Origin: Diplonema japonicum
Taxonomy: Eukaryota > Protista > Euglenozoa: Diplonemea
DNA length: 64,000 bases
Direction: 5' to 3'
Assembly: GCA_964019335.1 (NCBI GenBank)
Contig: OZ025675.1
Span: 434,001 to 498,000 of the forward strand
Below are positions 1 through 64,000 of this stretch, in pieces. Numbering within the stretch: position 1 is the stretch's first letter; each line of letters starts with the position of its first letter. Position numbers and translations under genes: made by a program. The notes beneath the pieces were generated by a model that was not told where the DNA came from, ran no database searches, and saw only the letters and a program-made list of their open reading frames with translations.

Positions 1-16
1 TTTTTTTTTTTTAAAA

Positions 17-76
17 CCATCTATCAACGGACCATTTTTGCCCACCAGAATAAATTTTCAAAAACTTCAAAAAAGA
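17..76 (-). mobile_element. piggyBac-like right-end fragment
   Basis: CCATCTATCAACGGACCATTTTTGCCCACCAG matches the terminus at 63058 and the reverse complement of ~2600-2660. Confidence 0.65.
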
Positions 77-908
77 AATATATGAGTTAATTGTGAGACG
101 CTACCTTGTTCTCAGGGCAGATTTAGTTTAGATTTTTCATATTTTCCGTTCGGGACCCTGGCTCGCAAAAGATTTTTTTTTTCCCCTTCAAATCATCATC
201 AAATAATATATTATAAAGACGCTTGTGATGGTTAAAAAAAAAAATAATAGAAGAAGTAAGAGGAAGAAAAAAAAAAAGTGGTGTGGCGTACTTTCTTTAC
301 TTACAAGAGGAGCACCTCGGCCGGAGCATCTGCAATACATTCTTCCACCAGGGAAGTCAAGAGAACAACATTTTGTACTCTATCATACCTTCACGTTACA
401 ACTGCTTTAAAAAAAGAAAACCAAGTAGCCGGCATTATGAGGCTGTGGAACTACCTACTTACCTCGCCAGTTAAACGTACAGAGAAGTATAAAAAAAAAG
501 AGGAAAAAAAAAAAAAAAAGAAGAATAGGCTTTAATTGTAGAGTATGGCCGGAAAAAAAAAGGGGGGGGGTATATAAATAAGAGACTTCTTATTCTTTTT
601 TTATGCTTTTTTCTTTAAAAAAACAAATGAAACACCGTATTTTTTTTCTTCTTTTTTTTTTCTATATTCACGTACCATATAAAAAATAGCTATTTATTTG
701 AAACAAATTTATTATGGGTGGTTTTTTTTTCCCAAGGAGATAGCTGATGTTGCATGCAGATTCTTACAGGTTTTCATTGGCACTCTGCCGCGCCCTCCCC
801 AGCATCCTGTAATCTGTCATCTTCCTCTGGCAGCACGGTTACCCCAATGATAATTTAAAATACGGTACGCTATAAACAAAAAAACCACCCAAAGTAAATA
901 TAGGTTAA

Positions 909-2660
909 CCATCTACCAACGAGCGTCTATAAAAAGACGATTTGAAAAAAAATCTTTTACGCAAAGGGCTTTCAATGCAATACGGCCCGGCCCTTTCTTG
1001 CCGGCGGGGTCCTGCGCGGAAAATATGAAAATATAAACTAAATGCTGCCCTAACTTAACAAGAAAATGAAAAAATGAAAAAAAACGCCAGCCCAAATTTA
1101 CCCTTAAAAATCACTTCAAAAAAAAGGCGCCCGGAAAGAGGGCCGGAAGAGGACATTATGAGTGATGGCAGCACTGATGGCTCATCCCTATTATGCAATT
1201 TTGATACAAAGATTCTGATACGAATTCGACCGATTCCGAGTCACAGCAGGGTGATTGGACGGCAAAGCCGGTTTCGTGAAGATCGGAATCCTTGTGGACC
1301 CTGTTTTGACATCAAAGGCTCAACGCCATACCATATATTCTCCAAATGCTCGTCCCAAACGCGAACAATGTGGCAAATGCGGCTAAAAAAGGTGTCTCCC
1401 TGGATCTCGATGCTGCTTCTCTGCGTACCTTCCTAGATGTCCTTCTGTCGATGGACTTGGATATCATGCCAGATTATTCTGATTACTGGTGCACAGGCTC
1501 CACGCCTCTCAACTACACCCCTGGGTACGCCACCGTCATGTCAAGAGACCGCTTTTTGACTATTCTGGGAAATCTGTGTTTCCACAGCGAAACAAACAAG
1601 CGTGCTGACTTCTACCTATCGCAAAGGCCTCCCGGAGATCATGGATGCCCCAAGAAGCGAGGCCGCATGCCCAAGGACGCGCATCCCGTGGGGACACCCA
1701 GTTCCACCAGCACGCGAGCATCCTTTGCACCACAACGTGGCATGACATCATGCCTGTGTGCTTTCTATCGACGTTGGATGTTCCGGTGAAGTCGAATTTG
1801 ACGTGTCGGCCAAAAGAGAATGAAAGCCGGAAAGGACATCCCGCGCATATTTACAACACCACAATGGGCGGAACCGACGCTGGGTGATGCTGTGACAAAA
1901 CGCCATAAACGCACCCTTATGACTTAAAAGTGGCCCCTAAAAGTATTTTTGTACTTGTTAGGTAAATCTCTGGCGAATGCTTGGCGTGTTTGGAAAGAAG
2001 CCTTGCCCCCTAACGCCCTGAGTACGAACGACAGTGGATTTACGCCTTTCAAAGAGGCAGTCATCGAAGGGCTACTAGGGAGGCAGTCTAAACAACAGAT
2101 AAAGTCAACTACAGAGCAGGCTGCCCCAATACCATGCCCCGAAACACAGAACGAGTGCTCTGAGACCCCAATGCGCCGTGACAGTACCTTCTGGGACCAT
2201 TTCCCCGAAAAAGTAGTGCAACGTGCGGTGCAAGCATTGTAAGTCGAAAAGACCCCTATTTCAGTGTTCAGCCTGCTTGGTACAACTTTGTGTGACTCCG
2301 TGCTTCAAAGACTACCACCTTGCCGGGGATACCCCCCAGAAACCCCTCCCGGGGTCAAAAAAGAAGTCCCCCAGCCCTGGGGCATACGAACCGCGTCAAG
2401 AAGGCCTTAAATAGCTTTTTATAGAATTTTACAGTCGATTTTTTTTGACTTGTTTTTTGTACCCCCTCTCGGGCACTTCAGGAACGATATTTTTGACAAT
2501 GTTGTGGGGGTGGACCCTGCTGTGGGCACCCTCTCTCTAGAATTGGGACATCTGGAGGCATTTCCGGGGGCATATAGCCCCGGCATTGCGCTAGAATAGC
2601 TTTTTTTGAAGTTTTGAAAATTTACCCCCTGGTGGGCAAAAATGGTCCGTTGGTAGATGG
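909..2660 (+). mobile_element. piggyBac-like DNA transposon, internally deleted (non-autonomous)
   Basis: TTAA at 905-908 and 2661-2664; 13-bp TIR CCATCTACCAACG/CGTTGGTAGATGG; transposase remnants inside. Confidence 0.93.
1158..2414 (+). pseudogene. fragmented piggyBac transposase
   Basis: Motifs spread over several frames: YW..MSRDRFLTILGNLCF, YNTTMGGTD, and C-terminal Cys-rich domain RCKHCK..QCSACLVQLCVTPCFKDYH; most of the catalytic core is missing. Confidence 0.88.
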
Positions 2661-2763
2661 TTAAATATTAATAATATTAATATGTGGCGTAAGTTTCTAT
2701 GTACCAAGCCCCCCCCCCATCACCCGATCTATTTTCTTACCGCGCTGGCCTTTTTTTCTGTAT

Positions 2764-4608
2764 TCAGTACACCTGCAGGCGAGTGTCAACAGGTACTTGT
2801 TTAGTTATAAGATCAACCAAGAGAGTGACAAGAGGTTCGTTAGCATAGATGCTCAGCTTTTCAATAGCATCTTGTTTGGTTTTACCGGAGTGGTAGCAAG
2901 CTCCTTGCAGGTACAGCTTCGCTGCCTCGTTGTACCTCACCCAGTGCTTCGCCCGAGACTCGTCCAGTGCGTACATCCACTCCTTGTCCTCTGCCTCTCC
3001 CTGTCCTATTAGATCAGAATCGAAGGGGACCGCATCGTCGAAGGATGCAGGGCTTCCTTCACCAGAGGATATAAGTCGGGGGGTCAGCGTGCCTACCTTG
3101 TCTACTACTGCCTCCCATAACATTGCTTCTTTTTGTATGTCGTGCTTCACAAAGGTGACCGCTTTGAGGATGATGCGCATTTCCTGTGTGACAGAGGCGT
3201 CCATGTAGGCAGCAGTGTTGCACACAACCCCAATGCCCCACTCCGCACCGAGCCTCTCGTACACAGATGACAGGACGGATGCGTGCCCGAAGATGCTGAA
3301 CCGCCTCACCTCCTCGTTCCCAAAATCCCCAACCAGAACCTTCCCACCGCACACGGCCACGTTCACTTCCATTCCTTCGTCAAGCTTTCCTTGTCTCAGT
3401 GTGGTTGCTGTCTTCACCGCCGCCACTGCGTGTTGGACGCATTTTCTCGATGCGTTGAACGAGGCGTGCACGTGGTCCCCGACGAACAGGTCCAGCATCC
3501 CCTTCTGTGCACGAACAGCGTGCAGTGCGAACCCGATCACCTTCGCGTGGAGGCGGCTGAACTCAACAGGTCCTGCCTCTGCTAACGGAATTGACTTTTT
3601 CATGTTCATCACCAGCATCGTCGCCCTTGTGGCTGCCATGACGTGGAGCCCTACAGAGCACTCCGATGCGGGTGGGATGTGAGTCATGTATTCAGATAGC
3701 TCGCTTCTGCTTCTGACACTTCGAGTGTTGCTGTCCTCTAGATCATTGTCACCCCGAAAGCAGGACTGCGGGAGGAAGGGACGGTACGAACGCAGGTTGA
3801 TGAGGATTGCGTGAAGGGCCTCGTGAAGCCTGTCGGGAAGCTCTTCGTGGCTTCCCTCACGGGACTGCTCGAGAGCGTCAGCAGCCTCTTCAAGCTTGAA
3901 CCCTGCAAGGAAGGAGGCCACGTCGCGTGCTGCAAGAACACCCAGTTCCAACTTCCGCTTTTCAGCGAGAACCTCGTTGGCGAAACCCCTTGTGAAGTAG
4001 AAATCAAGGAGGAAAACGGTCATCATTATTATACATGTCACTATCATGGTAGGAACGCCCCGCTTGCAAGGAAGGCTGCTGCACAAGCAAACGTGGTCGT
4101 GTCTAAACTTATGATCACCGTTGAAGTTTCCATCACCGATGTCAAGAAGGCCGAATCGAGTGGCCTCTTCGAGGCTGGTGAGGAGGAGCCAGAGGCAGAG
4201 GGTGGTGACGACAATGATGGAGGACCTTGACCTGATCCTGCATACGAGGAACACATCGATGATAGGCACGCTAAGAGGCCACAGTCTTGGAAGCATGGCT
4301 CCAAAATTATTGAAATCGGCCAATATGACGCAGAATATATCTATGTAGCCTATGAGTTCGATGAAGGTGTCGGAGGGCTTCTTTTTTATGAACAACCACA
4401 CAAGAGCGAAAATATTAGTTGTGGTGCACAGGTACGCTGCTGTTCTAGCTGTGATGAAGCTAACTGACGACAAGGCTGCTAAGCCCATAATGCACGTTGA
4501 GAAAAGAAACCATAAAAGAACTGTCTTGCGTTTCGCCATTACTTCATCGTCGTCGGGGAGGGCGAGCTTGCTGATTAGCCACTTGTGGAGATAAGTGAGC
4601 ATATCCAT
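2764..4608 (-). CDS. family A copy A1: ~6-TM receptor with degenerate class III adenylate/guanylate cyclase domain
   Basis: 614-aa ORF; hydrophobic N-terminal helices, GDH..CxCxxxPC loop, helical linker ending FLP, cyclase-like LDLFVGDHVHASFN and VLVGDFG..RRFSIFG, EWMY motif; 7 paralogs in window. Confidence 0.9.
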   Translation of the reverse strand: MDMLTYLHKWLISKLALPDDDEVMAKRKTVLLWFLFSTCIMGLAALSSVSFITARTAAYLCTTTNIFALVWLFIKKKPSDTFIELIGYIDIFCVILADFNNFGAMLPRLWPLSVPIIDVFLVCRIRSRSSIIVVTTLCLWLLLTSLEEATRFGLLDIGDGNFNGDHKFRHDHVCLCSSLPCKRGVPTMIVTCIIMMTVFLLDFYFTRGFANEVLAEKRKLELGVLAARDVASFLAGFKLEEAADALEQSREGSHEELPDRLHEALHAILINLRSYRPFLPQSCFRGDNDLEDSNTRSVRSRSELSEYMTHIPPASECSVGLHVMAATRATMLVMNMKKSIPLAEAGPVEFSRLHAKVIGFALHAVRAQKGMLDLFVGDHVHASFNASRKCVQHAVAAVKTATTLRQGKLDEGMEVNVAVCGGKVLVGDFGNEEVRRFSIFGHASVLSSVYERLGAEWGIGVVCNTAAYMDASVTQEMRIILKAVTFVKHDIQKEAMLWEAVVDKVGTLTPRLISSGEGSPASFDDAVPFDSDLIGQGEAEDKEWMYALDESRAKHWVRYNEAAKLYLQGACYHSGKTKQDAIEKLSIYANEPLVTLLVDLITKQVPVDTRLQVY

Positions 4609-5073
4609 ATTCGCCCCCTTAAGGGGGCCTATATTGTGAAGTTTATTAAAATATTTTGTGGGTGAAAAAAAAAAAAAAAAAAAAAAGAAGAAGAGAAGAA
4701 AATATTCAGAAAGAAAAAAAAAGGGGGGGGAGAGGGGGGTTTTTTTTTCTTTTCTTTTTTATTTATTTTTTTATTCTTCTTCTTCTTTTTGGAGTTAGTA
4801 GTTTTTTTTTTTTTTTTTTTTCTGTGTTGGGAAGTGAGTGAGGAAAGAATAGAACGAAAAGAAGAAAAAAAAAAAAGAGAGACAAAAAAAAAAAGAATGT
4901 AAAAAAAAAAAAGACACGCGAAAAAAAAAAACGACGTATTCTTCTTTCTTTCATCTTCTTTTTTTTTTCTTTTTTCTTTTTTTTTTTTTTTTTTTTCGAG
5001 CGTAAGTTTTTTTTTTTTCTTTCTCTTTTATTTCCTTTTCCCCTTAAAAAAAAAGAGAAAAAAAAAAAAAAAC

Positions 5074-5343
5074 ACTGTAAAATGAAAAAGAAATCTGGAA
5101 GAGAAAGATATCCGGGCGTTTTTTTTCGTGAGGGTTATGGAAAGCACACTATCTTCAAGAAGGGTTTGCGCTGTGGCAACTCTCAACTACCATGGATGGG
5201 GTCATCAGGCCAGAAAGGGAGGAATACAACTCCGTTGTACCCAAACCTTGAGGGAATCCGGAGAAAGAATCCGGACTTTTTTCGTCATTCCGGGAGTTTG
5301 TCACTCCGGCAAATTTCTCTTCCGGCACTTTTTCGCTTACAGT
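5074..5343. mobile_element. MITE with ACTGTAA-type imperfect TIRs
   Basis: ACTGTAAAATGAAAAAG..GGAAGAGAAA pairs with TTTCTCTTCC..CTTTTTCGCTTACAGT; similar CTGTAA..TTACAG ends at 29991-30214 and 61995-62528. Confidence 0.55.
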
Positions 5344-6360
5344 TTAAATCGCCGATGATGTTTCAGATTTGAATTCAAAAAAAAAAAAAAAAAAAAACTT
5401 GGAAATCGAGTAAAGCCACAGTGGCGTGGGTGTGCGACACGCGACAAATATTCTCGGTGCGAAAAAAAAAAAAAAAAAAAGAAAAAAGATTCTTTTTTTT
5501 CTTTAGTTAAGCTGCACTTGAATACACAAAATCTTCTCGTTTCGTTGTTTGGAAAAAAAAAGGGGGGGTCTTGCTGCCTTCGCTCACGCTAGATCTCTCC
5601 CCCATTGAAAAAAAAGAAAGGGGGAAAGGCAAGAGGGGTGGTAGAAAAAAAAAAAGATTTTCGTTTTTTTTTCCCATATCTAGCGCTTTGTCGTTTCTTT
5701 TGTTTTTGTTTAAAGCGACACGTCACCAATGTTTTCTTTCTTTTTTTCTCTTGAGAGGTGTTTTTTTTTTGTGTTTTTTTTTGTTGTCTGGGAAGAGAGA
5801 GAGAGGCAGAGAATGGCAGGTGAGAAGATTATATCACGGGAAAAAAAAAAAGAGAGAGAAAAAAAGGCGATTTCTTTCTTTTTTTTTTTCTTTCTCCCAT
5901 ATGTTTGCAACCTAAAATCGGGTCCAGCAATAATCATTTTTTCCAAGCCAAATCTTCCCCTATGAAAAAGTAATCCTAAAATCCCAAGGAAGCTTTTTAG
6001 CTGCAAGGTACGTTCTAAGCAGGAAAAAGAAAGCTGCCTCCAATAACTCATTCAAAGTTTGTATTCTTGTTCCAGCACACGGTACAAATACTGAGCTAAG
6101 TACTGCATGCCACTACTACTCTTTCTTTTGTTCTTACAAGAAACTGCAGCACTTCTTAACCCTTAAACGCCCAATTGCTTCTGTAGGAACAGTTAAGAGG
6201 TGTAATTGTTCTCTGGTCACCCAGACCAAAGCTCCGGATCGGTTTTCTTTGCTATTTGTATCAAATTTCTTTTTTTTTGCAGCACACAACGGGCATCCTT
6301 TTTGGCCTGCAAATGTTCATATGGGTTATATCTACCTATTTGCCTCAATTCTCTTTGAGA

Positions 6361-6410
6361 AGATGAGAACAAGGGGGCGTCTCACAAAGACTTCCTTTAA
6401 CTCATATACT
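6361..6410 (+). mobile_element. LINE family-1 3'-end fragment (inverted relative to most copies)
   Basis: Reverse complement of ATATGAGTTAAAGGAAGTCTTTGTGAGACGCCCCCTTGTTCTCATC seen at ~79, 20494, 31969, 33635, 38072 and 43302. Confidence 0.75.
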
Positions 6411-6609
6411 CTTTTTCTTTTTTATTTACCAGGACCACGATGACGATGTAGCCATGGGTACCCCCTATTCTGGATTTAAAGCTGTGAAGGTTTTTGCTCG
6501 GCACAAAGATGCATATAGCTATAGTTATAAAAAAAAACTTTTTTTTTGGAAGATAAATATTTGTAACAAGAAAAAAAAAAAAGAAAAAACAAAAACAAAA
6601 AAAAACAAG

Positions 6610-6704
6610 CGGGAACTGGCCGGAGAGAATAAACCTGGAGTAGTTTGTGAACTTGCCCAACATTCCCCCTTGTTTTAGACATTTCAAAAGACTCGCTTTT
6701 TTGC
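6610..6704. repeat. dispersed short repeat GGAACTGG...AGACAAGTCAAAAGACTCGTTCTTGC
   Basis: Related copies at ~28692, 31026, 37538 and 41302, each between A-tracts; partial inverted copy at ~10154. Confidence 0.65.
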
Positions 6705-7165
6705 AAAAAAAAAAAAAAAAAAAAGCCCGCACACGGTCCTTTTTTTTTGAACTTGATTCCCCCCCCCCCCCCCCCCCCCCCGCAAAAACTAGAAAAGAAA
6801 ACGAAAAAAAGAAGGAAAAAAAAGGCATTTCTTCGGCATTGTTAACAGGGACACCAACTTAGCCGTATATGACGCCAGAAGCGTGTGCGTTGGGCCAGTG
6901 TGGCTACCCACGCAAGGGACTCCAAATTATCTTACCAAACTTGCAATGGGAAATATCACTCTGCCCACTGGAAAAAAAGAAAGGAAAAATACATAGATTT
7001 TGCCGGGTGATATATCACATTTTCTTTCCTTGTTGTTTTGTTTTTTTTCTTTTTTTTTTTTTCTTTGTTTTGTTTGTTTCTTATAGAATTTTTTTTTTCT
7101 TCAATATGTTGTTGTTGCTGCTCGCAACGAGGGGGGGGGGGGAAAGAAAAAAACGCGCAACAACG

Positions 7166-7196
<31 letters not shown>

Positions 7197-7260
7197 GGCT
7201 GTGGTACTGGGTCCCCAACACGTCAAACGCTACACGTCACTGGGTTAAGGGGAAAAAAGA

Positions 7261-7302
7261 AATTTACTATGACAGGAAACGAAGTGGTTAGCAACGGCCC
7301 CA
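7261..7302 (-). mobile_element. 39-nt micro-retroposon (diverged copy)
   Basis: Matches TCACTATGATAGGAACGAAGTGGTTAGCAACGGCCCGCC. Confidence 0.7.
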
Positions 7303-7313
7303 CAAAATAAAAA

Positions 7314-7358
7314 ACTCGATAAAGTTTCAGTGCATGGGGGTGCTCACTGTTCAAGTAG
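7314..7358. repeat. short dispersed repeat ACTCGATAAAGTTTCAGTGCATGGGGGTGCTCACTGTTCAAGTAG
   Basis: Second copy at ~21383-21433, both immediately after an A-tract. Confidence 0.7.
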
Positions 7359-7549
7359 AAATTCACACTAATCGCACACTAATCGGTCACCGTTCTGCGG
7401 TTGCTGTCTGGTGCCTGCGGTGGCTGCTTGTCGCGATGAGACGGCATCTGGGCGAGAAACATTACAAAATAAAAAAAAAAAAGATGGCTTTCGGGGGTGC
7501 ACAGGAAGCTGAACCCCTCCAGCACAGCATCCTGTAAAGCCCAAGTGGG

Positions 7550-7582
<33 letters not shown>

Positions 7583-7993
7583 AGAGAAAAACAGCACGCT
7601 GAATACACACGGGCACATAAACCCCCCTGAGCCTGGATGTACCCCACAAGGCAGCACTCGAGCCGTGTTCCAATATGGTAGTCAACACAAGCCAACCTGA
7701 TGTGCTACTTTGCTAAAAGGTCCAGGGCTTAGACCTGTAGGCTATCCTTGGCTATAGACTAACTCAAGGCGGGGTTGGAGGGGGAGAGGACGGGGGCATA
7801 AAAACACTCCTAGGTCTATGAGAAAGATAGAGGCCCTTCACAACTGTGCATCGAAAAAAAATCAATAACAATCCCCCCCCTTTTTTTTTTCTCTCTCTCT
7901 CCTTTTTTTAGGTCAGTGGTCGAGGGTGGAAACCAGCTTTCCAGAAAAAGAAGAGAAGAAGGGGGGACTCTTTTGAAAGAGAAAATTCACTGG

Positions 7994-8027
<34 letters not shown>

Positions 8028-8198
8028 ATCTCTTTAAAAACAAGCGAATCTTCCATCTACAGGGGTCAGGCCTTGCATTTTTCTTTCTTTTTTTTTTTCT
8101 TTTTTTCTCTTTCTCTTTTTTTAACAGCAGATTGCTGTTTATAGGGGAGTGTGGGGAGACCACTCCATTTTTTATTTTCGCACTTTTTTTTTATATGA

Positions 8199-8877
8199 CT
8201 ATTTATTAAATAAAAATCAGATTACCTGATTTTTACGAGGAATTCTTTTTTCACGAGTAGTTGAATTTCACGAGCGAAGCGAGTGAAATTCAAAAAAACG
8301 AGTGAAAAAAAAAACATTCCGAGTAAAAATCTGGCTGATTTTTATTTAATATGATATTTTATTTAATTTTTGTAAAGTTAAATGAGGAAATTTCGGACAC
8401 TGTGAACCCTTTATGTTCACTTCTGCGAAATGTTCACACTGATGTCAAGACTAAGCCTGAGTGCCTGAGAAGAGGATGTCAAATTGACAGAATTCTGTAG
8501 GTTTTGTGAAATTTGTGTCGGCACTTGATCATCGCTCTTCAGAAACTGCTGGTTTTGTGCGGGGGCTTGATCAGGTCTGACTTCCAGCCAAAATAGCAGG
8601 TTCCTTCATCAACAAGGTATTGTGCAAAAGAACGCCTGTATTGGCCAGTGTAATTTTCGGCATTTGCCAGCCTCAGGTGTGATGCTTGGCGGCCCGGAAA
8701 CGTGGTAAAGTGTGTTTATGCTTCTTTTGCCTCGGATGCTTGACTGTTTTTTGCCGACTGTGGTTTGGGTTGGTTGGTTTTCGTCTCATATACTCGTGAA
8801 CGGTAAAGTGATTTCTGATTTTTATGGCTCTTTAGGAATTTCCTCATGTAACTTTACAGAATTAAATAATATAAATA
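8199..8877 (-). mobile_element. Crypton-like tyrosine-recombinase element, family 1 (deleted)
   Basis: ~150-bp terminal hairpin centred on TTTCACGAGCGAAGCGAGTGAAA; 8355-8393 is an inverted repeat of 8837-8877; YR remnant inside. Confidence 0.75.
8575..8720 (-). pseudogene. tyrosine recombinase C-terminal (box II) remnant
   Basis: Minus-strand translation ASHLRLANAENYTGQYRRSFAQYLVDEGTCYFGWKS resembles the YTGHxxRR..L.D.G..GWKS segment of Crypton-type YRs. Confidence 0.72.
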
Positions 8878-9178
8878 TTACTATTCCCTTCGGATCCGTC
8901 AAGTTACCCACAAAAAAATCCATTCCAGCCCTAGAAAAAGCAATTGGAAAATTTTGTTTGCCCGTCATTTTGCGATTTCTGCTGTGACACTCAACGGATC
9001 TGCGAGGAGATATATATGAAACCTGTCCCCTTCTGAAGAAGGGGCGGTCTACATGGGAGAGGGAGATGTGAAGAAAAGGTTCTTTTACTATAAATTCGCG
9101 GCTGATTTTGTTTGTGCCGTTCAAAACAAACAAACAAAAAAAAAAAACAAAAAAAGGGGTATAGAGATGTGATGCAAT

Positions 9179-9211
<33 letters not shown>

Positions 9212-9670
9212 CTTCTCACTTGATAAAAAAAAAGGTGGGTGTGGTACCGACACCCCCCCCCTCCTCCTATCTATAAGTGAGCTAAAAGTAGTGTGAGGAT
9301 GGGGGAGAGGGAGAGGGGTCGAGAGAAAACTGAAAAAAAAAAAAAAAATGAAAATAAATAAAGCGATACCGAAAGAGGGGAAGAAAAGAAGAAGAAGAAA
9401 AAAATAATAAGAAACCTTGACCATAACAATAATAATAATAATAATGACATGAGCTAACAAAAAAAAAAAAAAAAAAAGTAAAAAAAAAAAAATAATGGAG
9501 GCCGGTGTTGATGGCACCCGGCGATAGATTTTTGTAATATTCTGACATGAAAAAAAAAAAAAAAAAAAAAAAAAAAAACATGTGCAGTGACTCACTGCAG
9601 TTTTTTGCAGAGCAGCAGCTTGCTGTTTTACATTGACCAAAAAAAAAAAAAAAAAAAAAAAAAAGAAGAA

Positions 9671-9708
9671 ATCACTGATAGGAACGAAGTGGTTAGCAAC
9701 GGCCCGCC
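9671..9708 (-). mobile_element. 39-nt micro-retroposon copy
   Basis: ATCACTGATAGGAACGAAGTGGTTAGCAACGGCCCGCC after an A-tract. Confidence 0.75.
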
Positions 9709-10223
9709 AAAAGAATCTGTAATCTGTTTTCGCATTCGGGAGGATGGGGGGGTTTTTTTTTGTTTTTGTTTTCCTTCTTCTTGGACAGCTAAATAAAACA
9801 ATTTCTTTCATTTTCTTTATTTTTTTCCCCCCTCCCTTAGTCACCCCGTTAGTTGGATTTCCAACAATAAAAAAGAGGGGGAAAGAAAAACTACTTGAAA
9901 GAAAAATGGGTCGTTTTAAACACGGTTTGCCCGTTTTTTTCAAAATTCGGTAAAACTTAAAAAGAATATAAAAAATAAAAAAAACTCGAGTTTAAATTAT
10001 GACTCATTTTCTTTCTTTCTTTCTTTTTTTTTTCCCTGTCCAACCCCTTGAAAAAAATCATTTTTGGGGGGAAGTATTTTGGCTATGTTTGACTATGAGG
10101 CGGGAATAAAACAAAAAAAGAAAAAAAAAAGAAAGAAAAAAAAGAAAAAAAGACGTTGGCAACGTGTTTACGGCACGTACAAACACCTCTTTCCAATACC
10201 ACATGAAGGTTAACAAAGACTAT

Positions 10224-10265
<42 letters not shown>

Positions 10266-10943
10266 ATCAATTTCAGTGCCTCTCAAAACAGGGACAAAAA
10301 CATGAAATCCTGTTAAAATGGAGTTAAATTGAAGAGGAACTCAAAATAATGAATGCATTCCCCCGCTATTCAGGATCCCCCCCTCCCTTTCTTTTTTTTG
10401 AATTGTTGTGTGTCCTTGTGGTTTTAATCTTGCCACTGCTTAGGCAGCCGGCAGAAGGTACAATTTGGACTGAATAGCATACATAGAAACATGTGTAACG
10501 TTTCTTTCTCAATTCTTTTTTTTTTAAAATTTAACTTTTTTTAAAAAAACCTTTGTTGGTAAAGCCATGGAGGTTGTGCCTCATGAGATCACCTTTTTTT
10601 TATTTTTTTTATTTTTTATTTTCTTTATTTTTATGAAAAGGTAAAAGTTGAGAGGCAATAAAAACAAAAAAAAAAAAAAAGAAATTCGGGACCAATTTGC
10701 CCTAAAGATCTGAAGAGCGTTCTTTGAATTTTCTGGAAAAAGTTTTTCAGTGAACCTTTGGACTTTTTCTTGATAGATCCCTTTTGAGACTAAAGCGGGG
10801 TCGGGTCACCTTGTCGATCTGAAGGGTGGGCAAAAATACCTCTCGTGCAACAATATAAAAAAGTGCACAAGACGCATAAGGTCCTCTTACTACGCGACTC
10901 TGGAAGAAAGAAAGAAGAAAAAAAGATTCTGGAGAAAGAAAAA

Positions 10944-11268
10944 ATATATATGAGTTAAAGGAGGCCGGTGTTGGCGGCGCCCTGCACAATAACTGTCTAG
11001 ATTACAGGGGCGCACCGCGGCCGAGTTGTAGCTTCTTCTGCGTTCCGCGTCGTGTCCTTAATGCGTGCGGTGTACTGCTCAACCCCAGCCGGGACGTCCC
11101 GGGTAACCAAGATTCTGCGCTCGTGCAGTTTGCTGCCTGTTCGTCACCCTGAGCATCTGCGTTACGTTCTTCCACTCGGGCGCTACCGGTGATGACCGAC
11201 GAGGAGGTCAACAGCGAACAACACATCTGATGTTTTTCTTATATTTTCATGTTATCCCCACCACCTTG
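10944..11268 (-). mobile_element. ~320-bp SINE-like element, copy 1
   Basis: Four copies with near-identical boundaries; shares the ATATATGAGTTAAAGGA terminus with LINE family 1. Confidence 0.8.
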
Positions 11269-11294
11269 AAAAAAAAAAAGAAAAAAAAAATTGG

Positions 11295-11338
<44 letters not shown>

Positions 11339-11763
11339 CTGTAGTGCTGTTGCAAAGACCATTACCTGAAGAAAGAAATGAACCCTCAGAGGCTTGGAAA
11401 GCACTGATGGTGTTTTTTTTTTTTGAGTTGAAGAAAATAAAAATAAATTTGGGTTTTTTTTTTTTGTTTGTGTGTGTAACCCCCCTTCATAAAATTTTCT
11501 TTTTAAAAAGCAGCGCTCACTCGTGCAATTTTTTTTTTTTTTTAAAAAAGAACTTCACTTCTGACTCGTGTCGGGGAGCGAACATTCTTTCTTTCTTTCT
11601 TGCTTTTTTTGTTTTTTTTCCCCCGTTTATTTTTCTTCTATTATGCACCCATCGTCTTTGCTTGCTTTCATTTGTGTAGGATTCTCAATAAAAAAAGTTT
11701 AGGTTAGTGAAGGCCGATATTTAAAAAAAAAAAAAAAAAAAAAAAGGGCCGTTCATATCTTTT

Positions 11764-11797
<34 letters not shown>

Positions 11798-11801
11798 AAT
11801 A

Positions 11802-13280
11802 AAGGGGCCCCCTGAATAATCCCTTTATTTGGGCAGTGGAGGGGGGGTGTTAGGGCTCCAAAAAAAAAGAATTATTTGGAATACACTTATTTGGGTTGTA
11901 CTTATTTGGGCTGGGGGGCCTGCCACATGGAAAGCAGGGAGCGGGGCTTAGAGCACTTCGGAAATCTTAACATGCTAAATCGTCCAAGACTTTTTTCATG
12001 CCCTTTTTTTTTCCAAGTTGTGGAGAACCCACAAACGTTGCAGACAAACCGCCTGGTTTTGGCGTTAGGTGGTTGCTGGGAGGTTGCTGGGGTCTGAGAG
12101 GCTTGAGAATCTGTCGGGGCTTGAGAAGCTGCAAGGGCTTGGGAGGCTGCTGGAGTCTCATCAGGTGTAGTGTCCATTGTAACACCTGCAACAACGTTCT
12201 GTGCTGCACTGTCTAAACTTTGCTAAGTGCCCTTAGCTGTATGGCCTCCTCGGAACTACCTGGAAGGTAGCCGTGAGATCGCATATAGCTAAAGGTGTTG
12301 AGCAGTTGCATGACCTTTCTCATGTGCTTGCCCTATCCACAGTGCCACGTTGACTCGGCACTCTGCTGCAGTCATCAACGTCCCATCTCGGCTGCTTGGG
12401 GCATGCCACAGCCCCCCTTAACCCCTCAAAATGGTGAGAAGCAACCTCACAATACAGACTTTTCCTTTTCAATCGATTGTTATATTTGTACTAATAAAAT
12501 ATAGCGTGCACGACGGCACTGATCAAGCGACTGGCACCTTCTGAAGAAGGGCCTCCCACGTCTGCTGGGTTGAGCAGAGGATGCCCCAGGGCGGCCGTTC
12601 CAGTCTGATCATGTTGCACTATAATATATTTCTCATCTTCTAGAAGAAAATGGGGTTTTTGCCCTCATGGCTCACTGGGCCAGCACTCTTACTTGTGTAA
12701 GCAGCCTCACAATACTGCCAGTGGGCTACGACACAACTTTGGGATCTTGCTCAGGAATGGAATATTGACATTGTGGGCCATGAAACAAAGCAAATACTGG
12801 ATAAGTTGTCAACACATGAATGCACATGCCCTTCCGGCAACGCAGAAGCACCCAGGCCACCCACAAGCGCCTTTGAACTAAGTGGTTCTGTGAAATTTTG
12901 AACCGTTCATCACAAACCAGCTAGCTTCTTGCATTAAGATTAATAGTCCCCCACAATAACCCAGGTGCCAAACCCTGTGGTCCCTGTTCAAAATGCAAAG
13001 GAATTGCTCGTAAGTGCCCAAAACCAGGTGAAAATCGACTTTTTGGTCAAAAAAGGGGTGTCATAATGGGTTAGGTAGGCTAGTACCCTGCACAGGCATA
13101 ACTGAGAAAAGCCCATTGCACGACTACCATGTGACCCCCCCCACCCTGGTCCCCAAAAAAAAAAAAGAAAGGGGGTTGGGAATTATTTGGGAAATTTGGA
13201 GTGGAATAATCCCCAAAAAAAAAAAGAATTATTTGGGAAAAAACACATTATTTGGGAGGGAATTATTCAGGCCCCCCCTT
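11802..13280. mobile_element. non-autonomous TIR transposon (~1.4 kb), TA-flanked
   Basis: TA|AAGGGGCCCCCTGAATAAT...ATTATTCAGGCCCCCCCTT|TA; subterminal TTATTTGGG repeats; inverted second copy at 38754-40088. Confidence 0.8.
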
Positions 13281-13419
13281 TAACAAAAGGAAGCATCTAG
13301 TAGGGGAATTTCCTTAACTTTTCCCTCCCCATGTTTCTCATGCAGCCCCCTCACCTCTAAGTTTTAACTATTTTTTTCCCCTCAAGTTTTCGAAATGCTC
13401 AACGTCAGTTAAAAGGAGT

Positions 13420-13459
<40 letters not shown>

Positions 13460-14477
13460 TGTGTGAAAGAGAGTGATTGGAAAAGAGGCCTTTTTTTTTT
13501 TTCCTCCACAACGACACATTGCCATTTGAGTGTTCAGGGGTCGGTAGCATTTTCATTTCTTAATTGAACTAAAACTATAAATTACAGGGCTGAAGAGATG
13601 AGAGGGAAAGAGAGACAAAGGAAATCTAGGTGATGAGCTATTAGAGAAGAGAAAAAAAAAGAAAATAAAGTAAATAAGAGTTAAAAAATAATACTGGTAT
13701 TTATTTTTCTTTTCCTTTTTTTTTTCCCTCAAAATTCGTGATATTGCCTTACTATAGGTAGCTAAGTGTGGGGGGGGGGGAACTATACGTTTTTGCTTTT
13801 TGTGTAGACAATTACCGTACCGCGAACTGGTAGAAGACATGTAAGAGGAAGTTAGTTTTTTCTTTTTTTTTTTTTCCCCTCTTTTTTTTTTTTCTTTCCT
13901 CTTTTAAAGTTTTTGTTAAAAAAAAAAAAAAAAAAGACAATGTCTACATGCTAAGCTAAAAAAGTTCGGCTTGTTTGTGCAAAGCCGTTTTCAAGCTGCC
14001 TGTACTCTTTTTTTTGCAATAACAATTCTTTTTCAAAATTTGTTTACTTGTTCCAGCAAAAAGAAAAAAAAAAAGGACTAGGGGCGTTTCTTTATTTGTT
14101 GTTTTGATTTGCCGCAAACGGGAAAAAAAAAAAAAAAAAAAAAAAGGAAACAAAAAAAAGGCGAGTATTCGGTTTTGTGTCGTCAAATAAAGATATTATT
14201 TTTAACGCGTAATGCTGCAAACATTTCTTTTTTTGTCAATAACAAGTGTTTTTTTTTTAATTCTGTTTTAAAGTGCAAATGGGTTTTAGTATTTTTCTTT
14301 CTTTTTTTTTCTTTTTTTTTCTATTTTGCCTAATAAAAGAGATCATGTGTATCGCGAAAACACTGCCCCAGCATTTCTTTTTTTTTTTTTTTTTGATAAA
14401 TCCAATAACAAGGTGTTTCTGTTTCTGTTCATCATAAAAGATATTCACGATGATCCCACAAGCCAAGACTTGTTCTT

Positions 14478-14508
<31 letters not shown>

Positions 14509-14512
<4 letters not shown>

Positions 14513-15080
14513 TTTATTAAATGAAAATCAGATGGCCTGATTTCACGCGTGGGGCCCCCTTTTTGACGAGTGAGTAAAAAAAGGAGTCAAAAAAGGGGAC
14601 CCCACAAGTGAAATCATGCTCTGATTTTATTCAATACTGCATTTTATTTAATGATGAGCTGCTCTCGCAAAGAATTTAGGTGCTAAGTGTGGCTTCGCTG
14701 CTGCCTGCTTGTAGCGGCACTATGCGACTCTTTACTAAACACGGTACTGGGTTTGGTATGATCAATTCGGCGAATCGATGTTGACGTTTATGTCAAACGT
14801 GATTCTGTGCACTTCTGAAGAAGTGGGCTGTGTCGAAGGGGGCAGGGCTGAAGGGGGCGTTGCAGGGGACTGCTGTGTTTGTTTAAGACGAGTGGTAGGT
14901 GCAAAACCTCTCCCACTCCTTCCTGTAGGCCATTTTGCTTGCCGTTTGAAGCCTGTCTTCCATCACAGTTTAGGCTGATGCCCTTGGCTCGCTTCCCGGT
15001 CACATTCGGTTCCCATTTTGCTAGAAATGACTGTGAACTGATTTTCACACAGCCCAGCAACGTTTGGCTTAATTGATTTA
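14509..15080 (-). mobile_element. Crypton-like element, family 2, truncated copy
   Basis: Terminal hairpin (CCCCTTTTTGAC..GTCAAAAAAGGGG); paralog of 41924-42665; encodes a degenerate KEWERFCTYH segment. Confidence 0.7.
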
Positions 15081-15758
15081 GAGTCCAGCCCACCCAAAAT
15101 GACCCCAAAGGTATCACAGATTTTCAATCTGCGTCCATTCCTCCTGTCGCTTTTCACGGAAAAACGAAAATAAAAAATGGAGTCTGGGTTATTTGTAACT
15201 TCCAAATTGAATTGTTTGCCAAAAACCATTCTAAAAACATGTTTTTGCACGTGCGTTTTAAAAATAAAACAAACGGCGAGCATTTTGACCTATATGGTGT
15301 TCAAGCTTAGACTGCATTTCTGCACACAAAGTGGTGTCGGGCTACTTTTTTACTTAGAAATTTAACGGGGGTTTTTCGCCGCATAGGGGGTCATTTGTTG
15401 ACATTTTTTTCCGGACGAGCTCATATATAAAAAAAGAAATAAAAAATAAGCACCGCATTTTGAACTACATATGAGAAGGAGAAGAAAAAAAAAAGAGAAA
15501 AACATAATGGATCGCATCTTGCTCACTCTCTAGCCCCTTCTTCCTTTCACCTTTTCTTTCTAAGTTTTCTTAGTGAAAAACCAAGCAGCAAGAGAAAAAT
15601 GTGAGCAAGTTATCGGAGGATCGCGATGGCGTGAATCCTTCTTTTTTTTTTCTTTTTTTTTTTTTTTCCAAATTCTTTAAGAACTTTAGTCTTTCCGTTC
15701 CATATTGCGTCTTCGGATATATTTATAAAAAAAAAAATATATATATATAATATTATAT

Positions 15759-17333
15759 GGTCACCTCTCCGCTATTTGTCAATGTTTTTTCGAAAAATGC
15801 GAAAAAACGCTTTTTTAAATTTTCACAAAAAAGGGGCAGCATGCAACCACAGGAAGTATGAAAGAAATGTGTAAATTGTCCCGAAAACTCCGTTAAAGGG
15901 CTTGCTTTTGAGAAAAAATACAATGTGGAGGGATGAAACATAAAAATGAACCGAAATTCGGCTGTCACGAAAACGGGGGAAATGCAGCAAATCCCGATTT
16001 ATTCACCCAGAAACGCGCAGCATTTAACCATAGATCTCTTATTCAAAATTTTATTGACAATCTGCAGCCAAAGAGGGGTCCCACTGGAAGGTGCTTTTGT
16101 CTCTGTTCGATCTTCGGTGGGCACTAGTGAGCCAATTTGTGTGCGTTTTTTGGCCTGCTTTTGGCCCTCCTGAAAATAAAATCAGATTTTCTACACAGCG
16201 ACACTTCTAAGTGCTTCAGAGTGCTCTTTTGGCTCAACAAACACCATGAGGTACTTGTGGGGTGCTGTTGGGACTCTTGCAGCGGCTTTTCGGCATCTAC
16301 TGCAAAGAGCCGGATGAATTCGGTGGGAGAAACGGTGGTTCGGAACAGCCCTTCTTGGAACAAGGATGTCGACCCGAAGGACATCATCAAGTTCTTTTCC
16401 TTGGACAACAGCGACACGCGTTTGTGTTACAGAACACGAGAGTCCCCTGCTGGGAAAATGCGTTCTGATGCATTGTCGGCAGGCATAGTTTGCACTATTG
16501 TGACTTGGTGGCAAAATGAATCGATTCTGCATCAAAGTCGCAGAACAATTCGTGTTTCTCCCGGGAGTGATCAACGCATTGGGCTGCGTCACGTCCAAGG
16601 CACTTTTCATGAGTTCCACGTACAGTACCTGGGCTCGGGTGCTGATGTAGTTGGCTACTCCACCTTCCTGAAGAAACGCCCGAGACAAATCAGGCCAAAT
16701 TTCCCAATGGAAAAGTTCCAAAAAATGGCAAAATCAGCCTTGGTAGGGCCCCAACTGGGACACCAGCCAGGTGGCCCCAGAAAAAAAAAAAAATAAAGTC
16801 TGTTTTTTGGGGTGCCAAGTGTGTGTGGGTCTCCAGAAAAGTTTTTGGTACCCAGGTCCCCAGGTCCCAGGGACATTGCCAGTTCCCACAGACACCGAGG
16901 TGCTGATGCAAGACCCACACCCAAAACCGATACTTCTTAAAAGCCCACAACGCCGCTATGCGCCGTATCGGCTGCACCGACTGCTCTGAAGTCACTACCC
17001 TTGAAGGGCTTCACAACTTCACAGTGTGTGACCTCAACAGCTTCGACTGCATGGCTTGAAGGAAGCTGGATAACAAGGTACCGGTTCTCGTGGCGTATGA
17101 ACACAGTTTGCACAACTTTGACATGGAATTAAAGGGAAAAGTAGTGTAAATCCTGCTTAATTTTCGCTGGGTTTAAAGAAAGTAAAAAAAATGACAGAAC
17201 CTAGCCATGATTTTCTTATTCAAAATTTTATTCCACTTCTGGAGCAAATCCAGGCATGGCTTTTGATTTTTACACTTAAAGAAATATGAAATTTGCGGGC
17301 ACATACTTTGTGACAAATAGCGGAGAGGTGACC
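15759..17333 (+). mobile_element. Sola-like DNA transposon, deleted
   Basis: Perfect 23-bp TIR GGTCACCTCTCCGCTATTTGTCA; ATAT duplicated at 15755-15758 and 17334-17337; ORF 16137-16796 contains IIKFFSLDNS and VGYSTFLKKRP, resembling Sola2 N-terminal motifs. Confidence 0.75.
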
Positions 17334-17383
17334 ATATTTAAAAAAAAACTTCATTGAAAGTCCCTTCCTGCAGTCGTCAGACC

Positions 17384-17434
17384 AATGAGATTCCTTCTAT
17401 CCCTACCTACTATCTGGTGAAACAGCAAGGGTAC
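17384..17434 (+). other. degenerate LSU (28S) rRNA-like fragment, not a gene
   Basis: AATGAGATTCCTTCTATCCCTACCTACTATCTGGTGAAACAGCAAGGG resembles conserved LSU AACGAGATTCCCACTGTCCCTATCTACTATCTAGCGAAACCACAGCCAAGGG. Confidence 0.6.
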
Positions 17435-17833
17435 AGACAAAAAAAAAAAAAAAGGGCGATGCTTAAGGGCAAATCCCACTTGAGAACCACCCTTGGGGGT
17501 GGTGGGGGGTCTACCTTTTGATGCTCCCAAAGAAAAAAAATTATCAGGGACCCCGGTTCAAACCGAATTTATTTCCGTCCATGTTGGCCTGGCACGTTCC
17601 CCCCCCCCCCTTTTTTTCCCCCTCTTTTTTATTATTGACATAATTGTCGAGACTATAAAAACTAGTTTTGATGGCAGTGTGAAAGATGATTTCTTATTGA
17701 CGCAGAATTTGGAGAAAATAGGGCTTTAAAAAAAAAGGGGGGGGGGTGCCGCTCTGGCCAACCGAACGCCCTGATTTCAACGATATGCCCCCCCCTCCCC
17801 CCTCCTTTTTGTAACATAATGTTATAAACCTCT

Positions 17834-20068
17834 TCAAGACGCCATGCTCACCACACCTTCTAAACGCTGAGCGATCTGGGTATCCTTGAAGAGCTTTTCC
17901 AAGAGCTCTTGTACGTGACTGGAGTGAGAGTCCCCCAGGTGAGCCAGTTTCGCCAGCGCCTCCGTGAAATCTCCTATTTTCATCGCTGCCCAGTAGTTAT
18001 CAAGAAACTCATCTTTACCAGCTTTCTGTCCCTCCAGCTGGTACATCCACTCCTCTTCAGTAACTTGCATTCTCCCACGAACCCAATGCATCCCAATCAT
18101 CACTCCCGTGTAGGACCTCACTTTGTCCACAAGGTGCACCGTCATCCCGTTCAGCCCGTCCACCACAGCATCAGACGCAAAGACAGACGGTACGAGCCCA
18201 AGCTCCCTGGCATGCAGCGCCATGTGCGACCCGACATCAACAAGATCCGACCCTATCACGTTGAACCTCTGCTGTGCGCTCCCAAGGATCCCGTGGAAGC
18301 TGAGGCCCGTGTTGATACCGATGTCCACAGGCATGATGTCCCTTGCGCTGGAAACGATTTCGAGGGCAAGGTTCGTGCTGCACTGCTTGCTGGTGCTGCT
18401 TGCGCATTCGCGAACGGTGTTCCATGTGATAACAATCCTGTTCCCCTCCAGGTGGCTGATCACACCCTTGTTCGCCTTCGACAGGTCCACAATACGTCCG
18501 AAGAGCTGTACGTGCCGTTCTACAGCAGAGTCGAGTCCTTGCCTGCAGGCCTCTGTGAAGGTTGCAAGTTGCACCGTCATGCTCGTTGCCGGTCTGGACA
18601 ATCTCAGCCCCAACGAGAACATGTTCAGCCCCGGTCCTTTCCCTGAGCTCGCTGCAGTCCTCACACCTGTCTTCGTCCCGTCGCTCACGTCTGTCGCCGT
18701 CTGTTCCACAGACTCATCTTCTGACGCTTCTATCACTGCTTTAGGCAAGAAGGCCTGTACCTGCTTCACCATCTCCACAGCATGCCAGAACCCACCATAC
18801 AAGGAATCAAGTTCAAACAGCACATGAGACCTTCCAACAGACAGAACATCAGGGTGGTCCAGGTGCATGCTCGCCACCCTGTTAAAAGCCTGCGCCAGCT
18901 TCCTGAGCCTCATGGTGAAGGCAAGCGTCACAACTGTGGCGATGATGACAGAGGTGATTATCAAGACGGTCACAATGATGGTGGTGTCCCTGTTCGAGTC
19001 GTAGATCTTCTGGAAGAACACCTTCTCAGGGATGAGCCCGATGAGGTACCAACGGAGGTTGCTGTGGTACACAGGGAAGACCTGCAGCCAGTACTTGTCG
19101 CCGTGGCTGAAGGTCGAAAAGTACTCCTCGTCCCCTGTGAAGAGGGAGAGGTCAGGGAGGGCTGCATCCACAGTGTGATACAAGGAGAAGTTCGTCGTGC
19201 GCAGGGTGTAGAAGACGAAGTTCGGCTGCCCATTGGGAAGGGTCCCGTTCTGGTAGTAGACCTTGTCAACATCGGTGGAGATGATAAGATCCCTGTTCCC
19301 ATTAACAAGGAGGAGCGACGAGTCGATGGACAGGAGGTACGAGTTCAGCGAGAAGAAGGAGAGGTAGAGTCCCACACCGGTGACCCCTATGAAGTCTGCT
19401 GGGTTGGGGGTGAGGGTGCGGAAAACAGGAGCCGTGAGGGCGGTGAAGGGACCACCCCCACCAGCTATCCCCGGGTTCAAGGCCACAGAGATGGGGATCC
19501 ACCTGGGCCTGTTCTCACTGCGGTACTGCACGATGTTGGGGCCTTGTGTGAACATGGTGACGAAGGGCCGCTGGGAGACGTTGCGTGGTGCCGAGCCGTT
19601 AAAGGTGTTGATCCATGTCCCGTTCTCGGGGAAGTAGGGCTTCTGGAAGTCGAGGAAGGGCTCGTTGTTGAAGTAGAGTGAGCTGCTAAGGACATCGATG
19701 AGCATCCCAAGGCCGTAGACATCCCCAAGGGCCCTGCTCCCGGGCAAGAAGAAGTACAGCTTGAAGAACCCTGACGACATGAAGAAGTGCGAGGCCCTCC
19801 GCACCCACACCTCAGGAGAGCTGTTCAGGCTGATGATGCCGTGTTCGATGTCGCTCTTCGCCGACATGACAGCGTCCTCCGACTCCTTCTGCAGCTTGAA
19901 CTTGATCTCGCTCGTCACCGTCTGCATCATCGATATCGCCAGCCTCTTCGATACGATGTCGATGCTGTCCTCTGCGTTGTTCTTCGTGATCACGAAAGCA
20001 AGCACAGACGACACCGCCACCAAGGCAGCCATCGTGGTCACCCCTACCACTGCTGTGGGGAGGCGCAT
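17834..20068 (-). CDS. family B copy B1: TM-dCache-like-TM-HAMP receptor with degenerate class III cyclase domain
   Basis: 744 aa; N-terminal TM, ~330-aa ectodomain with dCache-like pattern (RPF..W..TAPV..GV..LRWYLIGLIPE), TM2, HAMP-like ELDSL..F, cyclase-like IGINTG..HGILGS..RFNVIG, EWMYQL. Confidence 0.9.
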   Translation of the reverse strand: MRLPTAVVGVTTMAALVAVSSVLAFVITKNNAEDSIDIVSKRLAISMMQTVTSEIKFKLQKESEDAVMSAKSDIEHGIISLNSSPEVWVRRASHFFMSSGFFKLYFFLPGSRALGDVYGLGMLIDVLSSSLYFNNEPFLDFQKPYFPENGTWINTFNGSAPRNVSQRPFVTMFTQGPNIVQYRSENRPRWIPISVALNPGIAGGGGPFTALTAPVFRTLTPNPADFIGVTGVGLYLSFFSLNSYLLSIDSSLLLVNGNRDLIISTDVDKVYYQNGTLPNGQPNFVFYTLRTTNFSLYHTVDAALPDLSLFTGDEEYFSTFSHGDKYWLQVFPVYHSNLRWYLIGLIPEKVFFQKIYDSNRDTTIIVTVLIITSVIIATVVTLAFTMRLRKLAQAFNRVASMHLDHPDVLSVGRSHVLFELDSLYGGFWHAVEMVKQVQAFLPKAVIEASEDESVEQTATDVSDGTKTGVRTAASSGKGPGLNMFSLGLRLSRPATSMTVQLATFTEACRQGLDSAVERHVQLFGRIVDLSKANKGVISHLEGNRIVITWNTVRECASSTSKQCSTNLALEIVSSARDIMPVDIGINTGLSFHGILGSAQQRFNVIGSDLVDVGSHMALHARELGLVPSVFASDAVVDGLNGMTVHLVDKVRSYTGVMIGMHWVRGRMQVTEEEWMYQLEGQKAGKDEFLDNYWAAMKIGDFTEALAKLAHLGDSHSSHVQELLEKLFKDTQIAQRLEGVVSMAS

Positions 20069-20140
20069 CTTCGTCTTTTTTTTTAAATGTAACGGCGTGA
20101 AAAAAGCCTTTGGTGTGTTTGTTCCAAGGAAAAAAGAAAA

Positions 20141-20330
20141 ACTATTCTGTTAACTGAATCGTCCAATGCTTCCAAAAGGCGATCTTGCAACGACCACCAC
20201 AGCTATCGCCAACGTGCCAAGAACTGGGCTAGTGAGCTTCAAGGGAGCTAAACGGTTCAGACATGGCGCGCCACCCCCATAAGCCTCACGACCGGGGACC
20301 GTAGCGGTGGTCACCACGAGGAGGTCAGCA
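20141..20330 (-). repeat. dispersed repeat, probable retroposon 3' end
   Basis: CTGTTAACTGAATCGTCCAAT..TTCAGACATGGCG also at 25192-25340; both copies follow an A-tract. Confidence 0.6.
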
Positions 20331-20493
20331 ACAATTCTAGACTTTTGGCCGCACGTAGGGCTTCAAAGTGCGGTCGTGGTGACCCCCCCCCCCCCCCCCC
20401 CCCCCCTCCGGGTCAACTCTGATCGTCTTATCTGTTAAAATAAATAGAAAGGGAATAGAAGAGAGGCAGTAAAGAGAGGGAGATGAAATTAAA

Positions 20494-21107
20494 ATATATA
20501 TGAGTTAAAGGAAGTCTTTGTGAGACGCCCCCTTGTTCGCATCCTCTACCTGCACCTATCCCCTTTCAGCAGCGGTTTCTCCTCCTTTGGTGGTCTTGCC
20601 GGCCTTCTTTGTGAGACGCCCCCTTGTTCTCCCCAGCCTGGCCGCTCTTTCTCTTCGTTCTCTTGCCCATTGTCCTTTCAACGCCTCTAGGTCATGCTTG
20701 GTCTTCGGTGATGCAAATATCGCCCTCCTGTTCCATCCGATCACCGCCTTTGTCCTCCCGATGGATCGTAGTGTGCACCCTTGTGCACGGCTCAGCTGGG
20801 AAGGCTCTCCTTCCTTTCACCTTCTTCAGTGCCCTTCCTAGCTCCCATGTGTGCCAGATCTTCTTCATCAATCCATGCAATCTCCTCGCTTTCTGCTGTA
20901 CTTCTGCGAGATCCCCCAGCTTCCCTCCCAGGGTCTTCCCGGTCACGTTCTCGAAATCCAGTGCCAGCTCCACCGTCGACACTGACGTGTTCCTGCTGCC
21001 TGCATACCAGCGCAGTTGCCGCATCCACCTCAGCACCTCCTTCGTGTACTCCCGTAGGACATCCTGCCGGTAGCTTGCCGAAGTCCTTGTCCGATGGTAC
21101 GGTACTC
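20494..21107 (-). mobile_element. 5'-truncated non-LTR retrotransposon (family 1), longest copy
   Basis: Minus-strand coding remnant WMRQLRW..SVSTVELALDFENVTG..GWNRRAIFASPKT runs into the terminus shared by ~7 much shorter copies (nested 5' truncations). Confidence 0.72.
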
Positions 21108-21809
21108 TAAAAAAGCAATGTATAATCTCGCTTATAAAAGCAAAAAGTTCACGCGTGAGACAACACCCCTTTGCACTTACCGATACGGCCGCGTGCAGAG
21201 GAGAGCGTATTTTTCACGTGTTAAGATTCTGAAATTCAAATTGCCATTTTACTTGGAAAAGCAAAACTGTGAAACCTTCGAAGTACAAAGTAGTTTGTCA
21301 CTATTTTATGTTAGGTTGGCGTTGCTCGCCACCATTCGTTACTCCTTTCTCCTTTTTTTCTTTTTCTCTATAAAGAAAAAAAACTCGATAAAATTTCAGT
21401 GTGCATGCATGGGGGTGCTCACTGTTCAGGTAGAAAAAAAAAAAAGGGAGAAGAGCTTTTTAAGGTGGACGTATATCGGCTATAGGCCGTCAACGCTCTG
21501 CATCGGCAGTCTACCGTCAGGCTCTTTCCGCCAATTCCTAAAGTACAAATCATTAGCACCCCCCTTTTGCATCTTTTTCTTTTCCGATTAATGCTGCGCC
21601 CTTCCCTCCCCCTTGTGCTCGGTTCCATTCCTTACAAGGGCCTTCCTTGTCTTGTCTCACACCTCCGTGCTCTGACATTCCTCGCACTCTGGTTTGGTTC
21701 GGGCTACAGACCGCTCCTGAATCTTTTAAACCATCCAGTCTTTTCCTCCTTTCCTTCCTTTGCTTTGCTGTTCTACTCTTTTCAGTGAGAAGGGTTTAAA
21801 AGAAAAAAA

Positions 21810-21850
21810 GAGGCATTTAAGGGTACCTGCGGTATGTGACAGGACGCCTG
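21810..21850. repeat. ~40-nt dispersed repeat GAGGCATTTAAGGGTACCTGCGGTATGTGACAGGACGCCTG
   Basis: Near-identical copy at ~30043-30084, both embedded in A-tracts. Confidence 0.7.
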
Positions 21851-22103
21851 AAAAAATACCCCCTCCCCCGCCTTAGTAAACCCGGTACATTAAGGCGGGG
21901 AAAACAAAAGCTGGGCCTCCTACGCAGGGCGAGTGGAGGCTAGAATAAGAAAAGTCCACTGTACCCAAACCTTTTTACAGTAACACATCAGGTTGCTTGT
22001 GTTGCATCCTTTATTGCAATGTGGTGGATTGGGGGGTTAAGAAAAGAAACATCGTGGGAATGCGGAACAACCCCCTCAAAAGGTTGCCGACGAAACATAT
22101 GCA

Positions 22104-24326
22104 TTAAACTTTACTTACTTTACAGTTAATCTTTTCCTGGGCTGTCTCGTTCAACCTCACACACAGCTTGCTCAACTCCGGGTGTTCCTCTCTGAACTGT
22201 ATCAGGTGTCTCTGTGCGGCGTCGTGGTCACCATCCTCCACTGCCTTCCAGTACGGGTCAAGGAACGTGACTTTCTGTGTCTTCTCTGCCTCCAGCTGGT
22301 ACATCCACTCCTCTTCAGCAACTTCCACCTTCTGCTTTACCCAATGCATCCCAATCGTCACTCCTGTGTAAGACCTCACCTTGTCCACAAGGTGCACCGT
22401 CACCCCGTTCAGCCCGTCCACCACAGCATCAGACACAAAGACAGACGGTACGATCTCCAGCCCCCTCCCATGCAGCGCCATGTGCGACCCGACATCAACA
22501 AGATCCGACCCTATCACGTTGAACCTCTGCTGTGCGCTCCCAAGGATCCCGTGGAAGCTGGGCCCTGTGTTGATACCGATGTCCACGGGCATGATGTTGT
22601 TCACTGCTTCGTACAGCTCCAAGCCCAGGTACGAGCTGTACTGCTTGCTGGTGCTGCACGCACAGTGGCGTGCCGTGTTCCATGTGATGACGATCCTGTT
22701 CCCCTCCAGGTAGCTGATCACACCCTTGTTCGCCTTCGACAGGTCCACAATACGTCCGAAGAGCTGTGTGTGCCGTTCTACAGCAGAGTCGGGTCCCTGC
22801 CTGCAGGCCTCTGTGAAAGTTGCGAGTTGCACCGTCATGCTCGTCGCCGGTTTAGACAATCTCAGCCCCAAGGCCAACGAGAACATGTTCAGCCCCGGTC
22901 CTTTCGCTGTGCTCGCTAACGTCTTCGTTTCTGTCTTTGTATTATTGTCACTCACGCCGGAAGACTGTTCCACTTCACTTTCAGACTCCTCCACTTGTGC
23001 AGGCAAGAAGGCCTGTACCTGCTTCACCATCTCCACAGCATGCCAGAACCCACGGTACAAGGAATCAAGTTCAAACAGCACATGAGACGTCCCAACAGAC
23101 AGAACATCAGGGTGGTCCAGGTGCATGTCTGCCACCTTGTCGAAGGCCTTCGCCAGCCGTGTGAGGTTCATGGTGAAGGCAAGCGTCACAACTGTGGCGA
23201 TGATGACGGAGGAGATTATCAAGATGGTCACAATGATGGTGGTGTCCCTGTTCGAGTCGTAGATCTTCTGGAAGAACACCTTCTCAGGGATGAGCCCGAT
23301 GAGGTACCAACGGAGGTTGCTGTGGTACACAGGGAAGACCTGCAGCCAGTACTTGTCGCCGTGGCTGAAGGTCGAAAAGTACTCCTCGTCCCCTGTGAAG
23401 AGGGAGAGGTCAGGGAGGGCTGCATCCACAGTGTGATACAAGGTAAGGTTCATCGTGCGCAGGGTGTAGAAGACGAAGTTCGGCTTTCCATTGGGAAGGG
23501 TCCCGTTCTGGTAGTAGACCTTGTCAACATCGGTGGAGATGATAAGATCCCTGTTCCCATTAACAAGGAGGAGCGACGAGTCGTTGGACAGGAGGTACGA
23601 GTTCAGCGAGAAGAAGGAGAGGTAGAGTCCCACACCAGTGACCCCTATGAAGTCTGCTGGGTTGGGGGTGAGGGTGCGGAAAACAGGAGCCGTGAGGGCG
23701 GTGAAGGGACCACCCCCACCAGCTATCCCCGGGTTCAAGGCCACAGAGATGGGGATCCACCTGGGCCTGTTCTCACTGCGGTACTGCACGATGTTGGGGC
23801 CTTGTGTGAACATGGTGACGAAGGGCCGCTGGGAGACGTTGCGTGGTGCCGAGCCGTTAAAGGTGTTGATCCATGTCCCGTTCTCGGGGAAGTAGGGCTT
23901 CTGGAAGTCGAGGAAGGGCTCGTTGTTGAAGTAGACTGCGCTGCTAAGGACATCGATGAGCATCCCAAGGCCGTAGACATCCCCAAGGGCCCTGCTCCCG
24001 GGCAAGAAGAAGTACAGCTTGAAGAACCCTGACGACATGAAGAAGTGCGAGGCCCTCCGCACCCACACCTCAGGAGGGCTGTTCAGGCTGATGATGCCGT
24101 GTTCGATGTCGTTCTTCGCCGACACAATTGCATCCTCTGGCTCCTTCTGCAGCTTGAACTTGATCTCGCTCACCACTGTGTTCATCATCGCTGTCGCCAG
24201 CCTCTTCGATACGATGTCGATGCTGTCCTCTGCGTTGTTCTTCGTGATCACGAAAGCAAGCACAGACGACACCGCCACCAAGGCAGCCATCGTGGTCACA
24301 CCTACCACTGCTGTGGGGAGGCGCAT
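22104..24326 (-). CDS. family B copy B2 (mosaic of B1-like and B3-like parts)
   Basis: 740 aa; ectodomain nearly identical to B1, C-terminal ~170 aa essentially identical to B3. Confidence 0.9.
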   Translation of the reverse strand: MRLPTAVVGVTTMAALVAVSSVLAFVITKNNAEDSIDIVSKRLATAMMNTVVSEIKFKLQKEPEDAIVSAKNDIEHGIISLNSPPEVWVRRASHFFMSSGFFKLYFFLPGSRALGDVYGLGMLIDVLSSAVYFNNEPFLDFQKPYFPENGTWINTFNGSAPRNVSQRPFVTMFTQGPNIVQYRSENRPRWIPISVALNPGIAGGGGPFTALTAPVFRTLTPNPADFIGVTGVGLYLSFFSLNSYLLSNDSSLLLVNGNRDLIISTDVDKVYYQNGTLPNGKPNFVFYTLRTMNLTLYHTVDAALPDLSLFTGDEEYFSTFSHGDKYWLQVFPVYHSNLRWYLIGLIPEKVFFQKIYDSNRDTTIIVTILIISSVIIATVVTLAFTMNLTRLAKAFDKVADMHLDHPDVLSVGTSHVLFELDSLYRGFWHAVEMVKQVQAFLPAQVEESESEVEQSSGVSDNNTKTETKTLASTAKGPGLNMFSLALGLRLSKPATSMTVQLATFTEACRQGPDSAVERHTQLFGRIVDLSKANKGVISYLEGNRIVITWNTARHCACSTSKQYSSYLGLELYEAVNNIMPVDIGINTGPSFHGILGSAQQRFNVIGSDLVDVGSHMALHGRGLEIVPSVFVSDAVVDGLNGVTVHLVDKVRSYTGVTIGMHWVKQKVEVAEEEWMYQLEAEKTQKVTFLDPYWKAVEDGDHDAAQRHLIQFREEHPELSKLCVRLNETAQEKINCKVSKV

Positions 24327-24737
24327 CTTTTTTTTCTTTTAAAAGAGAAAAAGTACTTTTAGAAACCAAAAAGCCATTTTTGAATCCATTCAATTTAAAA
24401 ATTGACCTCCCCAATTTTGGACTTTTCATGCACATCTTTTACAAGTCAAATATCCACCTTGCTGTCTGACAACAAGGTCTTTTATTTGATTTTTCCACTA
24501 TCGTGTGCGAAATATGCTGGTCTTCCTTCCATGGAACATGCAAAACCTTGCTATAGTTGCTGTAGGCGAAGTCGTGGCTTTCGGGATTGCAAAAGATTGC
24601 GGATCTATATATATATCATGCGCTTTCTGTATGCACACCAGGAAAGAAGTTTGTGCAACGCGCGAAGACCTTTTTGCTAAGGCCGCCGAGATGTAACCCC
24701 CCCCCCCCCCCCCCCCCATTTTACTGGAAAAAAAAAG

Positions 24738-25180
24738 TTGTCTCGATTCAATGGTGCCATGCAGTATGTGACACAGCGGCCACCCTTGTGAAACTTCGCC
24801 CGAAGCCACCCAAGTCCCCTGTGTTCCCATAGAAAGTAAAAGTGGAGAGGTAAAGAAAGCTTGGAAATTGAAATAGGGAGCCACAGAAGCAATTAAACAC
24901 CAACTGGAGAGTATGTTGTGGGAGGCTTGCTTCACTGGCACGATGCCGCGGAGAGGCTACTTGCCTGACCTGGTGAAGCCACCTCCTTGTTCGATGTAAT
25001 GGGATAAGGGACTCTCCGTTGAGGGCGATGCTAACTGGCGCCACGCGTAGGGTGGGCTCTCCACCCCCGTCCAGGTTTCCCCACGTGTACGTCTTTAGAA
25101 CGAGAGTTTCCCTTTCGCTTGTGTTTCTCCAAACCACAATTACCAGGAACCACCACAGGGAGGTTAGAAACATTGGTCCC
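24738..25180 (-). mobile_element. retroposon 3' segment, family 3
   Basis: ~440-bp copy also at 32678-33121, short copy at ~29905-29945; minus-strand ORF stops ~10 nt before the T-tract junction. Confidence 0.65.
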
Positions 25181-25507
25181 CAAAAAAAAAGAAACTACAC
25201 TGTTAACTGAATCGTCCAATACTTCCAAAAGGCGATCTTGCAACGAGCACCACAGCCACTGCCAACGTGCTAAAAAATGGGCTAAACTCGCACACTGGTG
25301 TGTGAGCTTCAAGGGAGCTAAACGTTTCAGACATGGCGGCAGAAAAAGAAAAAGAAAAAGAGGGAGGAAGGGGGAATAGTGTCATCTCTAGCCTTGTGGC
25401 CTATGCTCATGGCCTATGCCTTTCATTTGTCGGGCGTTGTTTCCTATCAACGTAAACCGACGTTCTCTTTTAAACGTTTTCTATTTTACTTGGAAAAGCA
25501 AATAAAT

Positions 25508-25546
25508 TCACGATGATAGGAACGAAGTGGTTAGCAACGGCCCGCC
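25508..25546 (-). mobile_element. 39-nt micro-retroposon with 8-bp TSD
   Basis: AAATAAAT at 25500-25507 and 25547-25554 flanks the 39-nt core. Confidence 0.85.
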
Positions 25547-25554
25547 AAATAAAT

Positions 25555-25840
25555 ATAAGAGTTAAAGGAGGCCGGTGTTGGCGGCGCCCTGCACAAGAAC
25601 TGTCTACTTGGGGAGCGCACCGCGGCCAAGTTGTAGCTTCTTCTACGTTCCGTCGTGTCCTTAATGCGTGCGGTGTACAGCTCAACTCCAGCCGGGGCGT
25701 CCCGGATAACCAAGATTCTGCGCTCGTGCAGTTTGCTGCTTTTTCGTCACCCTGAGCATCTGCGTTACGTTCTTCCACTCGGGAGTGCGAACAACACATC
25801 TGATGTACTTCTTATATTTCCATGTTATCCCTACCACCTA
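25555..25840 (-). mobile_element. SINE-like element, copy 2 (small internal deletion)
   Basis: Aligns with 10944-11268. Confidence 0.8.
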
Positions 25841-26284
25841 AAGAAAAGAAATGGAACATTGGTTGAAATACTATTTGGCGTTAAGTGTGCAGCATGGTGG
25901 GGCTGTGCTAGGGTGTGTCCTTCGTGTCCAATCCCCAGCAGAGCGCTGGAGGAACGGATAGGGTCGAAGAACGCCGTAGAAAGGATACTCTCAGTGATGG
26001 TCTGTATCTTGCGGTTTGTGGTCTAGTTGCGGCGATCTCAGCTAGGGCCTTAAAAGAAACATCTCGGGAAGTATTTAGGAACAATACCCTTAAAAAGTTG
26101 CAGACAGGGCGGCTTGTGCAATGAAACACATGCATTTAAACTCTACTCACCTTACCGGCGTGTTCTATTTGTCGGACGTTGTTCCCATCACTCTTACACG
26201 TCTTATTTTTACTTGGAAAAGTAAAGAAATCAAGAAAAGAAACATCGTGGGAAGTATCTGGACAATCCCCTTAAAAGATTGCAT

Positions 26285-28486
26285 TTAAACTTTACTTACT
26301 TTACAGTTAATCTTTTCCTGGGCTGTCTCGTTCAACCTCACACACAGCTTGCTCAACTCCGGGTGTTCCTCTCTGAACTGTATCAGGTGTCTCTGTGCGG
26401 CGTCGTGGTCACCATCCTCCACTGCCTTCCAGTACGGGTCAAGGAACGTGACTTTCTGTGTCTTCTCTGCCTCCAGCTGGTACATCCACTCCTCTTCAGC
26501 AACTTCCACCTTCTGCTTTACCCAATGCATCCCAATCGTCACTCCTGTGTAAGACCTCACCTTGTCCACAAGGTGCACCGTCACCCCGTTCAGCCCGTCC
26601 ACCACAGCATCAGACACAAAGACAGACGGTACGATCTCCAGCCCCCTCCCATGCAGCGCCATGTGCGACCCGACATCAACAAGATCCGACCCTATCACGT
26701 TGAACCTCTGCTGTGCGCTCCCAAGGATCCCGTGGAAGCTGGGCCCTGTGTTGATACCGATGTCCACAGGCATGATCCCGTCCACTGCTTCGTACAGCTC
26801 CAAGCCCAGGTACGAGCTGTACTGCTTGCTGGCGCTGGTGGAACAGGAACGTGCCGTGTTCCATGTGACGATGATCTTGTTCCCCTCCAGGTAGCTGATC
26901 ACACCCTTGTAGGCCTTTACAAGCTCTGCGGCATGCGCGAAGACCTCCTTGTGTGCAGACGCAGCACTCTCGACACTCTTTTTGCATGTTTGTGAGAAGT
27001 TGCTGAGGTGCACCGTCATGCTCGTCGCAGAATTACATATCCTCAACCCCAAGGCAAACTGGCTCTTCGGACACTGAGACTCCTTAGCTGTGGACAAACT
27101 CGTTTTCGTCCTACAAGCTTCACTACCTGAAGAAAAGACATCTTCTGCACTCTCTAAGTCAGGTAAGAAGGCCTGTACCTGCTTCACCATCTCCACAGCA
27201 TGCCAGAACCCACGGTACAGGGAGTTCAGCTCAAACAGCACATGAGACCTCCCAACAGACAGAACATCAGGGTGGTCCAGGTGCATGTCTGCCACCTTGT
27301 CGAAGGCCTTCGCCAGCCGTGTGAGGTTCATGGTGAAGGCAAGCGTCACAACTGTGGCGATGATGACAGAGGTGATTATCAAGACGGTCACAATGATGGT
27401 GGTGTCCCTGTTCGAGTCGTAGATCTTCTGGAAGAACACCTTCTCAGGGATGAGCCCGATGAGGTACCAACGGAGGTTGCTGTGGTACACAGGGAAGACC
27501 TGCAGCCAGTACTTGTCGCCGTGGCTGAAGGTCGAAAAGTACTCCTCGTCCCCTGTGAAGAGGGAGAGGTCAGGGAGGGCTGCATCCACAGTGTGATACA
27601 AGGTAAGGTTCATCGTGCGCAGGGTGTAGAAGACGAAGTTCGGCTTCCCATTGGGAAGGGTCCCGTTCTGGTAGTAGACCTTGTCAACATCGGTGGAGAT
27701 GATAAGATCCCTGTTCCCATTAACAAGGAGGAGCGACGAGTCGTTGGACAGGAGGTACGAGTTCAGCGAGAAGAAGGAGAGGTAGAGTCCCACACCGGTG
27801 ACCCCTATGAAGTCTGCTGGGTTGGGAGTGGGGGTGCGGAACACAGGAGCCGTGAGGACGGTGAAGGGACCACCCCCACCAGCTACCCCCGGGTTCACGG
27901 CCACAGTGATGGGGATCCACCTGGGCCTGTTCTCACTGCGGTACTGCACGATGTTGGGGCCTTGTGTGAACATGGTGATGTAGGGCCGACCTGTGACGTT
28001 GACCGGTGCCGAGCCGTTAAAGGTGTTGATCCATGTCCCGTTCTCGGGGAAGTAGGGCTTCTGGAAGTCGATGAAAGGCTCGTTGTTGAAGTAGACCCCG
28101 AAACCAAGGGAGTCGATGAGCATCCCAAGGCCGTAGACATCCCCAAGGGCCCTGTTCCCGGACAGCACAAAGTACAGCTTGAAGAACTCTGACGACATGA
28201 AGAAGTGCGAGGCCCTCCGCACCCACACCTCAGGAGGGCTGTCCAGGCTGGTGAGGCCGTGCTCGATGTCGCTCTTCGCCGACATGATAGCTCTCTCTGG
28301 TTCCGTTTGCAGCTTGAACTTGATCTCACTCACCACTGTGTTCATCATCGATATCGCCAGCCTCTTCGACACGATGTCGATGCTGTCCTCTGCGTTGTTC
28401 TTCGTGATCACGAAAGCAAGCACAGACGACACCGCCACCAAGGCAGCCATCGTGGTCACACCTACCACTGCTGTGGGGAGGCGCAT
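26285..28486 (-). CDS. family B copy B3
   Basis: 733 aa from the ATG at 28486 (MRLPTAV, as in B1/B2); same architecture. Confidence 0.9.
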   Translation of the reverse strand: MRLPTAVVGVTTMAALVAVSSVLAFVITKNNAEDSIDIVSKRLAISMMNTVVSEIKFKLQTEPERAIMSAKSDIEHGLTSLDSPPEVWVRRASHFFMSSEFFKLYFVLSGNRALGDVYGLGMLIDSLGFGVYFNNEPFIDFQKPYFPENGTWINTFNGSAPVNVTGRPYITMFTQGPNIVQYRSENRPRWIPITVAVNPGVAGGGGPFTVLTAPVFRTPTPNPADFIGVTGVGLYLSFFSLNSYLLSNDSSLLLVNGNRDLIISTDVDKVYYQNGTLPNGKPNFVFYTLRTMNLTLYHTVDAALPDLSLFTGDEEYFSTFSHGDKYWLQVFPVYHSNLRWYLIGLIPEKVFFQKIYDSNRDTTIIVTVLIITSVIIATVVTLAFTMNLTRLAKAFDKVADMHLDHPDVLSVGRSHVLFELNSLYRGFWHAVEMVKQVQAFLPDLESAEDVFSSGSEACRTKTSLSTAKESQCPKSQFALGLRICNSATSMTVHLSNFSQTCKKSVESAASAHKEVFAHAAELVKAYKGVISYLEGNKIIVTWNTARSCSTSASKQYSSYLGLELYEAVDGIMPVDIGINTGPSFHGILGSAQQRFNVIGSDLVDVGSHMALHGRGLEIVPSVFVSDAVVDGLNGVTVHLVDKVRSYTGVTIGMHWVKQKVEVAEEEWMYQLEAEKTQKVTFLDPYWKAVEDGDHDAAQRHLIQFREEHPELSKLCVRLNETAQEKINCKVSKV

Positions 28487-28920
28487 CACGAATTATTCGG
28501 TCTTACACCTGGAAAGGGGGTACATGATGGGTAGGATAAAGGCAAGAAAAAATAAAAAGAGGGGCTCACTGTTCATTAAGAAAGTCACACTTAATAGGGC
28601 AATGTGCCTTGGTGATGCAGCGCACTTCTGGATGCGAACCAGTTGTACGGCGTAGTAGTGCATTATTTCAAAAAAAAAAAAAAAAGAGAAAGAGGAACTG
28701 GTTGTTACGTGCCGGGGTAGTCGGTGGCGTGCCCCTTTTTAGCTTAGACAAGTCAAAAGACTCGTTCTTGCAAAAAGGAATGCAATATACACATTGGGCA
28801 CTAAATGAGAATGGAACAAAGAGAAAAGAAAGATTAAACAACAAGCAAATTGGTACCACACATGCCACACAGCACGTGACGGGTACACTCCCCCGTGACC
28901 CCCCCCCTCTTTTTTTGAAA

Positions 28921-29209
28921 TAAGGACGGAAACGGATACGGGTTCCCCGTTTCTTGCCAACATAGCCTTAGGCATAGCTGTGAAACGAATCGGTTTTTGC
29001 ACATTTTAGAATTTTCAGATCTGAGCCCAGAAATATGCGAAAATAGTACAAAACTAGGTGAAAACTATATACTTGCAGCTTCCTGTCCTCAACCCTCCTC
29101 CAAAAACCAAAGGATTTTATTGCGAAAGTATACGCAGGTATGAGCGAAAACTGATTCGCATCACTACTATGCCTGGGGCTATGTTGGCAAAGAAACGCGT
29201 ATCCAAGCT
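28921..29209. mobile_element. MITE-like inverted-repeat element
   Basis: CGTTTCTTGCCAACATAGCCTTAGGCATAG pairs with CTATGCCTGGGGCTATGTTGGCAAAGAAACG; pieces recur at ~29228, 45757 and 51345-51420. Confidence 0.55.
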
Positions 29210-29497
29210 TTTTTTTTTTTTTGAAAGTACGGAAACTCGTTCTCCGTTTCTCTGCCAATGTAGCCCTGGAGTGGCAACGGATGGAATATTCGGATTTTTT
29301 TTTTTTTTTTTTGCGTAACCACCAAAGTCCTGTAAGGATATTTATTAACTTTCGCTTTGTGGTTTGATCAAAGAGAAAACAAAGGCGTCGATTGTTGTTT
29401 GTACAAGTTGCCACTACATTTTTTATTTATTTATTTATTTTTTTTTTTTTTTTATATTTTAGCAGAATAAAAAAGAAAAGCAAGAAAAAGAAAAAAA

Positions 29498-29607
29498 ACT
29501 AGTTTGGGCGCTCCATTTGTTTGTGCGCACGAGCGGGATTTTACCTAATAAAATAGCTCATTACGCTGCCATCAAATAGTTTTTCGTCTCGACAATAATA
29601 TTGTTAA
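29498..29607. repeat. ~110-bp dispersed repeat
   Basis: Copy at 41634-41743; partial inverted copy at ~17635-17680. Confidence 0.75.
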
Positions 29608-30239
29608 ATTAAAAAAGAAAGAAAAAAAAACCCCAAAAAAAACCCGTTTTTCGTTCGTTTTCATTCTTTTTGAGCAAGAAAGAAAAATGCGAAATTCTTT
29701 ATTCGCACATTATCTCGCCCCCCCCCCCCTTTTTTTTCCTTTTCTAAATTGAGAAGTCCTGCGCTTTTTGGTACTTTTCTGGGTTCAAGTCGTGGTTTTG
29801 GAAGAAGAAAAAAAAAAGAGCTTTGAATTAAAACACTTTTAAGTAGGGACACAACATTCTCAGGGAAGTAAATAAATAGGCAGGCGCATCTGACAAAAAA
29901 AAAAGCTATCTCGATTTTAATGGTGCCATGCAGTACGTGACGAGGGTCCAAAAAAAAAAAAAAGAAGAAAGAAAAAAAAATAAAAGAAAACTGTAAACTA
30001 AGAAATCCCCAGGAATTTTTACCTTGTGTGAAAAAAAAAAAAGAGACATTTAAGGGTACCTGCGGTATGTGGCAGGACGCCTGAAAAAAAAAAAGGTTTC
30101 ACCATTTTCCCAAAGAAATATTCGCTGTTTTTTTTTTTTTCTTCTTTTTTTTTTCCAGTTTTTTCTTCGAGAATATCATATTTTTCTGGTGAAATATTTT
30201 TTCTTGGTTTACAGTACATAAAATCTCAAAAAAAAATAA

Positions 30240-30812
30240 CTATTTATTGCCAACAAATAATGAGTCATTATTTAACTCGAGTTCCCGAATTTTTTGCACG
30301 AGGGCCCGCAGGGCCCTCGTGCAAAAAAACGGGTAACGAGTGTTAAATAATGGCTCATTTGGCGGCAAGTAAGTCGTTTTATTTCACTCTTCGTCATTTG
30401 AGTCACTCACTCTTCACTGCTTTCACTGCTGTTTTTTTTCACGCAGGTCAGCTTTTTGGGGATTTTCCTAAGGTAATACAGGGTAGCTATTTCGCCGTGG
30501 CATTTAAAGGGGAAGTAAGGCACTTATTCCCACTTTTAAGGGCTGGAATGGCCTCAGATGGCCAAAAATAGTCAAAATACCCCCACCCCAAAAAAATTTT
30601 TCAAGGGGTTGGGTGCATTTTTTTCCACGACAAGACCCATTTTTTCACTCTGAAGGGCCATTATTTAACTGCAAAATCTCATTATTTAACTAGTTAAATA
30701 ATGGCGATTTCGCGTTAAATAATGGCCGTTTCGCGTTAAATAATGGCCATTTCGCGTTAAATAATGAGGCCCCTAGTGAGTGAAGAAAATGACGAAGAGT
30801 GAAATAAAAATA
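30240..30812. mobile_element. Crypton-like non-autonomous element, family 3
   Basis: Terminal hairpin TTTTTTGCACGAGGGCCCGCAGGGCCCTCGTGCAAAAAA; TTTTATTTCACTCTTCGTCATTT (~30377) inverted at ~30788-30810; rearranged partial copy at 31703-31935. Confidence 0.6.
30693..30766 (+). repeat. 21-bp tandem repeat x3.5 (GTTAAATAATGGCCRTTTCGC)
   Basis: Directly visible; the same GTTAAATAATG motif lies in the element's hairpin stem. Confidence 0.85.
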
Positions 30813-31440
30813 AAAATAAAAAGAAACAGAACAAGAAACATCCTTAACACAAAAAATGGCGAATAGTAGCTGAACGAGCAATTTTCTTTTTTTTTTTTTT
30901 AAAAGAATTCTTCTAAAAACAGTGTGCTTCCACCCGCGCACCGAAATTTATCAAAAAAAAAACTTTTTTTTTCCCCGGTAATCCATTGAGAAACTGACGA
31001 AAAAAAAAAACACCCCCTAAAGAAAGAGGAACTGGCCGTTGTTTGTACGTTGCCAACGTTCCCCTTTTGTTTAGACAAGTCCTAGACTCGTTCTTGCAAA
31101 AAAAGGGGGGGGGGGGAGACAGTTTTTTACCCTATGTTTTCTAGTATTTTAACTCGCTATATGTTACTTTTGGAATGCCTCTTCCTCAGTTTAAGGGGAG
31201 GGGGGTTCTTATAAATCTCGTATTCTTTTTTTTTTTTTTTTTTTTTTTCCATTTCTTTATCGTCTTCCTTCTTCCAAAAAGTTCAAACAAAAACACTTGT
31301 AATAGAACAGAAAAATTCAATGTTGAATTCTTTATGACTATATGATAGATAAATATTTGTAACAAAAAGAAATCAATCTTTTAACATCAAGGTGAAAGGG
31401 GCGGGGGTGTCTGTAGCCATACTACACATTAGAGTGAGTG

Positions 31441-31672
31441 ACAAAAGCCCTTCATTCATTGAAAGGAGTCTTGTTTTGAAAAAAAAAAAAAAAGTTAAAC
31501 TACACATTGGAGTGAGTGCAACCTGTGCGGCACCACCTCTTGGCCCCCGTTTCCTCACGGTAGGGGGGGGGGGGGTTTTCTTTTGCCGACATAAGCTACT
31601 CGCTTAAGGGGAGGTGTCGTTACGCACCTAGACCCGGCCAAAGAAATTTTAAAACGAGCGATAAATAAAAAT
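31441..31672 (+). repeat. ~230-bp dispersed repeat ending in AATAAA and an A-tract
   Basis: Inverted near-identical copy at ~40112-40347. Confidence 0.8.
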
Positions 31673-32537
31673 AAAAAGAAAAAAAAAAACTACTAAAAAC
31701 TACTTTATTTCACTCTTCGTCATTTTTCTTACACTCACAGGGGATCTACCCAACCCCTTGAAAGATTCTTTTTGGAGGATGGGGTATTTTTGACTATTTT
31801 TAGCCATCTGAGGCCATTTCCGGCCCTTAAAAGTGGGAATAAGTGCTTTACTTCCCCTTTAAATGCCACGGCGAAATAGCTACCCCGTATTACCTTAGGA
31901 AAATCCCCAAAAAGGCTGACCTGCGATATACACGACATTCTGCAAAAAAAAAAAAAAATAAGATTTTTGAGTTAAAGGAAGTCTTTGTGAGACGCCCCCT
32001 TGTTCTCATCCTCTACCTGCACCTATCCCCAAAAAAAAGGGGGGGGGGGGGAACTTTCTTAAGGGGCTAACTGATCCTGGCCCTCTTCACAGGAAACAGG
32101 TTGTTAATTCACCACCGTGAAAGTATCGATTCGTTTTGTATTTGCACCGCCCGTTGATACCTCAGAAGATTAATTTAAAAAAAAAAAAGAAAAAGGAAAA
32201 TACTGGTAGTGAGAGGGAACGCGCAAAGGCTTTTTTTTATTATTTTTTGAAAATAACGAAAAAGGATGGGGCAAAGAGGCTGATCGATCTTTTGTCATAA
32301 TTAAACAATCGAGGGGGGGAACGGGGCTTTCTTTCTTTTTTTTTTTTCTTTTTTTTCTGAAGGGAGAAGAACCTTTTGCCTTCCCCAGTCCACAAAAAAA
32401 GAATAGCTTTTGACAGAAACTTAAAGAAATAAGAATTAAAAAAAAAAAAAGTAGGGGACACCGACACCTCAATAAATTCTAAAAGTGTCGCGGACGTAGT
32501 CCTGACGAGGGGGGGTTTTGCGAAAAAAAAAAAAAAA

Positions 32538-32668
32538 AACTCGATCTATTTTTGCGGCGCTGGTTGGTGCCCACCGTGGACAGGGGATCCTACACGTGCC
32601 TGTCACCATTCTGCGGTTGCATCCTGGTGCCGGCCGTCGGGGTTTGCCTGTCCGTCATGGACGGCATT
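32538..32668 (-). mobile_element. LINE family-2 3'-end fragment
   Basis: Same ACTCGATCTATTTTTGCGG terminus as 38334. Confidence 0.7.
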
Positions 32669-32677
32669 GGAAAAAAA

Positions 32678-33121
32678 GGTTGTCTCGATTTTAGTGGTGC
32701 CATGCAGTATGTGACACAGCGGCCACCCTTGTGAAACTTCGCCCCGAAGCCACCCAAGTCCCCTGTGGTCCCGTAGAAAGTAAAAGTGGAGAGGTAAAGA
32801 AAGCTTGGAAATTGAAATAGGGAGAGGGGCCACAGAAGCTATTAAACACCAACTGGAGAGTTGTGGGAGGCTTGCTTCACTGGCACGATGCCGCGGGGAG
32901 GCTACTTGCCTGACCTGGTGAAGCCACCTCCTTGTTCGATGTAATGGGATAAGGGACTCTCCGTTGAGGGCGATGCTAACTGGCGCCACGCGTAGGGTGG
33001 GCTCTCCACCCCCGTCCAGGTTTCCCCACGTGTACGGCTTTAGAACGAGAGTTTCCCTTTCGCTTGTGTTTCTCCAAACCACAATTACCAGGAACCACCA
33101 CAGGGAGGTTGGAAACATTGG
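32678..33121 (-). mobile_element. retroposon 3' segment, family 3, copy 2
   Basis: Aligns with 24738-25180. Confidence 0.7.
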
Positions 33122-33497
33122 TAAAAAAAAAAAAAAGGAAAATTCAGGGGATGTTGAAGGAGTCGTCGAGGGCCAGTGAAATTCTATGAAAGACTATTGG
33201 TGAATATAAGATTTGATGATTTCGCTTGTTGTGGCACGTTTGGACTAAAGAAGCTGATATTAACTGTCATTACTTCACCCGTCAAACCACTGCCACCCAC
33301 GCGTGAAATCATAGGATTTTTATTACACCCGAACCCGGTAATTTTACTTATTGTCACCAAATGAGCACCATGTATTTTAAACCTCACTTCCTTTATCCCA
33401 CTCTTCTTTTTTTTTTTCTTTACGACAAATGAGTTAAAACGTATGGCTATAACCTTAATTTCCGGTAATAACGAGCTATTTTCTGCTTTCTTTCTTT

Positions 33498-33530
<33 letters not shown>

Positions 33531-33809
33531 CTTTTGCTTTCTTAGTTTATCTTTTAACTTTTTTTTTAATGACGGAGCTTGAACAGAATCACGCCCACCA
33601 TGGTGTGCATCGTGCTGTGCTAAAAAGCAAATACTGAGTTCTAGAAGAGGTCTTTGTGAGACGCCCTCCCTGTTCTCGATCTACTAATCACCACTCTCCG
33701 TGGCTGGTCTGAAATAACAGAAAGGGAATAAAAGGGGGGAAGGGGGGCCATGCAGCAGGCGGCGAACTGTGTCCAGGATACATTAGGTAAACCATCACTG
33801 CCGCCATGC

Positions 33810-33841
<32 letters not shown>

Positions 33842-33857
33842 AGAGAAACAACGTACA

Positions 33858-34521
33858 TGGTAACCAAATAACTTTTTTCCACTCAAGTCTGTAAGCAGAA
33901 TTTCCACCACTGTTTACGGTAACCTACAACTTTTTTCCACTCAAATGGTTTATGTAAAAAATTTTCCACTCTCCACGGTAACCTATTTTTATTTCCACTA
34001 AACCATGTAAGTAAGAACTTTTTTTCCACCGTCCACGGAAACCCACAACTTTTTTTTTCCAACGTCCACGGTGGAGGTGTGTGTGCGGGAAAAACGTGTA
34101 GGCACAGCCAGAAAAAGACACCAAGAATTTCTCCTGGAAGTTGGCAAGGGCGATTTCAAATAAATGCAGCAACTTGTAAGAACCTTTAATACTCAACTGC
34201 TGCGCCACAACCACAATCACTCCTCGAAGTGCTGTCCCGGTTGTAGTCCCAGCCTTCAGGGTGGTCACCTATTTCTCTTAAAAGGTCTCTTTTCCTTTTC
34301 TTTTGCTATGACTTCATGTTTTGCCCCCCTCGCTACATTTCGTAGCGAACCCCAATGAGGCATAGAAATGTCGGAGGTTACCGTGGACGGTGGAAAAAAA
34401 GTTAGTGGTTGCATAAGGGAAATTGTTGGTGGTTACAGTAAAAAGTGGGAAAAAAGTTGTAGGTTACCGTGGATGGTGGAAAAAAAGTTGGAGGTTTAAG
34501 GCGACGGTGGAAAAAAAGTTA
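33858..34521. mobile_element. foldback/MITE-like element with inverted arrays of subrepeats
   Basis: Repeated AACTTTTTTCCAC and CCACGGTAACC on the left; GGTTACCGTGG and GTGGAAAAAAAGTT on the right. Confidence 0.65.
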
Positions 34522-34580
34522 TTTTTTTTTTTGAAAATATAACAAAAGAAAAAAATAATGTAAAACAAAAAAAAAAAAAA

Positions 34581-34897
34581 ACTCGATGGTTTAAAGGAAG
34601 CCGGTGGGGGCACCCTGCACAAGCACCATTTACTTGATTACAGGGGGCGCACCTCGGCCTAGCTGTAGCTTCTTCTGCGTTCCGCGTCGTGTCCTTAATG
34701 CGTGCGGCGCAGCTCAACCCCAGCCGGGGCGCCCCGGGTAACCAAGATTCTGAGCCCGTGTAGTTTGCTGCCTGTTCGCCACCCAGAGCATCTGCTTCTT
34801 CCACTTGGGCGCTACCGGTGATGACCGACGTGGAGGTCAACAGCGAACAACACATCTGATGTACTTCTTTATATTTCCATGTTATCCCCACCACCTG
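34581..34897 (-). mobile_element. SINE-like element, copy 3 (variant ACTCGATGG terminus)
   Basis: Aligns with 10944-11268. Confidence 0.8.
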
Positions 34898-35318
34898 AAA
34901 AAAGAAATGTTGGACGGACAAAAAACTCCCGGACGCGCACAGAAAATTTCGACGAATTCTTTATTCCCTCCCGCCAAGTTTATTCCCCTTTACATTTACA
35001 GCGCCCCAAACATATCATCAGTTTTACAGTATTTCTTTTTCTTCTTCTCTCCCTTTTATTCTTTTTCGCCCCCGATTCGAGAAACGGCTAATATTCTTGT
35101 ATCAACATATTTCCATCGGCAGCCATGCAAGCCATAGTTTTGTTTGTGCAATGCCCGTTTTCACCTACAGTAGAGACAACCGAACAAAGTTGCCTCTACT
35201 TTTTTGCAATGTTGTTATTGCATTCTTTTCAAAGTTTGTATATTTGTTCCAGCATAAAAAAAAAAAAAAAAAATGGGGGAAAATGAAACATGAATCAAGT
35301 TGGTCCAAGACCAAGTTT

Positions 35319-37202
35319 TCAGTACACATATTTCTTTCTTACAACAGGGGTTTTTGTGTCCAGTAGTTCAAAGAGTGCTGTGGCTAGCGGTTCATTAGAA
35401 TAGCCAGAGAGCAATTCAATAGCCTCCAGTTTCTTCTTCCCATCTTCAAAGCAGTCTCCTTGCAGGTACAGCTTCGCTGCCTCGTTGTACTTCACCCAGT
35501 GCTTCGCCACCGACTCCTCCAGTGCGTACATCCACTCCTGGTCAAGGGAATGTTGCGGCACGGGATGCTGTGCTCTCCTCACACGGCTGTGGGTACGACT
35601 CCTCCCTCCTGACCTTGGTGTCAAGCTGCATTGCTCAGCAGAGGGGGTATCAAGGTTTGTCGGTGGCGGTGATACAGGTGGTGACACCACACCCTCCTCA
35701 TGGATCACTGCCTCCCACAGAATGGCTTCCTTCTCTTGAGCATGCTTCACAAAGGTGACCGCTTTGAGGACAATGCGCATTTCTTGTGTGACAGAGGCGT
35801 CCATGTAGGCAGCAGTGTTGCACACAACCCCAATACCCCACTCCGCACCGAGCCTCTCGTACACAGATGTCAGGACAGATGCGTGCCCGAAGATGCTGAA
35901 CCGCCTCACCTCGTTGTTCCCAAGGTCCCCAGCCAGAACCTTCCCACCGCACACGGCCACGTTCACTTCCATTCCTTTTCCTTGTCTCAGTGTGGTTGCT
36001 GTCTTCACCGCCGCCACTGCGTGTTGCATGCAGCGTTTTGAAGCGTTGAACGAGGCGTGCACGTGGTCCCCGACGAACAGGTCCAGCATCCCCTTCTGTG
36101 CACGAACAGCGTGCAGTGCGAACCCGATCACCTTCGCGTGGAGGCGGCTGAACTCTGCGTGATCCGCTTCCGCTGCTGCGATCGAGTTCTTCATGTTCAT
36201 CACCAGCATGGTGGCCCTTGTGGGTGCGAGGGCATGATACAGCTTCTTAGAGGCATTGGACAGGTCCGACTGTATAGACGGTGTGAGCGCGTGTGACTCC
36301 GACTGTGACTGGCTGCGCGACTGTGTGCTCGTCCCTTCTTCGGAGCTCGCAGAGTCGTCGCCTCCCTGCAAACAGGACTGGGGGAGGTAAGGTTTATACG
36401 ACCGGAGGTTCACAAGAATGGTGTGAAGCGCTTCATGCAGCTTTTCGGGGAGGTCTTCCTTCGAAAGGTCGAGGTGGGCGTCTGCCTCTTCAAGCTTGAA
36501 CCCTGCAAGGAAGGAGGCCACGTCGCGTGCTGCAAGAACACCCAGTTCCAACTTCTGTTTTTCAGCGAGAACCTCGTTGGCGAAGCCTCTTGTGAAGTAG
36601 TAGTCGAGGAGGAAGATAACGATCATCAAGATAAAGCTGAGCCCGGTTTTTTTGAAACCCCGCGCGCAGGGGAGGTTGGTACAGTTACAGGTTTCCTCCC
36701 AACGATAGTCGTGGTCACCGTTGAAGTCACCATCACCTATGTCGAGGAGGCCGAAGCGGGATACCTGTTCGGTTGCGGAGAATACCAGCCAGAAGCAGAG
36801 CACTGAGATGACAACGATGGAGGACCTTGACTTGATCCTGCACACGAGGAACACATCGACGACAAGTACGCCAAGGGCCCACAACCTGGGCAGCATGGCA
36901 CCCATGTTGTTGAAATCTACTAATATGATGGCAATAAGGTCCGCGTACCCCACAAGCTCTATGAAGGTGTCGGAGGGCTTCTTGTTCACAAACAGCCACA
37001 CCAAGCCGAACCCGTTTCCTGCGCACACAATGACAGATCCCACGATTGCCGTTGTGAATTTAGTAACGTACGCACCCACGGCTCCCAGCACGAACGGGAC
37101 GAGGAAGAACCAGAGTAGAATCTGCTTCCTCTTCACCATCACCTCATCATCGTCTGGGAGGGCCAGCATGCTGCTTAGGCAGCTCTGCGATTTTCTCGAC
37201 AT
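35319..37202 (-). CDS. family A copy A2
   Basis: ATG at 37202 (MSRKSQ) chosen by alignment to LALPDDDEVM of paralogs; the upstream ORF extension is homopolymer. Confidence 0.88.
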   Translation of the reverse strand: MSRKSQSCLSSMLALPDDDEVMVKRKQILLWFFLVPFVLGAVGAYVTKFTTAIVGSVIVCAGNGFGLVWLFVNKKPSDTFIELVGYADLIAIILVDFNNMGAMLPRLWALGVLVVDVFLVCRIKSRSSIVVISVLCFWLVFSATEQVSRFGLLDIGDGDFNGDHDYRWEETCNCTNLPCARGFKKTGLSFILMIVIFLLDYYFTRGFANEVLAEKQKLELGVLAARDVASFLAGFKLEEADAHLDLSKEDLPEKLHEALHTILVNLRSYKPYLPQSCLQGGDDSASSEEGTSTQSRSQSQSESHALTPSIQSDLSNASKKLYHALAPTRATMLVMNMKNSIAAAEADHAEFSRLHAKVIGFALHAVRAQKGMLDLFVGDHVHASFNASKRCMQHAVAAVKTATTLRQGKGMEVNVAVCGGKVLAGDLGNNEVRRFSIFGHASVLTSVYERLGAEWGIGVVCNTAAYMDASVTQEMRIVLKAVTFVKHAQEKEAILWEAVIHEEGVVSPPVSPPPTNLDTPSAEQCSLTPRSGGRSRTHSRVRRAQHPVPQHSLDQEWMYALEESVAKHWVKYNEAAKLYLQGDCFEDGKKKLEAIELLSGYSNEPLATALFELLDTKTPVVRKKYVY

Positions 37203-38295
37203 TTTTTTTTTTCCCTCCCTTTTTTTTTTTTTAAAAAGTTGAAAATGTGTCATGCACAATGGGGAAAAAAATTACTATGATGAGTGCGGGGGGGGGGGGG
37301 GGAGAGAGAGAGAACAACAACCCATCATTTTAACATTTTAACATGCAGGCGCGTTTTCTTTTTTTTTGTTGGTGCACACGATAATCCTCGGAAGGAGGAA
37401 AAAAAAAAAAAAAACTCATAGTTAAAAGACAATCCCACTTTGAGGACAGCCTGTCTGAGCTCGTATCTATTGATGCTCCCCTTCTGGAGCATAGCCTTCG
37501 AAAAAAAAAAAAGAAAAAAGAAAAAAAGAAAAAAAAGGTTACTGGCCGTGCTGGGGGTAAAACCTGGAGAAGTTTGTAAAACCCGTAAACACGTTGCCAA
37601 CGTTCCCCTTCTTGTTTTAGACAAGTCAAAGACTCATTCTTGCGGAAAAAAAAAAAAAAAAAAAAAAAAAGGAAAAAATAATCCGCGTACGCCTCACCTC
37701 ACCATACCCAGGTATATTACAAACAAAAGTTGGGCCTCCAGCTCGAGGGGTGAACCACATATTTGCAAGGTCTACATTTATTCTTCTACTGATCCTTCCT
37801 CAAGGTGGCTGTTACCCGGTTCTGGTATTGAGTGACATGAAATTGTCAGGAGGCCCTATTAAGGCGGGGGAGGGGGTTCTTTTTTTTAAAAAAGATTGAA
37901 AAAGTGGGGGGAATAGGTTTTCAGGCGAATAGACACCGGTGCGAACAGCCAAAAAAAAAAAAGACATAAGTTATAAAAAAAACTTTTTTTTTTGTTGGTT
38001 CACTCGGCAAAATCCTGAAAGAAATAGTTTTTTTTTTTTTTTTTTTTATTTTTTTTTCTTTTTTTATTTATAATGAGTTAAAGGAGGTCTTTGTGAGACG
38101 CCCCCTTGTTTTTATTCACTCACCTGCATCTAAAAAAAAAAAGGCACATTTGGTTTTTAGAAAGATAACCGAGGGTGACAATTTAATCTGGCGATGCGCC
38201 AAAAAAAAAATAAAAGAGACGAGATAAAGAAAGTTCCTGTTTTTTTTTTTGGACCCCTTTGTCTCTACTTATCTACCCCTTTCCCCTTCTGGGGC

Positions 38296-38333
<38 letters not shown>

Positions 38334-38337
<4 letters not shown>

Positions 38338-38636
38338 GATCTATTTTTGCGGTGGACTGGTGCCTGTCACCTGGTGCCGCCCGTCGGGGTTTGCCTGTCC
38401 GTCATGGACGGCATCTGCGCTAAGAACATCTGTCGCAGTCCCTCCAAATAGGGAGCTGTTTGGGTTGACGAGAACAAGGGTCTCTTGTCGTAGCCATGCA
38501 CGAGGATGACAATGCATTGAGGATGTACCGCAGGCGTGCGGCTTTTTTCTTCAACAGACTGCCCCATGTTCCCCGTTTAAGGATATACCACGTCTTCTAG
38601 ACCTCGCCAGGGTAACACATGTCGTCGCTCTTTCCA
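38334..38636 (-). mobile_element. 5'-truncated non-LTR retrotransposon, family 2
   Basis: Minus-strand GYDKRPLFSSTQTAPYLEGL aligns with family-1 GWNRRAIFASPKTKHDLEAL. Confidence 0.68.
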
Positions 38637-38753
38637 AAAAAAAAAAAAAAAAAAAAAAAAGATTCCTTGGTTCGAGAAGGCAGGACGTGCCTCTTTTTGC
38701 ATTGCTTCGAAAGAGAATAAACCACGTGACCACTCTAAACCCGTCTGGATATA

Positions 38754-40088
38754 AAGGGGGGGCCCGAATAATTCCCCAAATAATTCTTTTTTTTTTTTCG
38801 GGGATTTTTCCGCTCCAAATTTCCCAAATAATTCCCGACCCCTTTCTTTTTTTTTTGGGGGGACCGGGGGGTGAGGGGGTCACATGGTAAGTCGTGCAAC
38901 GGGCTTTTCTCAGTCACGCCTGTGCAGGGTACTAGCCGACCTAACCCGTGTATACACCCCTTTTTTGACCAAAAACTCGATTTCCGCCTGGTTTTGGGCA
39001 CTTTTTGGGCACTTACGAGCAATTCTTTTGCATTTTGAACAGGGACCACGGGGGTTAGCACCTGGGGGTTATTGTGGGGGACTATTTTTCTTAACGCAAG
39101 AAGCTAGATGGTTCGTGATGAATGGTTCAAAATTTCATGGGATGGTACTTAGTTCGAAGGCGCTTTGTGGGTGGCCCGGGTGCTTCTGCGTTGCCGGAAG
39201 GGCACGTGGATTCATGTGTTGACAACTTATCTAGTATTTGCTTTCATGGCCCGCAATGTCAATGTTCCATTCTTGAGCAAGATCCCAAAGCTGTGCCGTA
39301 GCCCACTGGCAGTATTGTGAGGCTGCTTACGCAAGTAAGAGTGCTGGCCCGGCGAGCAAAAGGAAAAGTACGTATTGTGAGGCTGCTTCTGTGTGGCGCC
39401 GGCGATCCAGACCTCCCGCCATTTTGAGGGGTTAGGGGCTGCGGCAAGCAGCCGAGGCGGGACGTTGGTGATGACTGCAGCAGAGCGCCGAATCAACGTG
39501 GAACTGTGGGTAGGGCAGGCACATGAGAAAGCAACTGCTCGACACCTTTAGCTGTATGCGGTCCTGCGGCTACCTTCCAGGTAGTTCCGAGGAGACCATA
39601 CAGCTAAGGGCACTTAGCGAAGTAAGCACTTTGAAGGGGTCGGGCTTTAGACAGTGCAGCACAGAACGTAGTTGCGGGTGTTACAATGGACACTGCACCT
39701 GACGAGACTCCAGCAGCCCAAGCCCTTGCAGCTTCTCAAGCCCCGACAGATTCTCAAGCCTCTCAGACCCCTGCAACCTCCCAGCAACCACCTAACGCCA
39801 AAACCAGGCGGTCTGTCTGCAACGTTTGTGGGTTCTCCACAACCTGGGAGAAAAACTGTTTTAAAATTTCCCTTGGAAAAAAAAAGGGCATGAAAAAAAT
39901 CTTGGCACGATTTGGCATGTTAAGATTTCCGAAGTGCTCTAAGCCCCGCTCCCTGCTTTCCATGTGGCAGGCGACCCAGCCCAAATAAGTACAACCCAAA
40001 TAAGTGTATTCCAAATAATTCTTTTTTTTTTGGAGCCCTAACACCCCCCCTCCACTGCCCAAATAAAGGGATTATTCGGGGGGGCCTT
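38754..40088. mobile_element. non-autonomous TIR transposon, inverted copy of 11802-13280
   Basis: TA|AAGGGGGGGCCCGAATAAT...ATTATTCGGGGGGGCCTT|TA; colinear similarity. Confidence 0.82.
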
Positions 40089-41420
40089 TAGTAATTTTTT
40101 TTTTTCTTTTTATTTTTATTTATCGCTCGTTTTAAAATTTCTTTGGCCGGGTCTAGGTGCGTAACGACACCTCCCCTTAAGCGAGTAGCTTATGTCGGCA
40201 AAAGAAAAAGCCCCCCCCCCCTACCGTGAGGAAACGGGGCCAAGAGGTGGTGCCGCACAGGTTGCACTCACTCCAATGTGTAGTTTAACTATTTTTTTTT
40301 TTTTTTTTTCAAAACAAGACTCCTTTCAATGAATGAAGGGCTTTTGTTTCAAGGGAAAAAAAAAAAAAAGGAATTTCGGGAGAAGTTGTTTTCCCCAGCC
40401 CATCGCCCCTTTAGAACTGTTTGATCAGACGGGTTTAGAGATATGGAACGTTTTTATTTTCTTTGAGAAGTAAATGATATCATAAATAATAAAAAATAAA
40501 AATAAAAAATCAGTTCGCGTTGTCCTTCCTTTTAGTATTAAAAGTACTCATTTGCGCTTGTTGACAAAATTAATTTGTTAAACCTATCCTTTTTGCACTG
40601 TCGACTGCTTTTAAATACTGAATCGAGAAGATAAAAAAAAAGATTTCTTCCCCCCCCCTTTTTTTTTCTTTCTTTCTTCTTTCTTTTCTCGCAAAAAAAA
40701 AAAAAAAAACAACAAAAAAAAAAGAAACACAAATAAGAACGGGAAAAAAAAAAAAAAAAAAAAAACCTATAGCTGGCAAGGAGTGTATGATCCGCGAACA
40801 AATAGATCATTGTACGGGCAATAGGGCAAAAACTAGAGATGCACACTGGTGGGCAGAATGTGTGTATAACACATGTGAAAATCAATTAATAATTTTCTGG
40901 GTCTATAGTAGAAAAGAAATAGAAGATATATATAGGAGATGAAAGAGGCGAATCTTGGTGACGAACAAATATCTATTTTTGCTCGGCACAACTAAAAAAA
41001 AAAAAAATATTACCGTGAATTTGACACTTTCGTTCACAGCATTCGCAGCAAAATGAGAAACCCGTGTCATTTATAAAGTGTAAACAACAGGCAGACACTT
41101 CGGTGAACGTATTTTTTTTTTTTTTTTTTTTTTTTTCCAACCTTCCCCCCCCCCCTTTTTTTCTTCAGTTTAGTGTGGTCAGACCGACAAAACAGAAGTC
41201 CCGGAGGTTTTTGGTGTAAGTATATAGTATAGAAATATTTAAGCCCCCTTCAACCCCTTTTCTTGAAAGCCAGCGAAGAAAAAAAAAAGAAAAAGAAAAA
41301 AGAGGAACTGGCAGTTGTTTGTTTAGGCACAGTCCGAGAGGTCAACGTTCCCCTTTTGTTTATAGACAAGTCAAAACACTCGTTCTTGAAAGAAAAGAGA
41401 AAAAACAAGAAAAAAAAGAA

Positions 41421-41462
41421 AATTCACTATGATAGGAACGAAGTGGTTAGCAACGGCCCACC
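41421..41462 (-). mobile_element. 39-nt micro-retroposon copy
   Basis: One mismatch to consensus; A-tracts on both sides. Confidence 0.8.
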
Positions 41463-41778
41463 TTAAAAAAAAAAAAAAAAAAAAAAAAAAGAAGAAGAAT
41501 AACTTTTAAATATGCTCCGCAGTTACCTCAGGGGCAGTCCTCCTGGTTTAAACCGTCAATTTTCGCTGCTTAGTCCTTGGCTCTGATCTACACGCATTAA
41601 GAAAAAAAAAAAAAAGAGGAAAAAAAAAAAAAAACTAGTTTGGCGCTTCATTTGTTTGTGCGCACGAGCGGGATTCTATCTAATAAAATAGCTCATTACG
41701 CTGCCATCAACTAGTTTTTTAGTCTCGACAATAATATTGTTAAAACAAAAAAAGAGTCGGTTGATTGTTGTTTGTGCC

Positions 41779-41873
41779 GTGGCATTGTTGGGCTTATCCT
41801 TCTACAGGTTAATCCTGGTTTGTTTGTGCACAGCCGGGGTTAACCTGTAGAAGGATAAGCCCAACAATGCCAC
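41779..41873. repeat. 95-bp palindrome with a perfect 34-bp stem (mini-MITE)
   Basis: GTGGCATTGTTGGGCTTATCCTTCTACAGGTTAA / TTAACCTGTAGAAGGATAAGCCCAACAATGCCAC; right arm recurs at ~57744-57786. Confidence 0.85.
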
Positions 41874-41923
41874 CACTACTCTTTTTAGCAATACACAATT
41901 CATTATCAATATAAAAAATAATA

Positions 41924-42665
41924 GCTATTTATTAAATGAAAATCAGGTAGCCTGATTTCACGCGTGGGGTCCCCTTTTTGACGAGTAAAAAAACGAGTCA
42001 AAAAAGGGGACCCCACAAGTGAAATCATGCTCTGATTTTATTCAATACTGCATTTTATTTAATTCACTATGATAGGAACGAAGTGGTTAGCAACGGCCCG
42101 CCATTTAATGATGAGCTGCTCTCGAAAAGAATTTAGGTGCTAAGTGTGGCTTCGCTGCTGCCTGCTTGTAGCGGCGCAATGCGCGAGTCTTTACTGAACA
42201 CGGTACTGGGTTTGGTATGATCAATTCGGCGAATTGATGTTGACGTTTATGTCAAACGTGATTCTGTGCACTGCTGAAGAAAGTGGGCTGTGTCGAAGGG
42301 GGCAGGGCTGAAGGGGCGTGGGTTTGATCGAGTGGTAGGTGCAAAACCTCTCCCACTCCTTCTTGTAGGCTATTTTGCTTGCCGTTGGAAGCGTGTCTTC
42401 CATCACAGCTTTGGCCTCTTTCTCGAGGCTGATGCCCTTGGCTCGCTTCCCGGTCGCCTTCGGTTTTCTTCCCATTTTGCCAGAAATGACTGTGGGCGTG
42501 AAATAAAGTACCTGATTTTCACGCCCAGCAACGTTTGGCTTAAAAACATGAGGAAAAAACCAGATACTTTATTTCACGCCCAGGTCTGAGCGTGAAATAA
42601 AGTGAAACCTGATTTATATCTTCCGGCCTAAATTCTTTGAGAGAGCTGCTCAGAATTAAATAAAA
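41924..42665 (-). mobile_element. Crypton-like element, family 2, with both ends
   Basis: Terminal hairpin; ATTTAATGATGAGCTGCTCTCGAAAAGAATTTAGG inverted at ~42627-42665; ORF 42221-42475 EDTLPTASKIAYKKEWERFCTYH resembles the N-terminal helix of Crypton-type YRs. Confidence 0.72.
42064..42102 (-). mobile_element. 39-nt micro-retroposon with 7-bp TSD; empty site known
   Basis: ATTTAAT at 42057-42063 and 42103-42109; the paralogous site at ~14647 has a single ATTTAAT and no insert. Confidence 0.9.
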
Positions 42666-43398
42666 TAAAATAAAATAAAGAACAAAGATTGAGGAAGTAG
42701 TCTTTGGAACAAAGAGTCAGCTGATTTGCTAGCCGTTTTTTTTTTTTTCAACTCTTCCCCCCCCCCCTTTTTTTTTCTCTGTTTTGCAAACAAAACAACT
42801 AGAAAGAGAAACGGTGATGTGTGAGGGGTCAATCCCACTTGAGGACCATTTTTAGACAACAAAAAAAAAAAGAGGGGAAAAAAAAACGCAGGAAAGAAAG
42901 GATAAAGGGAAGTGGAACTGAAAGGAACATAAAAAAAGAAGAAGATGACGTGTTAATTGTTCACAGGGTCGTACTCAGCAGGTACTAGCGGTTTGGCTCG
43001 GGAAAAATAAGTAGTAGCCAGTCTTGGCAGGGGGGAAAGAAAGGTTGCGAAGCGAAGAAAATAGAAAAATAAAAGCTGCCGTTTATCTTTTGGTGGCGGC
43101 TTCGTTATTTTCTTTTCTTTTTTTTTTTTTTTTTGCTCGGTTCCCCCATCCCCATCCCCAATAAGAACCTTAGGTCAAAGAGGATTAAAAAGAAAAAAAA
43201 AAAAAAAGAATTAGAAAAGAAAGAAAAGAAGGAAAAAAAAAAAGGTGTGTTTCTTTTCTTCGCATTCTCACGGAGGTCTCGCTGTTGAAGCGAAGCGACT
43301 AATATATGAGTTAAAGGAAGTCTTTGTGAGACCCCCCCCTTGTTCTCATCTTCTACCTATCCCCTAACTAATGAGAAGTAATCGATTATAGCGCCATT

Positions 43399-45276
43399 TC
43401 AGTACACTTGTTGCCTTCTGACAATAGGGGTCTTCTTCCGTATCAAGTCGGCCAAGGAGTCGGCAACGGGCTCGTTCGTGTAGGTTTCCAAAAGATCAAG
43501 GGCCTCGTTCTTTGCCCCGCGCTCACCGAAACATTCTCCTTGCAGGTACAGTTTCGCTGCCTCGTTGTACTTCACCCAGTGCTTTGTCCGAGACTCGTCC
43601 AGTGCGTACATCCACTCCTGGTCAAGGTGGCCCTGCTGCTGTTGTTCACGTATCCTTCTAAGTGATGTTATGCTTGTTGGTGCGGGTTCGATTCCATTCA
43701 CAGCTGCCGCCGCAGACGGCGGGTTAACTGTTGGGGAAGCAGGTGGCGTCAGGAAGCCAGGTTCCCCGTCCCCCAATGCTTCCCACAGGACCACTTCCTT
43801 GGAGTGGCTGTGTTTCACCAAGGTGATAGCTTTTAGGACAATGCGCATCTCTAGCGTGACAGATGCATCCATGTAAGCTGTGGTGTTGCACACAACCCCA
43901 ATGCCCCACTCCGCACCGAGCCTCTCGTACACAGATGCCAGTACTGCCGCGTTCCCCATGATGCTGAACCGCCTCACCTCGTTGTTCCCAAGGTCACCCA
44001 CCAGAACCTTCCCACTGCACGCGGCCACGTTCAATTCCACTCCTTTTTCCAATCTTGCTTGTTTCAGTGTGGTTGCTGTCTTCACCGCTGCCACTGCGTG
44101 TTGCATGCAGCGTTTTGACGCGTTGAACGAGGCGTGCACGTGGTCCCCGACGAACAGGTCCAGCATCCCCTTCTGTGCACGAACAGCGTGCAGTGCGAAC
44201 CCGATCACCTTCGCGTGGAGGCGGCTGAACTCAACGTGATCCACCTCCGCTGCTGCGATAGAGTTCTTCATGTTCATCACCAGCATGGTGGCCCTGGCAG
44301 GGGCAAGCACATGCATCATCTTCGATGCTGTGGACACGTCGGACATTACTGATGTGCTGTGTGCTGTGTGAGACTCCGACTGCGTGTGCGAGGCAGTGTG
44401 GGAGTGCGTGCTCTCCTCGTCGGAGCTGTCAGAGTCACCGACACGAAGACAAGACTGCGGGAGGTAAGGTTTATACGACCGGAGGTTCACAAGAATGGTG
44501 TGAAGCGCTTCGTGAAGTCTTTCGGGGAGGTCTTCTTTCGAAAGGTCGAGGTGGGCGTCTGCCTCTTCAAGCTTGAACCCTGCAAGGAAGGAGGCCACGT
44601 CGCGTGCTGCAAGAACACCCAGTTCTAATTTCCGTTTTTCAGCGAGAACCTCTTCAGCGAAGCCTCTTGTGAAGTAGAAGTCGAGAAGGAAGATGGTCAT
44701 CATGACAAAGAAGGTGAGCCCGACACTGGAGGCCTTCCTGCTGCACGGCATGTTGTCACAGCCGCACACCTTTTCCAAGCGGGTGTCGTGGTCACCGTTG
44801 AAACCACCGTCGCCGATGTCGAGGAGGCCGAAGCGGGTGGCGTCCTCGGTGCTGGTGATGATGAGCCAGAGGCAGAGGATTGCAAGGATGATGATGGAGG
44901 ACCTTGACCGTATCCTGCACACGAGCATCACATCGATGACGATGACAGTGAGAGCCCACAACCTGGGTATCATGGAACCCATCGAGTTCAGATCTGTGAA
45001 GATGATGGCAACGAGGTCCGCGTACCCCACAAGCTCTATGAAGGTGTCGGAGGGCTTCTTGTTCACAAATAGCCACACCAAGGCCATGATGTTGGTACCA
45101 GCTGACACATATGAGGCGATCTGCCCAGAGGTGACCGAGGTGACGAAAATCCCTGTCGCACCCAACAATAAAGGTATGATGAAGAACCAAATAAGGATCT
45201 TCTTTCGCTTGACCATCACCTCATCGTCGTCGGGGAGGGCGAGCTTGCTGACAAGCCATTTGTGCAGCGACCACAT
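43399..45276 (-). CDS. family A copy A3
   Basis: 625-aa intact ORF with family motifs. Confidence 0.9.
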   Translation of the reverse strand: MWSLHKWLVSKLALPDDDEVMVKRKKILIWFFIIPLLLGATGIFVTSVTSGQIASYVSAGTNIMALVWLFVNKKPSDTFIELVGYADLVAIIFTDLNSMGSMIPRLWALTVIVIDVMLVCRIRSRSSIIILAILCLWLIITSTEDATRFGLLDIGDGGFNGDHDTRLEKVCGCDNMPCSRKASSVGLTFFVMMTIFLLDFYFTRGFAEEVLAEKRKLELGVLAARDVASFLAGFKLEEADAHLDLSKEDLPERLHEALHTILVNLRSYKPYLPQSCLRVGDSDSSDEESTHSHTASHTQSESHTAHSTSVMSDVSTASKMMHVLAPARATMLVMNMKNSIAAAEVDHVEFSRLHAKVIGFALHAVRAQKGMLDLFVGDHVHASFNASKRCMQHAVAAVKTATTLKQARLEKGVELNVAACSGKVLVGDLGNNEVRRFSIMGNAAVLASVYERLGAEWGIGVVCNTTAYMDASVTLEMRIVLKAITLVKHSHSKEVVLWEALGDGEPGFLTPPASPTVNPPSAAAAVNGIEPAPTSITSLRRIREQQQQGHLDQEWMYALDESRTKHWVKYNEAAKLYLQGECFGERGAKNEALDLLETYTNEPVADSLADLIRKKTPIVRRQQVY

Positions 45277-45877
45277 TCTTTATTTAAACCTATTTTTTTG
45301 TATTATTAAATAATTATGGCTTTGAGAAAAAAATGACAATACACAAGAAAAAAATAATGTTTCTCCTTCAATCTCCAAGGCGTGGAAACACCAAGAGAGA
45401 ACAGGGAGGGTAAATTGTTCTTGGGCAAGAAGTGTTCCCGCCCTTCGTGAAAAGAGGGACAGCTTTCCCTGGGGGAGGGAACTGACTCAGGGGTTGAGAA
45501 TTAAGGTGTGAATACTCAAAAAACGAAATCTTCTTTTTTTTGAGCATGACTCAGCCATCACAACCAGTCTAACTATGTGCCGATATAGCTCAGCTGATTA
45601 TGCAAAAAGGTTGTGGTGCTTTGTGTGACACCCCGAACTCGAGCCTTCTAGAGAGAAAGCTTAGTTTTGAAATAGGAGGGGCCACAGCAGTTAAACACCA
45701 AACAGAACAACCACAGGGAGGTGCTGAAGGCAAATCCCACTTGAATTGGGGGACCGGCTATGCTGGCAAGAAACGCGTTTCCAAGCACTTTTTTTTTAAA
45801 ATAAGGAAACGGAAACGACCACTGCATTCTCGCGTCACTCACATCTGGAGTTTTTGTAAGCAATGATAAGGAACTCT

Positions 45878-47629
45878 TTAGTAGTGTCTCCGATGTTGCT
45901 GGACTGGGATCTGGTTTGCTACATAACGCGAAACAACACCTGCAAGAGGCTCGTTGTCATACGATGCCAGCAAACCTTGGGCTGCTTGCTCCATCTTGCT
46001 ATCGTAAAGGCATTTCCCTTGCAGGTACAGCTTCGCTGCCTCATTGTACTTCGTCCAGTACCCAGCCTTAGACTCATCAAGAACGTACATCCACTCCCCT
46101 CCATCGCCACCATCGCCACCCACATCCTTCTGGTCTAATTCTTGATCGTTGCCCACAATGACTTCCCACAGTATAGCTTGTTGATCTTTGTTCTGCTTCA
46201 CAAAGGTGACCGCCTTGAGGATGATTTGTATCTCATGAGTCATGGAAGCGTCCACATAAACAGCAGTGTTGCACACAACCCCAATGCCCCACTCCGCACC
46301 GAGCCTCTCGTACACAGATGTCAGAACCGCTGCGTGTCCCATGATGCTGAACCGCTTCACCTCATTGTTTCCAAGGTCCCCAGCCAGAACCTTCCCACCG
46401 CACAATGCTATGTTTAATTCTGTGCCTTTTACATCACATTTACGTAAGTTCTTCGCTGCAATAACACCTCCCACTGCGTGTTGGACGCACCTCCTTGACG
46501 CGTTGAACGAGGCGTGCACGTGGTCCCCGACGAACAGGTCCAGCATCCCCTTCTGTGCACGAACAGCGTGCAGTGCGAACCCGATCACCTTCGCGTGGAG
46601 GCGGCTGAACTCCACGTGATTCACCTCCGCTGCTGCGATAGAGTTCTTCATGTTCATCACCAGCATGGTGGCAAATGCGTATGAAAGTGGTTGTGCAAGC
46701 ACTGCGTGTATCAACTCCGAGGACGATGCTGCCATCAGGGACGAGTGTTGTGAGCTTTTCTTTGAAGTGACATCGTATTCGAGGGACTCAGTGTCCTCCT
46801 GCAGACAGGACTGCGGGAGGTAAGGTTTATAAGACCGGAGGTTCACAAGAATGGTGTGAAGCGCTTCGTGAAGTCTTTCAGGGAGGTCTTCCTTCGAAAG
46901 GTCGAGGTGGGCGTCTGCCTCTTCAAGCTTGAACCCTGCAAGGAAGGAGGCCACGTCGCGTGCTGCAAGAACACCCAGTTCCAACTTCCGTTTTTCAGCG
47001 AGAACCTCTTCAGCAAAACCCCTTGTGAAGTAGAAGTCAAGGAGGAAGATCATCATGAACATAGCGAAGACCATCCCTGTGTCTGCAGCGCTTCTAGGAC
47101 AAGGCATGTTGGTGCACGAGCACTGTAGCTCGTAGCGGAAGTCGTGGTCACCGTTGAAGTCACCGGAGCCGATGTCGAGGAGGCCGAAGCGGAAAGCAGT
47201 CTCAAGAGAAGTGATAAAGAGCCACAGGGTGATGATTGACACTGCATTAATGGAGCACCTTCGTTTGACTCTGCAAACGAGGAACATATCGACGACCAGC
47301 ACAGCAAGCGGCCACATCCTGGGCTGCATGGCACCCATGGTGTTGTAGTCAGTTAACATGACGGACACTAATAGGCAGTACCCCACAAGCTCTATGAAGG
47401 TGTCGGAGGGCTTCTTTTTTACAAACAGCCACACTATCCCAGCACCACTGTACGCAACCGCAAAGTAGACTGAGATGCGTGTAAGTGTGAGCGCAACGTA
47501 TAGGCCTAAACTTGACAGAGTGAAAACCAACACTAGGTACCACAGAATAACCTTCTTTCGCTTGACCATCACCTCATCGTCGTCGGGGAGGGCGAGCTTG
47601 CTGACGAGCCAGTTGTGCGGCGACCACAT
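45878..47629 (-). CDS. family A copy A4
   Basis: 583-aa intact ORF. Confidence 0.9.
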   Translation of the reverse strand: MWSPHNWLVSKLALPDDDEVMVKRKKVILWYLVLVFTLSSLGLYVALTLTRISVYFAVAYSGAGIVWLFVKKKPSDTFIELVGYCLLVSVMLTDYNTMGAMQPRMWPLAVLVVDMFLVCRVKRRCSINAVSIITLWLFITSLETAFRFGLLDIGSGDFNGDHDFRYELQCSCTNMPCPRSAADTGMVFAMFMMIFLLDFYFTRGFAEEVLAEKRKLELGVLAARDVASFLAGFKLEEADAHLDLSKEDLPERLHEALHTILVNLRSYKPYLPQSCLQEDTESLEYDVTSKKSSQHSSLMAASSSELIHAVLAQPLSYAFATMLVMNMKNSIAAAEVNHVEFSRLHAKVIGFALHAVRAQKGMLDLFVGDHVHASFNASRRCVQHAVGGVIAAKNLRKCDVKGTELNIALCGGKVLAGDLGNNEVKRFSIMGHAAVLTSVYERLGAEWGIGVVCNTAVYVDASMTHEIQIILKAVTFVKQNKDQQAILWEVIVGNDQELDQKDVGGDGGDGGEWMYVLDESKAGYWTKYNEAAKLYLQGKCLYDSKMEQAAQGLLASYDNEPLAGVVSRYVANQIPVQQHRRHY

Positions 47630-47640
47630 TCTTTATTTAA

Positions 47641-50188
47641 CCATCTACTAACGAACGTCTATATGGGTCGATTTCAAACCCCCCCCCCAAAAAATGAGGC
47701 CAATTGACACTTTCGTTGCATCTTTGGGCATGCCGCCCCCTTTAAAAAAAATTCTCCATATTTCCCGGCCCATATTAGGAAAGAACCCGGGTCAGAAATC
47801 GCTCAAGGGTGCTATTTTGACCTATGAAAAATTCAGTATTAGGGTAAAAATCGGGTTTTAGTGGTTTTGGTAAAGTCAGAGAGTATGCTTTCAATAGCAA
47901 GAAATAGCGGAACTCACTGCTAGAAGGTGGCTGAAATGATGTTGGAAGTGGAAACCTTCATTTCCTAGTCTTCTGCGGCTGAGATGTGCTGCTGCTGAGT
48001 GGGCGACCTCGTTTCTTTTTCATACTATAGGCCTTCTACCGCATTTTGGGGGGGTTTTAAGACTCATTCGTAGGTGTACTTGGTGCTTTGGGCTTGTCAT
48101 GGGGTGGCGAGTATTTTTGTAATTTGGTTACTATTCTTTCTCGTTTTTCAAGTCCGGGAAGGCTATCAGGAACGTCCTCATACTCATCACAAGATTCATA
48201 GACTGGGGGCCTTTTCTCTGCCCTGTCTGCAGCGAGTTCTTTGATGATGTACTTTAGTTCTTTCTAGCTCGTGGACGCGCACGTAGCAAAACACCCTCCG
48301 GTGTGCTCCTGAGCTCATATGCACCTGTAAAATCCGGAAACTCAAGAATTTTCTTTTATGCACGGCGCACCGTATCGTATTGGTGATGTTAGCTATTTGT
48401 TCCACAGTTTTAATTGTTGTGGAACGAGGCACCCAAAGCCAAACACGAGAGAGCACACCAAAGTGGCTGTCCCTGTTGTTTTTGCCGTGTTTCTCCCCCA
48501 GAAACCACAGGGAAAACGTCCGATCGGGATATACATAACGAAGACCAAAAAGAACAAAGTAGCAAAACTCCTTTGCACGAAAGTGACGCCCACCGTCAGT
48601 CCAGAGTATCCACTCCATTTTTTCCTGTGCCCATGCTACTGTGGAACAAGACTTTTCCAACAGTAAGGCCAGCTGCCCTTATTTCATCATGTGTGATGTG
48701 GTCAAGCCTCATGCCTCTGACCAATTGGCGCCGTGTGGTGTCTTGTTGGCTACTAAATCAACCAGAAAATGATAGCAGAAGTGCCGCTAGAAGTTCCCTT
48801 TTACACACCACTTCACAAACTAGTGCAGCACAGTCGTTGCCACTGAGCTTCTCAAAAACCTCTGTGGCGAGTGTCCTGATCGCCGTGGTGTTCCCATTTA
48901 CCCTTTCTCGGTCCGAATACCATTTTTTTTTACCCCTAGCTTCTCAACAGCAAGTTTAAAAGCATCCATTTTTGTCACCCCCTCTTTTACTGAATTTGTG
49001 CAAAGTGAAAAAACCCATTTTTGCCCTAGGACTGAATTTTCTGGGTACTAGTAACACTCACTTTCCCATTTTCTGGGGTGTTTTCTTTCCTAACCTGGGC
49101 CGGGAAAGTTGTAGAATTTTTTTTCTTTGGGAAAAAGTACTTAGAGAAATATTGAAAGTGTCAATTGGCCTCATTTTTTGGGGGGGGGGGGTTTTGAAAC
49201 GATGCCATATATAGACGATTTGACAAAAAGTCTTTTGCGCAAAGGGCTTTCAATGCAATACGGCCCGGCCACTTCTTGCATCCTGCGCGGAAAATATGAA
49301 AAATAATAAGCTAAATGCTGCCCTAACTTTGCAAGAAAATGAAAAAAAAACGCCAGCCCAAATTTACCCTTAGAAATCACTTTAAAAAAAGAGCGCCCAG
49401 AAAGAGACCGGAAGAGGACATTATGAGTGATGGTAGCACTGATGGCTCATCCCTATTATGCAATTTTGATACAGACAGTGATTCTGATTCGAATTCGACC
49501 GATTCCGAGTCACAGCAGGGTGATTGGACGGCAAAGCCGGAGCAGTTGGAAGGCATCCGGTTTCGTGAGGATCGGAATCCTTGTGGACCCTGTTTTGACA
49601 CCAGAGGCTCCCAGATTATTCTGATTACTGGCGCACTGGCTCCACGCCTCTCAACCACACCCCTGGGTACGCCACCGTCATGTCAAGAGACCGCTTTTTT
49701 GACTATTCTGGGAAATCTGTGTTCCCACAGCGAAACAAACAAGCGTGCTGACTTCTACCTATCGCAAAGGCCAAGGCCTCCCGGAGATCACGGATGCCCG
49801 CAAGCCCAAGGACGCGCATCCTGTGGGGACACCCAGTTCCACCAGCACGTGAGCATCCTTTGCACCACAACGTGGCATGACATCAAGCCTGCCGACGTTG
49901 GATGTTCTGGTGACGTCAAATTTGACGTGTCGGCCAAAAGAGAATGAAAGCCGGAAAGGACATCTTCAAGTGCATATTTACAACACCGCAATGGGCGGAA
50001 CCGACGCTGGGTGATGCTGTGACAACGCCATAAACGCACCCTTATGACTTCGAAGTGGTCCCTGAAAGTATTTTCGTTCGCAACAGTCGATTCTTTTGAC
50101 TTGTTTTTTGTACCCCCTCTCGAGCTTCGGGAACGATATTTTTGACAATGTTGTGGGGGTGGGCCCTGCTGTGGGGCACCCTCTTTTA
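47641..50188 (+). mobile_element. piggyBac-like copy, right end lost, interrupted by a Sola-like element
   Basis: TTAA at 47637-47640 then CCATCTACTAACG; similarity to 909-2540 resumes at 49207. Confidence 0.85.
47665..49206 (-). mobile_element. Sola-like DNA transposon nested in piggyBac
   Basis: ~50-bp imperfect TIR (..CCAAAAAATGAGGCCAATTGACACTTTC); ATAT duplicated at 47661-47664 and 49207-49210; ORF 48196-48660 WTDGGRHF..EKHGKNNRDSHFG resembles the Sola2 SDG..F..HGK..D core. Confidence 0.75.
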
Positions 50189-50902
50189 GGAAGTTCTTGA
50201 GGGCTTGCTTCGCTGCATCGTAGCAGCGGGTAAAAGCCTTTTCTTTAGCCTCTCAACACGAGCAATCCGTGGTGGCAGGAACGTCTGGAGAGGTACAAGG
50301 ACAGTGCTGGTGCAGATATACCAGAGAAGGCTAACGAATGCATGAGAGCACGTTCGAATGCCACAGTTGCATCATTCCTCATTGCAATGGGAGCATGTGT
50401 GATTGGCAAGATCGGGGGTGCTGATGACCTTCCATAGCCGTGACGCGTAGCGTGCTTGCAAACGTTCCCATGGTGATATTTAGAGTGCTGGGGCATGGCT
50501 TGATCGCATTTCAAACAGAAAATAACATGCACTGAATTGTGTCTCAGTGCATCCTTTGCAGCAGCAGGGTACTTTTATTCACTGAATAAAATAACGTCCC
50601 TCCCGGGGGGGGGGGGAGGGGCAGATACACAAAGCCGACCCACTAGAGTATCGAAACGACATAGAAAAAGATTATTTTCCCGAAAAGCTGCTGAACAAAT
50701 CTCTTTCTGGACGGATTCATATGTGGTTTTTTTTTAAATATTTCTCCGATTAAAATAACGTTATTTAATTCGATATCGTTAAAATAACGGGACGGGTACG
50801 TAATAAGATTATGGGCCCTTTTTTTGCGTTATGGGATTTGATACCGGGTATTTTAAAATATCAATTTGATACGTTATGCTTGCGTTATAACGTGCAGGCT
50901 AT

Positions 50903-51475
50903 GATACACAAGAAAAAGAATAATGTTTCTCCTTCAATCTCCAAGGCGTGGAAACACCAAGAGAGAACAGGGAGAGTAAATTGTTCTTGGGCAAGAAGTG
51001 TTCCCGCCCTTCGTGAAAAGAGGGACAGCTTTCCCTGGGGGAGGGAACTGACTCAGGGGTTGAGAATTAAGGTGTGGAATGAATATGAGGGGTGTGAATA
51101 CTCAAAAAACGAAATCTGTTCTTTTTTTTGAGCATGACTCAGCCATCACAACCAGTCTAACTATGTGCCGATATAGCTCAGCTGATTATGCAAAAAGGTT
51201 GTGGTGCTTTGTGTGACACCCCGAACTCGAGCCTTCTAGAGAGAAAGCTTAGTTTTGAAATAGGAGGGGCCACAGCACTTAAACACCAAACAGAACAACC
51301 ACAGGGAGGTGCTGAAGGCAAATCCCATTTGAATTGGGGGACCGGCTATGCTGGCAAGAAACGCGTTTCCAAGCAAAATAAGGAACGGAAACGTTTCCCT
51401 GTTTCTTGCCAGTATAGCCCTAGGAGGGGGGTCCACTCCCATCTGGAGTTTTTGTAAGCAATGATAAGCAACTCT
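50903..51475. repeat. duplicated intergenic/3' region
   Basis: Near-identical to 45340-45877. Confidence 0.85.
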
Positions 51476-53254
51476 TTAGTAGTGTCTCCGATGTTGCTGG
51501 ACTGGGATCTGGTTTGCTACATAACGCGAAACAACACCTGCAAGAGGCTCGTTGTCATACGATGCCAGCAAACCTTGGGCTGCTTGCTCCATCTTGCTAT
51601 CGTAAAGGCATTTCCCTTGCAGGTACAGCTTCGCTGCCTCATTGTACTTCGTCCAGTACCCAGCCTTAGACTCATCAAGAACGTACATCCACTCCCCTCC
51701 ATCGCCACCCATGTCGTCGTCGCTTGATTCTTGATCATTATCCACAATGACTTCCCACAAAAAAGCTTGTTGATCTTTGTCCTGCTTCACAAAGGTGACC
51801 GCCTTGAGGATGATTTGTATCTCATGAGTCATGGAAGCGTCCACATAAACAGCAGTGTTGCACACAACCCCAATGCCCCACTCCGCACCGAGCCTCTCGT
51901 ACACAGATGACAGGACGGATGCGTGTCCCATGATGCTGAACCGCTTCACTTCGTCGTTCCCAAGGTCCCCAACCAGAACCTTCCCACCGCACAATGCTAT
52001 GTTTAATTCTGTGCCTTTTACATCACATTTACGTAAGTTCTTCGCTGCAATAACACCTCCCACTGCGTGTTGGACGCACCTCCTTGACGCGTTGAACGAG
52101 GCGTGCACGTGGTCCCCGACGAACAGGTCCAGCATCCCCTTCTGTGCACGAACAGCGTGCAGTGCGAACCCGATCACCTTCGCGTGGAGGCGGCTGAACT
52201 CCACGTGATTCACCTCCGCTGCTGCGATAGAGTTCTTCATGTTCATCACCAGCATGGTGGCAAATGCGTATGAAAGTGGTTGTGCAAGCACTGCAACATG
52301 TTGTATCAACTCCGAGGACGATGCTGCCATCAGGGACGAGTGTTGTGAGCTTTTCTTTGAAATGGCCTCATCGAGGAACTCAATGTCCTCTTGAAGACAG
52401 GAGCTGTCAGAGTCACCGACACGAAGACAGGACTGCGGGAGGTAAGGTTTATAAGACCGGAGGTTCACAAGAATGGTGTGAAGCGCTTCGTGAAGTCTTT
52501 CAGGGAGGTCTTCCTTCGAAAGGTCGAGGTGGGCGTCTGCCTCTTCAAGCTTGAACCCTGCAAGGAAGGAGGCCACGTCGCGTGCTGCAAGAACACCCAG
52601 TTCCAACTTCCGTTTTTCAGCGAGAACCTCTTCAGCGAAGCCTCTTGTGAAGTAGAAGTCGAGAAGGAAGATGGTCATCATGACAAAGAAGGTGAGCCCG
52701 ACACTGGAGGCCTTCCTGCTGCACGGCACGTTGTCACAGCCGCAGGCTTTTTCTAAGCGGGTGTCGTGGTCACCGTTGAAACCACCGTCGCCGATGTCGA
52801 GGAGGCCGAAGCGGGTGGCGTCCTCGGTGCTGGTGATGATGAGCCAGAGGCAGAGGATTGCAAGGATGATGATGGAGGACCTTGACCGTATCCTGCACAC
52901 GAGCATCACATCGATGACGATGACAGTGAGAGCCCACAACCTGGGTATCATGGAACCCATCGAGTTCAGATCTGTGAAGATGATGGCAACGAGGTCCGCG
53001 TACCCCACAAGCTCTATGAAGGTGTCGGAGGGCTTCTTGTTCACAAATAGCCACACCAAGGCCATGATGTTGGTACCAGCTGACACATATGAGGCGATCT
53101 GCCCAGCGGTGACCGAGGTGACGAAAATCCCTGTCGCACCCAACAATAAGGGCATAATCAAGAACCAAATAAGGATCTTTTTTCGCTTGACCATCACCTC
53201 ATCGTCGTCGGGGAGGGCGAGCTTGCTGACAAGCCATTTGTGCAGCGACCACAT
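51476..53254 (-). CDS. family A copy A5 (A3 N-half / A4-type C-half chimera)
   Basis: 592 aa; junction PQSCLRVGDSDSSCLQED. Confidence 0.9.
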   Translation of the reverse strand: MWSLHKWLVSKLALPDDDEVMVKRKKILIWFLIMPLLLGATGIFVTSVTAGQIASYVSAGTNIMALVWLFVNKKPSDTFIELVGYADLVAIIFTDLNSMGSMIPRLWALTVIVIDVMLVCRIRSRSSIIILAILCLWLIITSTEDATRFGLLDIGDGGFNGDHDTRLEKACGCDNVPCSRKASSVGLTFFVMMTIFLLDFYFTRGFAEEVLAEKRKLELGVLAARDVASFLAGFKLEEADAHLDLSKEDLPERLHEALHTILVNLRSYKPYLPQSCLRVGDSDSSCLQEDIEFLDEAISKKSSQHSSLMAASSSELIQHVAVLAQPLSYAFATMLVMNMKNSIAAAEVNHVEFSRLHAKVIGFALHAVRAQKGMLDLFVGDHVHASFNASRRCVQHAVGGVIAAKNLRKCDVKGTELNIALCGGKVLVGDLGNDEVKRFSIMGHASVLSSVYERLGAEWGIGVVCNTAVYVDASMTHEIQIILKAVTFVKQDKDQQAFLWEVIVDNDQESSDDDMGGDGGEWMYVLDESKAGYWTKYNEAAKLYLQGKCLYDSKMEQAAQGLLASYDNEPLAGVVSRYVANQIPVQQHRRHY

Positions 53255-53566
53255 TTCTTTTTTTTTTTTTTTTTTTTTGTTTAAAGAAAACGATTCTTAA
53301 GAAATGAAAGAGATTTTGAGATTCCGTGCTTGCGCACCGGCAGGGACATCAACAAGAAGTAAACGAAAATGCCAGTTGCACCCAACAACAAGATTCGCTT
53401 CGCCAACACCATTTGTGCAGCGACCACATTCAACATGTTGCAATATAGTAAGCACCGTACTCTTTGCGAGAGAAAAGGTGAAGCTTTACCCTATGAGACG
53501 TGAAAACGCCTGCATCACTACATGGCTCGCCGACTATGCAAAAAAACGTAAACTAAAGGGAACTCT

Positions 53567-55321
53567 TTAGTAGTGTCTCCGATGTTGCTGGACTGGGATC
53601 TGGTTTGCTACATAACGCGAAACAACACCTGCAAGAGGCTCGTTGTCATACGATGCCAGCAAACCTTGGGCTGCTTGCTCCATCTTGCTATCGTAAAGGC
53701 ATTTCCCTTGCAGGTACAGCTTCGCTGCCTCATTGTACTTCGTCCAGTACCCAGCCTTAGACTCATCAAGAACGTACATCCACTCCCCTCCATCGCCACC
53801 ATCGCCACCCACATCCTTCTGGTCTAATTCTTGATCGTTGCCCACAATGACTTCCCACAGTATAGCTTGTTGATCTTTGTTCTGCTTCACAAAGGTGACC
53901 GCCTTGAGGATGATTTGTATCTCATGAGTCATGGAAGCGTCCACATAAACAGCAGTGTTGCACACAACCCCAATGCCCCACTCCGCACCGAGCCTCTCGT
54001 ACACAGATGTCAGAACCGCTGCGTGTCCCATGATGCTGAACCGCTTCACCTCATTGTTTCCAAGGTCCCCAGCCAGAACCTTCCCACCGCACAATGCTAT
54101 GTTTAATTCTGTGCCTTTTACATCACATTTACGTAAGTTCTTCGCTGCAATAACACCTCCCACTGCGTGTTGGACGCACCTCCTTGACGCGTTGAACGAG
54201 GCGTGCACGTGGTCCCCGACGAACAGGTCCAGCATCCCCTTCTGTGCACGAACAGCGTGCAGTGCGAACCCGATCACCTTCGCGTGGAGGCGGCTGAACT
54301 CCACGTGATTCACCTCCGCTGCTGCGATAGAGTTCTTCATGTTCATCACCAGCATGGTGGCAAATGCGTATGAAAGTGGTTGTGCAAGCACTGCGTGTAT
54401 CAACTCCGAGGACGATGCTGCCATCAGGGACGAGTGTTGTGAGCTTTTCTTTGAAGTGACATCGTATTCGAGGGACTCAGTGTCCTCCTGCAGACAGGAC
54501 TGCGGGAGGTAAGGTTTATAAGACCGGAGGTTCACAAGAATGGTGTGAAGCGCTTCGTGAAGTCTTTCAGGGAGGTCTTCCTTCGAAAGGTCGAGGTGGG
54601 CGTCTGCCTCTTCAAGCTTGAACCCTGCAAGGAAGGAGGCCACGTCGCGTGCTGCAAGAACACCCAGTTCCAACTTCCGTTTTTCAGCGAGAACCTCTTC
54701 AGCAAAACCCCTTGTGAAGTAGAAGTCAAGGAGGAAGATCATCATGATTATAGCGAAGACCATCCCTGAGACTATTGCGTTTCTACGACAAGGCATGTTG
54801 GTGCACGAGCACAGTTGCTCGTAACGGGAGTCGTGGTCTCCGTTGAAGTCACTGGGGCCGATGTCGAGGAGGCCGAAGCGGAAAGCAGTCTCAAGAGATG
54901 TGATGATGAGCCACAGGGTGATGATTGACACTGCATTAACGGAGCACCTTCGCTTGACTCTGCAAACGAGGAACACATCGACGACCAGCACAGCAAGCGG
55001 CCACATCCTGGGCAGCATGGCACCCATGGTGTTGTAGTCAGTCAAGATGACGGACACTAATTGGCAGTACCCCACAAGCTCTATGAAGGTGTCGGAGGGC
55101 TTCTTGTTCACAAACAGCCACACTAGCCCAGCACCACTGTACACAACCACAAAGTAGGTTGAGATGCGTGGAAGTGTGAGCACAATGTATGTAACACCTA
55201 TACTTGACAGAATGAAACCAATCGCTAAGTACCACAGAAGAACCTTCTTGCGCTTGACCATCACCTCATCGTCGTCGGGGAGGGCGAGCTTGTTGAGAAG
55301 CCACTTGTGCAGCGACCACAT
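53567..55321 (-). CDS. family A copy A6
   Basis: 584 aa; C-terminal half identical to A4. Confidence 0.9.
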   Translation of the reverse strand: MWSLHKWLLNKLALPDDDEVMVKRKKVLLWYLAIGFILSSIGVTYIVLTLPRISTYFVVVYSGAGLVWLFVNKKPSDTFIELVGYCQLVSVILTDYNTMGAMLPRMWPLAVLVVDVFLVCRVKRRCSVNAVSIITLWLIITSLETAFRFGLLDIGPSDFNGDHDSRYEQLCSCTNMPCRRNAIVSGMVFAIIMMIFLLDFYFTRGFAEEVLAEKRKLELGVLAARDVASFLAGFKLEEADAHLDLSKEDLPERLHEALHTILVNLRSYKPYLPQSCLQEDTESLEYDVTSKKSSQHSSLMAASSSELIHAVLAQPLSYAFATMLVMNMKNSIAAAEVNHVEFSRLHAKVIGFALHAVRAQKGMLDLFVGDHVHASFNASRRCVQHAVGGVIAAKNLRKCDVKGTELNIALCGGKVLAGDLGNNEVKRFSIMGHAAVLTSVYERLGAEWGIGVVCNTAVYVDASMTHEIQIILKAVTFVKQNKDQQAILWEVIVGNDQELDQKDVGGDGGDGGEWMYVLDESKAGYWTKYNEAAKLYLQGKCLYDSKMEQAAQGLLASYDNEPLAGVVSRYVANQIPVQQHRRHY

Positions 55322-55444
55322 TTCCCCCCTTTTTTTTTCTTTTTAAAAATACGTTCCTGATTCTTTAAGAAATGAAAGAGATGTTGAAATTCTGTGCTCG
55401 CGCACCGGCAGGGACATCAACAAGAAGAAAACAAAGACGCTCAT

Positions 55445-55695
55445 CTCACAAGTTTCTTTTCCTGTGACACCTTTCCTCTAGAGACGATAACAGGTGAACT
55501 ACATCGTCAATATAAAAGACTATTCCTTTAGGTATGCAAAGAAGAAGAAGAAGAGAAAAGAAAAAAAAAAACTCGACTTTAAAAACTAGTTTGTCTTGGC
55601 CCCTGTGGGCCTTGTAGGCGCTGTTTAACCTGACACATCCTGCATTCAAAAACATGCGAAAAGACTCTTCTTTTTTCTTTCCTGACCCCCCCAAC
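55445..55695. repeat. duplicated upstream segment
   Basis: Near-identical to ~62620-62865. Confidence 0.8.
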
Positions 55696-55866
55696 CCCGA
55701 GTCAAAAGGAGGTTGTTGTGAGACGCTGTTGTCTTGAAGTCCAGTAAAGGAAAAAGGAAAATCAGATTGTTAACTGTTTGGTACTAACCAATTAAAGGCA
55801 GCTTTTACAAAGACCAGCCAAGAGTCAACGCCACGTGGGTGTAAGTGTTATAAAGGAATGGAAAAA

Positions 55867-56192
55867 GAATATATATGAGTTAAAGGAGGCCGGTGTTGGC
55901 GCCCTGCACAAGTACTGTCTACTTGATTACAGGGGGCGCACCGCGGCCGAGTTGTAGCTTCTTCTGCGTTCCGCGTCGTGTTCTTAATGCGTGCGGTGTA
56001 CAGCCCAACCCCAGCCGGGGCGTCCCGGGTAACCAAGATTCTGCGCTCGTGCAGTTTGCTGCCTGTTCGTCACCCTGAGCATCTGCATTGTTCTTCCACT
56101 CGGGCGCTACCGGTGATGACCGACGAAGAGGTCAACAGCGAACAACACATCTGATGTTTTTCTTATATTTTCATGTTATCTCCACCACCTTG
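55867..56192 (-). mobile_element. SINE-like element, copy 4, flanked by 131-bp direct repeats
   Basis: 55736-55866 equals 56200-56330 with one mismatch. Confidence 0.88.
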
Positions 56193-57910
56193 CTCGCGCG
56201 AAGTCCAGTAAAGGAAAAAGGAAAATCAGATTGTTAACCGTTTGGTACTAACCAATTAAAGGCAGCTTTTACAAAGACCAGCCAAGAGTCAACGCCACGT
56301 GGGTGTAAGTGTTATAAAGGAATGGAAAAAAAAAAAAGACAAAAAGCGTTTAGCCGCGTTCCCAGAAAAGCATGGTGTGCGGTTGATTAAAAAAAAGAAG
56401 AAAGAAGGTAGAGGGGCAAGACGAACAGTCTATGCACACAAAGACGTAAGCTCTATTCCTTACAACAGGCTCTCTCTCATGGTCGCCTCCATGACGGTGA
56501 TCTGATACACGTTGACGGCATAGCTGTAGCCGGGGACTTGGTTGATGCTAAGCTTTTGAAGATGGAGGCCTTCCATGTTGGTGGCTGCTGGTGAACCGTA
56601 GAGGCAGTAGATCTCCCTAAGAGGTGTTTAAGAATTATGCCATAAAAAAAACAAAAAGAACAAAAACAGCATTAAGAAAAAAAGAAAAAAAGAAAAGAGC
56701 GGGGAAGATAGTTTATACTTTTTTTTCATTCATATTCTTCTTCTTTTCTTTTAAGAAAGCCCGAGACTGCCGGACGCTAAATTCAAATGTGTCGTACACA
56801 AGATGAAGGGAATGGGGGGTTTTGTTTTTGAGTGTTTTTTTTTTTTTTTTTTTTTTTTTTTTTGGGATGCGCATTAAAATACTTTTTTTTTTTTTTAATG
56901 TTAGTGTAGACAGCCGTCCTTAAGGGACGGGCACGAACTCCTCGTGGGGGTACGTGACGGCTGTCAGCTGAGCCTGGAGCTTCTGATCGAACTCGTTTAG
57001 AATGATCAAAATATTGCTTTTTTCCCCTCTTCATACATAAAAATAAAATAAAAAAGTATTGCGCGACTTAAGGAAAAACTGTTACTGTGAAACGAAACTC
57101 CCGTCCGTGGATAGGAGGGTCCAAGATATCTGTCCCTGGGAGAAGCTAGACGCTCTCTCAGTTCATCTGGTCACCCAAGTACCTTTCTTGTTTTTACAGC
57201 AAATCAGATATTTTTGTGTTTGAAAAAAGAAACCTTAGTTTAAAGTTAGTTAGTTTACGTATTCACATCACAGTTCTAGGCATAAAAAAAACCATACAAA
57301 AAAAAGGAAAATAAGAGAAGGAAAGAAAGCAAACTGAGTTTTAGAAAAGAAAGTACATGCCTTTCTTCGGCTCCGAAGAAAGAAATGCAATTGGTGTCAA
57401 ATCTACAAGGAAAAAGAAAAAAAAAAGAGAGCTTTCGATGTAACCCCAAGCAGGACACGACGGCTATAGTAGGTGTCTTGTCTTTTTTTTTTAATTGTAA
57501 TGTAAACTAAAGCCACATTCGGGTCCATTCTGGTTGATCACTGAAATCGTTGGCAAAGAGAGAGAGAGAGAGAGAAAGAAGGAAAGCAAAGGAACAAACC
57601 TTTGCCAACTACTACTGAAAGCTTGCGCTTCGCTGCTCTCATGTGTCATAATGCCTCTGTTGGCATACACATAGAGAGGTGCTAGTATTGAGATGGAAAG
57701 GGGGAAAAGAAAAAGTCGGATGATCGTTGATTTTGAGCCGCAACCGGGGAATTAACCCGTGGAAGGATAAGCCCAACCAATGCCACCCACACTACTCTAT
57801 AACATTTTACTATCAAAAAAAAAAAAAAAACTGAGCACAACGACTACTAGAGCAAACTGGGAAAAAAGAGCATATAAATTCTCAAAAGAACGAATTATTC
57901 TACACGGTGA

Positions 57911-59803
57911 TCAATACACCTGCCGCCATCTGACGACAGGGGTCTGCTTCTCGATCATTTCACACAGGGCAGCAGACAAAGGCTCGTTGGTGTAGCTCTT
58001 GAGCAGTTCACTTGCCTCGGTCTTTGCCCCACCTTCTTCAAAGCAGTCTCCTTGCAAATATAGCTTCGCAGCGTCATTGTACTTCATCCAGTGCTTCGCC
58101 ACCGACTCCTCCAGTGCGTACATCCACTCCTGGTCCAGTTGTTGGCTCTGTGGCTTTGCCCTGGCGCTGCTTCGTGTCTGTGGGAGCTGCCCGCTGACAC
58201 TTGACGTCAAGCCAGGAGCATCAATGCTTCTTGGCGGTGGCGACATCGCACTTTCATCCGGAGAAAACGGTGGCGTTACGATGCCAGCATCAATTACCAC
58301 TGCCTCCCACAGAATGGCTTCCTTCTCTTGAGCATGCTTCACAAAGGTGACCGCCTTGAGGATGATGCGCATCTCCAGCATGACAGAGGCGTCCATGTAG
58401 GCAGCAGTGTTGCACACAACCCCAATGCCCCACTCCGCACCGAGCCTTTCGTACACAGATGACAGGACAGATGCGTGCCCGAGAATGCTGAACCGCCTCA
58501 CCTCGTTGTTCCCAAGGTCCCCAACCAGAACCTTCCCACCGCACACGGCCACGTTCACTTCCATTCCCTTATCAAGCTTTCCTTGTCTCAGTGTGGTTGC
58601 TGTCTTCACCGCTGCCACTGCGTGTTGCATGCAGCGTTTTGAAGCGTTGAACGAGGCGTGCACGTGGTCCCCGACGAACAGGTCCAGCATCCCCTTCTGT
58701 GCACGAACAGCGTGCAGTGCGAACCCGATCACCTTCGCGTGGAGGCGGCTGAACTCTAAAGGTTGTTCCTCAGCAGCTGCGATCGAGTTCTTCATGTTCA
58801 TCACCAGCACTGTGGCGCGCACGTGCGCGAGTGCATGCTGCGTGAACCCCTTCTTCGACGACGTGTCCGACTTCACAGACGTGGAGCCCACAGGCGACTC
58901 AGAGCGTGCATTGGAAGGTGTACGCGTCAGGAAGCTCTCGTCATCGGAGCTCCCGATGTCGCTCCCTCCACGAAGACAGGACTGCGGGAGGTAAGGTTTA
59001 TACGACCGGAGGTTCACAAGAATGGTGTGAAGCGCTTCGTGAAGTCTTTCAGGGAGGTCTTCCTTCGAAAGGTCGAGGTGGGCGTCTGCCTCTTCAAGCT
59101 TGAACCCTGCAAGGAAGGAGGCCACGTCGCGTGCTGCAAGAACACCCAGTTCCAATTTCTGTTTTTCAGCGAGAACCTCATCAGCGAAGCCTCTTGTGAA
59201 GTAGAAGTCAAGGAGGAAGACAGCTAAGTTGAGGACGAGCGTTAAACTGGTACTAAAAAAGTTCCTATCACAAGGCATTGTCTCGCACTTGCAGCTGTTC
59301 TCGTAGCGGTAGTCGTGGTCACCGTTGAAATTGGGGCCACCGATGTCGAGGAGGCCAAAGCGGGTGACCTGCTCTGCGGCTGTGACAGCTAACCAGAGGC
59401 AGAGGGTGATGATGACGATGATGGAGGACCTTGACCGGATCCTGCACACGAGGAACACATCGATGACCAATATAGCAATGGGCCATATCCTAGGGAGCAT
59501 GGCACCCATATTGTTCAAATCAGTCAAGAGTACTGATATCACATCAGCGCACCCCACAAGCTCTATGAAGGTGTCAGAGGGCCGCTTTGTGATGAACAGC
59601 CAGAGCATCGCCAAGATATTGACAATAGTGCACATAAAGGTCGCAATCCTCCCTGCCGTGAAGTTCGTGACAAGTGTCCCAGTCCCGCTCAGGACCAACG
59701 GAATCAAGAAGAACCAAATAAGTACCCTCTTCCTAGTAGCTGTTACTTCGTCATCACCTGGAAGGATGATCTTGCTGACCAGCCACTCATGTATACACCA
59801 CAT
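57911..59803 (-). CDS. family A copy A7
   Basis: ATG at 59803 (MWCIHEW) aligns with paralog starts (MWSLHKW). Confidence 0.88.
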   Translation of the reverse strand: MWCIHEWLVSKIILPGDDEVTATRKRVLIWFFLIPLVLSGTGTLVTNFTAGRIATFMCTIVNILAMLWLFITKRPSDTFIELVGCADVISVLLTDLNNMGAMLPRIWPIAILVIDVFLVCRIRSRSSIIVIITLCLWLAVTAAEQVTRFGLLDIGGPNFNGDHDYRYENSCKCETMPCDRNFFSTSLTLVLNLAVFLLDFYFTRGFADEVLAEKQKLELGVLAARDVASFLAGFKLEEADAHLDLSKEDLPERLHEALHTILVNLRSYKPYLPQSCLRGGSDIGSSDDESFLTRTPSNARSESPVGSTSVKSDTSSKKGFTQHALAHVRATVLVMNMKNSIAAAEEQPLEFSRLHAKVIGFALHAVRAQKGMLDLFVGDHVHASFNASKRCMQHAVAAVKTATTLRQGKLDKGMEVNVAVCGGKVLVGDLGNNEVRRFSILGHASVLSSVYERLGAEWGIGVVCNTAAYMDASVMLEMRIILKAVTFVKHAQEKEAILWEAVVIDAGIVTPPFSPDESAMSPPPRSIDAPGLTSSVSGQLPQTRSSARAKPQSQQLDQEWMYALEESVAKHWMKYNDAAKLYLQGDCFEEGGAKTEASELLKSYTNEPLSAALCEMIEKQTPVVRWRQVY

Positions 59804-60005
59804 TATTTCTTTTGCCCCCTCTCCCCCTTTTATAGTGTGAGAAACATGATGATCTACCAAAGGAAGAAATGTTTCCAAGATGCACAAAAAAGGTGTTTTT
59901 CCACTCTTCGTAGAAAGTGACAGCCTACCCTATGAGACGTGAAAACGCCTGCATCACTACATGGCTCGCCGACTATGCAAAAAAACGTAAACTAAAGGGA
60001 ACTCT

Positions 60006-61708
60006 TTAGTGGTGTCTCCGATGTTGCTGGACTGGGATCTGGTTTGCTACATAACGCGAAACAACACCTGCAAGAGGCTCGTTGTCATACGATGCCAGCA
60101 AACCTTGGGCTGCTTGCTCCATCTTGCTATCGTAAAGGCATTTCCCTTGCAGGTACAGCTTCGCTGCCTCATTGTACTTCGTCCAGTACCCAGCCTTAGA
60201 CTCATCAAGAACGTACATCCACTCCCCTCCATCGCCACCATCGCCACCCACATCCTTCTGGTCTAATTCTTGATCGTTGCCCACAATGACTTCCCACAGT
60301 ATAGCTTGTTGATCTTTGTTCTGCTTCACAAAGGTGACCGCCTTGAGGATGATTTGTATCTCATGAGTCATGGAAGCGTCCACATAAACAGCAGTGTTGC
60401 ACACAACCCCAATGCCCCACTCCGCACCGAGCCTCTCGTACACAGATGTCAGAACCGCTGCGTGTCCCATGATGCTGAACCGCTTCACCTCATTGTTTCC
60501 AAGGTCCCCAGCCAGAACCTTCCCACCGCACAATGCTATGTTTAATTCTGTGCCTTTTACATCACATTTACGTAAGTTCTTCGCTGCAATAACACCTCCC
60601 ACTGCGTGTTGGACGCACCTCCTTGACGCGTTGAACGAGGCGTGCACGTGGTCCCCGACGAACAGGTCCAGCATCCCCTTCTGTGCACGAACAGCGTGCA
60701 GTGCGAACCCGATCACCTTCGCGTGGAGGCGGCTGAACTCCACGTGATTCACCTCCGCTGCTGCGATAGAGTTCTTCATGTTCATCACCAGCATGGTGGC
60801 AAATGCGTATGAAAGTGGTTGTGCAAGCACTGCGTGTATCAACTCCGAGGACGATGCTGCCATCAGGGACGAGTGTTGTGAGCTTTTCTTTGAAGTGACA
60901 TCGTATTCGAGGGACTCAGTGTCCTCCTGCAGACAGGACTGCGGGAGGTAAGGTTTATAAGACCGGAGGTTCACAAGAATGGTGTGAAGCGCTTCGTGAA
61001 GTCTTTCAGGGAGGTCTTCCTTCGAAAGGTCGAGGTGGGCGTCTGCCTCTTCAAGCTTGTCGCGTGCTGCAAGAACACCCAGTTCCAACTTCCGTTTTTC
61101 AGCGAGAACCTCTTCAGCAAAACCCCTTGTGAAGTAGAAGTCAAGGAGGAAGATCATCGTGATTATAGCGAGGACCATCCCTGTGGCTGTTGTGTTTCTA
61201 CGACAAGGCATGTTGGTGCATGAGCACAGTTGCTCGTAGCGGGAGTCGTGGTCACCGTTGAAGCTCACTGGGGCCGATGTCGAGGAGGCCGAAGCGGAAA
61301 GCAGTCTCAAGAGAAGTGATAAAGAGCCACAGGGTGATGATTGACTCTGCAAACGAGGAACACATCGACGACCAGCACAGCAAGCGGCCACATCCTGGGC
61401 AGCATGGCACCCATGGTGTTGTAGTCAGTCAAGATGACGGACACTAATTGGCAGTACCCCACAAGCTCTATGAAGGTGTCGGAGGGCTTCTTGTTCACAA
61501 ACAGCCACACTAGCCCAGCACCACTGTACACAACCACAAAGTAGATTGAGATGCGTGGAAGTGTGAGCGCAGCGTATGTAACAACTATTCTTGACAGAAT
61601 GAAACCAATCGCTGAGTACCACAGAAGAACCTTCTTGCGCTTGACCATCACCTCATCGTCGTCGGGGAGGGCGAGCTTGCTGAGAAGCTCTTTGTGCAGC
61701 GCCCACAT
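60006..61708 (-). pseudogene. family A copy A8, frameshifted
   Basis: Relative to A6: 29-bp deletion at ~61345, +1 insertion at ~61264, 24-bp in-frame deletion at ~61059; premature stop at 61307. Confidence 0.82.
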
Positions 61709-61994
61709 CCCCCCCCCCTTTTTTTTCTTTTTAAAAATACATTCCTGATTCTTAAAAAATGAAAGAGATGTTGAAATTCCGTGCTCACGCACCGGCAGGG
61801 ACATCAACAAGCAGAAAGGGTGAATCTCAAGTGCGAAGGACGATTACCCGCTGACGCATTCTCGAAATAGGCCTAAAGGTACATAAACTAAAAGGAATAA
61901 TTTGAACTTTCGTTTTAGTTCTTTCGCTCGATAAAAGAAGCGCGAGAAAAAAAAAAAAGAAGAAAACAATGTACAACCTAATAAAGTAGAATTG

Positions 61995-62528
61995 CTGTAA
62001 AACGAATAATGTCGGGCGGGAAAACTCCTAGGCACCAAGAAAACCCGGACATTTTTCCGTCCGGGAGCTTTTCTAGAGAAGAAATCTTTTTACATATGGG
62101 GGGTAGCAGCTCCTGCTTTTTTTTCCATGCAGACTCGTATGCAGAGCCAAAATGTTTACCCTGCGTGGCTGTTTGATTCCCCCCCCCCCCCCCTTTGCAC
62201 CAACAAACAGCACACAGGATCTTTAACTTTCTTCAATCTCATGACCAGTTCGACTGCGTTGAGCAGCTGGCTTGTGAGGCGCCCAGCTTTGGTTGCTGAC
62301 ACTCGGCCAGCTCACCCCCCGAGAGGTGGAGGAGATAAACTCCTTACACCAGGCCCCGAAAGCAGCTCCAGCTCCGAAGGATGCTAAAGCCCGTCGCGGC
62401 GGCCAGGGTGTGGTATCGCGTGGAGGAGGTGGAAATAGAAAAGTCCAGTATTTCCGACTAGAAAAAAAAAACCTTGGGGGCTCTGTTGGATCGGGGCATT
62501 TTCCCGTCAGGGAGTTTTCGTTTTACAG
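61995..62528. mobile_element. MITE-like element with CTGTAAAACGAA TIRs
   Basis: CTGTAAAACGAA / TTCGTTTTACAG; internal CGGGA motifs. Confidence 0.55.
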
Positions 62529-62981
62529 TATTCTTTTTTTAAATCAGTGCAAAAATATTTGTGCTTTTTTTTGTATTTTGTTGTGCCGAATACTTAATTT
62601 CTTCCTCGAAAAAAGGAGACACAAGTTTTTTTTCCCGTGACACCTTTCTTCTAGAGACGATAACAGGTGAACTATACGTCAATATAAAAGACTATTCTTT
62701 TAGGTATGCAAAGAAGAAGAAGAGAAGAGAAAAAAAAAAAAACTAAACTTTAAAAACTAGTTTGTCTTGGCCCCTGGGGCCTTGTAGGCGCTATTTAACC
62801 TGTCACATCCTGCATTCAAAAACATGCGAAAAGACTCTTCTTTTTTCTTTCCTGACCCATCCCCCCCAGGCTAGGAAACAGGAAGTGAAAGGGAATTGCA
62901 TAGTTCTAAAGGAAAGAAAACTCAAAGTACAGGACAAGCCCCCCGCTAGAGGGCCGCCCTATGGGAGGGGGGAAGAAAATA

Positions 62982-63006
62982 AATTCACTATGATAGGAAC
63001 GAAGTG
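62982..63006 (-). mobile_element. partial 39-nt micro-retroposon
   Basis: AATTCACTATGATAGGAACGAAGTG. Confidence 0.65.
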
Positions 63007-63057
63007 CTCCCCTTTTGGGGTCGAATAAAACTCATAGTAAAAGAAAATCCCACTTAA

Positions 63058-64000
63058 CCATCTACCAACGGACCATTTTTGCCCACCAGGGGGTAAATTT
63101 TCAAAACTTCAAAAAAAGCTATTCTAGCGCAACGCTGGGGCTATATGCCCCCGGAAATGCCTCCAGATGTCCCAATTCTAGAGAGAGGGTGCCCACAGCA
63201 GGGTCCACCCCCACAACATTGTCAAAAATATCGTTCCTGAAGTGCCCGAGAGGGGGTACAAAAAACAAGTCAAAAAAAATCGACTGTAAAATTCTATAAA
63301 AAGCTATTTAAGGCCTTCTTGACGCGGTTCGTATGTGCCCCAGGGCTGGGGGACTTCTTTTTTGACCCCGGGAGGGGTTTCTGGGGGGTATCCCCGGCAA
63401 GGTGGTAGTCTTTGAAGCACGGAGTCACACAAAGTTGTACCAAGCAGGCTGAACACTGAAATAGGGGTCTTTTCGACTTGCAATGCTTGCACCGCACGTT
63501 GCACTACTTTTTCGGGGAAATGGTCCCAGAAGGTACTGTCACGGCGCATTGGGGTCTCAGAGCACTCGTTCTGTGTTTCGGGGCATGGTATTGGGGCAGC
63601 CTGCTCTGTAGTTGACTTTATCTGTTGTTTAGACTGCCTCCCTAGTAGCCCTTCGATGACTGCCTCTTTGAAAGGCGTAAATCCACTGTCGTTCGTACTC
63701 AGGGCGTTAGGGGGCAAGGCTTCTTTCCAAACACGCCAAGCATTCGCCAGAGATTTACCTAACAAGTACAAAAATACTTTTAGGGGCCACTTTTAAGTCA
63801 TAAGGGTGCGTTTATGGCGTTTTGTCACAGCATCACCCAGCGTCGGTTCCGCCCATTGTGGTGTTGTAAATATGCGCGGGATGTCCTTTCCGGCTTTCAT
63901 TCTCTTTTGGCCGACACGTCAAATTCGACTTCACCGGAACATCCAACGTCGATAGAAAGCACACAGGCATGATGTCATGCCACGTTGTGTTGCAAAGGAT
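63058..64000 (-). mobile_element. piggyBac-like copy, runs off the window
   Basis: TTAA at 63054-63057 then CCATCTACCAACG; near-identical reverse complement of ~1718-2660. Confidence 0.92.

What the first reader, a model, noticed from the sequence alone, without database searches (positions are those of the whole stretch)
42057..42109. A 39-nt unit that inserts with target-site duplications
Seen: TCACTATGATAGGAACGAAGTGGTTAGCAACGGCCCGCC occurs 6 times (7261, 9671, 25508, 41421, 42064, partial 62982), all on one strand. Five copies stop at essentially the same GGCCCGCC edge. At 42064 it interrupts a Crypton-like element whose paralog at ~14647 is empty, with ATTTAAT duplicated; at 25508 AAATAAAT is duplicated. 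Established: variable 7-8 bp TSDs are typical of target-primed reverse transcription, but SINEs are normally much longer. Inference: this is either a micro-SINE copied from a discrete small RNA, or a LINE 3' tip where RT always stalls at a GC stem.
Basis: partly seen in the sequence, partly recalled or inferred. Interest (0 to 1): 0.85.

Follow-up and report, generated by a model that had tools for sequence, protein, structure and literature searches.

The report
Tail-only copies of a diplonemid LINE
The 39-letter repeat is the last 42 letters of a 6.5-kb jumping gene (a LINE) of a diplonemid protist, and about three quarters of its 500-odd copies stop at one exact spot 12 letters after the element's last stop codon, an unusually sharp cut-off whose cause is still open.

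Summary
The unit occurs five times plus one rearranged copy in the window, all on one strand. An empty paralogous site proves a 39-nt insertion with a 7-bp duplication. It is not a small-RNA-derived micro-SINE. Read in gene sense, it is the 3' UTR of a young ~6.45-kb LINE with an endonuclease plus reverse-transcriptase ORF2. That LINE has a spliced-leader-like 5' end and inserts into T-rich DNA in the direction of host genes. This scan had already described the parent LINE on other DNA (s1-867015).

What is new is the copy-length profile. At least 507 copies carry the tail, but only 124 continue past the GGCGGGCC edge, about 88 reach -113, 44 reach -350 and 17 are full length. So about 75% end within a few bases, 12-13 nt after the ORF2 stop codon.

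Two sister LINE tails in the same genome give 39-44-nt tail-only copies with the same geometry but different spacer sequences. This argues for a position-specific block on the LINE RNA, not for the GC stem or a single founder copy. The nature of the block is unresolved: a bound protein, a ribosome at the stop codon, or a processed RNA end. Snap-back priming and known ribozymes were excluded. I rate it a new variant of a known kind.

The parts
42064..42102 (-). Tail-only LINE copy of 39 nt. Its last 3 tail bases (ATT) overlap the duplication. The 7-bp target-site duplications (ATTTAAT on the + strand) lie at 42057-42063 and 42103-42109.
   Evidence: Exact match. The empty paralog at 14639 lacks exactly unit + one duplication.
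41421..41462 (-). Tail-only copy of 42 nt (GGTGGGCC... variant), lying between T/A-rich tracts.
25508..25546 (-). Tail-only copy with 8-bp duplications (AAATAAAT on the + strand) at 25500-25507 and 25547-25554.
9670..9708 (-). Tail-only copy with a 3-nt deletion near the tail, in a T-tract (gene sense).
7261..7303 (-). Older, diverged tail-only copy (several substitutions and an indel).
62985..63023 (-). Copy truncated at about -96 of the LINE, with an internal deletion that removes the hairpin spanning the usual edge. Unique in the genome.
14639..14662 (.). Empty (uninserted) paralogous target site for the 42064 copy.
30043..30083 (-). 41-nt tail-only copy of a second, related LINE tail (starts CAGGCGTCC), T-tract bounded.
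21810..21850 (-). Second 41-nt tail-only copy of that second LINE tail.

Best explanation
The unit is the 3'-terminal 42 nt, essentially the whole 3' UTR, of a young ~6.45-kb non-LTR retrotransposon of a diplonemid. The element has ORF1 (~660 aa) and ORF2 (1451 aa, with apurinic-type endonuclease and reverse transcriptase). Its 5' end looks like the end of the spliced leader followed by GT. Its 3' end reads GTGAATT and runs into a T-rich tract.

Inferred mechanism: the element's endonuclease nicks the A-rich strand of A/T-rich sites. The A-rich 3' end pairs with the AUU(U)n end of the RNA and primes cDNA synthesis.

Shown: in about three of four integrations only the first 40-42 nt are fixed in the genome. 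These copies begin at G-42 (57%) or one base later (about 35%), which is 12-13 nt downstream of the ORF2 stop codon.

Inferred: this edge is re-created at each event by a position-specific limit on the LINE RNA. That limit is either a block to the reverse transcriptase or a 5' end of the template at that point. It is not inherited from one founder copy, and it is not caused by the GC hairpin as such. Some short copies may afterwards be re-copied from read-through transcripts.
For: Identity:
- 124 copies continue upstream of the edge into shared sequence.
- Alignments show nested 5'-truncated copies of one element.
- Full-length copies L043 and L044 carry ORF1 and ORF2, and ORF2 matches RVT_1 (1e-19) and Exo_endo_phos (2.5e-9).
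- The ORF2 stop TAG lies 12 nt before the unit.
- The nearest proteins are diplonemid LINE ORF2s at 40-53% identity.

Insertion by target-primed reverse transcription:
- A filled site and its empty paralog are both present.
- Informative duplications are 7-15 bp.
- In both unambiguous cases the primer strand ends in AAT, which is complementary to the AUU of the tail.

Sharp edge, from pattern counts:
- 507 copies at -36..-16, 124 at -48..-25, 97 at -96..-73, 88 at -113..-90, 44 at about -350, and 17 at the 5' end.
- 271 copies have TTTT directly before the edge. Of the 100 listed, 57 start GG, 33 TG, 5 CG and 5 something else.
- None of the 30 short copies I examined extends even 1-5 nt past -42.

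Deterministic edge, not a founder effect:
- Two related LINE tails (starting CAGGCGTCC and AGGCGATCC) give 8 tail-only copies of 39-44 nt out of 10 copies.
- These start 10-13 nt after their own ORF2 stop codons (TAG and TGA, each 14 nt before GGCG), although the spacer sequences differ.
- The GTGATTT tail variant occurs in long and short copies in about the overall ratio (3 of 17).
Against: - The nature of the block is not shown.
- Thermodynamic folding gives no strong structure at -43 once the tail has been copied (z -0.08), and the 42-nt unit alone has no significant fold.
- There are signs of short-copy lineages. Among the 14 short copies with the GTGATTT variant, none belongs to the TG 5' class (about 5 expected). 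Two pairs share a further rare substitution that none of the three long GTGATTT copies has. So part of the family may descend from short masters.
- Duplications cannot be proven for copies inside homopolymer T-tracts: mean 6.8 observed against 6.4 for shuffled pairings.
- The pattern counts use different lengths and mismatch limits and are lower bounds.
- The sister-family sample is only 10-11 copies.
- No RNA data with real read ends were available.
Confidence: 0.6

Rival explanations
1. Self-propagating micro-SINE. One or a few chance truncations at -42 landed in T-tracts in gene sense. They are transcribed as part of the polycistronic pre-mRNA, and the LINE enzyme recognises the tail in trans. 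The cDNA runs into the upstream U-tract and is joined by A/T microhomology to the T-tract of the new target, so the 42-nt edge is inherited.
For: - Short copies nearly always lie between T-tracts.
- All are in gene sense, so they are co-transcribed.
- There is linkage between the 5' class and the GTGATTT tail variant (0 TG among 14), and pairs share double variants that the long GTGATTT copies lack.
- Recurrent variants at unit positions 35, 36 and 40 were seen in short copies but not in 15 long copies.
Against: - The same edge, at the same distance from the stop codon, is seen in three LINE families whose short copies each carry the family-specific tail. Three founders at homologous positions would be needed.
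- The edge is hard: 0 of 30 short copies extend 1-5 nt further, whereas random founders would differ.
- No diagnostic substitution separates short from long copies.
- The GTGATTT variant occurs in both classes.
- The 42-nt unit lacks the partner strand of the predicted outer stem.
Confidence: 0.22
2. The reverse transcriptase simply stalls at the GC-rich hairpin GGCACGCC-ACCGC-GGCGGGCC.
For: The hairpin is predicted in both the minimum-energy and centroid folds and straddles the edge. An analogous hairpin (GAUUGUC-GUUA-GGCGAUC) straddles the edge in one sister family.
Against: - A stall is expected at the 3' base of a stem (about -34), but the copies include the whole 3' arm and stop at the loop.
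- The second sister family has no such hairpin at its edge. There the spacer pairs with the far 3' end.
- The region's fold is not better than shuffles (z -1.5).
Confidence: 0.1
3. Retrocopies of an independent small RNA (tRNA-, snoRNA-, rRNA- or spliced-leader-derived) that the LINE later captured as its tail.
For: The unit has discrete ends and a G start, and a T-run follows it, which resembles a Pol III-type unit.
Against: - No tRNA or tmRNA was found.
- No Rfam family matched in the window at gathering score, nor in the last 700 nt of the LINE at E<=10.
- The unit bears no likeness to the spliced-leader end present at the LINE's own 5' end.
- There is no exact match in metagenome contigs.
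- Only 10 of the 18 copies with a purine directly upstream have an extra 5' G, out of about 380 short copies. That gives no cap signature.
- Sister LINEs have different tails with the same geometry.
Confidence: 0.03
4. Snap-back self-priming: the cDNA copies the whole hairpin, folds back and primes its own second strand, and the loop is then opened.
For: The inverted repeat lies exactly at the edge.
Against: This predicts GGCGTGCC (complement of the mismatched 5' arm) at the start of the short copies. There are 0 such copies in the genome, against several hundred starting GGCGGGCC.
Confidence: 0.01

Closest known systems
5'-truncated ('dead on arrival') copies of APE-type LINEs such as L1, CR1, and ingi/L1Tc of trypanosomatids
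   Same: Nested copies share one 3' end, have variable target-site duplications, and come from an element with APE and RT domains. Only a few percent are full length (17 of >=507).
   Different: Truncation is not spread out: about 75% of copies end within 1-3 nt at -42, giving units shorter than any SINE I know of (own knowledge). The element ends in GTGAATT plus a T-rich tract instead of poly(A). Orientation is tied to gene direction over whole contigs.
Stringent-type LINE/SINE pairs that share a 3' tail (eel UnaL2/UnaSINE1, zebrafish ZfL2; PMC4176376)
   Same: A specific 3' tail, not poly(A), marks the template. A short non-coding unit carrying only that tail is mobilised or produced by the LINE enzyme.
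   Different: There is no separate promoter-bearing head from tRNA, 7SL or 5S. The short unit is nothing but the LINE 3' UTR. Recognition of the tail by ORF2p was not tested here.
Telomerase template-boundary definition (own knowledge)
   Same: A reverse transcriptase copies a short defined stretch and stops at a fixed position set by an RNA or protein element next to the template.
   Different: Here 25% of events read through. No boundary element has been identified, and the resemblance is functional only.
Ribosome toeprinting at stop codons (PMC5641913)
   Same: In vitro, a reverse transcriptase stops at +16 nt from the P-site codon of a pre-termination ribosome, and 1-2 nt further with release factors bound. 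That is about 11-13 nt after the stop codon. The genomic edge lies at the 13th-14th nt after the ORF2 stop in family 1 and at the 11th-14th in the sister families.
   Different: Toeprinting is an in vitro assay. Nothing here shows that a ribosome is on the template during integration.

Membership tests
5'-truncated copy of an APE-type non-LTR retrotransposon | Sequence is colinear with the 3' end of an element encoding endonuclease and reverse transcriptase | tested here: met
   124 copies continue upstream. ORF2 matches RVT_1 and Exo_endo_phos. The stop codon lies 12 nt before the unit.
5'-truncated copy of an APE-type non-LTR retrotransposon | Target-site duplications of variable length, and an empty site without the insert | tested here: met
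   The empty paralog lacks the unit plus 7 bp. There is an 8-bp duplication at 25508 and an 8-bp duplication (TTTTTATT) around full-length L043. The test is not informative for copies inside T-homopolymers.
5'-truncated copy of an APE-type non-LTR retrotransposon | Series of copies with a common 3' end and different 5' ends | tested here: met
   Counts fall 507 > 124 > 97 > 88 > 44 > 17 from 3' to 5'.
5'-truncated copy of an APE-type non-LTR retrotransposon | Poly(A) or simple-repeat 3' tail | tested here: not met
   Copies end in GTGAATT followed by T-rich sequence. At least part of that sequence is the duplicated target. This departs from the usual tail but is not a defining feature of all LINE clades.
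SINE | Head derived from tRNA, 7SL, 5S or another small RNA, with an internal promoter | tested here: not met
   ARAGORN finds none and Rfam finds none. Every base of the unit is LINE 3' UTR.
SINE | 3' tail shared with a partner LINE | tested here: met
   The unit is identical to the LINE tail.
SINE | Own lineage of master copies with diagnostic changes | tested here: inconclusive
   No diagnostic substitution separates the classes, and the GTGATTT variant occurs in both. However, there is linkage with the 5' class and there are shared double variants.
   There is no Pfam hit in ORFs around either paralog. 35-nt inverted repeats lie at 42103-42137 and 42627-42661.
Spliced-leader relic | Sequence of the species' spliced-leader exon | tested here: not met
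   The leader-like end sits at the LINE's 5' end (...GTACTTTATTG|GT) and is unrelated to the unit.

The most novel reading that the evidence does not exclude
The tail-only copies are natural 'toeprints'. The LINE reverse transcriptase starts on an RNA whose ORF2 stop codon is still occupied by a terminating ribosome or release-factor complex (or the RNA is cut at that ribosome's leading edge). cDNA therefore ends 12-13 nt after the stop codon in every family of this LINE clade. The genome would then hold hundreds of fossil records of the physical coupling between ORF2 translation and template choice (cis-preference).
Probability: 0.12. Interest if true: 0.9.

Novelty: new variant of a known kind. 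Interest (0 to 1): 0.58.

Why it matters
LINE 5' truncation is normally a broad, poorly understood process. Here one position takes about 75% of all events, and the same geometry recurs in three related families. That gives a natural system for asking what ends first-strand synthesis: an anchored protein, a ribosome, a processed template, or re-copying of short masters. The units are shorter than any SINE known to me. They sit in the pyrimidine-rich spacers that trans-splicing organisms use for mRNA processing, always in gene sense, so they may also shape intergenic signals. Their orientation is a cheap marker of chromosome-scale gene polarity in this diplonemid.

Tried and rejected
- **Duplication statistic over 30 short copies.** Not informative, because both flanks are T-runs (6.8 observed against 6.4 for shuffled pairings).
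- **Snap-back priming.** Rejected: 0 copies carry the predicted GGCGTGCC start.
- **Known ribozyme or RNA family at the edge.** None at E<=10; no tRNA.
- **A second tail subfamily lacking the hairpin** (the 62985 form). It is a single copy.
- **GTGATTT as a marker private to short copies.** It is present in 3 long copies as well.
- **Poly(A) directly after -43 in held loci** (test of a polyadenylation site). No match in 47 loci, which is too little sequence to count.
- **Metagenome scan for the unit.** No match.
- **Public runs.** Only assembled contigs of uncertain RNA/DNA kind were available. They show the unit in many A/T-rich contexts, and they show an empty-site form that cannot be told apart from the paralog at 14639. 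They cannot show RNA ends.
- **Microhomology at the 5' junction of LINE-derived cDNA.** The LINE has no T-run upstream of the edge, so this cannot explain the spike for LINE templates.

Full report
**Observation**

None is expected by chance. A 21-nt core adds 7277 and 9682, and the first 20 nt add 62985. All copies lie on the + strand.

Aligning 41850-42350 with 14440-14900 shows two about 95% identical paralogous stretches. They differ by exactly 46 nt, the unit plus one copy of ATTTAAT, so a filled and an empty site are both present (empty site at 14639). The 25508 copy is flanked by AAATAAAT on both sides.

The 'Crypton-like' label for the host sequence is not supported. No ORF near either paralog matches a recombinase. 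The insertion also abuts the end of a 35-nt terminal inverted repeat pair (42103-42137 / 42627-42661).

**Setting**

All long ORFs of the window are on the - strand. They form a tandem family of 580-740-aa membrane proteins without Pfam matches. In gene sense the unit therefore reads GGCGGGCC ... GTGAATT, followed by T-rich sequence.

The window is contig 28 (434001-498000) of a 62.5-Mb assembly. Earlier notes of this scan name the organism as probably Diplonema japonicum. I did not test that name. The nearest proteins to the element's ORF2 are diplonemid transcriptome and Diplonema papillatum LINE proteins at 40-53% identity, which fits.

**Genome-wide picture**

The 21-nt core occurs 507 times with at most one mismatch, and 0 times for the reversed control. 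Orientation is uniform over long stretches. Among the 100 listed places on 26 contigs there are only 3 changes of strand in 74 neighbouring pairs, where about 37 would be expected at random. All three changes run from + to - along the contig.

In 3-kb loci around short copies, the longest open frame (>=200 aa) lies on the unit's sense strand in 12 loci and on the other strand in 2-3, leaving out loci whose frame is the LINE itself.

**What the unit belongs to**

In the first 30 loci about one copy in three continues upstream into shared sequence. The rest begin right after a T-tract. Fetching 10 kb upstream of long copies showed nested 5'-truncated copies of one element.

Two copies (L043, L044) share about 6.45 kb. 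They start with ...GTACTTTATTG|GT, the end of a spliced-leader-like sequence. They carry an ORF1 of about 660 aa and an ORF2 of 1451 aa. ORF2 matches RVT_1 (1.1e-19) and Exo_endo_phos (2.5e-9); ORF1 matches nothing.

The ORF2 stop codon TAG is followed by 12 nt and then by the unit. The unit is thus the 3' UTR minus its first 12 nt.

L043 is flanked by an 8-bp duplication (TTTTTATT). At least part of the 'T tail' is therefore duplicated target. In the two unambiguous short insertions of the window, the priming strand ends in AAT, complementary to the AUU of the tail, and no T-run was added.

This parent element had been described earlier in the scan on other DNA (s1-867015). I re-derived its features independently.

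**The truncation profile**

These are pattern counts across the element, taken as lower bounds. Patterns are 21-24 nt with 1-2 mismatches allowed.

| Position in the element | Copies |
|---|---|
| -36..-16 (core) | 507 |
| -48..-25 (across the edge) | 124 |
| -96..-73 | 97 |
| -113..-90 | 88 |
| about -350 | 44 |
| 5' end | 17 |

About 383 copies (75%) are therefore lost within six bases. That compares with 27 over the next 48 nt, and 27 over the 6.1 kb between about -350 and the 5' end.

A further 271 copies have TTTT plus two bases directly before CGGGCC. Among the 100 listed, the first two bases are GG in 57, TG in 33, CG in 5, TC in 2, TT in 2 and GA in 1. Eighteen more copies have an A or G directly before GGCGGGCC.

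None of the 30 short copies I could inspect extends 1-5 nt beyond -42. So the limit is hard on the upstream side and ragged by 1-2 nt on the downstream side. A minor second cluster lies at -100 to -103 (L031b, L035, L036).

**Structure**

The last 141 nt fold into three parts:
- an outer stem, GGGAACG pairing with CGUUCC inside the unit;
- one enclosed hairpin, CCCC-AAAA-GGGG, which also encodes the conserved peptide PQKG;
- a second enclosed hairpin, GGCACGCC-ACCGC-GGCGGGCC.

The fold is not significantly better than shuffles (z -1.5). The short copies start at the first base of the 3' arm of the second hairpin. The stem had therefore already been opened, which is not where a simple stall is expected. 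The unit alone does not fold significantly. The uncopied RNA upstream of -43 does not form a strong terminal helix either. No Rfam family, ribozymes included, matches the last 700 nt at E<=10.

**Tests of mechanisms**

Snap-back self-priming predicts GGCGTGCC at the start of short copies. No such copy exists in the genome.

A separate lineage of short masters would predict private markers. The commonest tail variant (GTGATTT) occurs in 3 long and 14 short copies, close to the overall 24:76 ratio. The consensus of short and long copies is identical. On the other hand, none of those 14 short copies belongs to the TG class, where about 5 would be expected. Two pairs share a further rare substitution absent from the three long GTGATTT copies. 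Some re-copying of short units, or segmental duplication, therefore remains possible.

**Sister families**

This was the most informative result. Two further tails were present in my loci and in the window (starts CAGGCGTCC and AGGCGATCC). Eight of ten copies, plus one more found, are T-bounded tail-only units of 39-44 nt with a common start. Two are long copies.

One long copy (L038) has an intact 1459-aa ORF2 whose C-terminus (...PRQKGSNTR) is homologous to that of the first family (...RPQKGSIIR). In both sister families the stop codon lies 14 nt before GGCG. The short copies start 10-12 nt (four copies) or 13 nt (one copy) after the stop in one family. In the other family they start 11-13 nt after the stop; the ambiguity comes from T bases in the spacer.

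The three spacers differ in sequence. One sister family has an analogous hairpin across the edge. The other pairs its spacer with the far 3' end instead.

The edge is thus re-created at homologous positions in three families. This argues for a position-specific limit on the LINE RNA. It argues against a single founder, and against the GC stem as the general cause.

All three 3' UTRs have nearly the same length. I therefore cannot separate three possible rulers: one measured from the stop codon, one set by a bound protein on the tail, and the conserved GGCG. A ruler that merely counts cDNA length is unlikely, because priming inside T-runs of different length does not blur the edge.

**Comparison with known systems**

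The system works like 5' truncation of APE-type LINEs, and like stringent-type LINE/SINE partnerships in which the enzyme recognises a specific 3' tail (PMC4176376). Two things differ from those systems:
- The short unit has no promoter-bearing head.
- Its 5' end is fixed.

The distance of the edge from the stop codon is within 0-2 nt of the in vitro toeprint of a terminating ribosome. That toeprint lies at +16 from the P-site codon, plus 1-2 nt with release factors bound (PMC5641913). I record this as the most novel reading that the evidence does not exclude, not as a finding.

The Diplonema papillatum genome paper lists LINE-like ORFs only in general terms and defers a rigorous transposon analysis (PMC10161547). 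My two other literature searches turned up no description of such units.

**Limits**

- Public runs that hold the sequence are available only as contigs of uncertain RNA/DNA kind, so they cannot show RNA ends.

**Verdict**

It is explained as the tail of a LINE already met in this scan. Its single-site truncation profile is unusual and apparently undescribed, and its cause remains open.

Noticed in passing
G000 contigs C1 (631-672 kb), C4 (636-820 kb), C12 (256-355 kb); list: Unit orientation is constant over whole contigs and flips only three times in 100 listed copies, always from + to -. The tail copies therefore map chromosome-scale gene polarity, with what look like single divergent switch regions.
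   Followed up: partly
window 1-64000: Runs of >=10 A outnumber runs of >=10 T on the + strand by only 87 to 58. T-tract availability (about 60:40) therefore cannot explain the near-100% sense orientation of the insertions. Coupling to transcription or replication, or selection, is needed.
   Followed up: partly
window 42103-42661: A roughly 560-bp unit is bounded by 35-nt inverted repeats (86% complementary) that begin with ATTTAAT. The 42064 copy sits exactly at its outer edge. The neighbouring stretch 41540-42121 has very high contig depth in all four public runs, so it is a high-copy repeat.
   Followed up: partly
window 41949-42031 and the paralog near 14530-14610: A 31-nt-arm near-perfect palindrome (90% complementary, 21-nt spacer) is conserved in both paralogs. 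Its function is unknown.
   Followed up: no
window 2764-4608, 35319-37259, 43399-61391 (- strand) and 17834-28489 (- strand): There are two tandem families of 580-740-aa predicted membrane proteins with conserved C-terminal halves and no Pfam match at E<=0.001.
   Followed up: no
window 30043-30083 and 21810-21850 (- strand); L015, L022, L025, L029, L032, L034, L040: These are tail-only copies (39-44 nt) of two other, related LINE tails, also T-bounded and in gene sense. They often lie next to copies of the unit studied here, so intergenic DNA is partly built from stacked LINE tails.
   Followed up: yes
L030:1460-1500 (sense strand): Directly upstream of a short copy lies ...CATTGTAGTGA followed by ten T. 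This looks like an 11-nt remnant of an earlier tail, which suggests that new insertions use the T-run left by older ones.
   Followed up: no
L031:3064 and 4733, L042, L025, L018: Another dispersed element ends in ...TAGTCATAAAGAATT plus a T-run. It contains an internal hairpin made of CGAGCAAAAA / TTTTTGCTCG, so its internal T-run is part of the element and not a target tract.
   Followed up: no
L044:9800-9885 and L038:6290-6340: The ORF2 C-terminal peptide (R)PQKGS..R is conserved between LINE families. In the family studied here its codons (CCCCAAAAGGGG) double as an RNA hairpin.
   Followed up: no
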